Assembly: GCA_964202165.1 (NCBI GenBank)
Contig: CAXNHA010000003.1
Span: 1-33,723, forward strand
Length of the DNA: 33,723 nucleotides
From: Candidatus Marinamargulisbacteria bacterium
Lineage (GTDB): Bacteria > Margulisbacteria > Marinamargulisbacteria > SXXA01 > JAHFDB01
Reading direction: 5' to 3'
Part shown: piece after piece, positions 1-33,723 of the stretch
How the letters are laid out: each line of letters begins with the position of its first letter
Numbering within the stretch: the stretch's first letter is position 1
Notes under the pieces: generated by a model
Database searches by the model: none
Seen by the model: the letters and a program-made list of their open reading frames with translations, nothing else
What the model was told of the DNA's origin: nothing
Program-made: the position numbers and the translations under genes

Positions 1-2
1 GT

Positions 3-308
3 TTGCCAATTAAACCTGTCCAGAACCAGAAACCTGCTCAGCCTATTCAGAAGACAAGCCCGAATAAAGAGAAAAAACCTTTCGAAGAACCTGTCAACAA
101 GAAGCTCACACAACCTTTAAAAGACACAAGTTGGACAGAGTTCAACCCAAATAAGCCACTCCATGTGGAAAAATTGACGCAACAAGCGTCTCCAACCCAA
201 AAAGACGAATGCTCTCCGGATGGCGGGGGTGGGTGTCAGCCTTCTCAAGGCTGTAGTCCAAACGGGGTTTGTACTCCTGAAGGGTATGCTTGTCAACCGG
301 ACAGATAG
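3..308 (+). CDS. Putative RiPP precursor peptide, Cys/Pro-rich C-terminal core (possibly 5'-truncated)
   Basis: Cys-free K/P/Q-rich N-terminal 69 aa, then CSPDGGGG-CQPSQG-CSPNGV-CTPEGYA-CQPDR. Lies directly upstream of a 2OG oxygenase and an rSAM/SPASM gene. The TTG at 3 is at the window edge, so the true start may lie upstream. Confidence 0.75.
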   Translation: MPIKPVQNQKPAQPIQKTSPNKEKKPFEEPVNKKLTQPLKDTSWTEFNPNKPLHVEKLTQQASPTQKDECSPDGGGGCQPSQGCSPNGVCTPEGYACQPDR

Positions 309-848
309 GTGTCAGAAAAGGAGCTCTACCTCCAACATCGGTTTTTCTTTTTCTCAAATCTTTTAGACAAAACCAGCACCCAGCACTTCTTGACTGAATT
401 TCCTTCTTTCTCTTCTCGAAGGGTTGTTTGTGGTGGTGCTGGTGTGTCTTGGGATGAATTTGCAGTACCAGAGGAAAGCCAGTTGTTTCGGTTTTTTCAT
501 TCCGAAAAAATTCTTTCCATTGTCTTTGGCACCGCAGGTATTCCAAGACAAAACTATAAAGCCAGCATTTGGGTCAATCGCTATAAAGAGGGTGAATACA
601 TCAACCCGCACAGAGACAATGGAGGCTCTACCCAGTTGCTGGTCTGTTTGCGTGGAACAGATGAATCCAACGGGGGCGGGCTTTTCTTAGAAGAAAGCAA
701 GGGTGTTGCCCATCATTTGCAACTAAAAGCTGGAGAAGCTGTTTTGTTTGAAGCCACAACGTTAAAACATTGGACAACACCACTTGTCGCCACACCAAAT
801 CATAAAAGTCCAATAAGGGAGGTTGCTGTTGCGCGCTACTACATCTAA
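309..848 (+). CDS. 2OG-Fe(II) oxygenase, prolyl-4-hydroxylase-like
   Basis: VNRYKEGEYINPHRD (HxD, His codon at 609), GGGLFL, GEAVLF, distal His (LKHWT, 768) and 2OG-binding Arg (816). GTG start directly follows the precursor TAG. Confidence 0.85.
   Translation: MSEKELYLQHRFFFFSNLLDKTSTQHFLTEFPSFSSRRVVCGGAGVSWDEFAVPEESQLFRFFHSEKILSIVFGTAGIPRQNYKASIWVNRYKEGEYINPHRDNGGSTQLLVCLRGTDESNGGGLFLEESKGVAHHLQLKAGEAVLFEATTLKHWTTPLVATPNHKSPIREVAVARYYI
815..822 (+). promoter_or_regulatory. Shine-Dalgarno for the radical SAM gene
   Basis: AAGGGAGG lies 6 nt upstream of an in-frame TTG at 829, inside the 3' end of the oxygenase gene. Confidence 0.5.
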
Positions 849-2160
849 TGTCGATTGTTTGTCACACACTATTTTATTAGATCATGCTTATTTTTCATTT
901 TCAGAAGATGTTTACTTGGTGAAGGGGGCTTCCAGGCATTGTATATATGACCTGAAGAATGGGTATTTATACGCCATCAGCGCATTGGCAAAAGACGTAT
1001 CAGATGCATTACACACAAAACCCTATGCTTACAAAGATCTATCAGATGAAGCCAAATCTATTGCAGATTTTTTTCTCGAATCAGGTCTCTTAGAGACTTC
1101 TTCTGCACCTGCAACAATGCAAGACATACTAACCTTAAAAAGAGAGTTTTCACCTTCTTTTTCTTGGATAGAGGTCACTAGAAAATGCAACTTAAAATGT
1201 ACGTTTTGTTATGAAGAGTCTAGTCCAGATTGCTACGAAAAAATGGATTTTGAAGACTTTAAGTTGGCCATAAAGAATCTAAAAGATGTGGGCATTCGCA
1301 ATATCCAATTTATTGGTGGCGAGCCCATGATCCTTGGCGATGAACTCAAAAAGATGATTACCTATTGCCGACAAAACCCAACTGATTTTGATTTTATTGA
1401 GGTGTATACCAACGGGGTCTTTATTCAAACGCATTGGTGTGAATTCTTTAAAGAACATGACATCAGATTGGCCCTGTCTGTGCATTCGTATATCCCTGAA
1501 GAACATGACAAAGTAACCCTAACAAAGGGATCACATGCACGGGTTATACGTGCTATAGATTTGATTCAACGATTTGAAATCCCTTATAGAGTTGGAGCTG
1601 TTCAAACAGCCTCTTGTCAGGTGGGAGAAAAAACAGAAACTACCTCATATACCATTCGGCCAGATAATGTACGTTTGTCTGGTAGAGGAGCCATCTCTCA
1701 ATATAATTTGGACATGTTTAAACAAAAAGCTATTACCAAAGACAAAAAACGCTATCCCATTACAAAGCAACAAGTTGTCCAACATGTATCTGGGCATCAG
1801 TGTTTTATGAAAGACTTGTATATCGGTACTCAGCTTGATGTCTTTCCTTGTGTGATGGAAAGACGATTTTTGTATGGCAATCTCAAAAAAGAGTCGCTAA
1901 AAAAAATCGTGCAGGCAGCAACAACGAGATACTTATCAAAAGATAGTATTGATGGGTGTAAAAGCTGTGAATATCGTTATGGATGTTTTGATTGTAGACC
2001 AGATGCCAATGGGTTGGGCGAATTTCAAAAACCTTGGTTTTGCTCTTACGACCCCTACACAGGAGAATGGTCTGATTTGGAGGAGATGTTTAGCAACTTG
2101 CAACAAGGCATCTATCACGCTTCTGTCTACAAATCTTCTCCAGTACTTGCTCTGTCATGA
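829..2160 (+). CDS. Radical SAM/SPASM domain peptide maturase with probable N-terminal RRE
   Basis: CNLKCTFC (CxxxCxxC, 1186-1209), GGEP, YTNG. SPASM cysteines C-x15-C...CKSCEYRYGCFDC...WFCSYDPYTGEW. About 110-aa N-terminal extension (VKGASRHCIYDLKNG). The ORF track starts at 823; 829 is preferred because of SD spacing. Confidence 0.9.
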   Translation: MRATTSNVDCLSHTILLDHAYFSFSEDVYLVKGASRHCIYDLKNGYLYAISALAKDVSDALHTKPYAYKDLSDEAKSIADFFLESGLLETSSAPATMQDILTLKREFSPSFSWIEVTRKCNLKCTFCYEESSPDCYEKMDFEDFKLAIKNLKDVGIRNIQFIGGEPMILGDELKKMITYCRQNPTDFDFIEVYTNGVFIQTHWCEFFKEHDIRLALSVHSYIPEEHDKVTLTKGSHARVIRAIDLIQRFEIPYRVGAVQTASCQVGEKTETTSYTIRPDNVRLSGRGAISQYNLDMFKQKAITKDKKRYPITKQQVVQHVSGHQCFMKDLYIGTQLDVFPCVMERRFLYGNLKKESLKKIVQAATTRYLSKDSIDGCKSCEYRYGCFDCRPDANGLGEFQKPWFCSYDPYTGEWSDLEEMFSNLQQGIYHASVYKSSPVLALS

Positions 2161-3878
2161 TTTCTGGAGTTACGTCCCTTTCTTTTCAAAAACAAAAAAA
2201 AGTCATTCAAAAAGATGTCACCAAAGGACAGGAAGGCCCCCAAGAAAATAAGATCTACAACATCCTAACATTAGCTCGTCTGGAAGATTTAAATATATCC
2301 CAAAAATATCAATCCAAAGATGATTGGGATGCTTATGAGCAGAATAAAAAAAATTCGGATGCACAATTTGTTGCCAAAGATAGGGGCCGGAAAAAAGCCT
2401 ACTTAGGTCTAGACAACTTGAAGGCATTTTCTTCTGACAAGATCGAGCTATTACAATATCCTAAGACTCTCTCAAAAGAATTGCCTAGCTCGGCGTTGTT
2501 TTCTCAAATTGCACGAGGCGTTCGTTTTATGCACCATAATGACATTGTCCACATGGATCTTAAAGAAGGAAACATCTGTTTAAATAGAAAAGGTACGCCA
2601 AAAATTATAGACTTTGGCGTTTCTAAAGATCTAAAAGAACCCTTGGAAAACCAAGGCCCTATTGGCACCAGACATTATCAAAGTCCTGAATTAATTCATG
2701 CTTTTGTTCATAAAAAAATATCGGGGGTTGATTTAAAAAAGGCAGATATTTTTTCGTTGGGGGTTTTATTTTTTAATAGGCTGATCTCCTCAAAAAAAGA
2801 GGAGTCCGAATATCATTTGATCAAGTGTGTTTACCAAGTAGAAAATAAGAACTTGGATCTTTCTTTAAGAAAAAAAAGTGTCTATAAGTGGGTCCAAGAT
2901 ATTGACAACACATGGATAAATGTCTGGAAAGATCCAGATAAACAAGAGGCTTTTCGCAAAATAATATCCCGCGAACTCAAAGCCCATTGCGATATTTTTG
3001 GAAAAGAAGCCATTGAATGTATTGTGCGGATGCTAGACCCCTTGCCTGAAAAACGTCCTTCTTTAGATCAGATTATCGATACCATTTCAAAAAAAATGGA
3101 GCTATTGGATAAAAATATATCAATTGTACAAGATTTTTTGGCACATCCTTGTTTTAAGAAAGCGATCAACAGCCCCACATATCGGTCAAATACGGCAAAA
3201 GAATTATTGGTCAATCTTGGCGAAATAGGATTGAGTAGCTTGACATACCATTCACGCGAAGCGTTGATCTTGGGCAAAGGATTCCAACGGTTTTATCTGA
3301 CCGTTTTTATGAGAAAATTTCGTGAACTTTCCCGTTTATATCCCAGAATCATGCATGCTATTCGCAAAGACTATATCTCAAGTTTGAGCGAAAAAGACAA
3401 AGACGCTTTGCAGATGGCTTTAAAAACAAATGCAAAAAAAGCAAACAAGACGATTCTTTATGATATGTGTCATGGAGCCATTGTGTATGCCATTTTGCAA
3501 TCCGTTAAGCAAGATATGGATTGGCTTCCCTATGCTTTATGTATTGCATCACAGCCCATTATTGACTACCTACGCCTTGAAAAATCGCAGGTGTTTTATG
3601 AAAAAAATCGCCTTCAGCTTAAGAAAAATGATCCTGAGTTATCAAACATGATTGAGTCAAAAGATAAATATAAAATGATGATTGCAGAAAGTTTGCTAAG
3701 CTTTCTCATTAATACTGCTGGAGAGTATATATTTTATCAGATGGTCGACGGCGCGCTTGTTGAAAAAAATGGGGAAAAATCTCTACAAAACGATGCGTGG
3801 ATACATACATACGTGTTGGTGGCTTCGCTTATGTTGCTTTTATTGGGGCATTTTGGATTTGATTCACAAAAGCTATAG
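2157..3878 (+). CDS. Hanks-type Ser/Thr protein kinase with C-terminal helical/hydrophobic region
   Basis: HMDLKEGN catalytic loop, DFG, GTRHYQSPE, ADIFSLG, KRPS. ATGA overlap with the rSAM stop. Hydrophobic C-terminus YVLVASLMLLLLGHFGF. Confidence 0.85.
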   Translation: MISGVTSLSFQKQKKVIQKDVTKGQEGPQENKIYNILTLARLEDLNISQKYQSKDDWDAYEQNKKNSDAQFVAKDRGRKKAYLGLDNLKAFSSDKIELLQYPKTLSKELPSSALFSQIARGVRFMHHNDIVHMDLKEGNICLNRKGTPKIIDFGVSKDLKEPLENQGPIGTRHYQSPELIHAFVHKKISGVDLKKADIFSLGVLFFNRLISSKKEESEYHLIKCVYQVENKNLDLSLRKKSVYKWVQDIDNTWINVWKDPDKQEAFRKIISRELKAHCDIFGKEAIECIVRMLDPLPEKRPSLDQIIDTISKKMELLDKNISIVQDFLAHPCFKKAINSPTYRSNTAKELLVNLGEIGLSSLTYHSREALILGKGFQRFYLTVFMRKFRELSRLYPRIMHAIRKDYISSLSEKDKDALQMALKTNAKKANKTILYDMCHGAIVYAILQSVKQDMDWLPYALCIASQPIIDYLRLEKSQVFYEKNRLQLKKNDPELSNMIESKDKYKMMIAESLLSFLINTAGEYIFYQMVDGALVEKNGEKSLQNDAWIHTYVLVASLMLLLLGHFGFDSQKL

Positions 3879-3900
3879 CATAAAAAATCACAAAAAAACT

Positions 3901-3930
3901 TAGACGGCTCTCTCTAGAATATGCTATGCT
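3901..3930 (+). promoter_or_regulatory. Candidate sigma70 promoter for ftsZ
   Basis: TAGACG (3901-3906), 18-nt spacer, TATGCT (3925-3930) preceded by TGn, in the intergenic region upstream of the SD-supported ftsZ start. Confidence 0.3.
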
Positions 3931-3988
3931 CCTGTCCCAAGCTTTTAAGCACAACTTTTTCAAAAAAGTGACAATTGAGGAGTTACCT

Positions 3989-5191
3989 TTGACACAAGAA
4001 AATCTTCGGAATTATGCCAATATAAAAGTGATGGGAATTGGGGGTGGAGGCGGAAATGCAGTCAATCGCATGATTGCCTCTGGCGTCAAAGGGGTAGAAT
4101 TCTGGACCATTAATACCGACTTGCAATCTCTCAACGTATCGCTATCAGACAATAAACTCCAAATAGGTGCCAAGCTCACAAAAGGACTTGGGGGTGGTGC
4201 AATTCCCATGGTGGGAGAACAGGCTGCAAAAGAGAGCAAAGAAGATATAGAGGCCGCTCTAGAAGGCTCAGACATGGTGTTTGTCACAGCAGGTATGGGG
4301 GGAGGAACAGGGACTGGTGCTGCTCCGGTTGTTGCAAAAATTGCCAAAGAATTGGGCGCTCTTACCATTGGCGTTGTCACAAAACCGTTTAAATTTGAAG
4401 GCCCTGTGAGATCGCGTCAAGCAGAAGAAGGTTTGCGAAAACTAAGAGAGCATGTAGATGCTTTGATTATTATCCCCAATGATAAATTGATGAATGTTGT
4501 CGAAAAAATAACCTCTATGTTGGATGCGTTTCGGTTTGCAGATGATGTGTTGAGGCAAGGGGTTCAGGGTATCGCAGATCTTATTACGGTTCCTGGTCTG
4601 ATCAACTTGGACTTTGCTGATGTACGTACCATCATGATGAATTCAGGTTCAGCTATGATGGGGATGGGACGTGCCAGTGGAGAGGACCGTGCGGTTGTTG
4701 CAGCTACACAGGCCATTTCTTCTCCTTTGCTTGAAGAAACCGTATATGGGGCTACAGGGGTGATCCTCAATATTACCGGCAGTGAAAATTTATCTTTACA
4801 CGAAGTGCATGCAGCAGCTGAGGTGATCTACGCAGCGGTTGATCCTGATGCCAATATCCTATTTGGTTCTGTGGTGGATGAACGCCTAGAAAATGAAATT
4901 ATGATTACGGTTATTGCAACTGGGTTTAAAAATCAAGGTCAAGAAAGTAGTATTCTAAAGCGTCAATTGGCTTTTTCAACCTCAGATCAAGTCCTAGATG
5001 AGGACACCATAGAAGAGGATATCGAGTCTGTCTCTCAAAAAGAAGAAAGACGATCGATTGATCAAGCGCCTGTGTCTCCCTCTTCTTCTCTCACCCAAAC
5101 ACCCACCATTCCATCAGAGTCTATCCCTGATTCTCCTCAACAAGAATTTGATTTGGACGTGCCTGCATTTTTGAGAAACCTCAGCAACTAG
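3989..5191 (+). CDS. ftsZ: Cell division protein FtsZ
   Basis: [23 protein letters not shown] tubulin signature, INLDFAD, C-terminal LDVPAFLR. Start placed at TTG 3989 because GAGGAG lies at 3977-3982 (ORF track gives 3926). Confidence 0.98.
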
Positions 5192-5198
5192 TTAGCCA

Positions 5199-5507
5199 AT
5201 GCGATGGTCTTTTTGGCTGGCTATTGTTTTTGTCTTTTCTTTTTTTACTACCTGTAGAGCAACTCACATTTTTAAAGATATTCCAGCCCAACATTGGGCG
5301 AGGCAATCTGTAGAAAGATTGGATCATCTTGGGATTACCAGTGGCTACCAAGATGGGACATTTCGGGGTCGAAAATCGCTTTCTAGGTATGAATTGGCCT
5401 TGTATTTGTCCAATCTCGAACACATACAGAGTAAGCAATTGGCCCAACTTTATCAAAAAATTCAAGATCTTCAGTCAGAAATCAATCACTTAAAATCACA
5501 TCCATGA
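5199..5507 (+). CDS. Secreted S-layer homology (SLH) domain protein with short coiled coil
   Basis: Signal peptide, then FKDIPAQHWA...LGITSGYQDGTFRGRKSLSRYELA (SLH consensus), then heptad LYQKIQDLQSEINHL. Confidence 0.85.
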   Translation: MRWSFWLAIVFVFSFFTTCRATHIFKDIPAQHWARQSVERLDHLGITSGYQDGTFRGRKSLSRYELALYLSNLEHIQSKQLAQLYQKIQDLQSEINHLKSHP

Positions 5508-6691
5508 CAGATTCTTTTGAAGAATGGCTCCATCAAAAAACCCATTCCCTATCGGATCCATCTCTCAGACGAACCTTGCACCCTATTTGCCATCAACAAG
5601 GGTCTCTTATTCGTCTCAATGACACCTCTTATATATCGTTTACTTCCAACGATTATCTTGGATTGTCGCAACACGAAGATGTGTTGCAATCCTATCGTGA
5701 CGGCATTGCCAGATGGGGGGCGGGATCCGGCGGTTCGCGTGTTTTGGGTGGCGATCGGGAGGTGTTTCATATCTTGGAATCAAGACTGGCCTCTCTTACC
5801 GGCCAAGAATCGGCCTTGGTATTTAACAGTGGTTATCAAGCCAATGTGGGTATTGTGTCGGCATTGCTTACAGAAAAAGATGTGATTTATGCAGATAAAA
5901 AAATCCATGCCAGTATCTTGGATGGTGCAAGACTATCCAAAGCAAAGTTGTACCGATTTGCTCACCACAATACAACCCATCTCAAAGAGATACTTACAAA
6001 AACAAGGGATCTCTATGCCAATGCCCTTATTGTCACCGAGTCTGTGTTTAGCATGGATGGCGATTTTTGTGATATTCAAGAGCTTGTTCATCTAAAAGAG
6101 GCGTTTCAAACATGGCTCATGATTGACGAAGCCCATGCATTTGGGATTTATGGCAAGCGGTATCAGGGTAGAATAGACTGCACCCAATGGGCAAAATCTG
6201 TCGACGTGACAGTGGGTGCTTTTGGAAAAGCTGTTGGTACCTGCGGGGGATTTGTATCTGGAACAAGGCTTCTCAAAGAATGGCTTATTCAAGCTTGCCG
6301 GAGTTTTTTGTTTTCCACTGCGTATTGCCCAGCCATTGCCGCTGCAACACTGACGAGCTTGGATATCCTTGCACCAGGAGACTTGCAAGGGCAGTTGGCG
6401 ATAAGAGTAGCCTCGTTCAAAGAACAACTCACCCTAAACAAAATCCCATTCTTAGGTCAATCTCATATCATTGGGGTTGTGATAGGGGATGAGCAAGAGG
6501 CCATGGATGTTGCACAGTATTTTCAAAACAATGGGCTTTGGGTACAAGCCATCCGACATCCTACAGTTGCCAAGGGGGAAGCGCGCTTGCGTTTGGTTAT
6601 TACAGCCATGCATACCCAAGATATGATAGATCGGCTCATAACGATTTTATGTTCACCCTATGTTCGTGAAAAAATTCGTTTCATTGCATAA
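5504..6691 (+). CDS. bioF: 8-amino-7-oxononanoate synthase
   Basis: SNDYLGL, GSGGSR, SGYQAN, HASILDG, ESVFSMDGD, DEAH, FGKA (PLP lysine), IRHPTV..GEARLR. Confidence 0.88.
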   Translation: MTDSFEEWLHQKTHSLSDPSLRRTLHPICHQQGSLIRLNDTSYISFTSNDYLGLSQHEDVLQSYRDGIARWGAGSGGSRVLGGDREVFHILESRLASLTGQESALVFNSGYQANVGIVSALLTEKDVIYADKKIHASILDGARLSKAKLYRFAHHNTTHLKEILTKTRDLYANALIVTESVFSMDGDFCDIQELVHLKEAFQTWLMIDEAHAFGIYGKRYQGRIDCTQWAKSVDVTVGAFGKAVGTCGGFVSGTRLLKEWLIQACRSFLFSTAYCPAIAAATLTSLDILAPGDLQGQLAIRVASFKEQLTLNKIPFLGQSHIIGVVIGDEQEAMDVAQYFQNNGLWVQAIRHPTVAKGEARLRLVITAMHTQDMIDRLITILCSPYVREKIRFIA

Positions 6692-6750
6692 ATTTTCATG
6701 CAAGTTTAAACAAAAACCCCACGATAGTCTCTGTATAAAAAGAGATTATC

Positions 6751-7377
6751 ATGCCAAACACATCTTTATTTTTTTATAGCCGACACCTTCTTCTCCTAGG
6801 GATGGTGCTCTATTGCGCCACTTTTCTTGTTGCAGAAGACTTGGTCATTCTAAAAAACGGGCAACCCGCTATCACCAACAATGGTGCCGGCATACCCGAG
6901 TATGCAAGCCCCACGACACTCGCTCAAGATGCCCTTTCTGGTTTACCTGACATTTATGTACGTTCTTATTCTTTTAGAGGCACACTCACTTCCATGGAAA
7001 CACTGATTGCAAACGGTTTGAACACAGCGGATCAAGGGAATACCTTGCAAGAGCTCAAAGTGCTCGGTAGCCCTCTGTGTTATCCAAGCCCTTTTAGGCC
7101 TGCGTATGGCACAGAGCTTCGTTTTACCATGAACCGTGATGCGGAAGTGCAGATTAGAATTTATGACATGGCAGCAACTCAAGTGTATCAAGGAAATTTT
7201 CCAAAAGGGGGGGTGTTTAGCCCCTCTCCATCAGATCGTCTGGGTGTACTTGGCATCAATAGCCTCAAAATTAGCCAAGCGTTGTTGGGGTCCGATATGT
7301 CAGCAGGTGTCTATTTTGTGTTGATCATGAGCGATGGAAAAATATTGGCAAAAACAAAAGTGGCGGTCATACCATGA
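6751..7377 (+). CDS. Small secreted protein with T9SS type A sorting domain-like C-terminus
   Basis: Signal peptide. YPSPF...VQIRIYDMAA...MSAGVYFVLI...KTKVAVIP resembles the Por secretion tail (YPNP...IYD..G...GVYF...K). Confidence 0.7.
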   Translation: MPNTSLFFYSRHLLLLGMVLYCATFLVAEDLVILKNGQPAITNNGAGIPEYASPTTLAQDALSGLPDIYVRSYSFRGTLTSMETLIANGLNTADQGNTLQELKVLGSPLCYPSPFRPAYGTELRFTMNRDAEVQIRIYDMAATQVYQGNFPKGGVFSPSPSDRLGVLGINSLKISQALLGSDMSAGVYFVLIMSDGKILAKTKVAVIP

Positions 7378-8429
7378 GATACTTTATTCTTATCTATCTA
7401 TTTCTGTTTTGCTTGAGCGGGACTGCATTGGCTCAAGCCAATTACTTTTCCCCCGCTGACATTGGGACAGCCGCTGGGACCATTGCAAAAGGAAACATCG
7501 TGGGATTTAGCAAGTTATCCAACTCTGTTTTTGACAATCCAGCTGCATTGTATCGGGTTGGAAAATTATCAGCCTCTGTTTTTGCTACCACGTTTATGGA
7601 GGAAGTGGATTATAAGAGCCTATCTGTTGCCATGCGAACCCCCATCGGGGTCATAGGATTGGGATATATGTCTGCAGGGGTTGTTGGCATTCCTAAAACA
7701 GCCAAACATATCTACAACTCTGATCCATCTGGACAAGACTATGATTTTGTTCAAATTGATACCTATTCTTACCAAAACACAATGATTAAAGCAGCCTATG
7801 AATGGTCTCAAAATAAACTGTTACACTGGGGCTTTGCTGCTACGTACTACAATACTGTTGTGGATACCTATGTCGCCAGCGGGATCAATGCAGATGTTGG
7901 ACTATCCATTGATTTTGGTAGCTTAAATGCCAGCATCGTACTGCGCAACATTATTCCTGGCCTAAAAATGCAATACCGCTCAACAACAACATCCAAAAAA
8001 CCATCTGACAATGTGGTCCAAGATCCCAGCAATCAATATGCAAATGAGGTTGTTCCGGTTAATCCAAACGATTCTTCCAAGGGATATTATGATGATTATG
8101 GAACACAAACAGAAAAGCTCCCCCTAGAAACGATTTATGGGGTACAATACCGCTGGACAGATTTTAAGTTTTTGGGACAAGTTCATATGTCTGATACCAA
8201 TCGAAATCTATTAAAATCTTTTGGGATGTCTTATCGACCCTCTCTTTTATCGCTCGTTGAGTTTTCAGGAGGCTATCGAGATTTTTTGGCCGGCAAAGAT
8301 GTAAAATCTAGCATAACCGTAGGATTGGGACTGAACTTGGCAGGAATAAATTTTGATTATGCTTATGAAACCAGCTCCCACCCTCAATACAATGGAAAAC
8401 ATTATTTTTCATTGGGACTTTCTTTGTAA
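7374..8429 (+). CDS. PorV/PorQ-like outer-membrane beta-barrel protein
   Basis: Signal peptide, N-terminal SVFDNPAAL, amphipathic strands, C-terminal FDYAY...HYFSLGLSL. ATGA overlap with the CTD-like gene. Confidence 0.65.
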   Translation: MRYFILIYLFLFCLSGTALAQANYFSPADIGTAAGTIAKGNIVGFSKLSNSVFDNPAALYRVGKLSASVFATTFMEEVDYKSLSVAMRTPIGVIGLGYMSAGVVGIPKTAKHIYNSDPSGQDYDFVQIDTYSYQNTMIKAAYEWSQNKLLHWGFAATYYNTVVDTYVASGINADVGLSIDFGSLNASIVLRNIIPGLKMQYRSTTTSKKPSDNVVQDPSNQYANEVVPVNPNDSSKGYYDDYGTQTEKLPLETIYGVQYRWTDFKFLGQVHMSDTNRNLLKSFGMSYRPSLLSLVEFSGGYRDFLAGKDVKSSITVGLGLNLAGINFDYAYETSSHPQYNGKHYFSLGLSL

Positions 8430-8446
8430 CCATGAATTGATTTGTT

Positions 8447-11400
8447 ATGAATACAACACCTACCTTATATCGCTTATTTTGCAAAAAAATAACCCTGTTT
8501 CTGTTTGGATTGGGGCTTGTTTTTTTTCAGGCTACGCTTGCTCATGGGGTAACCATGAATATCCAAGATACCTACTACTCAAAGACGCAAGATAAATATC
8601 TAAATGGCACTTACTCCGGTGTGGTTTTTAAATTAAAAACAGCAACCGCTATCCTCTTTGAAACCACAATCCCCCAAGTTACGTTTACCAATGGATATTT
8701 TGAGATTTCTGTCAGTGTCAATGCCACCTTGTTTAACCGTACGTTGCCCATTGAAGCCGTCCTTACTGTACAGGGAGAGTCTATGTCTTTCCCGTTGCTA
8801 TCCGTCCCATACGCCATTCGATCAACTGTAGCTGAACTAGCCCGCAGTATCCCTATATCTGCTATAAAAGGGTCTTTTGCGACCGTTAACGTTAAGAATG
8901 GCATTTCTGTTCGCAACCTTCAGAATAAAAGTGTCTTTATTGCCAAAAAAAACACCTCTGTTGGCATCTTAAATGGAGCACCTGCTTTTTCATTGGATAT
9001 TAGAGGGACTGTCAATGCAACCAACTTGCTTGTAAACAAGGGGGATATTCGCACCATTTTTTCCTGGAAGGCTGACGCGACCAATCCAAATAACATCTAC
9101 TTTAAAGGCGGGTTTGTTGGCATCAATACCAACAACCCTTTTTTTGGACTTCATGTTGATGGAACAATCAATGCCTCGACTTATCTGATCAATGGACAAA
9201 AACTCAGCAACTCTTTGGATTGGAAAAGGAACCCCACAATTACGCCCAATGTTTACTACCAAGATCTTGAGGCATTTGTGGGTATTGGTACAGCTGTGCC
9301 AAAAGAAAAAGTAGATGTTGTTGGGGGGCTCAAACTAAGTATTCCGAAAGGCATCGCAAATACAGTTGGCACCATTCAATGGACAGGCTCTGTTTTTAAG
9401 GGGTATCTTCTTCTACCTGATAATGCAATTCCCACATGGCGGGTATTTCCGGGGATAAATGGATCGGGAAATACCAACAAAGTAGCCTTATGGAGCGGTC
9501 AAGATCTATTCGCTTTTCCCAACAACCTTTCCTATTCAAGTTTGCTACGCATGGATCCTACTGCCAATGCTATCGGTATCGGTGGGCTTGGCACCTCAAA
9601 GCTTGATATTTTTGGGACTCAACTGGGTCGAAACCTCCTGTCTGTGATTGGCAGTCAAGCTGAACCCTCTCTTGTTGTTTTGCCAGAGGGAAATATAGGC
9701 ATCGGTGTTCAAACACCTGCCTACAAACTTCAGATAGCAGGGGTCTTGGATGCCCAAGATTTTACAGTCAATGGAGAAATTTTACGGCTTACCTATTCTG
9801 TGAATGATATTTGGACACGACGCCCTTCTTCTCGCAGCATCTACTATCTTCTGAATAACATTGGTATTGGTCGTCCCGATCCTAAGAATCTATTGGAGAT
9901 TGCTCAGCCAACGGGAGTGCCTACCCAAAATCCTGCCATCACATTTACCAACACATCCACCTTGGTCTCTTATACACTAGGCGTAGATACCCACTCAAAA
10001 AACACATTTAGAATTGAGAAGGGTATTGCCCTTGGGCAATCAAAGCCTCTTTTTGTGGCACAAGAAGGTCGGTTTGGGGTGGGTACAGATCCCCCAAAAG
10101 CCAACCTCCATGTAAGTGGCAATGAAGGGATTGTTTTTTCTGGTACATTTTTACCCTTGGGCACCACATCCAACTATCTTCCTGTCTCGGGACCTGGCAC
10201 ACGTTTGTTGTGGTATCCTCCCCGATCCGCTCTTAGAATAGGCACCGTCTCTACTGCAAATTGGAACTTTAACAATCAAGGTCTATACACCGTTGGAATG
10301 GGTCTCAATCCCTTGGTAGAAGGAAACCTAAGCGTTGCTATGGGTGGTGCACAAAACCAGGTAACGGGGGTATATGCCTCTAGTGTTGGGGGATTTAACA
10401 ATCAGGCTCAAGGTGATTTTTCTTTGGCATTGGGTCGCAACACACAGGCCCTTCATCATGGCACATGGGTATGGGCAGACAACCAGAACTCTCCTATTGG
10501 CTCTGTGGGAGAAAACCAAGTAATTTTACGTGCATCTGGTGGCGTTGCAATAGGGACATCCAATATCCAACAAACGGGACTGACCTTATCACGATCTGCA
10601 CCAACTGGAAGTATCTTGTCATTGGTTGGAAATGAGACCGTGTCTTTTCAGGTGAGCTCAAACGGACTCATTAGAATAGGCTCATCACCTATATCTTCGC
10701 CATCTACAGGACCCCCTACCAAGTTGTCTGTATTGGGAGATACGGGACTTGGGACACTGGCATCCTATGGCATGCTCGGCATTCAACCTGCATCCACATT
10801 TGACACGGTCATGATGATTATTGGCAATCAAGGTGTTGCAACTCCTGCCATGATGGTGACCAAAGAGTTGGGTGTGTATATCGGCACAACACCTTCTTTT
10901 AGATTTGTTGATCTAGAACATCCAGATTTGCAAACCAATGGATTTATTCGAGTGGCGAGTGGCAGTGTACTCGCAGATTCTTATACATTTCCAGACGGGC
11001 AACAATTATCTGGCGATCCTCCAAATTATGTTTGGCAATACCGCAACACCACTCCCAATATCTATTTTGTATCCGGAAATGTGGGTATTGGCACAACAAC
11101 CCCTAGACATTTGCTCCATTTATCTAATATGGGAAGCTTGGCATTTGAACCTCCCGGGTTATCTCCTCTCATTACCATCAATTTGGACGACCAGGATCTC
11201 TATACATTCGGCATTTCACGTACGATTCCGGATCGGTTGATCATACAACCTAGTACGATGAATGCAGTAAATAGTCCTTTTTCTGTATGGGGTAACCGTG
11301 TGGGTATTGGGACTGTTTTCCCAAAAGTCGCATTACATGTATCTGGCGATGTGTTTGTAGCCTCTCGGATTCGTGTTGGAACACCCGCCAACGCAAGTAG

Positions 11401-14400
11401 CCTATCTGTCAGCGGGTCCATTGCCAGCAACAAATTCTTTATCAAAGGATCCGTTATTGCCCCCGGAGGTACGCCTTGGTCCTCTTTTATATCCCCATCC
11501 AGACTCTATTATGATACGGTGTTAGACCCCGCAAAAAACCTCTATAGTTTTGTGGGTATTGGAACCCAAATACCCCGCTCAGCACTGCATGTCGCAGGCA
11601 CGCTTCGTTTGCTTGGAGATACTGAAAATTTGCCATTTCTGCGCATATCCAAGGAACTCTATGGCAACACGGTATCGCAAAACGAGGTGGCATTAAAAGA
11701 CACCTCAGGATCTATCTATTCTAGCTTATACGTTACTGGCAACAGACTTTTTCTTAAGGGATCTATTGTATGGTCTATATCGGATGTATTTTCAAAAGGG
11801 GCTGGACAGTATGGCAACATTGCCTTGTGGGTGCCCCTTGCCGATCAAACAACTTCCTATACCTTGGGAGACTCCGCATTAATCTGGGATTCTAGACAAG
11901 GAAGCAATCCAGGCAAATTGTTGTTTGAAGGGGATATTCTAAGCGATATTACCAAAACAACCCCTTCTTCTTTTTTGATCACCAATACCACCCGGATTGG
12001 AAATCCGACGTTGCTCAATGTGATAGATGTGCAATCGTCCATCGATCATAATGGTGCGCTGAGTAATTCCAAATCACATTCTGGGAAACGCGTTATGCTC
12101 ACCTATGACAAAGATACCGAGGGAGGACAGTCAGAGGGTGTATCCATTACCCTACGTCAACCCCCCAATGCTTCTTTTACTGCGGGCGCTCAAGCCATTG
12201 GACTGTCTGTAGATTCATCAGGTGTAGCTGTGCAGTCTTTTGGAGATAAAGGTCTCAACACAGCTGCTGTTTTTTTGGGAAAAGTAGGGATTAACACCAT
12301 GACGCCCAGTGCAGACTTAGATGTAAGAGGGTCTATATTGGCCAAGTTTTTTACCATCTCCAGACAACTCACCATGTCCACGCTCAATGTGACCAACAGC
12401 CTTAGCATTATGTCTCAAAACAGAGTCGGCATTGGCACCACAACGCCAAAAACAGATTTGGAAATTGTGAATAGCATGCAAACAAACTCTCTGATCGCAA
12501 GCGGGATCCATACCGAATCCCTCACCGTAGCCCCAGCATTTTTTTCTGTGAATAATTTTCGAGTCGGCATTGGCACCACAACGCCGGTTGCCCAACTTCA
12601 TATTTCAAGATCGTTTTTGGATATTCTTCCTACCGAATTTTCTTTTCAAAATCTTGGGGTTAGCATCAATATTGCAACTGCTCTTCAAAATTGTTTTGGG
12701 CTTGATATTGCTATTCGATCTGCATCGCCAGCAGGTCTATTTCCTCTGCCAAACAATTATCTAGGTAGTTTTGATGGCACCTCAAAAGAAGCAAAGGGGA
12801 TTGCCATCTCCTTAAAAAACATCATTGCCGACCAACCCTTCCGTGAGATCACCGGACTGTCCATCACCCTGCCTAAACAGAGCACCCAAAACGCAGCCAT
12901 TTTTAGGGGAGGCTTTGTTGGCATTGGCGTCTCAGATCCTCAGACAGAATTGGATGTAGCAGGCACCGTATCCGTGGATTACTTCAAAAACAAATTATCC
13001 AGTACACTTAGTAGCGGGGCTTTTGACTTTTTAGAGGTGAGATCCTCTACTCAAAATCTGAGGGTTACAGGGCCCGTTGTGATGGAAAACGCAACAGTAA
13101 AAGATTTGATCCAACAACAATTATCCGTCAAAAAAATCCTTTATTTTAAAGACAAAAGTCTCAGTATCAACTCTGCTCTTTTGTCGGGCAGAGGCAATAT
13201 CGTCTCTACCTTGTCAGCCCAATCGATGCAAGTGAGCACAGATATCGCTGTAAGAGGCCCAGCCCAGCTTCTTTCTCTTTCCTCTGGAAAAGATGCATTT
13301 GCCCCTATTGGGGTTGCTATTATTGGAAAAACACAGGTGGCGTCGGTTTCTGTATCAGAGGCTCTGTTTGCAAATACTGTATCGATCAATGCTCTCTTTG
13401 TGATGAACAAAGACAGAAAATTAGGCATCGGCACCACAGCCCCTCGCTATGGTATTGATATTCAGATACCGCCCAGCCTCACCCCTATAATAGGCACGCC
13501 CATTCTTTTTGAGGCAAACAACAACGAGTCCTGGAATGCCATCCGAATCAGCCAATCCCAAGGGAACGCCGTGGGTCTCTTGGCAGTATCTGACACCGAT
13601 AGTGGTTTTACCTCAGGATCCGGGGTGGTGGCCATAAAAACAGGCAACTCAAGCTCGGCACTGTCTTTTTTGTCTGATCCAGACTCTGGCCCACCGGCAG
13701 AACATATGCGCATTACATCCTCTGGAAATGTGGGCATCGACACCTCATCTCCGCAGTCCAAACTAGATATTAATGGGGATACAATTGTGCGTGAATCTGG
13801 ATCTGTCAGCAACCCTGTATCAGTCAAAACGGTCTCAAGTCCCGCGGGACTATCGTTGCTTTCTTCGCTCATTCTTCCCACTGATTCTAGTGTAACAGGG
13901 TACGGTGCGTCCGAGCAGTCGATCGAGTTGCGTCCTACAACCCCCGATGTTGCGGCAACAGGAATCCTCTCTCTGTTTGTAAGAGAAAAAGACAACAGCC
14001 TCTATTTTCAAACCCTTTCATCAAGCGGTCACTCTGTATCCGAAAATTTGAGCATACCCATTACCTCCTCAGCATGGGGACTGGCCACCTATAGTACAAA
14101 AAATCGCTTGGCAAGTGCCAAATCACTCCAATGGGTACCTTCTACCACCTCTCCCAATATTCTAAAAGTCAATTCTCTTGTGTCATTGATGGGAGGACCC
14201 GGTACTGCATCTGGCAAAAACAATGCCGTATCCAGTGCTCTTTATATGACCATCAATGACCGGACAAAACCCAGTACCGCACGGTTTACTGGCACTACCA
14301 TTGTGCTTGGCAATAGCCAAGCAGGCCCCCTCCCTTATGTGGGTACTAATCAAACAGCAGTGGGCATTGGCGTCGATATGGATAGGCTAAAAGAAGCCGG

Positions 14401-17400
14401 TACCACTAGCCAAGGGCTCTCTACTCTATCCAAAAAAATTGCGGCCGTCTTTTTATCTGGCAGTCAAACCAGTGGCAATGTCGGTATTGCCACCAGTCCC
14501 AATAGCACATCTGTTATGGATCCCATGGCAGCCTTGCATGTGCGATCCGACAGTCCTACCCAATCGTTGTTTTTGCTGCAGGCCCAAGATACAACGGGAA
14601 AAAAAGACCCATTGCTTATCGTACTTCCTACTGGAAATGTTGGCATTGGTACCGCCACTCCCGGCTCTAAATTGTCCATTTTATCTGCTGATACGACCCA
14701 ATCTTCTTTGGCATTTTTGGTACTTAACAATCAAGAAAAACCCCTTTTTGCCCTCACCAATGAGGGTCAACTGGGCATTGGAAGGCTAAAACCCGCTGCG
14801 GGGCTTCAGTTAACGGGAACCCTGAGATCCACGACGTTTCACTCCCATACCTTGAGCCTTCCCTCTTTACGATTGGGGGATTATTTTTCGGTAGATGCAT
14901 CAGGCATTGGCATGGGGATATATCCTCCCAAAGCAGATTGGCATATCATTCGGTCTTTTGTACGCCCTTCCAAGGCTGTTTTTTTGGAAAAAATAGCCCT
15001 GGCAATTCCTGCAAATACGGGGATCAATGCCAACATAGCAGGCCTCCAATATGCTACAAAATCCAAGTTGGCCAACACATTTGGATCTCTTCAAAATACA
15101 CCAATCGACAATCGAGGCATGGGAATATCACTAGAAAAAATGGAGCTGGCTCCAAATGGGATTCTCACCGGACTTTATGTCACCGTTTCTGCTAACAATA
15201 GCCAAAATGAAAACCCAAGATGGACAGCTGCTTACTTAGGTGGGGGGAAAGTAGGTATCGGCACAAGTACGCCGGAGATGACGTTGGATATCAATGGGGA
15301 TTTGCGTGCACGATCTATCTATGCCGACAATTCTCTTTTTAATGTACCCACCGCCAAGCTAATCTCTATGGCTGTACGCAAAAACGCCCCTTTTTTAGGG
15401 GATGCTTATGTCTCTGGCAATGTGTTAACTGTTTCAAAAATATTGTCCATTGAGAATACCACATCGCTCACACTCTTGTTTTCCGACCCTACCCATAAAA
15501 TACTTGAAAGCAACCAGTTGCTTCGGGCTATAGATGCAACAGTGCCGGCCTTATCCGTTGGGGTGGTGGGTCGACCTCAAGATCAATTTCCTCCTGATAC
15601 TTCGAGACGCTTGTATACAAAAGGGGATGTAAAAATAACAAACGGCAAGTTTGATGCAGGCCTAGCTCTGTCTCGGTTAAATCTGCTAAACAGCATAAAT
15701 GCCCCTCTTTACCTCCAAGCTAGTAATATTGTGGTTGACCGCTCTTTGCGAGGAGATATTGTGATGTTAACTCCCTTTGAGATGAACGCTGTAGACCCTC
15801 TTTTTGGAGCCGTGTATACCAGCACCGCAATTGAGACTCCAGATGAATGGATGTATAAGTCATCTGCAACAGAGATAAAAGACAAGGATGGTAAGATTAT
15901 TAATCCTGGAATCAACATCTCTAAAACAATCAAAGTTCCTACATCCAACGAAGGTGCATTGCCCTTCTTTTCTCCTGAATATGCCAACAACATTCATCCT
16001 ATTACAGGTCTGTCGTGGCTTGCATCAACGAGCTCACGCACCGCCTCCATTCTGTCTATCAAAAGCGATGAAAATGCCACAGATCATGTTGCTGGATTAG
16101 ACCTCATTGATTTTATTGGTCTTCAACGCGTGAATACCCATGTCGCCCATACGCTTCACATGGGATTTAACAACCGTATCGCCAAAACCAATTCTACCTT
16201 CAAGGGTCTGTCTATCTTGTTGCAATCAAACAGCAATGTTCCCCTATCAAACAGCGATACTGCGATAGGCCTAACGGTAGATATGTCCAAGCTGCCAAAT
16301 CGTGGGTCTACACAATTGCCTATCGAAGAAGATAAGCCTCTCAACGGTCAACGATACGCTGCATTTTTCTTGTCAGGAAAAGATGTGCCAGGCAATGTCA
16401 TGATTGGACCGGCACGTAAAAATCCTTCTGCAAATCTTCATGTTGTTGCCGGATCTACAGCACCTGCTTTGTGGATAGACAGTCTCACGACGCCCCATAT
16501 TCTTTCTGTGACCGCTACCGGCAGTGTTGGCATTGGTACAACAGCCAATAGCACCCTCACACTAGAAGGCCCCCTCCGTATTGCAACGGATACGAGCCTT
16601 CTGTTTGTTGCAACCACCAATCAGAGAGTTGGCATTGGCACCCCCACACCAGACAGCACCCTTACCCTTGTGAATAACACATCTACCCTCTTGTCTTTAT
16701 CTGCTCAGGCAATGCCTGCCCGTTTTGTGGTGGATGCAGCGGGTAGCATGGGGATAGGGGTGTCGGCTCCCCTCGCCCGAGCTCATCTCAGTGCACCGCC
16801 ATCTTCTCTTCAATCTAATCTCACGGCCACAGTCAGGTACAATAATGTGGATTCTACGCCTATCAGTAAGTTAGGCTTTACTCAGCAAAATGGTTATCTA
16901 GTCGATCAGCAGGGCAATCAACAAGTTATTACGCGGAACAACGGGCAAGGTAATCTCGAACAACTTTATATCGGTATCGTGAAGGTGAATGATACATACT
17001 ATTATTACGGCTCCAAATATGCTGTAAACACCTCTACACCTGAGGAAGAATCCGTACCACTCAACGTACCTCTTTTGCTCGCAATAGGCACAAAAAACAG
17101 CACTATCGAGGTGCCCTTTAGGATATCGGCATCCGGTAATATTGGGATTACCACACCCGTTGCTAGAAGCACATCCTATGCCCCCCCATCTTTGGGTTAT
17201 TCACTCTCTGTCAGCAAGAATGTATTGTCTGGATCTTCTTCTTCGCTGAAGTCAATACGTGCCTTGAATACCTATCAAGGATTTGTTGCAGCACAAAATC
17301 AAGACTTTTTATGGACAGGTCTCAATACTACAAAACCCACTATCTTGTTTGGAAAAACAAGCGCAGATCCCTCTTCTTTTGCAATTGTACAAGGTAAAAA

Positions 17401-19915
17401 TTCCACCGAAATCATGCGGTTGACAGGCACAGGCATTGGACTTGGCACCTCCTCTCCAGAAGCCATGCTCCACGTACGAGGATCGTCATCTGTGCCTATT
17501 TTTGCGATAGACAAGGCAAACAACACCCCTATCCTCACTGTGGATGCATCTGGACAAATAGGTATCCAAAATAAAACGCCTCATGCCTCATTGGATGTGA
17601 GTGGCAATCTCGGTATTAGCCGCTTGGTAAATGCTGTCGATACAGGCACCTCGCTCACTGGAAAAACCATGACCCTTAAGAATATAAAACAAACTCGTAA
17701 CAACAACGCCATTTATTCAAGACTCACCTATGACGGGACTCAACTCGCTCAATTGGTTGGCAACAACATTGAGGTAAGGCTGGGAGAAGACCGATCAAAA
17801 AATGTTGTGGGGCTGCAAATCACCATCAACGCAAAACCTGCTAATACTCACAAAGTGAGGGGCATCCATGTTGCCATTTCTCCTAGCTACAATATACACA
17901 ATTACGCAGCAACAGGGGTGGATGGCAAGGTGAGTGCAGCCTTGTTTTTGGGAGGTGCAGTTAAGATTGGGCGTAGTACCCGCATTCCTCCAAGCCTACT
18001 CGAGGTATCCACCATACTGGATGCCGCCAACCTCAATTACAATATCGCTTACTTTGAAAGCCAACTCGGTACCAATCCTGTGAATAGATGGCGGATACGT
18101 TATATCCCAACCCAATCTATCACGACCAGCCTAAACCCTTTGAGTCTATACCGTTCCTCTGCAGGCAAACAAACTCAGGCCACGTCGTTTTCTTCATATG
18201 TTACTCCTGCTCAGTCATTGACAATTGACACCCATATCGGACAGCTTTCTACCATCTACCGTCCAGATCGCGACGACGACCTTAGGGCTACGGGATCTGT
18301 GTTTATAGCAACCAGTCCAGAAAAAGATTGGGAGACAGGCACACCCATCAACAGGGTAGGATTTGGATTTGATAAACCTGAGGATATGACATATCTCGAT
18401 ACAACCCTGGTGGTAGCTGGCAATGTCAAGATAGGGGCGACCTCCAATGCCACTTTTCTCGCTTCCTCTGGATACGGATCCCGGCTGTATTTTTCAGGAG
18501 CACCTCCAGTGGCTTACAATACCGATGGTGAGAATGGAGACAAACTCTGGATGGCACGCTACAACGTATCAGATGCTGTCTCAGAGTTGAGAATAGGGCT
18601 CAGCGATAGCAATATGCAAGATAACCCTGGTGCCTATTTTTCTGTTTATTCCGTTACACCAAATTATCTACCCCTTGTATCTATCGTCCCTGCTATTAAA
18701 ATTGGGGTCTCTGGCTATCACACCAGTACACTTGTAGATGCCCTCCTGCTCAATCCTTTGGCAACAGCACCGTATCTTCCCCGTGGGGTCATGGGTATTA
18801 ACGTCGCAAATCCTATGGCCCCCCTCCATGTCAGTGGATCCGTGAGGGTGGATACACATAAAACTGGTCTGACTGTTGCGACTCATAATACCGCCATCGC
18901 CATCATTGGCCCTTCTGTTGAAGATAGCAACTATGTGACTTTTTTGTATAAGCCAAGCGCCTCTACCGCGCTGACTGCCGCACAAGGTATAGCGGGTGAG
19001 ATCCAGTATTTTACCCCTGTGCGAGGCATCAGCACAATCAATATTAATGGCACCTCTTATACCCCCACACGTTCCAATCTTGTATTTGCCTTTTCTACAA
19101 CAATTAATGTCGTGGCGGCAGGCGGTGGCGTAAATCGTATTGTCGCCATTGTAGGCCCTTATTCAATAACGGCACGTATTTGCACATGGAATGGGACAAC
19201 CCTTTCCAAAGGAAAGATCGTCAACGCTCCTATAGGGGGTGCTGTTCTCACCACGTTTAATTTTAACGGCACCGTTCAACGGGTAACAGTCAATGCGATC
19301 TCTTCTGGACTTCCGGGAGTTAGGTATCTCTCCAGTGCCGGAGACTATGCCGAACACCTCCAAAAATTAGATCCGGACGAATCCATTGGGGCAGGTGATG
19401 TGGTGGGTGTATGCAATGGAAAAATTACAAAAAACACCCGACAAGCTCAACAAATCATGGTCATCAGTACCTCCCCCATTGTACAAGGAAACTGGAAAGA
19501 CAAAGATAAGACACGCTTGCCGGTAGCATTTTTGGGTCAAGTCCCTGTACGGGTACGAGGCCCTGTACGATCAGGGGATATCCTCATCGCATCTGAGGAT
19601 ATGGACGGCACGGCTATAGCTGTACCGATACACGAGATCACCTCTCATCAACTGACGCGCATTGTAGGGCGTGCTTGGGAAAGCACAGAAAACCGTACCA
19701 TTAGCCTCATCCATACCCTTGTGGGCATGCCTCTACAATCCCATGTTTTGGCAACAAAATGGGCACGGTTGCGTCAGATGATGGCCTCGCTAAAAGAAGA
19801 CTCTACCTGGGTATCTGATTTGCAGACACAGTACACATCCATTCTTTCTGCCCAAAAAGAGATGCTCGATAGGCTCAAAAAGAAAGTCCAAGATGTCCAC
19901 ATTGATACCCCTTAA
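8447..19915 (+). CDS. Giant (3822 aa) secreted tail-fibre-like adhesin with GxVGIGTxxP repeats and C-terminal peptidase G2-like autocleaving chaperone
   Basis: Uninterrupted 11.4-kb ORF. Signal peptide, N-terminal NGYF...SVPYA motif, about 30 VGIG(T)xxP repeats, DYAE...GDVVGV...VIST.P...VAFLGQVPVRV.GPV..GD...IVGRA domain, terminal coiled coil. Confidence 0.85.
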   Translation: MNTTPTLYRLFCKKITLFLFGLGLVFFQATLAHGVTMNIQDTYYSKTQDKYLNGTYSGVVFKLKTATAILFETTIPQVTFTNGYFEISVSVNATLFNRTLPIEAVLTVQGESMSFPLLSVPYAIRSTVAELARSIPISAIKGSFATVNVKNGISVRNLQNKSVFIAKKNTSVGILNGAPAFSLDIRGTVNATNLLVNKGDIRTIFSWKADATNPNNIYFKGGFVGINTNNPFFGLHVDGTINASTYLINGQKLSNSLDWKRNPTITPNVYYQDLEAFVGIGTAVPKEKVDVVGGLKLSIPKGIANTVGTIQWTGSVFKGYLLLPDNAIPTWRVFPGINGSGNTNKVALWSGQDLFAFPNNLSYSSLLRMDPTANAIGIGGLGTSKLDIFGTQLGRNLLSVIGSQAEPSLVVLPEGNIGIGVQTPAYKLQIAGVLDAQDFTVNGEILRLTYSVNDIWTRRPSSRSIYYLLNNIGIGRPDPKNLLEIAQPTGVPTQNPAITFTNTSTLVSYTLGVDTHSKNTFRIEKGIALGQSKPLFVAQEGRFGVGTDPPKANLHVSGNEGIVFSGTFLPLGTTSNYLPVSGPGTRLLWYPPRSALRIGTVSTANWNFNNQGLYTVGMGLNPLVEGNLSVAMGGAQNQVTGVYASSVGGFNNQAQGDFSLALGRNTQALHHGTWVWADNQNSPIGSVGENQVILRASGGVAIGTSNIQQTGLTLSRSAPTGSILSLVGNETVSFQVSSNGLIRIGSSPISSPSTGPPTKLSVLGDTGLGTLASYGMLGIQPASTFDTVMMIIGNQGVATPAMMVTKELGVYIGTTPSFRFVDLEHPDLQTNGFIRVASGSVLADSYTFPDGQQLSGDPPNYVWQYRNTTPNIYFVSGNVGIGTTTPRHLLHLSNMGSLAFEPPGLSPLITINLDDQDLYTFGISRTIPDRLIIQPSTMNAVNSPFSVWGNRVGIGTVFPKVALHVSGDVFVASRIRVGTPANASSLSVSGSIASNKFFIKGSVIAPGGTPWSSFISPSRLYYDTVLDPAKNLYSFVGIGTQIPRSALHVAGTLRLLGDTENLPFLRISKELYGNTVSQNEVALKDTSGSIYSSLYVTGNRLFLKGSIVWSISDVFSKGAGQYGNIALWVPLADQTTSYTLGDSALIWDSRQGSNPGKLLFEGDILSDITKTTPSSFLITNTTRIGNPTLLNVIDVQSSIDHNGALSNSKSHSGKRVMLTYDKDTEGGQSEGVSITLRQPPNASFTAGAQAIGLSVDSSGVAVQSFGDKGLNTAAVFLGKVGINTMTPSADLDVRGSILAKFFTISRQLTMSTLNVTNSLSIMSQNRVGIGTTTPKTDLEIVNSMQTNSLIASGIHTESLTVAPAFFSVNNFRVGIGTTTPVAQLHISRSFLDILPTEFSFQNLGVSINIATALQNCFGLDIAIRSASPAGLFPLPNNYLGSFDGTSKEAKGIAISLKNIIADQPFREITGLSITLPKQSTQNAAIFRGGFVGIGVSDPQTELDVAGTVSVDYFKNKLSSTLSSGAFDFLEVRSSTQNLRVTGPVVMENATVKDLIQQQLSVKKILYFKDKSLSINSALLSGRGNIVSTLSAQSMQVSTDIAVRGPAQLLSLSSGKDAFAPIGVAIIGKTQVASVSVSEALFANTVSINALFVMNKDRKLGIGTTAPRYGIDIQIPPSLTPIIGTPILFEANNNESWNAIRISQSQGNAVGLLAVSDTDSGFTSGSGVVAIKTGNSSSALSFLSDPDSGPPAEHMRITSSGNVGIDTSSPQSKLDINGDTIVRESGSVSNPVSVKTVSSPAGLSLLSSLILPTDSSVTGYGASEQSIELRPTTPDVAATGILSLFVREKDNSLYFQTLSSSGHSVSENLSIPITSSAWGLATYSTKNRLASAKSLQWVPSTTSPNILKVNSLVSLMGGPGTASGKNNAVSSALYMTINDRTKPSTARFTGTTIVLGNSQAGPLPYVGTNQTAVGIGVDMDRLKEAGTTSQGLSTLSKKIAAVFLSGSQTSGNVGIATSPNSTSVMDPMAALHVRSDSPTQSLFLLQAQDTTGKKDPLLIVLPTGNVGIGTATPGSKLSILSADTTQSSLAFLVLNNQEKPLFALTNEGQLGIGRLKPAAGLQLTGTLRSTTFHSHTLSLPSLRLGDYFSVDASGIGMGIYPPKADWHIIRSFVRPSKAVFLEKIALAIPANTGINANIAGLQYATKSKLANTFGSLQNTPIDNRGMGISLEKMELAPNGILTGLYVTVSANNSQNENPRWTAAYLGGGKVGIGTSTPEMTLDINGDLRARSIYADNSLFNVPTAKLISMAVRKNAPFLGDAYVSGNVLTVSKILSIENTTSLTLLFSDPTHKILESNQLLRAIDATVPALSVGVVGRPQDQFPPDTSRRLYTKGDVKITNGKFDAGLALSRLNLLNSINAPLYLQASNIVVDRSLRGDIVMLTPFEMNAVDPLFGAVYTSTAIETPDEWMYKSSATEIKDKDGKIINPGINISKTIKVPTSNEGALPFFSPEYANNIHPITGLSWLASTSSRTASILSIKSDENATDHVAGLDLIDFIGLQRVNTHVAHTLHMGFNNRIAKTNSTFKGLSILLQSNSNVPLSNSDTAIGLTVDMSKLPNRGSTQLPIEEDKPLNGQRYAAFFLSGKDVPGNVMIGPARKNPSANLHVVAGSTAPALWIDSLTTPHILSVTATGSVGIGTTANSTLTLEGPLRIATDTSLLFVATTNQRVGIGTPTPDSTLTLVNNTSTLLSLSAQAMPARFVVDAAGSMGIGVSAPLARAHLSAPPSSLQSNLTATVRYNNVDSTPISKLGFTQQNGYLVDQQGNQQVITRNNGQGNLEQLYIGIVKVNDTYYYYGSKYAVNTSTPEEESVPLNVPLLLAIGTKNSTIEVPFRISASGNIGITTPVARSTSYAPPSLGYSLSVSKNVLSGSSSSLKSIRALNTYQGFVAAQNQDFLWTGLNTTKPTILFGKTSADPSSFAIVQGKNSTEIMRLTGTGIGLGTSSPEAMLHVRGSSSVPIFAIDKANNTPILTVDASGQIGIQNKTPHASLDVSGNLGISRLVNAVDTGTSLTGKTMTLKNIKQTRNNNAIYSRLTYDGTQLAQLVGNNIEVRLGEDRSKNVVGLQITINAKPANTHKVRGIHVAISPSYNIHNYAATGVDGKVSAALFLGGAVKIGRSTRIPPSLLEVSTILDAANLNYNIAYFESQLGTNPVNRWRIRYIPTQSITTSLNPLSLYRSSAGKQTQATSFSSYVTPAQSLTIDTHIGQLSTIYRPDRDDDLRATGSVFIATSPEKDWETGTPINRVGFGFDKPEDMTYLDTTLVVAGNVKIGATSNATFLASSGYGSRLYFSGAPPVAYNTDGENGDKLWMARYNVSDAVSELRIGLSDSNMQDNPGAYFSVYSVTPNYLPLVSIVPAIKIGVSGYHTSTLVDALLLNPLATAPYLPRGVMGINVANPMAPLHVSGSVRVDTHKTGLTVATHNTAIAIIGPSVEDSNYVTFLYKPSASTALTAAQGIAGEIQYFTPVRGISTININGTSYTPTRSNLVFAFSTTINVVAAGGGVNRIVAIVGPYSITARICTWNGTTLSKGKIVNAPIGGAVLTTFNFNGTVQRVTVNAISSGLPGVRYLSSAGDYAEHLQKLDPDESIGAGDVVGVCNGKITKNTRQAQQIMVISTSPIVQGNWKDKDKTRLPVAFLGQVPVRVRGPVRSGDILIASEDMDGTAIAVPIHEITSHQLTRIVGRAWESTENRTISLIHTLVGMPLQSHVLATKWARLRQMMASLKEDSTWVSDLQTQYTSILSAQKEMLDRLKKKVQDVHIDTP
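12423..12585 (+). repeat. Exact 25-bp direct repeat within the fibre gene
   Basis: GAGTCGGCATTGGCACCACAACGCC at 12423-12447 and 12561-12585, offset by 138 bp (46 codons). Both copies lie in RVGIGTTTP. Confidence 0.9.
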
Positions 19916-20471
19916 GACAATAGGTATATTGATAGGGTTACTGCTCATCGGGGTTGTGTCTTTTTTTGTTCGCAACCCTCATGGATTTTCAGCTTCGGCC
20001 ACATCCTCTCAGAGGCCCCCATCTTCACAAGAGTTTTCGTCCAAAAAAACAAGCACTTCTCCAAAAGTCTGGGTACATCTTGCAGGGTGGATTCAGCATC
20101 CAGGCATCTATGCGGTGACGCCAAACCAACGTATTGTCGATGTCTTGTCTGTCGCAGGCGGTGTCCGAGAAGGGGCAAACTTAGACGCCCTCAACTTGGT
20201 AGCACGTGTCAAAGATGGTCAACGCATTCTGGTCAAACCCATACCCTCTCTGGCAAACAAGTCCTCCCTCTCACCATCTCTTATCTGCGTCAATCTCAAT
20301 ACTGCTTCAGAAGAAACCATCGCACAAGTGCCTGGTATGGGCAAAAAAATGGCCACACATATCCTGGCTTATCGCAATAAAAATGGGCGTATCAGTGCTG
20401 AAGATTTTTTAAAAATAAAAGGACTTGGTGGTAAAAAAGGCAAAAAAATCTTAGAGACCGTTTGTTTTTAA
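19893..20471 (+). CDS. comEA: ComEA family DNA-binding/uptake protein (TM + SLBB + HhH)
   Basis: N-terminal TM helix, VHLAGWIQHPGIY...LNLVARVKDGQRI (SLBB), VNLNTAS...VPGMGKKMA..I..YR..NG (HhH). Confidence 0.88.
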   Translation: MSTLIPLKTIGILIGLLLIGVVSFFVRNPHGFSASATSSQRPPSSQEFSSKKTSTSPKVWVHLAGWIQHPGIYAVTPNQRIVDVLSVAGGVREGANLDALNLVARVKDGQRILVKPIPSLANKSSLSPSLICVNLNTASEETIAQVPGMGKKMATHILAYRNKNGRISAEDFLKIKGLGGKKGKKILETVCF

Positions 20472-20518
20472 ATGGATTAAAATTGTCTAATCAGGCGTTT
20501 CCCGTTACTCTTGAGAGG

Positions 20519-21784
20519 ATGCCTCAACTCCTGATATTTGAAGATACTGGTTATCAGAATTTGTTGCCACTCACAGCCACACGCCCAAGTTTTCTGTTGC
20601 GTATGGGGTTTGGCACAGTGGCTAGTCGCATCCAATCGTTATTTGCAGAACCCCCATCTTACTTTTATTGTCGCACTAACTTGCACCATGTTGTGCAAGC
20701 TTCTTTTCCAGATAGCACCCTCAACCATGTTCCAAAAGGAGGAGCCGTATTGTTGCTCAATGGTCGTGTATGGCCAGACAAGGATCTTGTTCATCGGTTG
20801 ATGTTATTGGATACAACCAAGCCATCGTTGTTGGTATCCGATGGACAGGTTGTAGCCTTGTTGTTGCAAGATGCTGATCTACTGGATCGAGCAGAGCAGT
20901 TTTTAAACCGAATGGCAAGCGCTACAGAATGGATACAAGCTTTTCGGCATATGTCTATTGTGCAAGAAGTAGAGAATGTGCACTGGATCAACCATCTTTG
21001 GGATGTGATTGCCCTCAACCCTATGGCCCTTGCAACCTCTTTTGACAGTTGGCAAGACAAAGGTCTTATCAAAGGCAAGCTAGGATCTAGCGTCTCTATC
21101 ACCCAAGAGAGTCAGGTCTATGTGGGCCAGCAATCTGTGATCGAAGATTTTGTCTATATAGATAGCCAATCGGGGCCTGTTTGTATCGGGGATCATGTCT
21201 ATATACAATCTCATACGAGATTGCAGGGCCCTCTCTATATTGGCGATCATACCCACGTTCTTGGAGGAAAACTATCTCGCAGCTCAATAGGCCCGTGGTG
21301 TAAAGTGGCAGGAGAAATTACCGATACTATTTTTGCAGGTTATGCCAACAAAGCCCACGAGGGATTTATAGGTCATTCTTATATGGGAGAGTGGGTCAAT
21401 CTAGGCGCCTCTACCACGGTCTCCAATTTAAAAAACACCTATGGGGATATATCAATTTTGACACCAGAGATGCAAGGCTCTACTGGTCAAATGTTCCTCG
21501 GCGCTATCTTGGGAGATCATGTCAAAACAGGCATCGGCACACGCCTCAACACAGGCACAGTTGTGGGTACAGGCGCCTCTATCTGGGGATCGTCGGTTCA
21601 TCCAAAATGGATCCCTTATTTTGCCTTTGGCCAAGGGCCTGACTATGACCGATACAACCTCCAAAAATTCTTAGATGTTTGTGACAAGGTGTTGGCCAGA
21701 AGAAACCAGGTTTTGAGTACGCAAGATCATCATATTTTACAGTCGTTATGGGCAGATTCTCTGGACAAAAATCCCATATGCTAA
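20519..21784 (+). CDS. GlmU-related sugar nucleotidyltransferase/acetyltransferase (Bacteroidota-type alternative GlmU family)
   Basis: NLLPLTATRP..LRMG, hexapeptide repeats, NKAHEGFIGHSYMGEWVNLGA.T..SNLKN.Y, GDHVKTGI. Start set at ATG 20519 (track: 20462). Confidence 0.8.
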   Translation: MPQLLIFEDTGYQNLLPLTATRPSFLLRMGFGTVASRIQSLFAEPPSYFYCRTNLHHVVQASFPDSTLNHVPKGGAVLLLNGRVWPDKDLVHRLMLLDTTKPSLLVSDGQVVALLLQDADLLDRAEQFLNRMASATEWIQAFRHMSIVQEVENVHWINHLWDVIALNPMALATSFDSWQDKGLIKGKLGSSVSITQESQVYVGQQSVIEDFVYIDSQSGPVCIGDHVYIQSHTRLQGPLYIGDHTHVLGGKLSRSSIGPWCKVAGEITDTIFAGYANKAHEGFIGHSYMGEWVNLGASTTVSNLKNTYGDISILTPEMQGSTGQMFLGAILGDHVKTGIGTRLNTGTVVGTGASIWGSSVHPKWIPYFAFGQGPDYDRYNLQKFLDVCDKVLARRNQVLSTQDHHILQSLWADSLDKNPIC

Positions 21785-23247
21785 CCTTCAAAAACCTTGA
21801 CCAAACAGCCTCCTATGCTTTGTTACAAGAATGGGCTAGCCATCCGCCCTCTAGCCACACCCTATCTGCCCATCAAGTTCATCAATTTATGAGCACCTCT
21901 TCTTTGGTGAACTACCATTATGCAGGTGCTTTGGTAAACGCAGACATTGTTTCCCTTCTCCAAATAGTGGCCAAGGAGCAAGAGGTTGTCGACAAATACA
22001 AGGCCCTATTAGCAGGAGCTCCTCTCAATACGAGTGAAAACCGTCCTGTGTTGCACCATCAGCTTCGAAGCACGTCCGAGTCTATGTACTCGGCAGAGTG
22101 TACTCGACTTTTTTCGTTTGCCCATACAATTCGGTCGTCTCAAAAATTTACCGATGTGGTCCAAGTTGGGATAGGAGGATCTGATTTGGGGCCTCGGCTA
22201 CTCGTCCACACCTTATCAGGATTGGACGTCCCCTATCTCAAACCCCATTTTCTCACAAGCGTCGATCCGGACGAGCTTAATAGACTCCTTCCCACACTCC
22301 CTCCCGATACAACATTGTGGATTGTGGCATCAAAAAGCGGCTCTACCCTAGAAACCCAAAGCAATCTGTCATGTATCCAACCGCCGCCTCATCAAACCAT
22401 TGTGTTAACCACACCCAACAGTCCATTGGACAGGCCCCAAGATTTTCTTGATATTTTTTATATAGATCATTCTATTGGGGGGCGTTTTTCTTCTACCAGT
22501 ATCATGGGTATGACGATTGTGACTCTTTGTTTTGGTCAAGAGGTTGTAGAGGATATTTTGAGCGGGGCTAGGCAAATGGATGAAGACGCGTTGTGTCCTG
22601 ATAGCACCAAAAACCCAAGTTTAATGGCTGCGTTGATAGGTGTCTGGATTCGTAGCTTTCTGTCCATGCCTGCCTTGGGCATTATTCCCTACAGCACTGC
22701 ATTGGCACCTTTGCCTGCCTTTATCCGGCAATTGGATTGTGAAAGCAATGGCAAACAGGTCAATCGAGACGGAGATCCCATTGGGTATCCAACCAGCCCT
22801 GTTATTTTTGGAGAATGTGGCACCAACTGTCAACATTCTTTTTTTCAGAAAATTCACCAAGGTACCGACCCCATTCCTATTGAATTTATAGGATTTCGTC
22901 ATGCTCAAACCCACAAAAATCCTCACCAACACATGATTTTAAACGCCAATTTGATATCTCAGATGACCGCTTTGGCTCTTGGACAAGACCATGACAATCC
23001 CAATCAGCGCTTTGTTGGGAGTCGTCCCTATTCTCTCTTGCTTGCAAACCGTATGGATGCAAAAACATTGGGGGCATTGATTTCGTTTTATGAAAACAAG
23101 ATCATGTTTCAAGGATTTTTATGGAACCTCAATTCATTTGACCAAGAGGGTGTGCAATTGGGTAAACGCATTACCCAAGACTTGCTCCAACACAAATCTA
23201 CCTACAACAGTTCTTTGCTTCAAACCTGGCAGGATTTATTGAGGTAA
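21778..23247 (+). CDS. pgi: Glucose-6-phosphate isomerase
   Basis: GIGGSDLGP, SKSGST.ET, GGRFS, ESNGK, QHSFFQ, NSFDQEGVQLGK. Start set at ATG 21778 (track: 21748). Confidence 0.95.
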   Translation: MLTFKNLDQTASYALLQEWASHPPSSHTLSAHQVHQFMSTSSLVNYHYAGALVNADIVSLLQIVAKEQEVVDKYKALLAGAPLNTSENRPVLHHQLRSTSESMYSAECTRLFSFAHTIRSSQKFTDVVQVGIGGSDLGPRLLVHTLSGLDVPYLKPHFLTSVDPDELNRLLPTLPPDTTLWIVASKSGSTLETQSNLSCIQPPPHQTIVLTTPNSPLDRPQDFLDIFYIDHSIGGRFSSTSIMGMTIVTLCFGQEVVEDILSGARQMDEDALCPDSTKNPSLMAALIGVWIRSFLSMPALGIIPYSTALAPLPAFIRQLDCESNGKQVNRDGDPIGYPTSPVIFGECGTNCQHSFFQKIHQGTDPIPIEFIGFRHAQTHKNPHQHMILNANLISQMTALALGQDHDNPNQRFVGSRPYSLLLANRMDAKTLGALISFYENKIMFQGFLWNLNSFDQEGVQLGKRITQDLLQHKSTYNSSLLQTWQDLLR

Positions 23248-23259
23248 TCTCGTATCACA

Positions 23260-24048
23260 ATGTCAGACATCCAGGTCATGGGAATTGTGAATATCACACC
23301 CGATTCTTTTTCGGATGGGGGGCAGTTTTTGGATGTGGATAAGGCCTTGAGGCATAGTGAATCCCTGATACAGGCAGGTGCTACTATCCTTGATATCGGT
23401 GCACAATCCACAAGGCCAGGATCTACATGGATCTCTCCCAACGAAGAAATCGAGAGGCTTAGCCCTATTTTAGAGCGATACCGCAGCTATTTTTCTATCC
23501 CATTGTCATTGGATACGGTGAATGCAAGCACGGCTTTGTTTGGCATCCAACACGGTGTCACGATGATAAACGATATATCTGCAGGTACGCACGACCCTCA
23601 GATGATGTCAGTAGCTGCTCAGCATCAGATCCCCATGATCTTGATGCACATGCAAGGCATTCCCAAGACCATGCAAGACAACCCTACTTATCAAGATGTG
23701 GTACACGAGGTCTACACCTTCTTAGAAAACCAAGTGCAAAAAGCCAAAAAAATGGGCGTCCCATCGGTTGTGGTAGATCCTGGGATTGGGTTTGGCAAGA
23801 CCGCAGCTCATACCATCACCCTCCTCAATCAACTCCATGTATTCACACCTCTTGCCCCTGTTTTGGTGGGGCCATCTCGCAAGTCTTTTCTTGCCACACT
23901 CACGGGTCAATCAGATCCTTACCGTTTGGAAGGAACTATTGCCAGTTGTATCTGGTCGTTATACCAAGGAGCAACCTGGTTTCGGGTACATGATGTTGAG
24001 GCTGTGGCTCGTGCCTTACACGTAGCCTGTGCTTTGAGAAAGGGATGA
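23260..24048 (+). CDS. folP: Dihydropteroate synthase
   Basis: MGIVNITPDSFSDGG, STRPG, MHMQG, DPGIGFGK, SRKSF, RVHDV. Confidence 0.97.
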   Translation: MSDIQVMGIVNITPDSFSDGGQFLDVDKALRHSESLIQAGATILDIGAQSTRPGSTWISPNEEIERLSPILERYRSYFSIPLSLDTVNASTALFGIQHGVTMINDISAGTHDPQMMSVAAQHQIPMILMHMQGIPKTMQDNPTYQDVVHEVYTFLENQVQKAKKMGVPSVVVDPGIGFGKTAAHTITLLNQLHVFTPLAPVLVGPSRKSFLATLTGQSDPYRLEGTIASCIWSLYQGATWFRVHDVEAVARALHVACALRKG

Positions 24049-24518
24049 TGGATATGGGCGAAGAGGTGTACATAGGGGTGGGCTCTAATATGGGCGATCG
24101 CTGGCACCATATCCAAGAGGCTATTGCTTTGCTCCATCAAGAGCCCTGTTGTCAGATTTGTCAGGTATCCACACTCATAGAGACGACTCCTGTCTCATCC
24201 ATCACACAACCTCATTTTTTGAATGGGGCCATCCATCTTCATACCACCTTGTCCATGCTGGATTTTTGGATAGTGACGTGCACCATTGAAAAAAAAATGG
24301 GCAGGGAAACAAAAGGAGACGGAGGCCCAAGACCTATCGACTTGGATATTTTATTTTTTGGACAAGCCTGTACGCATCAACAACACCTCATTATTCCTCA
24401 CCCGCTCTTGCATACCCGCGCTTTTGTGCTAAAACCATTGCTTGAGTTATGTCCCCATTTTATCCATCCTATATTGAAAGAATCCATTGCTACCCTCTAC
24501 CACCGTCTTACTGACTAG
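24045..24518 (+). CDS. folK: 2-amino-4-hydroxy-6-hydroxymethyldihydropteridine pyrophosphokinase
   Basis: YIGVGSNMGDR, FLNGA, PRPIDLDIL, LIIPHP...RAFVL.PL. Adjacent to folP. Confidence 0.96.
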   Translation: MMDMGEEVYIGVGSNMGDRWHHIQEAIALLHQEPCCQICQVSTLIETTPVSSITQPHFLNGAIHLHTTLSMLDFWIVTCTIEKKMGRETKGDGGPRPIDLDILFFGQACTHQQHLIIPHPLLHTRAFVLKPLLELCPHFIHPILKESIATLYHRLTD

Positions 24519-24945
24519 TCGCCACGCTTTTAGAGAGTTGGCCTATCGTGTAGCGGATAGACTCCGTGCAGGGGATTGTCTTTTGTTGGAAGGAGAGTTG
24601 GGCACTGGTAAAACAACGTGGGTAGATGACATGGTCTCCCGGTGGGGATGCCCTGGTGTGGTATCTTCACCTACGTTTCAGTTGGTACACCATTACCCAA
24701 CCCCTATTCCGGTATACCATATGGATTTTTATAGAATTAAGGAAGCCTCTGCATCTGTATTAGATTTAGAATACTATCTCCAGAAAAAGGGTATTCTCCT
24801 GATAGAATGGGGCCAAAATCTAGCACATTTTTTGCCAAAAAAATGCCTGCAAGTGACGTTGTCCTATGGACAAGATCCCGACCATCGGCTTGTAACGATC
24901 GCAGGGTTTGAAAATCAAGAAAGGATTTTATATGATCCGATTTAG
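24487..24945 (+). CDS. tsaE: tRNA threonylcarbamoyladenosine biosynthesis ATPase TsaE
   Basis: LLEGELGTGKTT, SSPTFQLV, HMDFYR, IEW. Confidence 0.93.
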   Translation: MLPSTTVLLTSRHAFRELAYRVADRLRAGDCLLLEGELGTGKTTWVDDMVSRWGCPGVVSSPTFQLVHHYPTPIPVYHMDFYRIKEASASVLDLEYYLQKKGILLIEWGQNLAHFLPKKCLQVTLSYGQDPDHRLVTIAGFENQERILYDPI

Positions 24946-25510
24946 CCTATACATACTGATTGTAATGGGATTTTTAGGGGGGGTATCTTTGGCAGACTCT
25001 ACGGGTAGTTTGATGTGGATATCGTTTGATCAAAAAGAAAGCATCGACCACTCTCTGTCCTTAACACAGGGATTAAGCATCGCGGCCGGTGGCAAATTAT
25101 CTTTATCTGGATATGGGTTTTCTCTTCTTGCACCCCTATCAGAGATTGTATCGATTCAGAATTTAAAACCTGCTTTATCCCCCTCTTCTTTTTTTTCGCG
25201 AGATATCCCAGACAATTTGGTGGGACTTCCGCTTGTTTATCCAAGCCCTGTTCGCATGGGACTGGGAGCTGAGATTGGATATTATCTCAAGACCAACCGT
25301 GCAATCGAAATTCGGGTCTATGACATGGCAGGACAATTGGTTTTTTCAAAACAATGTTTGGCAGGGTTATTGGGAGGACAAAAAGGGTATAACACTGTCC
25401 CACTGTCCAATGAAACTGTTAATTATACCCTGTCTGCAGGGGTGTATTTTGTCTTGGTCATGGCAGATGGAAAAGTACTGGGCAAAACAAAGTTTGCGAT
25501 TATTCCTTAA
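24932..25510 (+). CDS. Small secreted protein with T9SS type A sorting domain-like C-terminus (paralogue of 6751-7377)
   Basis: Signal peptide. YPSPV...IEIRVYDMAGQLV...[29 protein letters not shown] 24932 follows AAAGGA (track start 24908). Confidence 0.7.
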   Translation: MIRFSLYILIVMGFLGGVSLADSTGSLMWISFDQKESIDHSLSLTQGLSIAAGGKLSLSGYGFSLLAPLSEIVSIQNLKPALSPSSFFSRDIPDNLVGLPLVYPSPVRMGLGAEIGYYLKTNRAIEIRVYDMAGQLVFSKQCLAGLLGGQKGYNTVPLSNETVNYTLSAGVYFVLVMADGKVLGKTKFAIIP

Positions 25511-26433
25511 AGCATCTTAGCCAACAACGCCATCCGCACAAACAACCCATATCGAGCTTGGTCAAAATACCGCGCTACGCGATGATGGTCTAACTGGGGA
25601 CAGATCTCGTGGGTACGGGGCAGGGGATGCAAAATGGACAAATGGGATCGGGCCATAGACAAGGTCTCTGGGGTGATGCGATAGCCATTTTTTGTGGCAA
25701 GATAGTCTTTCTCAGACTCAAATCGCTCTTGCTGTACCCGTGTGACATACAACACATCCACCTCCGGTATAACAGGGTCCAATTGGTCTGTTTCGATAAC
25801 GCGATGCCCTGATGCTCGTAAGGCTACGATGGTTTTTTCTGATATTTTTAGAGAAGGGTGGGATACAAAATAAAGGGTTTGATTGGGAAAAAGAGCCAAC
25901 AACGCTGTGAGCGAATGGACTGTTCTCCCATATTTTAGATCCCCTACAAATCCGATAGAAAGCGTGTGAAGCCGTTGATAAATGTGATAGATGGTATACA
26001 AATCGACCAATGCCTGGGATGGGTGTTGGTTTGCACCATCTCCCGCATTGATGACGGGTACTGAAGATGTGCTTGAAAAAAGATCCACACTGCCCTCTTC
26101 AGGATGACGCATGGCAATGATGTCACAGTAGCCACTCACAATGCGGGCCATGTCGGATAGCGACTCTCCTTTTTTAAGAGAAGAAGAAGACTCTCCAACA
26201 ACCGTACTCACCCCTCCTCCCAAACGCAACATCGCAGCTTCGAATGACAATCTTGTGCGTGTGCTTGGCTCAAAAAACAAAGATCCTAAGATTTTTCCTT
26301 TTGCCACCTCGGATGCCCCGAGATCCCCTCGATGAAACGCTGCAGCTTGATGGAGAATGGTGTCGATGTCTTTTTTTGTGATCTGCTCTGCTGAGAGCAG
26401 ATGGTAGAAAGATAGATGTCTATCTGTCGTCAT
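25507..26433 (-). CDS. pyrB: Aspartate carbamoyltransferase catalytic subunit
   Basis: [47 protein letters not shown]. Confidence 0.96.
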
Positions 26434-29400
26434 ACCCTGTTGATCCAGTCTTGAAGTGGCATGGTTGTCATTTGTTCTGGATCTTGATTGAGTTTTGATA
26501 TGGCATTGACCACTGCATAAAATGCCCTTGCTGTGGTGACATAGGGGATACGGTTGAGCAAGGCTACGCGACGCAGGCTAAAACTTTCCGCAGTGTCTTC
26601 ACCCAAACTCGTGTTCACAACAAGTTGGTACTCTCTTAGCAAAATTTTATCCACAAGATGGTCTCCACCCTCTTTTTCTTTGTTCACTGACACGGCTTCT
26701 ATGCCATTTTTTTGCAAAAACTGAGCGGTACCCTTGGTTGCAGCTATGGCAAATCCAAGGGAAGCCAAGCAACGCACAGATTCTAAAATTCTAGGTTTGT
26801 CTTTGTCATGTACGGTCACAAGAATGCATCCTTTTTTGGGAATAGGATTGCCTGCACTTTCTTGGGCTTTGTAAAAAGCCATCTCAAATGTTGTATCAAT
26901 GCCCATCACTTCTCCTGTAGATTTCATCTCAGGCCCCAACAGGATGTCGGTATTGTCAAATCGCCCAAATGGAAACACAACCTCTTTGACACAATAATGG
27001 GTTGGACGCGGCTTGTTAAACGAAAAATCACGTATCTTTTTGCCAATCATGACCTTGGCTGCGACCTTTGCAATGCTATTGCCCGTTGCTTTTGCTACAA
27101 AAGGTACTGTCCTGGAAGCCCGTGGATTGACCTCGATGATAAACAGCTTGTTGTCTTGAAATGCGTATTGGACATTCATCAATCCCACAACACCCATTTC
27201 TTTGGCCAGCATCTCTGTTGTATGTGTTACCTCTTGGAGCTGTGCCGGGGTTAGAGAAATCGTGGGAAGCGTACACGCAGAGTCTCCCGAATGCACGCCT
27301 GCTTCTTCAATATGTTCCATAATGCCCGCCACAAAAACATCGGTGCCGTCACACAAGGCATCTACATCTATCTCTGTGGCGTTTTCCAAAAACTTATCCA
27401 CAAGAATAGGCCCATCCAACAAGATATCTCTATTGGCAAGAATATACCGATCCAAGTCCGATGCTTTTAATAGAATAGCCATCGCCTGTCCTCCCAACAC
27501 ATTGGAGGGGCGAATCACAACCGGGTATCCCAACCGCTGAATCGTAGCATCCAAATCACTCACACGGTGGCAAATGTCGTTTTGGGGTTGGGTCAACTGC
27601 AAGCGATCCAAAAGGGCCTTAAACCGTTCACGATCTTCTGCCAAATCCAGTTTGTCTGGCGATGTCCCAAGAATAGGAATATGAGCCGATTGGAGTGCTT
27701 TGACCAATTTTAAAGGGGTTTGTCCGCCAAACTGAACGATAACGCCTAGCAGAGATCCGTTTTCCTGTTCTTTGAGCACCACTTCAATCACATCTTCTGC
27801 TGTCAGGGGCTCAAAATAGAGTTTGTCAGAGGTATCATAATCTGTTGAGACCGTTTCTGGATTGCAATTGATCATAATGGTTTCGATGCCCTCTTCTTTT
27901 AAGGAAAAGGCTGCATGCACACAGGCATAATCAAATTCAATTCCTTGGCCAATTCGGTTGGGGCCTCCACCCAAAATAATCACTTTGTTTCGATTGGTCG
28001 GGAATGCTTCACATGCCGACACCTGGTATGGATTTCCTTCGTAGGTTGAATACAGATAGGCTGTTTCGCATGCAAATTCTGCAGAGCATGTATCTACTTT
28101 TTTAAAGACGGGATGAATGCCCAATTCAAATCGTATGTGACGAATAGTCTCTTCTGTTGTGTGGGCTAGTTCTGCAATTCTTGCGTCTGAAAATCCCATT
28201 TTTTTAACATCCCACATGGCCTCTTTGGTACGAGGTATCCCGTTTTCTGTTAAAGACTTTTCTACGTGTAGAATCAACGCCATCTGTTCCAACATCCAAG
28301 GATCAAAATGTGTCCATTCGCAAATATCTTCTACAGGACATCCCATCCTCATCGCCTGAGCAATCTCTAGCATGCGAATATGGGAAGGGCGTTTGAGTGC
28401 TTTTTGGATAGCTGGTTTATTGGCTTCGTAAGATTGATGGGGATCTGTGCCCTCAATCAAAACCTGTGAGAGACCAGAAAACCCTTTTTCTATCGAACGA
28501 AATCCTTTTTGCAAGCTCTCCGCAAAGGAACGCCCGATGGACATGGCTTCTCCCACTGATTTCATCTGGGTAGATAAGACCGAATCTGATAACGGAAATT
28601 TTTCAAATGTAAACCGCGGTATTTTTGTCACAATATAGTCGATGGTTGGCTCAAAAGATGCGGGCGTGATGCGGGTGATATCGTTGAGAATCTCGTCTAA
28701 GGTGTAGCCCACAGCCAGTTTTGCGGCGATCTTGGCGATGGGATAGCCCGTTGCCTTGGAGGCCAGTGCCGATGAACGCGACACCCTCGGGTTCATCTCA
28801 ATTACAATCAGTCTTCCTGTGGCAGGATTGACTGCAAATTGGACATTGGAACCCCCTGTATCAACGCCGATTTCTCTCAACACTGCAATCGATGCATTCC
28901 TCATAACTTGGTATTCTTTGTCTGTGAGGGTTAGTGCAGGTGCTACGGTCATGCTGTCGCCTGTATGTATCCCCATTGGATCAACATTTTCAATGGAACA
29001 AATGATCACCACATTGTCTTTTTTGTCCCTCACAACTTCCATTTCGTATTCTTTCCACCCCACAATTGATTCATCAATTAACACCTCTTGTGTTGGGGAA
29101 AGATCCAATCCATTGGCTACAATGCGCATAAAATCAGCTTCTGTTTCTGCTATCCCACCGCCACTTCCTCCCAAGGTAAAAGATGGCCTCACAACAGCTG
29201 GCAATCCAATCAGAGAAAGGGCTCTCTTGGCTTCATCCAACGACCGAACAATGGCATGGTTGGGGACATCCAACCCGATGCGTTTCATGGCTTCATTAAA
29301 TTTTTGTCGGTTTTCTGCTTTTTCGATTGCTGCAGGTGTTGCACCAATCATCTCAACCCCATAACGGGCCAAACAACCGGAGGTATACAACGCCATCGCA

Positions 29401-29693
29401 ACATTTAAGGCCGTTTGCCCCCCAACTGTTGGAAGCAAGGCATCTGGACGTTCTTTTTGGATAATTTTTTCCAAAAACTCAGCTGTAATGGGCTCGATAT
29501 AGGTGCAATCTGCTAGGGTGGGATCGGTCATAATCGTAGCTGGATTGGAGTTCACCAACACAACACGGTAGCCTTCATTTTTTAAGACAGTACACGCTTG
29601 CGTTCCTGAATAATCAAATTCACACGCCTGCCCAATAATGATGGGCCCCGCTCCAATTAGCAAAATGGTATGAATATCGGTTCGCTTAGGCAT
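26430..29693 (-). CDS. carB: Carbamoyl-phosphate synthase large subunit
   Basis: [35 protein letters not shown], second ATP-grasp (EVNPRASRT), C-terminal MGS domain. Confidence 0.99.
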
Positions 29694-30843
29694 AGACCTT
29701 CTTTGCTGTAGAAATCATTGTTTTAAAAGCTGCAAATAAAAACCGTGTGTCGTGAGGCCCTGGAGAACTCTCTGGGTGAAATTGAACAGAAAAAGCAGGT
29801 TTGTTTGTGACACAAAACCCTTCTATAGACTGATCAAAAAGAGACCGATAGGTGATCTGCACTGTGGAGGGAATATGTTTTGGTGATACACAAAATCCAT
29901 GATTTTGGCTGGTAATAAATACGTTTCCTGTTGCGATTTCTTGCACAGGTTGGTTGGCTCCTCTGTGACCAGCATGCATTTTTTCTGTGCTCAAACCCAT
30001 GGCCAATGCCAACAATTGATGTCCCAAGCAGATGCCAAAAATAGGGATGGTATTGTCCAATAAGTGTTGGATCACAGGAACTGCCGTTTTTCCTGTTTCA
30101 CTGGGATCTCCAGGGCCATTGGACAGAAAAACCCCATCCGGAGATAGGGCCATAATGTCAGAAAAAGAAACGGTAGAGGGCATAACCGTGATATCAAATC
30201 CTTCTTCTGCTAGAAGATTCAAAATCGTATGTTTAACGCCATAATCAATCACCACAAGCTTGTAAGCGGGTCCTGAACCAGCCTGGATCGATTTTTTTGG
30301 CCAAGAATACGGTGATGAAGCGGTAACATATTGTGCAAGATCACCTGTTAATTCTATTTTTTTGTCAGCAATAGAACGATGAACATCTTCAAGAGATAGG
30401 CATTCGCCTGCTTGAGCATAAACAATAATAGCCCATTGGGGGCCATGTATACGAATATGATGGGTCAATTGTCGGGTATCTACGCCCGAAATACCTACTA
30501 ATTTTTGATTGGATAACCAGTGATCAAAAGAGAGCTGGGAACGAAAATTGGATGGGGTGGTAATGGTATTTCTCAAGACAATCCCACGACAATGAATTTT
30601 ATCTGATTCATTGTCTTCTGAATTGGTACCCACATTGCCAATATGAGGAAAAGTAAATACCACAATCTGTCCAAAATAAGAGGGGTCTGTCAGGGTTTCT
30701 TGGTATCCGGTGATGCCTGTATTAAAGCATATCTCACCTTCTGTGGTTCCCTTTTTTCCGATTCCTTTTCCTAAAAAATAAGTACCATCAGACAACATCA
30801 GAACCGCATCAACATAAGGGGTGGCAACAAAAGGCTGTAACAT
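29686..30843 (-). CDS. carA: Carbamoyl-phosphate synthase small subunit
   Basis: FNTG.TGYQE.LTDPSY.GQI, SNGPGDP, GICLGHQ, QFHPE..PGPHD. Confidence 0.98.
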
Positions 30844-30889
30844 GTAGCGGAATCCTCTATTTTTTAATGAACCAAAAATAGCCCAAAAC

Positions 30890-32764
30890 TTATAGGCGAT
30901 TCATTGTAGCGGATATTTGAGCACGCAACAACTCCACAATATCTGGATTGGCAAGTGTTGAGACATCTCCTGCGGGCAACCCTTGGGCACTGTTTTTTAA
31001 AACACGCCTCATGATTTTTCCACTCCGGGTCTTGGGCAATTCGGGTGTCAATATGATCCACGTTGGTCTTGCAATGGCTCCAATACGAGAGGCTACCCAG
31101 TTTTTGAGAAGCGTTGCGCCATCTTCTGCAAAAACAACCCCTTCTTTTAAGGTGATAAAGGCCACGATAGCCTGCCCCTTGATGTCGTCTGGAACGCCTA
31201 CAACAGCAGCTTCTGCCACGCCGTTGTAGTCCACCAACGCACTCTCTACCTCCATCGTACCAATGCGATGACCCGCTACATTGAGGACATCATCTACCCG
31301 TCCCTCAATCATCACATGCCCATCTTGATCTTTGCTTGCCCCATCCCCTGCAAAATATGTGGGCAGTGTCGACCAATAGACCTCCTCATACCGGCGGGGG
31401 TCTCCCCAGATACCCCGTAGCATCGACGGCCATGGCTCATTAAGTGTCAGCAACCCTTTTCCTACCACAACCTCAGATCCATCTTCCCCTACAATTTTAG
31501 CCTCTATGCCGGGAAGGGGTAAACCTGCATATCCTGGCTTCATGCGATGATATCCTGGCAACGTCGTGATCATGATGCCCCCTGTTTCGGTCTGCCACCA
31601 GGTATCGACAATGGGACACCGGCTATTGCCAATCACCTTGTGATACCATCGCCACGCTTCGGGATTAATTGGCTCTCCAACAGATCCCAAGAGCCGTAAC
31701 GACGATAAATCATGGGCATTGGGGTGATGATCGCCCCATTTCATACAGGCTCGAATAGCGGTGGGAGCGGTGTAAAAAATACTCACCTTGTGGGTGTCGA
31801 TTAACTTCCAAAAACGGTCTTTGTCAGGATAGTCTGGAGACCCTTCATACAAAAAAACAGTGGCCCCATTGGCCAACGGCCCATACACCACATAGGTATG
31901 CCCCGTAATCCAACCTATATCTGCTGTGCACCAATAGATATCTTCTGGCTGCAAGTCAAAGACAAGCTTTGTCGAAAAAGCGGCATGGGTGAGATACCCG
32001 CCTGTTGTATGAACAATCCCTTTTGGCTTTCCTGTAGTCCCTGAGGTATAGAGAATGAAGAGTGGGTCTTCGCTGTCCATAGATTGAGGCGGACAATACG
32101 GCGACGCCTTGGCCATAAGAGGCTCATACAAAACGTCTCTTCCAGATTGCAGAGGCACCTCTATGCCAAGGTGAGACACAACGATCACATCTTGTACGGT
32201 ATCTATTGTGGACAAGGCTTCGTCTACAATAGATTTGAGAGGCACCACCTGTCCGCGTCTGCGACCGCCGTCCGCTGTAATCACAAGCTTGGAGCCACAA
32301 TCCTCTATACGATCTCTCAAAGACAGGGCACTAAATCCCCCAAACACCACGCTGTGAATAGCTCCAATACGTGCACATGCCAAAACAGCCACCACCAATT
32401 GGGGAATAAGCGGCATATAAATCGTCACCCGGTCGCCTTTTTTCACGTGAAACGTTGTCGTGAGTACATGGGCAAACCGATTGACCTCTTCAGCCAAACG
32501 GGCATAGCTGTATGTCTGAACACTGCCATCTTCGCCCTCCCAGATGAGGGCATTCTTATTAGCAGTGGGAGTCCCTAGGTGTCTGTCCAGACAATTGACA
32601 GAGGCGTTGAGTCTACCACCCACAAACCATTTTGCGTGGGGTTTTTGCCAGTCCAATACGGTATGCCAAGGCGTGTCCCATACCAACGTTTTGGCTTGGG
32701 CATCCCAAAAACCCAATCGATCGTCTTGAGCAGCTTGATACAGTGTGGTGATGGAGGGGGTCAT
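30890..32764 (-). CDS. acs: Acetate--CoA ligase (acetyl-CoA synthetase)
   Basis: YTSGTTGKPKG, WCTADIGWITGH, SVGEPINPEAW, DTWWQTETG, LPKTRSGKIMRR. Confidence 0.96.
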   Translation of the reverse strand: MTPSITTLYQAAQDDRLGFWDAQAKTLVWDTPWHTVLDWQKPHAKWFVGGRLNASVNCLDRHLGTPTANKNALIWEGEDGSVQTYSYARLAEEVNRFAHVLTTTFHVKKGDRVTIYMPLIPQLVVAVLACARIGAIHSVVFGGFSALSLRDRIEDCGSKLVITADGGRRRGQVVPLKSIVDEALSTIDTVQDVIVVSHLGIEVPLQSGRDVLYEPLMAKASPYCPPQSMDSEDPLFILYTSGTTGKPKGIVHTTGGYLTHAAFSTKLVFDLQPEDIYWCTADIGWITGHTYVVYGPLANGATVFLYEGSPDYPDKDRFWKLIDTHKVSIFYTAPTAIRACMKWGDHHPNAHDLSSLRLLGSVGEPINPEAWRWYHKVIGNSRCPIVDTWWQTETGGIMITTLPGYHRMKPGYAGLPLPGIEAKIVGEDGSEVVVGKGLLTLNEPWPSMLRGIWGDPRRYEEVYWSTLPTYFAGDGASKDQDGHVMIEGRVDDVLNVAGHRIGTMEVESALVDYNGVAEAAVVGVPDDIKGQAIVAFITLKEGVVFAEDGATLLKNWVASRIGAIARPTWIILTPELPKTRSGKIMRRVLKNSAQGLPAGDVSTLANPDIVELLRAQISATMNRL

Positions 32765-33723
32765 ACGAATAGCTGTTTTTTTACGTCGTCTAATTCATTA
32801 ATTTTTTCTTGGATGTGTTCTCGAATCTCTTCTTTTTGTGGTGAGTTGCTGAACACTTTATCTACCCACTCTTTGAGTTTGTCTTTGTCTGTAGAAAATC
32901 TCTGTTCGATCATCTTGATTGTGTTTTTATTCAATTTTTTACCTGGACTCTTTATATCAGATTCTATTAGTTGTTGGAGCAAATTGTCTTGATAAAGTAT
33001 TGCTTGACGCTTGATGTAGGTTTCTTTAGCCTTTTTAAGGACAGGATCTGCGTCCAGAACCTTGGCATTAATCGTAGCTTCATCGAGGATGCCATCTGCC
33101 TTGACAAAATGTCTGTAGATCACAGCGCCCAACTCAAGATTGTCAGGGGCTATCGTCAGTTCATTGGTTGTCATCGAAAGGACTGGGGCAAGCATAAAAT
33201 TTACTGCGTTAAATGCGTTGTCATTAATCTTTACTATATCTGCGAGTCGGTCTTTTACAGGCATATCTCTGTTCTTATCAGAGTAGAGGTAGGTGTAAGC
33301 GGCTTGCATATCTTGCATATCTTGCATATCTTGCATATCTTGCATATAAGCCTCGCAGATTTTCTTCTTATCGTTATCATCTGCCACCAATCCATGAGCC
33401 TCCCAATTTTTTGTTATACCACTGTAGGTATAGCCGGCCTTTTCCATAGCTTTCTTTTCTATGCCATCTTTGTTTATTATGGCCAATTCTTCAGGTGTAA
33501 GAGCCATGTCACCTGAAATGTCTTGTGGAAGGTTTAGAGTGGCTGGTCCTCGGTAGGCATTAATTTTATTTTTTATACCTGTAGTAAGGATGTTGTCAGC
33601 TACCATCCATTGTCTTGCTTGAGGGTCAGATAAGCTCATGCGCAAAGCTACTTCAAATACAGGATCATTTGCTATAGCGACAGGATTACCAGCATGATCT
33701 TGCTTGATGGTACTGGCACTATA
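32761..33723 (-). CDS. Hypothetical charged helical protein, 5'-truncated by the window edge
   Basis: The frame stays open from 33723 (YSASTIKQDHAGNPVAIANDPVFEVALRMS...) to the stop, which overlaps the acs ATG. No family recognised. Confidence 0.7.
   Translation of the reverse strand, partial: YSASTIKQDHAGNPVAIANDPVFEVALRMSLSDPQARQWMVADNILTTGIKNKINAYRGPATLNLPQDISGDMALTPEELAIINKDGIEKKAMEKAGYTYSGITKNWEAHGLVADDNDKKKICEAYMQDMQDMQDMQDMQAAYTYLYSDKNRDMPVKDRLADIVKINDNAFNAVNFMLAPVLSMTTNELTIAPDNLELGAVIYRHFVKADGILDEATINAKVLDADPVLKKAKETYIKRQAILYQDNLLQQLIESDIKSPGKKLNKNTIKMIEQRFSTDKDKLKEWVDKVFSNSPQKEEIREHIQEKINELDDVKKQLFV
33303..33347. repeat. 9-bp tandem repeat, 5 perfect copies (CTTGCATAT)
   Basis: Read directly from the sequence. 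Encodes MQDMQDMQDMQDMQ on the minus strand. Confidence 0.95.

Follow-up and report, generated by a model that had tools for sequence, protein, structure and literature searches.

A Cys-x-Pro repeat peptide and its radical SAM/SPASM enzyme as the probable precursor and maturase of a widespread, unnamed RiPP family

A contig of a Candidatus Marinamargulisbacteria genome opens with four tightly packed genes, which raises the question as to whether they jointly encode the production of a modified peptide and, if so, which of them take part. The original prediction saw here a new RiPP system, composed of a Cys-x-Pro (CxP) repeat precursor, a prolyl-hydroxylase-type oxygenase, a radical SAM (rSAM)/SPASM enzyme and a coupled kinase. 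The window, i.e., the whole stretch of DNA analysed, begins at base 1 of contig C3 (33,723 bases), so that the 5' end of ORF1 is left open; a TTG at position 3 is a possible start codon, and no other contig of the genome was found to overlap the start of C3. The packing of the genes is as predicted: all four ORFs lie on the + strand, the TAG stop of ORF1 (306-308) directly abuts the GTG start of the oxygenase gene (309), the rSAM ORF opens at TTG 823 within the oxygenase gene (with a GGAGG at 818-822 that better matches the TTG at 829), and the ATGA at 2157-2160 holds both the stop of the rSAM gene and the start of the kinase gene. ORF1 and the oxygenase gene share one frame and are separated by this single TAG, which is a normal stop here since 142 long ORFs of the genome end in TAG.

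ORF1 (3-308, + strand; at least 101 residues visible) possesses the proposed leader/core architecture: 69 Cys-free residues are followed by five C-x-P units in residues 70-101 (210-305, + strand), in the order CSP, CQP, CSP, CTP and CQP (CSPD, CQPS, CSPN, CTPE and CQPD with the next residue included). This repeat exceeds chance, and of the matches across the genome (914 kb) ORF1 alone is a true CxP-repeat ORF, the remaining three being alternative-frame ORFs. A motif, EKLT (168-179), is located 10 residues upstream of the first CxP, and ORF1 can be aligned to 27 other precursors at T15, C34/P36, C40/P42 and C53/P55. At the closest orthologous locus (L017), the precursor is a free-standing protein of 94 aa, encoded directly upstream of the rSAM gene and preceded by a Shine-Dalgarno site and an AT-rich region.

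Neighbourhood analysis of rSAM homologues revealed that this pairing is widespread. The rSAM family comprises 125 proteins at E<=1e-10, with relatives at 219 confirmed genome loci, and extends across Bacillota, Pseudomonadota, Bacteroidota, Patescibacteria, Synergistota, Methanosarcina and other taxa. The CxP-repeat ORFs that the original prediction expected beside such homologues are present: among the 80 loci kept for neighbourhood counts, a small CxP ORF (<=160 aa, >=3 CxP, within -3 kb/+2.5 kb of the rSAM gene) occurs on the same strand in 58 and on the opposite strand in 3, or, by ORF count, 80 of 2252 same-strand against 3 of 2568 opposite-strand ORFs. A further 22 of the 80 loci carry no ORF with >=3 CxP; some of these have two CxP and some are cut contigs. 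In the 77 family precursors, x-Pro follows the core Cys in 409 of 433 cases, while a leader motif, E-x-[LMIV]-T, is found in 53 and lies 8-17 residues upstream of the first CxP in 52. The units are spaced 4-8 residues apart, and the minimal unit is C-x-P, with only the Cys and the Pro(+2) conserved; the middle residue is mostly Gly or Asp (Ser in 10% of units), Asp occupies +3 in 25% of units, and Arg at +4 is outside the seven commonest residues listed. No NCBIfam model matched the precursors. ORF1 and the rSAM enzyme thus present the hallmarks of a RiPP pair, namely a small ORF, encoded beside the enzyme across taxa, in which the leader is conserved and the core varies, and the system is a member of a widespread family rather than a peculiarity of this window.

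The enzyme itself (829-2160, + strand; ORF from 823) is a radical SAM protein with a SPASM domain and a putative leader-binding, RRE-like domain at its N-terminus. Pfam assigns PF04055 at 71.6 bits (gathering threshold 29.5) and the SPASM family PF13186 at 22.4 bits (cut-off 21.5). The cluster motif C122-x3-C126-x2-C129 is invariant in an alignment of 27 sequences, as are C327, C343, C379, C382, C388 and C391 of the seven SPASM-region cysteines, the seventh, C407, being conserved in at least 90%. Pfam detected no PqqD domain in the window enzyme; one distant family member (P0120) possesses PF05402. When the family profile is compared with PDB sequences, SkfB matches best (2.6e-21). None of the NCBIfam models reached its cut-off for the window enzyme, and searches of the literature returned no description, in agreement with the original prediction, which recognised no described family in this combination of motif and enzyme.

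The leader motif is confidently predicted to sit on the N-terminal domain of the enzyme. The modelled ORF1-rSAM complex scored an ipSAE of 0.88 in three runs, with the best control at 0.00; as to the mark applied, 58 out of 80 solved complexes attain it, as do 2 out of 110 mismatched pairs. Contact agreement between runs was at least 41%, and partner pLDDT at least 41. In the model, rSAM residues 46-56, 76-87 and 306-313 contact the leader segment LHVEKLTQQA (ORF1 residues 53-62; 159-188, + strand), which holds the only precursor residues that confidently touch the enzyme. The family motif, in the form VEKLT here, would dock as a strand on the RRE-like domain. However, the model's pass may stem from a resemblance to RRE-leader complexes of solved structure, and the fold of the partner itself is uncertain. 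Neighbourhoods, shared leader motif and binding model together support the assignment of ORF1 as a RiPP-type precursor and of the rSAM/SPASM enzyme as its maturase. Our main reading, to which we give a probability of roughly 0.7, is that the two represent a widespread, unnamed RiPP family, here with a tailoring oxygenase, and that the kinase is unrelated.

The second gene (309-848, + strand) encodes a 179-aa 2OG-Fe(II) oxygenase of family PF13640, as judged by a marginal Pfam score (27.1 bits, cut-off 27), an iron triad and a 2OG-binding Arg (H101-x-D103 and H154, and R170, all invariant in six homologues), and the predicted fold, a double-stranded beta-helix of the prolyl-hydroxylase kind (pLDDT 93). 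The model superimposes on 2OG oxygenases, including PHD2, PPHD and vCPH, with TM-scores of 0.63-0.81; the top PDB matches include PHD2, a Pseudomonas P4H and a viral collagen P4H, besides small-molecule oxygenases. At three of six metagenome loci with an oxygenase homologue (L097, L098 and L099), the homologue lies directly 3' of an rSAM gene whose product ends in 8-13 CxP repeats; at L095 it adjoins an ORF with 15 CxP, at L096 it has no CxP neighbour, and L100 is ambiguous. Furthermore, at L077 two PF13640 genes immediately precede those of the precursor and the rSAM enzyme, and one lies downstream of the system at L025, at both loci from a PF13640 lineage other than that of the window. Among the 55 genomes of the class (41 of which were covered by the rSAM search), orthologues of the rSAM enzyme and those of the oxygenase are each confined to the same two, G000 and G012. 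The predicted partnership is supported by this independent co-occurrence with CxP repeats and rSAM genes, and the oxygenase is a recurring accessory that probably tailors the peptide. Translated right behind the precursor, it would act in an O2-dependent step on the core, most likely by hydroxylating the invariant Pro.

Two other readings of these first genes have to be considered. The contig begins inside or at ORF1, and it could be argued that ORF1 is merely what is left, at the C-terminus, of a larger protein truncated by the contig end, such as a CxP-tailed rSAM of the L097-L099 type, where the same order, CxP tail then oxygenase, is seen. Enzyme-fused CxP proteins do indeed form a large family, a related soil family with 1277 representatives (50% identity, E<=1e-30), of which 142 of the best 150 contain at least three CxP within the final 110 residues. 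These fused proteins are devoid of an N-terminal leader-binding domain and match ORF1 by BLASTP in the CxP parts only, whereas the 69-residue segment ahead of the first Cys of ORF1 is unlike an rSAM/twitch region and holds the leader motif of the in-trans precursors at the family-typical distance from the core, the very motif that the model docks on the RRE-like domain. The free-standing L017 orthologue, with its own ribosome-binding site and AT-rich upstream region, and the separate RRE-bearing rSAM encoded at the same locus likewise speak against a tail, which we regard as very unlikely. The oxygenase, in turn, could be an accidental neighbour acting on another substrate, with the system reduced to precursor and rSAM. 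Adjacency to the precursor is not conserved, because in G012, the closest relative with both genes, the oxygenase is on another contig than the precursor and rSAM genes and sits behind a 448-aa protein without a Pfam match; the window's oxygenase subfamily is absent from all 80 genome loci; and its fold neighbours include the small-molecule enzymes PolD, SnoN, PasI and BesD-like proteins. Set against this are the abutting stop and start codons, the CxP repeats adjoining three to four of the six independent homologue loci, the recruitment of a different PF13640 lineage at L077 and L025, and the joint presence and absence of the two enzymes across the class, all of which render a chance association unlikely.

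A four-gene system, the reading originally proposed, would assign the kinase (2157-3878, + strand) to the phosphorylation of core Ser/Thr residues, by analogy to the kinase domains of class III/IV lanthipeptide synthetases. Besides the shared ATGA, rSAM and kinase genes have in common an unusually low GC content (38.7% and 36.5%; 37.5% together, against a genome mean of 42.5% with an sd of 2.1, and within the bottom 1.5% of 1384 windows of 3 kb), and the two observations can be taken to mean that both genes move together. The claim that the block is AT-richer than the downstream genes thus stands for these two genes and fails for ORF1 (47.1%) and the oxygenase (44.3%). In ORF1, Ser or Thr precedes Pro in three of five units (CSP and CTP being Ser/Thr-Pro sites), kinase-like genes occur a few kb from the rSAM gene at L015/L082, L022 and L034, and the kinase weakly resembles the LanL and LanKC kinase domains. 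However, such genes are found at only 4 of the 80 loci, where they differ in position and share a generic core only, and Ser is the middle residue in just a tenth of family units. The kinase has no full-length homologue, with matches spanning 16-23% of the query; the Pkinase match (95 bits) is limited to profile positions 92-259, and PDB kinases align from residue ~107 onwards, where HMDLKEGN, DFG and SPE are present, while neither the Pfam profile nor the PDB alignment recognises the N-lobe motifs (Gly-rich loop, VAIK Lys, alphaC Glu). A single-sequence model (pLDDT 34.7) was unusable. For the C-terminal domain, an orphan that is helical and membrane-anchored, there is a single relative; it is free-standing and encoded next to ankyrin and LRR genes, in a non-RiPP context devoid of rSAM genes. 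Identity as a class III/IV lanthipeptide synthetase was rejected, as the matches to NF038150 (LanL; 34.7 bits against 650) and NF038151 (LanKC; 24.4 against 575) are weak, sub-threshold and restricted to the kinase core. A role in tailoring is hence distinctly unlikely, and this putative eukaryotic-like kinase, although translationally coupled to the rSAM gene, is probably outside the peptide system, most likely as a co-transcribed, unrelated lineage-specific gene.

As to the chemistry, the rSAM enzyme, with its SAM-cleaving CxxxCxxC cluster and seven-Cys SPASM region, would modify each Cys-x-Pro unit. Since only Cys and Pro(+2) are conserved, the reaction is presumed to be local to this triad. 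Judging from sequence conservation, we would tentatively place first a cross-link within the triad, from the Cys sulfur to Pro or to x; next, and also doubtful, abstraction of a Cys C-beta hydrogen, with a product that derives from a thioaldehyde as in the anSME/formylglycine or SbtM/thio-oxazole cases; and then, somewhat unlikely, ranthipeptide-like thioethers to variable Asp, Glu, Asn or Ser acceptors. There is a slight chance of something else. The multiply thioether-bridged, hydroxylated and possibly phosphorylated product put forward in the original prediction is a conjecture. The conservation pattern does not particularly favor classical sactipeptide or ranthipeptide bridges. In a broader and speculative reading, a single enzyme clade would install a new rSAM modification confined to the triad, be it a bridge from Cys to Pro or to x, or a heterocycle or aldehyde arising from a thioaldehyde. 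It would do so in two layouts: in trans through a leader-binding domain and an E-x-L-T leader, as in the window, and in cis with the core on the enzyme's C-terminus. Aerobes would add a 2OG oxygenase that hydroxylates the same prolines.

Known systems offer partial parallels. The ranthipeptide and sactipeptide systems (PapB/freyrasin, SCIFF/CteB, AlbA, StsB, CcpM, QhpD) similarly place a leader-binding rSAM/SPASM enzyme beside a small Cys-rich repeat precursor. Their models, together with that of SkfB, are all far under cut-off for the window enzyme and six family members (for the window, in bits against cut-off: PapB 52.4/340, CcpM 52.5/500, AlbA 57.7/850, StsB 54.2/625, QhpD 47.9/453), and the C-x-P repeat has no fixed acceptor residue, unlike NxxC and the SCIFF pattern. 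The ranthipeptide repeat CX3D is likewise unlike C-x-P. Anaerobic sulfatase maturases are not known to possess a leader-binding domain. These enzymes (anSME/AtsB) resemble the window's in being rSAM/SPASM proteins with a Cys-x-Pro substrate determinant, C/S-x-P-x-R (CXPXR in the consensus given in PMC13638132), though their substrate is a sulfatase rather than a repeat peptide; this identity was rejected on a TIGR03942 score of 68.6 bits against 349.45, confined to the core domain, and on +4 not being Arg. SbtM, described in the same article as an rSAM enzyme converting a peptide Cys to a 5-thio-oxazole, is to that extent a RiPP precedent for a Cys-local reaction, while the window has no selenocysteine context; for TrsS, a separate NCBIfam family from SbtM, the window enzyme scores 55 bits against 490. 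Periodic-Cys precursors with a dedicated rSAM/SPASM maturase also characterise the CXXX-repeat and ACGX-repeat systems of NCBIfam/TIGRFAM and CefB (Cys-every-fifth); with the CefB model, a member of the window's rSAM family scores 60.6 bits (cut-off 600). In borosins (OphMA), the core peptide is fused to the C-terminus of the enzyme, a methyltransferase. The related soil family is alike in carrying its CxP core on the rSAM C-terminus and differs in enzyme class; the window system, being the in-trans form, departs from this fused layout.

New peptide chemistry is known to come from enzymes of the rSAM/SPASM type beside Cys-rich peptides, and, to our knowledge, every characterised family of this kind has until now added a new type of bond. 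The repeat described here, which conserves Cys and Pro only, points to a reaction unlike the classical Cys-to-acceptor thioethers. The family is large (219 genome loci in many phyla, plus the fused form), yet lies outside NCBIfam and Pfam models. The antiSMASH ranthipeptide rule keys on the SCIFF precursor model (PMC13289728) and should therefore miss CxP precursors. If the supplements of large-scale atlases already list the family, its novelty falls to uncharacterised but catalogued. Precursor, oxygenase and rSAM enzyme would in addition constitute a compact natural set in which an O2-sensitive and an O2-dependent enzyme act on one peptide.

Finally, the window contains no recognisable transporter or protease, as had been stated, in a Pfam scan of the 16 other ORFs (five of them without any match). 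Contigs from RNA libraries, which can contain DNA, match the window at >=99% identity over 1-317, 446-619 and 614-772 and provide a hint of expression; those over 1-317 extend 31-38 nt beyond base 1.

The window opens with four plus-strand ORFs that follow one another with zero intergenic space, and their coordinates confirm the gapless four-gene block described in the original prediction. ORF1 (3-308), the Cys-x-Pro (CxP) repeat gene, ends in a TAG stop at 306-308, and the codon right after it is the GTG start (309) of the oxygenase gene (309-848). The radical SAM/SPASM (rSAM) gene is open from a TTG at 823 and ends at 2160, with a GGAGG at 818-822 that suits a start at the TTG at 829; the kinase gene (2157-3878) begins inside the ATGA at 2157-2160, and ftsZ follows from 3926. 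ORF1 and the oxygenase gene have one reading frame in common, with a single TAG between them (306-311). Readthrough to a precursor-oxygenase fusion was rejected because TAG closes 142 long ORFs in this genome and is thus an ordinary stop, and the junction is therefore read as termination-reinitiation coupling.

The proposal that ORF1 and the rSAM protein form a precursor/maturase pair is judged to be right, and the evidence comes from the relatives of the enzyme. The rSAM protein matches PF04055 (71.6 bits) and the SPASM domain (22.4 against a cut-off of 21.5), and its NCBIfam scores all stay far short of the cut-offs: the best score is that of DynA (73 bits versus 450), while the grasp-with-spasm SPASM, anSME and PapB models give 72 versus 175, 69 versus 349, and 52 versus 340, respectively. 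The protein collection holds 125 relatives at E<=1e-10, all with generic names, and the ESM Atlas likewise returned only 'radical SAM protein'. In a set of species-representative genomes we confirmed 219 rSAM loci, of which the best 80 were kept; their hosts include Clostridia, Selenomonadales, Tissierellia, Synergistota, Pseudomonadota, Bacteroidota, Patescibacteria, Spirochaetota and Methanosarcina, among others.

Reading of the flanks revealed that small Cys-x-Pro-rich ORFs adjoin these relatives, as had been foreseen for homologues of the enzyme. When ORFs of up to 160 aa with at least three CxP were counted from 3 kb before to 2.5 kb after the rSAM gene, 58 of the best 80 of the 219 loci had one on the same strand and three had one on the opposite strand (by ORF, 80/2252 versus 3/2568). 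These precursors were located by motif scanning of the loci and not by direct similarity: ORF1 has no match in Pfam or NCBIfam, tblastn of ORF1 against the 80 loci gave none, and BLASTP against the precursor of the closest orthologous locus (L017) aligned 25 residues of the CxP region only (E 0.015). An N-terminal likeness between the two (PIKPVQN in ORF1, QIRPINS in L017) was noticed by eye and was dismissed as not significant.

Across 77 distinct precursors, x-Pro follows 409 of 433 core Cys residues, the Cys-Cys spacing is mostly 4-8, and Asp occupies position +3 in 25% of CxP units, other positions not being conserved. An E-x-[LMIV]-T motif, which is common to the family, occurs in 53 of the 77, and 52 of these have it 8-17 residues ahead of the first CxP. 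In ORF1 it reads EKLT and lies 10 residues ahead of the first CxP, and ORF1 can be aligned with 27 other precursors at the Thr of the leader and at the columns of the CxP units. The rSAM orthologue, 56% identical, was found in only one other genome of the class (G012; 41 of 55 genomes searched). There, in L017, the rSAM gene is immediately preceded by the gene for a 94-aa precursor that has a Shine-Dalgarno site of its own, an arrangement that speaks for ORF1 being a small, free precursor of about the same length. In other loci the precursor gene closely follows that of the enzyme, and some loci (L029, L038, L043) contain 2-9 tandem precursors. The arrays of 4-9 CxP precursors in L029, L038 and L043, from Selenomonadales and Bacillota MAGs, have long leaders (VEKLTDE-LDKVSGG), whose double-glycine type suggests that they may be exported by a peptidase-containing ABC transporter.

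Other loci carry additional genes: an ABC transporter after the precursor in L022, a second rSAM in L021 and L023, and, between precursor and rSAM in L019, an enzyme of the MbnB/TglH/ChrH (MNIO) family (L019:6349-7194, 253 bits). L019 would thus combine two different Cys-directed enzyme classes on one precursor type. A partner protein of 263 aa, which has no Pfam match, is also encoded between precursor and rSAM in this locus.

Recognition of the leader was modelled as a complex in which the rSAM protein, together with SAM and three 4Fe-4S clusters, was paired with residues 45-101 of ORF1; the alignments used for the two proteins had 27 and 28 rows, respectively. The model scored 0.88 in three runs, the best control reaching 0.00; the same mark is attained by 58 of 80 solved complexes and by 2 of 110 mismatched pairs. 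The runs share at least 41% of contacts, with a partner pLDDT of at least 41, and the confident contacts place rSAM residues 46-56, 76-87 and 306-313 against LHVEKLTQQA of the precursor, such that the conserved leader motif contacts the N-terminal domain ahead of the rSAM core. The model supports leader-rSAM binding, with the proviso that solved complexes of leader-binding (RRE) domains with leaders exist, and its success may partly be memory of a similar complex.

A related form has the CxP run on the C-terminus of the rSAM protein itself. Such fused genes occur at L097:2366-3523, L098:4821-5888, and L099:4831-5970 and L099:6717-7667 (minus strand), and a profile of the four proteins retrieved 1277 cluster representatives at E<=1e-30. 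Among the best 150 fused representatives (proteins P0139-P0288), 142 have at least three and 124 at least five CxP in their last 110 residues. Of the Cys in the SPASM region the fused proteins retain just the first three, and they reach the cut-off of no NCBIfam model. They begin only ~40 residues ahead of CxxxCxxC, from which it follows that they have no leader-binding domain. Leader and leader-binding domain are both present in trans and both missing in cis, the pattern to be expected were the CxP run the substrate. Six family enzymes and ten precursors likewise matched no NCBIfam model at cut-off, and the literature searches turned up no account of an rSAM family with CxP repeats, which the large rSAM-RiPP atlases and their supplementary tables may nevertheless list. 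We regard the system as a new variant, so far uncharacterised, among the rSAM-modified Cys-rich RiPPs; far from being confined to this genome, it is widespread.

As to the reaction, the rSAM enzyme would abstract a hydrogen within or beside each C-x-P unit. The acceptor positions are not conserved and the shortest units are as compact as CQP-CNP (L039), so a reaction local to the triad fits better than thioethers from Cys to a distant acceptor. The reading we prefer, at a probability of about 0.35, is a bridge within the triad, which might run from Cys to Pro or from Cys to x. Oxidation of the Cys C-beta, which would also be local, is possible and is put forward tentatively; C-x-P is its known determinant in sulfatase maturation, and SbtM provides a precedent among RiPPs (PMC13638132). 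Ranthipeptide-like thioethers, of the kind envisaged at the outset, are rated only slightly less likely than this oxidation, and a chemistry other than these three is unlikely.

The oxygenase was also assigned to the system by the original prediction, and this part is plausible. The protein matches PF13640 marginally (27.1 against a cut-off of 27) and has five close relatives besides itself (37-41% identity); the alignment shows no variation in the iron triad (H101-x-D103...H154) or in R170. The solved folds nearest to its confident structure model (pLDDT 93) belong to 2OG oxygenases: members of the P4H/PHD group, namely PHD2, Pseudomonas P4H and viral collagen P4H, appear there among small-molecule enzymes, so the fold does not fix the substrate. 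Neither tblastn nor an HMM of the alignment matched any of the 80 genome loci, and six loci (L095-L100) emerged when metagenome contigs were scanned with the alignment. In L097, L098 and L099, the homologue lies directly 3' of an rSAM protein, 27-31% identical to that of the window, that ends in 8-13 CxP units, and L099 has a second rSAM gene with a CxP C-terminus. In L095 an ORF with 15 CxP adjoins the homologue; no such neighbour occurs in L096, and in L100 the context is ambiguous. Independently of these, two PF13640 genes (49.7 bits, and 20 bits below cut-off) stand directly 5' of the precursor and rSAM in L077, and a relative of one of them closely follows the rSAM in L025.

Orthologues of both rSAM and oxygenase occur in the same two genomes of the class only, that of the window (G000) and G012 (41 of 55 genomes searched for rSAM, 55 of 55 for the oxygenase). 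In the closest relative, G012, however, the oxygenase gene is on a different contig (L104), behind a gene for a 448-aa protein without a Pfam match, and this separation from precursor and rSAM counts against a fixed operon. On the strength of the genomic context we regard the oxygenase as an accessory enzyme that recurs with CxP-repeat substrates, whose invariant Pro would be its most plausible target. The oxygenase orthologue overlaps the stop of the 448-aa gene (L104:119-1465), and no precursor precedes it.

Inclusion of the kinase in the system, by contrast, found no support. The protein matches Pkinase (95 bits) only from profile position 92 on and possesses the HMDLKEGN, DFG and SPE motifs of the catalytic loop and activation segment; PDB kinases align from residue ~107, and the first ~106 residues have no match. 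Among 8000 candidates scored there was no full-length homologue, hits covering 16-23% of the query, and kinase-like genes occur near only four of the 80 rSAM loci, at varying positions. A single-sequence AlphaFold model (pLDDT 34.7) was unusable for judging N-lobe integrity. Action of the kinase on the peptide is accordingly quite unlikely, although an unrelated kinase leaves its ATGA coupling to rSAM and the low GC content of the two genes unaccounted for. The supposed AT-richness of the block holds for these two genes only, which jointly (829-3878) have 37.5% GC, within the lowest 1.5% of the genome's 3-kb windows (mean 42.5%), and not for ORF1 (47.1%) or the oxygenase gene (44.3%); the two may have been acquired together. 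For the C-terminal 264 residues of the kinase, the class offers a single relative: a stand-alone membrane protein of 280 aa (L102:1444-2286, genome G050), which lies between ankyrin-repeat and leucine-rich-repeat proteins, neighbours that hint at a possible host-associated lifestyle in this class.

A scan of 1-5400 found promoter and terminator sites no commoner than in shuffles (6 versus 12.0; 5 versus 4.8). The remainder of the window consists of housekeeping genes and a 3822-aa ORF, and a Pfam scan of 16 further ORFs, five of which had no match, found no transporter or protease domain. This ORF (8447-19915), without a Pfam match at E<=1e-4, is flanked by two ORFs that also have none and by a ComEA-like helix-hairpin-helix gene. 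The window makes up all of contig C3 (33,723 bases), and no contig overlapping its 5' end was found among those of the genome (914 kb, 79 contigs, 64.6% complete); the protein collection places the window's proteins on a contig of 38,900 bases.

In two runs of a single freshwater-metagenome study, RNA-library contigs with at least 99% identity to the window cover 1-317, 446-619 and 614-772. This hints at expression of the 5' part of the block, bearing in mind that such libraries can contain DNA; no pieces fall on 773-3900, a gap that carries no evidential weight. The contigs extend 31-38 nt past base 1. One contig, from run X1, has the change C244A, by which Ser81 becomes Tyr in the spacer that follows the second CxP of ORF1; the position is not conserved, and the change is a strain variant.

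Follow-up and report, generated by a model that had tools for sequence, protein, structure and literature searches.

Small thioether rings repeated along a peptide, or set into it singly, are known from several enzymes of the radical SAM (rSAM)/SPASM type. PapB links Cys to Asp in each of six Cxxx(D/E) units, so that every unit closes one small ring, and its minimal unit, CSANDA, is six residues long (PMC12715619). Among the type 2 sactipeptides, the available portions of PMC13361665 and PMC9389541 report rings with a single intervening residue for the QMP subfamily and four-residue rings for streptosactin. The enzyme NxxcB connects Cys with the beta-carbon of Asn at a distance of three residues and tolerates Ala, Gln and Asp as the acceptor (PMC9389541).

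Here we report on a short peptide gene and its neighboring rSAM/SPASM gene, which lie at the start of a stretch of 33,723 nucleotides (henceforth the window) from a Candidatus Marinamargulisbacteria genome. In the window the precursor gene comes first in an operon, followed by genes for a 2OG-Fe(II) oxygenase, the rSAM/SPASM enzyme and a Ser/Thr kinase (Table 1). Our reading, to which we give a probability of about 0.5, is that the C-terminal part of the peptide is the core of a RiPP precursor of an undescribed family, tethered by its leader to the rSAM enzyme, and that each of its C-x-P units would receive one Cys-centered rSAM modification, most likely a thioether within the unit.

Table 1. 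Features at the start of the window and their coordinates
Feature	Position	Strand	Remarks
Precursor peptide gene	1..308	+	frame 3, 103 aa; first 4 nt at the 5' end (ATGA of ATG-AGT) beyond the contig/window start; stop TAG 306-308
Predicted leader recognition segment PLHVEKLTQQA	156..188	+	residues 54-64; family motif here VEKLT, 11 residues before the first Cys
Core peptide	210..305	+	five C-x-P units and a final Arg: CSPD-GGGG-CQPS-QG-CSPN-GV-CTPE-GYA-CQPD-R; Cys codon starts 210, 234, 252, 270, 291
Unit CSPD	210-221	+	in core of window precursor
Unit CQPS	234-245	+	in core of window precursor
Unit CSPN	252-263	+	in core of window precursor
Unit CTPE	270-281	+	in core of window precursor
Unit CQPD	291-302	+	last unit, followed by Arg and stop
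Small 2OG-Fe(II) oxygenase	309..848	+	179 aa; begins directly after the precursor stop; His-x-Asp in NPHRDN
rSAM/SPASM peptide maturase	823..2160	+	445 aa as listed; recognition domain ~20-93, CNLKCTFC motif, seven SPASM Cys
Ser/Thr protein kinase-like protein	2157..3878	+	573 aa; start overlaps rSAM stop by 4 nt

The reading frame of the precursor is truncated at its 5' end because the window begins where the contig begins (G000:C3:1-33723); comparison with the database copy (P0001, 103 aa, MSLPIKP...), the same protein as called independently by a gene caller, puts the missing portion at just 4 nt. The precursor matched no Pfam or NCBIfam model. Translation in frame 3 confirmed the five C-x-P units that an earlier, sequence-only reading of this DNA had described; they follow the residues ...QKDE, and x-Pro comes after 5/5 Cys, with x being S, Q, S, T and Q, the +3 residue D, S, N, E and D, and the Cys-to-Cys spacing 8, 6, 6 and 7. 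Given an ORF truncated by the contig end and devoid of family annotation, one might suspect a chance pattern or non-coding sequence. This can practically be ruled out: when the 32-residue core is shuffled 200,000 times, five C-x-P units arise at a frequency of 5e-6 (mean 0.75), P0001 was called independently, and the same grammar recurs at 10/10 orthologous loci with upstream DNA. The Pro codons of the five units are CCG, CCT, CCA, CCT and CCG, and the Cys codons TGC followed by four TGT, while Tandem Repeats Finder recovered no DNA repeat in positions 1-400 of the window; the varied codons and the lack of a DNA repeat therefore rule out a recent duplication as the origin of the pattern. In a six-frame translation of the 914-kb assembly this core was the sole cluster of at least three C-x-P units lying 1-9 residues apart.

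The linkage of peptide and enzyme emerged from a comparison of orthologous loci. At all ten other loci with upstream DNA (L002, L003, L005, L006, L008, L009, L010, L040, L041 and L043; L042 starts inside the rSAM gene) a C-x-P peptide adjoins an ortholog of the rSAM enzyme with 46-57% identity, which bears out the earlier proposal that the window peptide is the core of an rSAM-associated precursor. The motif is conserved among these homologous precursors, and the earlier reading thereby withstands a check that it had set itself: Pro at Cys+2, claimed to be invariant and indeed present in 5/5 units of the window core, accompanies 63 of the 68 Cys that the 11 locus-linked precursors contain. When 16 precursors (a set without L006) were shuffled over their whole length, on average 13.8 and at most 30 Cys fell in C-x-P, as against 108 observed. 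A spacing of six between units is the commonest in the locus-linked set (18/52), followed by five (10) and seven (8). The number of units per peptide ranges from two (L006, with its Cys 12 residues apart) to 11 and includes the odd counts 5, 3, 7 and 11, so that the odd Cys count of the window core, which had been taken as a clue, is uninformative. Six further precursors, which come without genomic context, were recovered with a profile built on C-x-P peptides and, for that reason, add no independent support for the motif. The same profile also matched P0126 (306 aa), a protein with collagen-like G-x-C-G-P repeats, which we regard as unrelated and left out of all counts. A search of 10 precursors against NCBIfam at E up to 1 matched no precursor model and returned two chance-level matches (ferredoxin, 0.15; BlaP, 0.054).

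The other enzymes encoded at these loci differ, namely the 2OG oxygenase in the window, an MNIO enzyme and its partner in L008, a second rSAM in L010 and an ABC exporter in L005, so only the C-x-P peptide and this rSAM are constant. We consider the pairing of precursor and enzyme, and C-x-P as the unit, to be very well supported; the peptide is almost certainly what this rSAM acts on. Comparison across the loci shows a two-part precursor, comprising a leader motif and a C-x-P core with a modal period of six, which travels with one rSAM/SPASM clade.

Beyond Cys and Pro the unit is loosely constrained. The assertion that x is always S, T or Q holds for the window peptide but fails for the family, where 17 residue types occupy this position. 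In contrast, the prevalence of D, N or E at Cys+3, noted for 4/5 units of the window, extends across the family: these residues occur at +3 in 32/63 units versus 69/277 positions elsewhere in the cores (Fisher p ~1e-4), and Asp by itself in 20/63 versus 20/277 (p ~1e-6), although both p-values overstate the bias because two precursor pairs are close kin. The bias at +3 is thus real, but a bias and not a rule. About half of the units carry other residues there (G, Y, Q, A, R, S, I, F, K, H, V, M or T), including Gly, which has no beta-carbon, in 4/63. A single acceptor rule for +3 fails on account of this variation, and with it the suggestion that a side-chain acceptor in the manner of PapB or NxxcB operates generally at this position. 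A preference for P-[D/N]-G could equally reflect turn propensity.

These features allow a comparison with the above systems. As in freyrasin (PapA/PapB), a single rSAM/SPASM enzyme with a recognition domain is combined with a core of repeated, short, one-Cys units, usually with an acidic residue downstream. Unlike in the PapB substrates, the spacing here is that of C-x-P-D, with two rather than three intervening residues, Pro is invariant and D or E stands at +3 in only 23/63 units; C-x-P-X units do not match the donor-acceptor motif C-x-x-x-D/E. Suisactin (made by QmpB) and streptosactin (made by GggB), both type 2 sactipeptides, have unnested rings whose donor Cys and acceptor are 2-3 residues apart; going by the published descriptions, these rings match the sizes expected of C-x-P (+2) or C-x-P-D (+3). 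Those peptides have two rings, come from streptococci and are under Rgg control, whereas the C-x-P family has two to 11 repeated units, and no C-x-P rule was found in the portions of their descriptions that were available (PMC13361665, PMC9389541). NxxcB illustrates that a preferred yet replaceable D/N acceptor is possible; its acceptor, however, precedes the Cys in a single motif, unlike the repeated C-x-P units with their occasional Gly at +3.

To characterize the enzyme we examined its domains and conserved residues across 37 aligned family members. The three Cys of the cluster motif (C122, C126 and C129) are invariant in 37/37, as are the seven SPASM Cys (C327, C343, C379, C382, C388, C391 and C407), and the respective domains score above the Pfam cut-offs (PF04055, 71.6 bits, cut-off 29.5; PF13186, 22.4 bits, cut-off 21.5). 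There is no invariant eighth Cys for the auxiliary clusters, C265 being Cys in 14/37. This could leave an open iron site for the substrate thiolate on the first auxiliary cluster, unless His325 acts as a fourth ligand; this His precedes the first SPASM Cys by two residues and is conserved in 33/37 sequences. The predicted structure of the N-terminal domain has strands at 23-52 and helices at 54-86 with pLDDT >90, and no PqqD-type Pfam match was found in the protein. The enzyme thus qualifies as an rSAM/SPASM maturase with its cluster motif and a seven-Cys SPASM domain, to which, going by the models, an N-terminal leader-binding element would be fused. It falls below the cut-off of every curated NCBIfam family, including PapB (NF047865, 52.4 bits, cut-off 340, the match covering only the rSAM core, 117-253), StsB (NF045574, 54.2, cut-off 625), AlbA (NF012164, 57.7, cut-off 850), QhpD (TIGR03906, 47.9, cut-off 453) and CcpM (TIGR04068, 52.5, cut-off 500).

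The leader offers a clue as to how the peptide might be presented. The motif [FIVL]E[LKC][LI]T occurs in 9/11 locus-linked precursors, the others being L008, which lacks it, and L041, which is cut at its 5' end; it is unrelated to the leader motif given in the available text of the PapB paper (PMC12715619). A model of the precursor-rSAM complex reached an ipSAE of 0.81, against 0.01 for the best control, a mark attained by 116/157 solved complexes and 2/215 mismatched pairs; its contacts agreed between runs at 38% or more, with partner pLDDT of at least 39. The confident interface joins precursor residues 54-64 with residues 47-53, 55-56, 76-87 and 306-313 of the enzyme, HVEKLT being placed on the recognition strand 47-53 and the core receiving no confident placement. 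In this model the leader motif would pair as a strand with the N-terminal recognition domain, and such a tether may hold the core while its C-x-P units are processed one after another. Against this, the high score of the complex may stem from likeness to solved leader-enzyme complexes (CteB, SuiB and ChlB).

Searches for structural relatives of the enzyme bear on what the modification might be. A profile search against PDB recovered SkfB first (9e-29; next best 8e-18), and Foldseek combined with VIA gave CteB and SkfB as the best matches, only CteB, SkfB and TigE aligning across the N-terminal domain (CteB over model residues 29-409). The identity to CteB and SkfB is only 16-19%, and the Z-scores (SkfB 22.4, CteB 21.8, anSME 21.1, SuiB 21.1, EpeE 20.7) all lie within ~1.7 of each other, so that thioether formers and enzymes of other chemistry are tied in the top rows and their chemistries are not separable by these alignments. 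As SkfB and CteB form longer-range links, a classical hairpin-type sactipeptide or ranthipeptide might be considered, in which each Cys is joined to a distant acceptor and C-x-P is mere local context; the long C-terminal tails beyond the units in L008, L040 and L005 would accommodate this. However, the peptide ends 1-5 residues past the last unit in the window, L002, L003, L010 and L043, the alignment of precursors reveals no conserved acceptor region, and the two to 11 units have no matching second half, making this arrangement quite improbable. We know of no C-x-P grammar in SCIFF or SKF precursors. The variable copy number and the window core, which runs from its last unit directly through Arg to the stop with no room for a separate acceptor half, suggest instead that the units act alone.

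The proximity of EpeE, an epimerase, and other non-thioether rSAM enzymes within ~2 Z of the top match raises the further question of whether Cys is the site of radical chemistry at all. The modification could fall instead on Pro, on the residue at +3 or on the backbone, for instance as an epimerization, leaving the thiols as metal ligands or in disulfides. A regular six-residue spacing of thiols does resemble metal-binding peptides, and Asp and Asn abound in the cores. Yet Cys and Pro are the only near-invariant residues of the core, such that any other target would be unconstrained in sequence, and the odd unit counts, as well as the two Cys 12 residues apart in L006, fit pairing poorly; we hold this alternative to be improbable.

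A different possibility is that the enzyme abstracts hydrogen from the Cys beta-carbon, as anSME and SbtM do, to yield a thioaldehyde and from it formylglycine or a 5-thiooxazole, with no cross-link. Like anSME, it would be an rSAM/SPASM protein acting on a Cys followed by x-Pro, and anSME is structurally as close to it as CteB (rmsd 3.7 over 286 residues); the rSAM enzyme SbtM turns Cys into 5-thiooxazole. The motif for sulfatase maturation, CXPXR (PMC13638132), has C-x-P as its first half, and the last window unit reads CQPDR. Nevertheless, this is the only window unit with Arg at +4; the sulfatase-type motif C/S-x-P/A-x-R lacks its Arg in 107/110 units of the family (leaving 3/110), where +4 carries no conserved residue (the commonest, G, in 11/108), and the substrate is a small, leader-bearing repeat peptide and not a sulfatase. 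The match to the anSME model (TIGR03942) is limited to the rSAM core at 68.6 bits, the cut-off being 349.45. Moreover, anSME is not known to have a leader-recognition domain and has eight Cys for its auxiliary clusters, unlike the present family with its recognition domain and seven invariant Cys. In L008 the C-x-P peptide adjoins an MNIO enzyme whose top-scoring model is that of BufB (213 bits, below the cut-off of 310), which might also hint at chemistry on the Cys beta-carbon; but this precursor contains extra Cys as CC doublets outside C-x-P, which could be the MNIO targets. On balance, Cys-beta-carbon chemistry of this kind is unlikely, while retaining more than a token claim.

We accordingly return to the one-modification-per-unit reading set out at the beginning. 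By analogy with the small-ring systems, each C-x-P unit would receive a single radical-SAM modification centered on its Cys, most likely a thioether that joins the Cys sulfur intramolecularly to a carbon in the same unit. If this carbon belongs to the invariant Pro at +2, the ring would be 9-membered and include one intervening residue; if it belongs to the +3 residue, the ring would comprise four residues. The product of the window precursor would in either case be a chain of five small rings. Pro, which the earlier reading had named as an alternative acceptor, fits better than +3 because it is invariant. The specific proposal of a Cys sulfur-Pro carbon thioether closing a 9-membered ring in each unit, with a P4H-like oxygenase decorating the same prolines, is tentative, and its being correct is rather unlikely. 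The literature searched yielded no thioether to proline. Nor are we aware of one.

The product of the gene between precursor and enzyme just reaches the threshold of PF13640 (27.1 bits, cut-off 27). In the ESM Atlas its structure comes close to prolyl-4-hydroxylase/SM-20-like clusters and to YhhC, an oxygenase of cyclophane peptides (TM 0.77-0.87), which we treat as a lead only, and a search against PDB sequences gave no match (best E 0.61). At the other loci, 28 neighbor ORFs include no gene for a 2OG oxygenase. The window enzyme probably serves this one cluster as a tailoring hydroxylase and in this genome would probably hydroxylate Pro or the Asp/Asn at +3. The downstream kinase-like protein has the catalytic loop HMDLKEGN, DFG and SPE, an atypical N-lobe and a hydrophobic C-terminal half, and matches PF00069 with 95 bits over residues 103-308. 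As a conserved member of the pathway it was rejected: its similarity to the kinase in L006 is confined to the generic catalytic core (94 aa, 34% identity) and the neighbor in L002 is unrelated. The precursor peptide might or might not be a substrate of this translationally coupled kinase.

The rSAM clade comprises 117 clusters at E <= 1e-40, all bearing generic names; about 100 rSAM homologs are more distant, at 30-45% identity. Its carriers are small-genome, mostly uncultivated bacteria labelled as Margulisiibacteriota, Gammaproteobacteria and Proteobacteria. Orthologs are found in 3/146 genomes of the window's phylum; going from the 15 genomes of its order to the 55 of its class and the 146 of its phylum added none to the two already known, and a fourth hit, G114, proved to be another kind of rSAM that scores 139 bits and lacks the N-terminal domain. 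A tblastn search against plasmids retrieved only distant rSAM genes with 24-28% identity. The labelling of the carriers under different phyla and the presence of orthologs in just 3/146 genomes of this one point to horizontal spread of a small module. The literature searched holds no description of a C-x-P/rSAM peptide family, its CXP matches being to the sulfatase CXPXR motif, and six variants of the leader motif are absent from one supplementary file of PMC10288494 (601,285 characters), whose other datasets might list the family. The C-x-P peptide and its rSAM hence form a family with neither a curated NCBIfam model nor an account in the literature searched.

Peptide maturases of the rSAM type are a main source of new peptide chemistry, and the usual bottleneck is the matching of a precursor grammar to an enzyme clade. 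In the present case the two match cleanly, one enzyme clade going with a short leader motif and a near-invariant Cys-x-Pro unit. If Pro is the acceptor, the bond would be of a new type, and the peptide would become a ladder whose rigid micro-rings number five in the window and up to 11 elsewhere. The unit has only three fixed positions and a copy number of two to 11; if a ring is formed, it would constitute a compact, repeatable macrocyclization tag comparable to the CSANDA of PapB.

Frame-3 translation of window positions 1-308 bears out exactly the description of the sequence-only reading, which had listed five C-x-P units in the precursor core at 210-305; their cysteine codons start at positions 210, 234, 252, 270 and 291. 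When the 32-residue core was shuffled 200,000 times, the mean number of such units was 0.75, and five were obtained at a frequency of 5e-6. The cysteines and prolines of the five units are encoded by differing synonymous codons and Tandem Repeats Finder detected no DNA repeat in positions 1-400; thus, it is the protein sequence that has kept the pattern, which does not stem from a recent duplication. When the whole assembly (914 kb in 79 contigs, 65% complete) was translated in six frames, this core was the sole place with at least three C-x-P units close together. As the first base of the window is also the first base of its contig, the precursor gene is cut; the protein database holds the complete product (P0001, 103 aa, beginning MSLPIKP), and therefore just 4 nt of the gene are missing.

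Genes and open reading frames in the window
Feature	Coordinates	Strand	Remarks
Precursor ORF	1-308	+	frame 3; ends QKDE-CSPD-GGGG-CQPS-QG-CSPN-GV-CTPE-GYA-CQPD-R-stop
2OG-Fe(II) oxygenase, 179 aa	309-848	+	PF13640, 27.1 bits (cut-off 27)
rSAM/SPASM protein, 445 aa	823-2160	+	PF04055, 71.6 bits; PF13186, 22.4 bits
Ser/Thr kinase-like protein, 573 aa	2157-3878	+	PF00069, 95 bits; start overlaps rSAM stop
Small protein with S-layer homology domain	5199-5507	+	PF00395, 30.8 bits; followed by BioF-like aminotransferase
Giant protein of unknown family, 3,822 aa	8447-19912	+	no Pfam match at E <= 1e-5; between unannotated 351-aa ORF and ComEA-like gene

Three genes directly follow the precursor stop codon, respectively coding for a 2OG-Fe(II) oxygenase, a radical-SAM (rSAM)/SPASM protein and a Ser/Thr kinase-like protein, and no terminator-like site was found on the plus strand of positions 1-4200. 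FtsZ and housekeeping genes lie downstream of the cluster. The kinase-like protein shows translational coupling with the rSAM gene; its Pfam match is confined to the C-lobe (residues 103-308 against profile positions 92-259), its N-lobe is atypical and its C-terminal 250 residues are hydrophobic. Three of the five units of the peptide have S or T before the proline, and proline-directed phosphorylation by this protein is conceivable as a hypothetical modification. The oxygenase had no PDB sequence match, and its structural neighbors in the ESM Atlas comprise prolyl-4-hydroxylase/SM-20-like clusters together with YhhC, an oxygenase of cyclophane peptides (TM 0.77-0.87); that it hydroxylates the proline or the Asp/Asn three residues after the cysteine (+3) is, for this cluster, no more than a reasonable guess. 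The G+C content of positions 1001-4000, which cover the rSAM and kinase genes, is 37-38% versus about 44% over the next 8 kb, and rSAM orthologs occur in just 3 of the 146 genomes searched in this phylum; both observations fit acquisition by transfer.

Orthologs of the rSAM enzyme (46-57% identity) were recovered from two related genomes, six further distinct GTDB-representative loci and four metagenome contigs. After removal of duplicates (L004 equals L003, L007 equals L002, and L011 is nearly identical to L006) 11 distinct loci stood besides the window, one of which (L042) begins inside the rSAM gene, leaving 10 for comparison. All 10 encode a short peptide built on the same plan next to the rSAM gene, including one that is divergently transcribed (L002), two with other maturase genes in between (L008 and L010), and one with just two units, CSPG and CPPS, which was located only through a leader-motif search (L006, 2544-2681). 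A Pfam scan of 28 neighboring ORFs and an NCBIfam scan revealed only the peptide and the rSAM enzyme as recurring components. No 2OG oxygenase was seen among these 28 ORFs, with several of the loci being only 1.6-3.3 kb long. The kinase was likewise rejected as a shared component: the window and L006 kinases have just the generic catalytic core in common, and the L002 neighbor is unrelated. Therefore, the oxygenase and kinase are at most accessories of the window cluster.

Individual loci display their own additions. L008 (1064-4260) is a hybrid cluster in which a C-x-P precursor with CC doublets is followed by an MNIO enzyme (PF05114, 253 bits; best NCBIfam match BufB, 213 bits against a cut-off of 310), a 263-aa partner ORF of no known family and the rSAM ortholog, such that two types of cysteine-directed maturase converge on one peptide. 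In L010 (284-3748) the precursor precedes two rSAM/SPASM genes, the first of which (907-2370) is QhpD/PapB/anSME-like from end to end (95-115 bits), the second being the ortholog of the window enzyme. L005 contains an ABC exporter, and L006 a flavin monooxygenase upstream and its kinase 1.6 kb downstream. Toxin-antitoxin modules flank two metagenomic loci, with DarT and a macro-domain protein upstream in L043 (147-1867) and ParD and Fic/Doc downstream in L042 (1385-2025); together with an IS110 transposase in L005 these suggest a mobile context.

Across the 11 precursors linked to an rSAM gene 63 of 68 cysteines lie inside C-x-P, establishing the motif as real and conserved; the remaining five comprise three that open a CC doublet (two in L008, one in L041) and two located in the leader (L009 and L010). 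Each peptide has 2 to 11 units, the x position accommodates 17 residue types in the 63 units, and the commonest cysteine-to-cysteine spacing is 6 (18/52), followed by 5 (10) and 7 (8). The sequence-only reading had further listed D/N/E (or S) at +3 as part of the unit. This holds as a genuine bias, with D/N/E at 32/63 (D 20, N 9, E 3) versus 69/277 at other core positions (D alone 20/277), but not as an obligatory feature, half of the units having G, Y, Q, A, R, S, I, F, K, H, V, C, M or T instead. Fisher tests gave p of about 1e-4 for D/N/E and about 1e-6 for D alone, values that overstate the bias because two precursor pairs (L003/L043 and L009/L041) are close kin. Since P-[D/N]-G is a classic turn sequence, the bias may be conformational. 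A leader motif, [FIVL]E[LKC][LI]T, precedes the first core cysteine by 10-20 residues in 9 of the 11 precursors (VEKLT in the window); L008 has no such motif, and the L041 precursor is truncated at the 5' end.

A profile built from nine precursors recovered 14 matches at E <= 0.001 from 1.84 billion representative proteins, namely seven query sequences, six new peptides (P0124 and P0127-P0131) and P0126. The new peptides, tallied separately because a C-x-P profile was used to find them and they lack genomic context, have 47 of 47 cysteines in C-x-P and the leader motif in five of six. One of them, P0124 (122 aa), combines two leader-plus-core modules in tandem, with PTIELVT occurring twice, followed by 5 and then 7 units. 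P0126 was excluded as a precursor: it is a 306-aa protein with about 20 collagen-like G-x-C-G-P-x-G repeats, each with a cysteine, and probably has nothing to do with the rSAM system. Comparison of the precursor sequences shows C-x-P to be the working unit, usable in any copy number and needing no separate acceptor region.

In 37 family members (29-57% identity) C122/C126/C129 and the seven SPASM cysteines (327, 343, 379, 382, 388, 391 and 407) of the rSAM enzyme are invariant; residue 265 is a cysteine in only 14, and His325 is retained in 33. No NCBIfam model reached its cut-off, the best being partial matches to DynA (73 bits) and SPASM-with-grasp (72 bits). Profile searches of PDB sequences placed SkfB first (9e-29, profile positions 96-336) by a wide margin, the next matches (about 1e-16 to 1e-18) being viperin-like enzymes, CteB and anSME. 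The AlphaFold model is of high confidence (mean pLDDT 89.1, pTM 0.85) and has an N-terminal strand-and-helix domain preceding the barrel. Foldseek ranked CteB, SkfB, SuiB, TigE and anSME in that order (1.5e-15 to 1.7e-13), and VIA-align Z-scores amount to ties (SkfB 22.4, CteB 21.8, anSME 21.1, SuiB 21.1, ChlB 20.9, EpeE 20.7). In architecture the enzyme matches leader-guided peptide maturases, CteB among them, a layout that does not discriminate between chemistries.

Prediction of precursor residues 45-103 in complex with the enzyme gave a score of 0.81, the best of three controls reaching 0.01; 116 of 157 solved complexes attain that mark, as do 2 of 215 mismatched pairs, and the pass may rest on likeness to the solved CteB, SuiB and ChlB complexes. 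Contact agreement between runs was at least 38% and partner pLDDT at least 39. The confident interface joins precursor residues 54-64 (PLHVEKLTQQA) to strand 47-53, helix residues 76-87 and residues 306-313 of the enzyme, which would dock the conserved leader motif on the recognition domain; the core was unplaced.

According to the models, the leader would tether the peptide to this domain. By analogy with known enzymes, one radical event per unit would take place, centered on the cysteine, and we prefer a small thioether inside each unit as the product. Both ring sizes have precedents: PapB links Cys to Asp six times, once in each of six Cxxx(D/E) units (PMC12715619), and QMP-subfamily enzymes form sactionine rings in which one residue intervenes, whereas the rings of streptosactin span 4 residues (PMC13361665, PMC9389541). 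The Cys-to-(+3) ring of the sequence-only reading is possible if the enzyme aims at the alpha-carbon or is as tolerant as NxxcB, which joins Cys to the beta-carbon of Asn and also accepts Ala, Gln and Asp (PMC9389541). A side-chain link to +3 cannot be formed in units with Gly, and half of the units lack D/N/E. Proline as the acceptor directly explains its invariance, and our literature searches found no precedent for a Cys-Pro link. The main rival to a thioether is oxidation of the cysteine beta-carbon, as in anSME or SbtM: it is favored by the resemblance of C-x-P to the CXPXR motif (PMC13638132) and by the MNIO neighbor in L008, and weakened by the scarcity of Arg at +4 (3 of 110 units) and by the recognition-domain architecture of the enzyme.

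The precursors matched no NCBIfam precursor model at E <= 1, and the rSAM enzyme recovered 117 clusters at E <= 1e-40, all with generic names; one of its more distant homologs is a Paceibacterota protein. None of six leader-motif variants was present in one supplementary file of the Mitchell-lab rSAM compendium, and the literature searched held no description of a C-x-P precursor paired with an rSAM enzyme. The system belongs to a known type, leader-guided rSAM/SPASM peptide maturation, within which its distinctive feature is the very compact C-x-P unit.

Follow-up and report, generated by a model that had tools for sequence, protein, structure and literature searches.

How might a bacterium keep on its surface a protein of 3822 aa that is built like a phage tail fibre and ends in no sorting domain of its own, and what do the two small, type IX secretion (T9SS)-like genes encoded directly upstream have to do with it? 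The question is raised by a locus of a Candidatus Marinamargulisbacteria bacterium (assembly GCA_964202165.1, contig CAXNHA010000003.1), from which we analysed a stretch of 33,723 nucleotides, hereafter the window. Three + strand open reading frames (ORFs) follow one another here and encode a small secreted protein with a CTD, which we call the adaptor, an outer-membrane barrel and the giant fibre. As read from the sequence, the stop of the adaptor gene and the start of the barrel gene share the ATGA at 7374-7377, and a gap of 17 nt (8430-8446) separates the barrel gene from the fibre gene. The preliminary description of this DNA had given the same order (CTD-like gene, ATGA, barrel, 17-nt gap, 3822-aa fibre), and its coordinates are exact to the base. 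The features are as follows:

6751..7377, + strand: adaptor, a small secreted protein of 208 aa consisting of a leader, a variable N-terminal region of ~75 aa and a type-A-like T9SS CTD (translation, TIGR04183)
7060..7374, + strand: residues ~104-208 of the adaptor, its CTD-like domain, carrying the conserved PxxYPNPF, GVYFY and KGKMAVxP motifs (orthologue alignment)
7374..8429, + strand: PorV/PorQ-like outer-membrane beta-barrel of the FadL fold, 351 aa (NF033709, NF033711, AF2 model, Foldseek)
8447..19915, + strand: giant secreted fibre of 3822 aa with phage-tail-fibre-like repeats and without a CTD (translation, HMM, PHROG)
8546..8851, + strand: residues ~34-135 of the fibre, a conserved N-terminal domain common to fibre-like proteins behind such barrels (alignments)
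19316..19912, + strand: C-terminal ~200 residues of the fibre, weakly similar to an autoproteolytic intramolecular-chaperone (IMC) domain and closing with a helical tail (PF11962, phrog_34132)
24908..25510, + strand: second adaptor copy of 200 aa, unlinked, behind tsaE and without an adjacent barrel (TIGR04183)

In the window the trio is flanked by ftsZ, an aminotransferase gene, a comEA-like gene, pgi and folP, and scans for promoters and terminators near it performed no better than on shuffled sequence. The assembly amounts to 914 kb in 79 contigs and is 64.6% complete. Its host is a member of Margulisbacteria, class Marinamargulisbacteria, and lies outside Bacteroidota, which bears out the earlier guess that the genome was probably not one of Bacteroidota. 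Margulisbacteria are the sister phylum to Cyanobacteria. The reviews and abstracts consulted place the T9SS in Bacteroidota only, as a machine with a motor, a ring and outer-membrane parts. Among the papers covered by our literature search, none joins Margulisbacteria and type IX secretion; no description of such a trio was found in the literature on Margulisbacteria, and none for other phyla in the literature on PorV-like, SprA-like, T9SS-like or PorQ-like proteins.

The C-terminal half of the adaptor was compared with known CTD models. Against the type-A model TIGR04183 the protein scores 21.1 bits (E 2.3e-4), under the cut-off of 23, and in a six-frame scan of the genome, where it was scored with its frame neighbours, 23.3 bits; the Pfam score for the domain (CTD family TIGR04183 / PF18962) reaches E 0.032 only. 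Twenty-three of 27 adaptor orthologues match TIGR04183 at E<=1e-3 (best 4.9e-8), and the second adaptor, which is 39% identical to the first across 105 aa, exceeds the cut-off with 31.5 bits. The orthologue consensus reads PLVYPNPFRQ ... SAGVYFY ... KGKMAVxP and looks like a type-A CTD; these motifs we take to be the PNPF-type, GxY and terminal K motifs of that class. The domain forms the C-terminal end of the protein, P112 and P114 are invariant in the alignment, and L109, N113, Y125, Y138, G186, Y188 and K203 are present in >=90% of rows. Models of type-B CTDs gave no match to the adaptor at E<=1. Searching PDB sequences with the adaptor profile returned no T9SS chain at E<=1, the only match being the C-terminal end of ice-binding protein 5uyt at E 0.092. 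Given the TIGR04183 match in the adaptor and in most of its orthologues, the original call of a 'CTD-like' small protein holds.

The barrel was assigned by sequence profiles and by fold. It matches the PorV/PorQ model NF033709 at E 3.2e-8 (33.5 bits) and the PorQ model NF033711 at E 5e-4 (19.2 bits), in both cases without reaching the cut-off (90 and 220, respectively). Its orthologues match the PorQ model in 13/13 cases (best 5.3e-12) and NF033709 in 12/13 (best 3.4e-18), both at E<=1e-3, and cut-offs of the NF033709 family are passed by other barrels of the phylum (10 in genome G023, 3 in G007 and 1 in G010). A protein-atlas look-up led to clusters named PorV/PorQ. Pfam gave no match to the barrel as a whole and no PorP_SprF at E<=10, and the barrel profile retrieved no T9SS chain from PDB sequences at E<=1. 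With 13 sequences as input, AlphaFold2 gave a model (pLDDT 79.6) of about 14-16 strands, counted by eye along the secondary-structure line, and with N-terminal helices which, from their presumed position, would match the FadL hatch. The first two Foldseek ranks are 8gl6_F (E 7e-11) and 6h3i_F (E 2e-9), chain F of these SprA-PorV entries being presumably PorV, which its 345-367 residues fit. With VIA-align the model superimposes on 8gl6_F with Z 31.5 (rmsd 4.3, 279 aligned) and on 6h3i_F with Z 30.9 (rmsd 3.2, 272 aligned), and unrelated barrels give Z <=17.8.

The modelled protein thus has the FadL fold, with PorV/PorQ as its nearest family, and the initial 'PorV-like' call is upheld both by the profiles and by a structural check in which the presumed PorV chains are the best fold matches. 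The FadL-fold transporters FadL, TodX and CymD come close behind (Z 26.6-30.0), a near tie with PorV that would also fit an ordinary FadL-type importer of hydrophobic compounds, whose PorV likeness would carry no functional meaning. We regard this as highly improbable: the sequence profiles choose PorQ and PorV/PorQ, not FadL, and the barrel is coupled to a CTD-protein gene at 26/31 related loci and in 12/12 distant homologues, both described below.

The fibre begins with a hydrophobic, Sec-type leader, recognised by eye. Behind its N-terminal domain the shaft repeats a VGIGT..P...L.V.G-type module 17 times (HMM). The protein matches PHROG tail-fibre families at E 1e-8 to 4e-8 and, weakly, the Bdellovibrio-type fibre structure 8ojn (E 0.018). 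Its C-terminus matches the Peptidase_G2 IMC family PF11962 under the cut-off (E 0.0021) and phrog_34132 at E 4e-9, and is 41% identical to the C-terminus of a 3514-aa paralogue on contig C1 of the same genome. From the tail-fibre-like repeats and the weak IMC match, the fibre is probably trimeric. Pfam gave no match to the fibre as a whole and, when it was cut into eight pieces, sub-threshold matches only; profile scans found no CTD, and no autotransporter domain was found by Pfam across eight overlapping segments. The fibre had been described as having a signal peptide and neither a CTD nor an autotransporter barrel, and this stands, with the leader read by eye.

A k-mer search with the fibre N-terminal profile reached 10 proteins, mostly via the shaft repeat, and six of the 10 contain the Peptidase_S74 domain PF13884. 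Both this domain and the PHROG tail-fibre matches would suit a prophage tail-fibre remnant with incidental neighbours. We give almost no credence to such an origin, considering that the window holds no other phage genes, that the arrangement is conserved across a bacterial class and that the fibre has a Sec-type leader.

Conservation of the trio was surveyed at 31 related loci gathered with the barrel profile. They are labelled Marinamargulisbacteria (11), Margulisiibacteriota (4), UBP8 (1), 'bacterium' (9) and others (6); the odd labels (Actinomycetota 2, Rickettsiales 3, Alteromonas 1) were taken as binning errors. At 26/31 loci the gene immediately before the barrel encodes a CTD protein, and in 23 of these 26 the two genes overlap by 4 nt. 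A giant ORF lies directly downstream at 23/31; three loci are without one and five end too early to judge, which makes 23 of the 26 judgeable loci. These downstream ORFs range from 959 to >3331 aa, many running past the 10-kb flank, and 19 of the 23 match the fibre N-domain profile. Within the class, 15 of 19 genomes contain a close orthologue of the barrel (E<=1e-90); within the phylum, a more distant one (E<=1e-25) is present in 42 of 61. The host genome itself has three full trios, on contigs C3, C40 and C31, next to one unlinked adaptor (24908-25510), one unlinked barrel (C11) and one unlinked fibre (the 3514-aa protein on C1). An arrangement that recurs to this extent between loci, and three times within one genome, is far beyond chance, and the synteny that had been proposed as a check on the trio proves to be conserved.

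The barrel and the fibre are not always encoded together. In five related genomes, a fibre N-domain gene lies directly behind 14 of 22 barrels, leaving eight barrels without; conversely, 14 of 27 fibre N-domain genes lie directly behind a barrel and 13 are not adjacent to one. These unpaired genes on both sides indicate that the link between barrel and fibre is not obligatory in cis. The fibre paralogue on C1 belongs to this unpaired kind: the genes upstream of it are of housekeeping type, two of them Nudix- or XerD-like by eye, and neither a CTD nor a barrel match was found beside it.

Pairs of a CTD gene and a barrel gene reach well beyond the fibre. Ahead of each of 12 distant barrel homologues, taken from other classes, is encoded a protein of 179-996 aa with a C-terminal CTD match, and only one of these 12 loci (in G013) has the fibre arrangement. 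A pair without a fibre is also found in the host genome, on contig C28 between ruvX and argS. Three near-complete genomes contain 12, 15 and 13 CTD-bearing ORFs by the CTD profile and 15, 15 and 11 PorV-like matches to NF033709, several of them over the cut-off. According to the coordinates, a barrel lies directly downstream of the CTD match in 6/12, 7/15 and 7/13 cases, that is, 20/40, of which one pair in G010 rests on a barrel-profile match. The CTD-carrying ORFs with a barrel downstream include proteins of 3395, 4412, 4747 and 9118 aa. The 12/12 distant loci and the 20/40 CTD matches lead us to a rule for the phylum: at the level of sequence, 'client with CTD, then own PorV-like barrel' is a general two-gene cassette. 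The trio of Marinamargulisbacteria differs from this rule in one respect: a small protein of its own carries the CTD, and a CTD-less giant follows the barrel.

Such a widespread cassette raises the question of whether the trio is anything else. The small protein could itself be the displayed cargo of one more cassette copy, with the fibre co-transcribed in a surface-coat operon and anchored in some other way. The cassette does occur without a fibre, at 11 of the 12 other-class loci and on C28, and fibres occur without the cassette, as seen in the 13/27 N-domain genes that are not beside a barrel and in the C1 fibre with its lack of CTD or barrel neighbours. Against this, the adaptors of ~200 aa have no recognisable cargo domain, just the ~75 variable residues before the CTD, a fibre lies behind the barrel at most of the judgeable loci (23/26), and what is left unlinked in the genome is one adaptor, one barrel and one fibre. 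We consider the cargo explanation unlikely, though it deserves to be kept in mind.

A second question is whether the genome encodes the rest of a T9SS. Searching it for sprA and porK-N had been suggested from the outset, and the answer is mixed. The inventory was made with models of SprA, GldK, GldL, GldM and PorU; in 14 control genomes none of the models used was over its cut-off, so that the inventory has no positive control. The SprA model TIGR04189 was over the cut-off in 0/81 genomes of the phylum; weak matches, at model positions ~560-717 and in ORFs of about 800-1880 aa, were present in 67 of the 81, and PF14349 found nothing in the host genome. GldM (TIGR03517) was over the cut-off in 0/61 phylum genomes, with one weak match, and GldL (TIGR03513) had no match in 31. 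For GldK (TIGR03525), also over the cut-off in 0/31, there were six weak partial matches, which we read as generic matches to a sulfatase-modifying domain. PorU (NF033707) was over the cut-off in 0/31 phylum genomes as well, and among the PorU matches listed all but one are confined to model positions ~830-1095, where the C-terminal part with the CTD lies.

While no SprA, GldK, GldL or GldM was thus found over the cut-off, the weak SprA match of the host genome proved to be a barrel protein of 1663 aa encoded on contig C29, which begins with a leader peptide and ends in ...GTLMF. A k-mer search found 44 homologues, all unnamed or 'hypothetical', and a full-length orthologue was present in 20/20 genomes fetched. 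The nearest atlas cluster is auto-named 'SprA N-terminal domain-containing protein' (score 0.96). A model of the last 1200 residues (pLDDT 79.7) has roughly 35-40 long strands. Foldseek places SprA chains at ranks 1-4 (E 4e-8 to 3e-6) over 1214-1367 columns, with low TM values of 0.16-0.29, and in VIA-align SprA gives the longest alignment (567 residues, Z 12.7), small barrels reaching Z up to 16.1, so that this method does not set SprA apart from ordinary barrels. The profile of this protein had no match among PDB sequences, and its gene is surrounded by the housekeeping genes queA, parA and parB, with no T9SS context. Whether it is a true SprA relative is about an even call; with SprA chains as its best fold matches, a claim that this genome has no translocon would be unsafe.

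The inventory also bears on the possibility that the trio's own barrel is the export channel of the fibre in a two-partner-like manner, with the CTD protein as plug or pilot. Such a channel would agree with the tight coupling of barrel and fibre genes and with the finding that no known T9SS translocon was over the cut-off. The barrel, though, has the FadL fold with about 14-16 strands and putative hatch helices at its N-terminus, and Pfam found no POTRA-type domain in it. A fibre that is folded and probably trimeric would not fit the lumen of a FadL-fold barrel, which is much too narrow. In addition, a conserved giant barrel with SprA as its best fold match is encoded elsewhere in the genome. 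A channel role of this kind is, in our estimate, very improbable.

We favour a different division of labour, in which the adaptor and the barrel would together be an outer-membrane anchor, and perhaps an in-trans export tag too, for the N-terminal domain of the fibre; we judge this neither more nor less probable than its contrary. More specifically, the adaptor and the PorV/PorQ-like barrel would be stably joined in the outer membrane, the barrel holding the adaptor's CTD. As no PorU sortase was found, this CTD is probably never cut off. The variable N-terminal region of the adaptor, or else the surface loops of the barrel, would hold the N-terminal, cell-proximal domain of the fibre. A tag on a separate protein would suit such a fibre. 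If its N-terminus is cell-proximal as in the MAT fibres of Bdellovibrio, a polarity that we extrapolate, a CTD at its C-terminus would point the wrong way, and if the IMC-like match is real, the C-terminal end would be cleaved off and a CTD there would be lost with it. Given the SprA-like giant barrel in the genome, export may still use a divergent translocon; the fibre may be exported through that barrel with the adaptor as its tag in trans.

The layout of the genes, the homologies, the fold of the barrel, the conservation of the trio and the lack of recognisable genes for a T9SS motor or sortase are results; the binding of CTD and barrel, the contact between adaptor and fibre, the surface location and the export route are steps that we infer. 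A complex prediction of barrel, adaptor and fibre N-domain, with the fibre as the scored partner and without control runs, gave a score of 0.00, which counts neither for nor against contact. The fullest version of the proposal is that of a T9SS domain acting in trans: Marinamargulisbacteria would have shifted the CTD onto the adaptor, which would grip the fibre N-domain, pass with it through a motor-less SprA-like barrel and lock into its own barrel. We put this forward tentatively, as a possibility that is more doubtful than the anchor. A CTD-barrel module dedicated to the fibre, as envisaged in the preliminary description, is still the best reading. The 'minimal' display system suggested there does not stand alone, however: the pair is one case of a phylum-wide cassette, and a giant barrel with SprA as its best fold match is also present.

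Should the proposal be correct, the locus would offer a concrete candidate, open to testing, for what keeps very long phage-like fibres on a bacterial surface. In the discussion of Bdellovibrio fibres by Caulton et al. 2024 (PMC10769870), the question of what holds the fibre is left open, and the in-trans reading, if true, would name the kind of surface partner that the N-domain of a MAT-type fibre has. For the Trichoplax symbiont, thin structures that connect the cell with the vacuole membrane are reported (bioRxiv 10.1101/568287). The in-trans reading would further mean that, outside Bacteroidota and their allies, neither PorKLMN nor PorU is needed for the outer-membrane half of the T9SS to work. 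A distant phylum would have kept the outer-membrane logic only, namely tag, carrier barrel and perhaps pore, with an own barrel for each client, and the trio would add a tag that is detached from its client. As a compact module of three genes, it could also be tried in surface display.

Several known systems resemble the trio in part. In the PorQ-PorZ and PorV-PorU pairs of the attachment complex of P. gingivalis, a barrel permanently holds its partner by an uncleaved type-A-like CTD. The barrel described here resembles PorQ of the former pair, in that the PorQ model is matched by every one of its orthologues. PorZ and PorU, however, are large functional proteins in single-copy pairs within a full T9SS, whereas the pairs found here are multiplied and this one is linked to a fibre.

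The SprA-PorV complex of Flavobacterium johnsoniae (6H3I, 8GL6, 8GL8) provides the best fold matches, chain F for the barrel and chain A for the 1663-aa barrel. In Bacteroidota, by contrast, all type-A cargo shares one PorV before PorU cuts it or it is released, and transport depends on the GldLM/PorLM motor; neither PorU nor GldL or GldM was over the cut-off in the phylum genomes searched.

Together with the PorQ-PorZ and PorV-PorU pairs, the closest parallel is with type-B CTD proteins, which, in the accounts of PMC9143113 and PMC12618676 concerned with such pairs, bind genetically linked PorP/SprF barrels. As with SprB-SprF and PG1035-PorP, a CTD protein is encoded beside its own small outer-membrane barrel and many pairs occur per genome; in the Bacteroidota pairs treated in these accounts, the barrel retains the protein at the surface by binding its CTD (PMC9143113, PMC12618676). 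Unlike in the type-B pairs, the CTD of our locus matches type A (TIGR04183) and the models matched by the barrel are those of PorV/PorQ. The CTD, moreover, is carried by a protein of ~200 aa and not by the large surface protein, and PorKLMN and PorU genes were not recognised with the models used (GldK, GldL, GldM and PorU).

The fibre itself finds its nearest likeness in the MAT fibres of Bdellovibrio bacteriovorus, whose conserved N-domain Caulton et al. 2024 (PMC10769870) tentatively place at the cell surface, on a partner that they do not name. Both begin with a signal peptide and a conserved N-terminal domain (beta-rich in the MAT fibres); the phage-tail-fibre-like shaft and the variable or self-cleaving C-terminus of the MAT fibres would have putative counterparts in ours (PMC10769870). 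The conserved domain after the leader, ~100 residues here, may correspond to that of the MAT fibres, given in that account as ~130 aa and beta-rich (PMC10769870). The fibre of our locus differs in being 3-4 times longer than the MAT fibres as that account gives them and in its C-terminal match, which is to a Peptidase_G2 IMC domain, weakly, and not to S74 (PMC10769870).

Pairs of a protein ending in a type-A-like T9SS C-terminal sorting domain (CTD) and a PorV-like barrel are also found elsewhere in the genome that holds the trio of small adaptor, barrel and giant fibre.

Contig C28, 1808-2521, + strand: CTD protein, 237 aa
Contig C28, 2530-3459, + strand: PorV/PorQ-like barrel, the highest-scoring PorV/PorQ match in this genome, at 75.6 bits
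Contig C41, 4477-7782, - strand: 1101-aa protein with a CTD-like end
Contig C41, 2229-4541, - strand: 770-aa protein whose N-terminal part is a PorV-like barrel portion and whose C-terminus carries two SLH domains

The genes ruvX and argS flank the C28 pair, and no fibre gene is close to it. On C41 the protein with the CTD-like end is followed by the 770-aa protein, in which a cell-wall tether would be fused to a barrel; G010, another genome of the phylum Margulisbacteria, has a pair of similar kind. A further trio region carries only a short 'fibre'.

Contig C40, 5523-8410, + strand: trio region with a 'fibre' of 319 aa

This 'fibre' is followed by two further secreted proteins of 200 and 417 aa, neither of which has a family match, and the three may represent one fibre split into pieces.

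Single members of such pairs, and fragments, were found at four more sites.

Window, 24908-25510, + strand: unlinked small CTD adaptor copy, directly behind tsaE
Contig C15, 4610-5461, - strand: PorV-like barrel, 283 aa, directly behind tsaB
Contig C44, 1-336, + strand: 111-aa CTD fragment at the contig end
Contig C9, 25075-25410, - strand: 111-aa CTD fragment at the contig end

Thus two t6A tRNA-modification genes each adjoin half a CTD/barrel pair. Because the BLAST alignment statistics of the C44 and C9 fragments against the adaptor are identical, a CTD gene present in repeated copies is suggested to have broken the assembly at these ends.

In G007, likewise of this phylum, giant CTD proteins are accompanied by a barrel of their own.

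G007, contig C1, around 655385-656738, - strand: region with a 9118-aa open frame that ends in a CTD, and a PorV-like barrel directly after it

The same order is seen for ORFs of 4412 and 3395 aa in G007.

Three other genes were recorded in the window and on C13.

Window, 5199-5507, + strand: gene for a 102-aa protein carrying one SLH domain, flanked by ftsZ and an aminotransferase gene
Window, 19893-20471, + strand: ComEA-like gene (SLBB plus helix-hairpin-helix)
Contig C13, 14869-19938, - strand: 1689-aa protein with a ubiquitin C-terminal hydrolase (UCH) domain at its C-terminal end (PF00443, E 4.5e-20)

The longest frame of the ComEA-like gene overlaps the last 23 nt of the fibre gene, and its real start is probably further downstream. 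The UCH domain is of eukaryote type and may be a hint that the organism lives in association with a host.

Outside the window, a giant barrel is encoded on C29.

Contig C29, 526-5517, + strand: outer-membrane protein of 1663 aa that has a leader peptide and ends in ...GTLMF

The gene is flanked by queA on one side and parA/parB on the other. The protein is conserved phylum-wide and, with a low TM-score, the top Foldseek matches of this candidate SprA-like pore are chains of SprA, the T9SS outer-membrane translocon of Bacteroidota.
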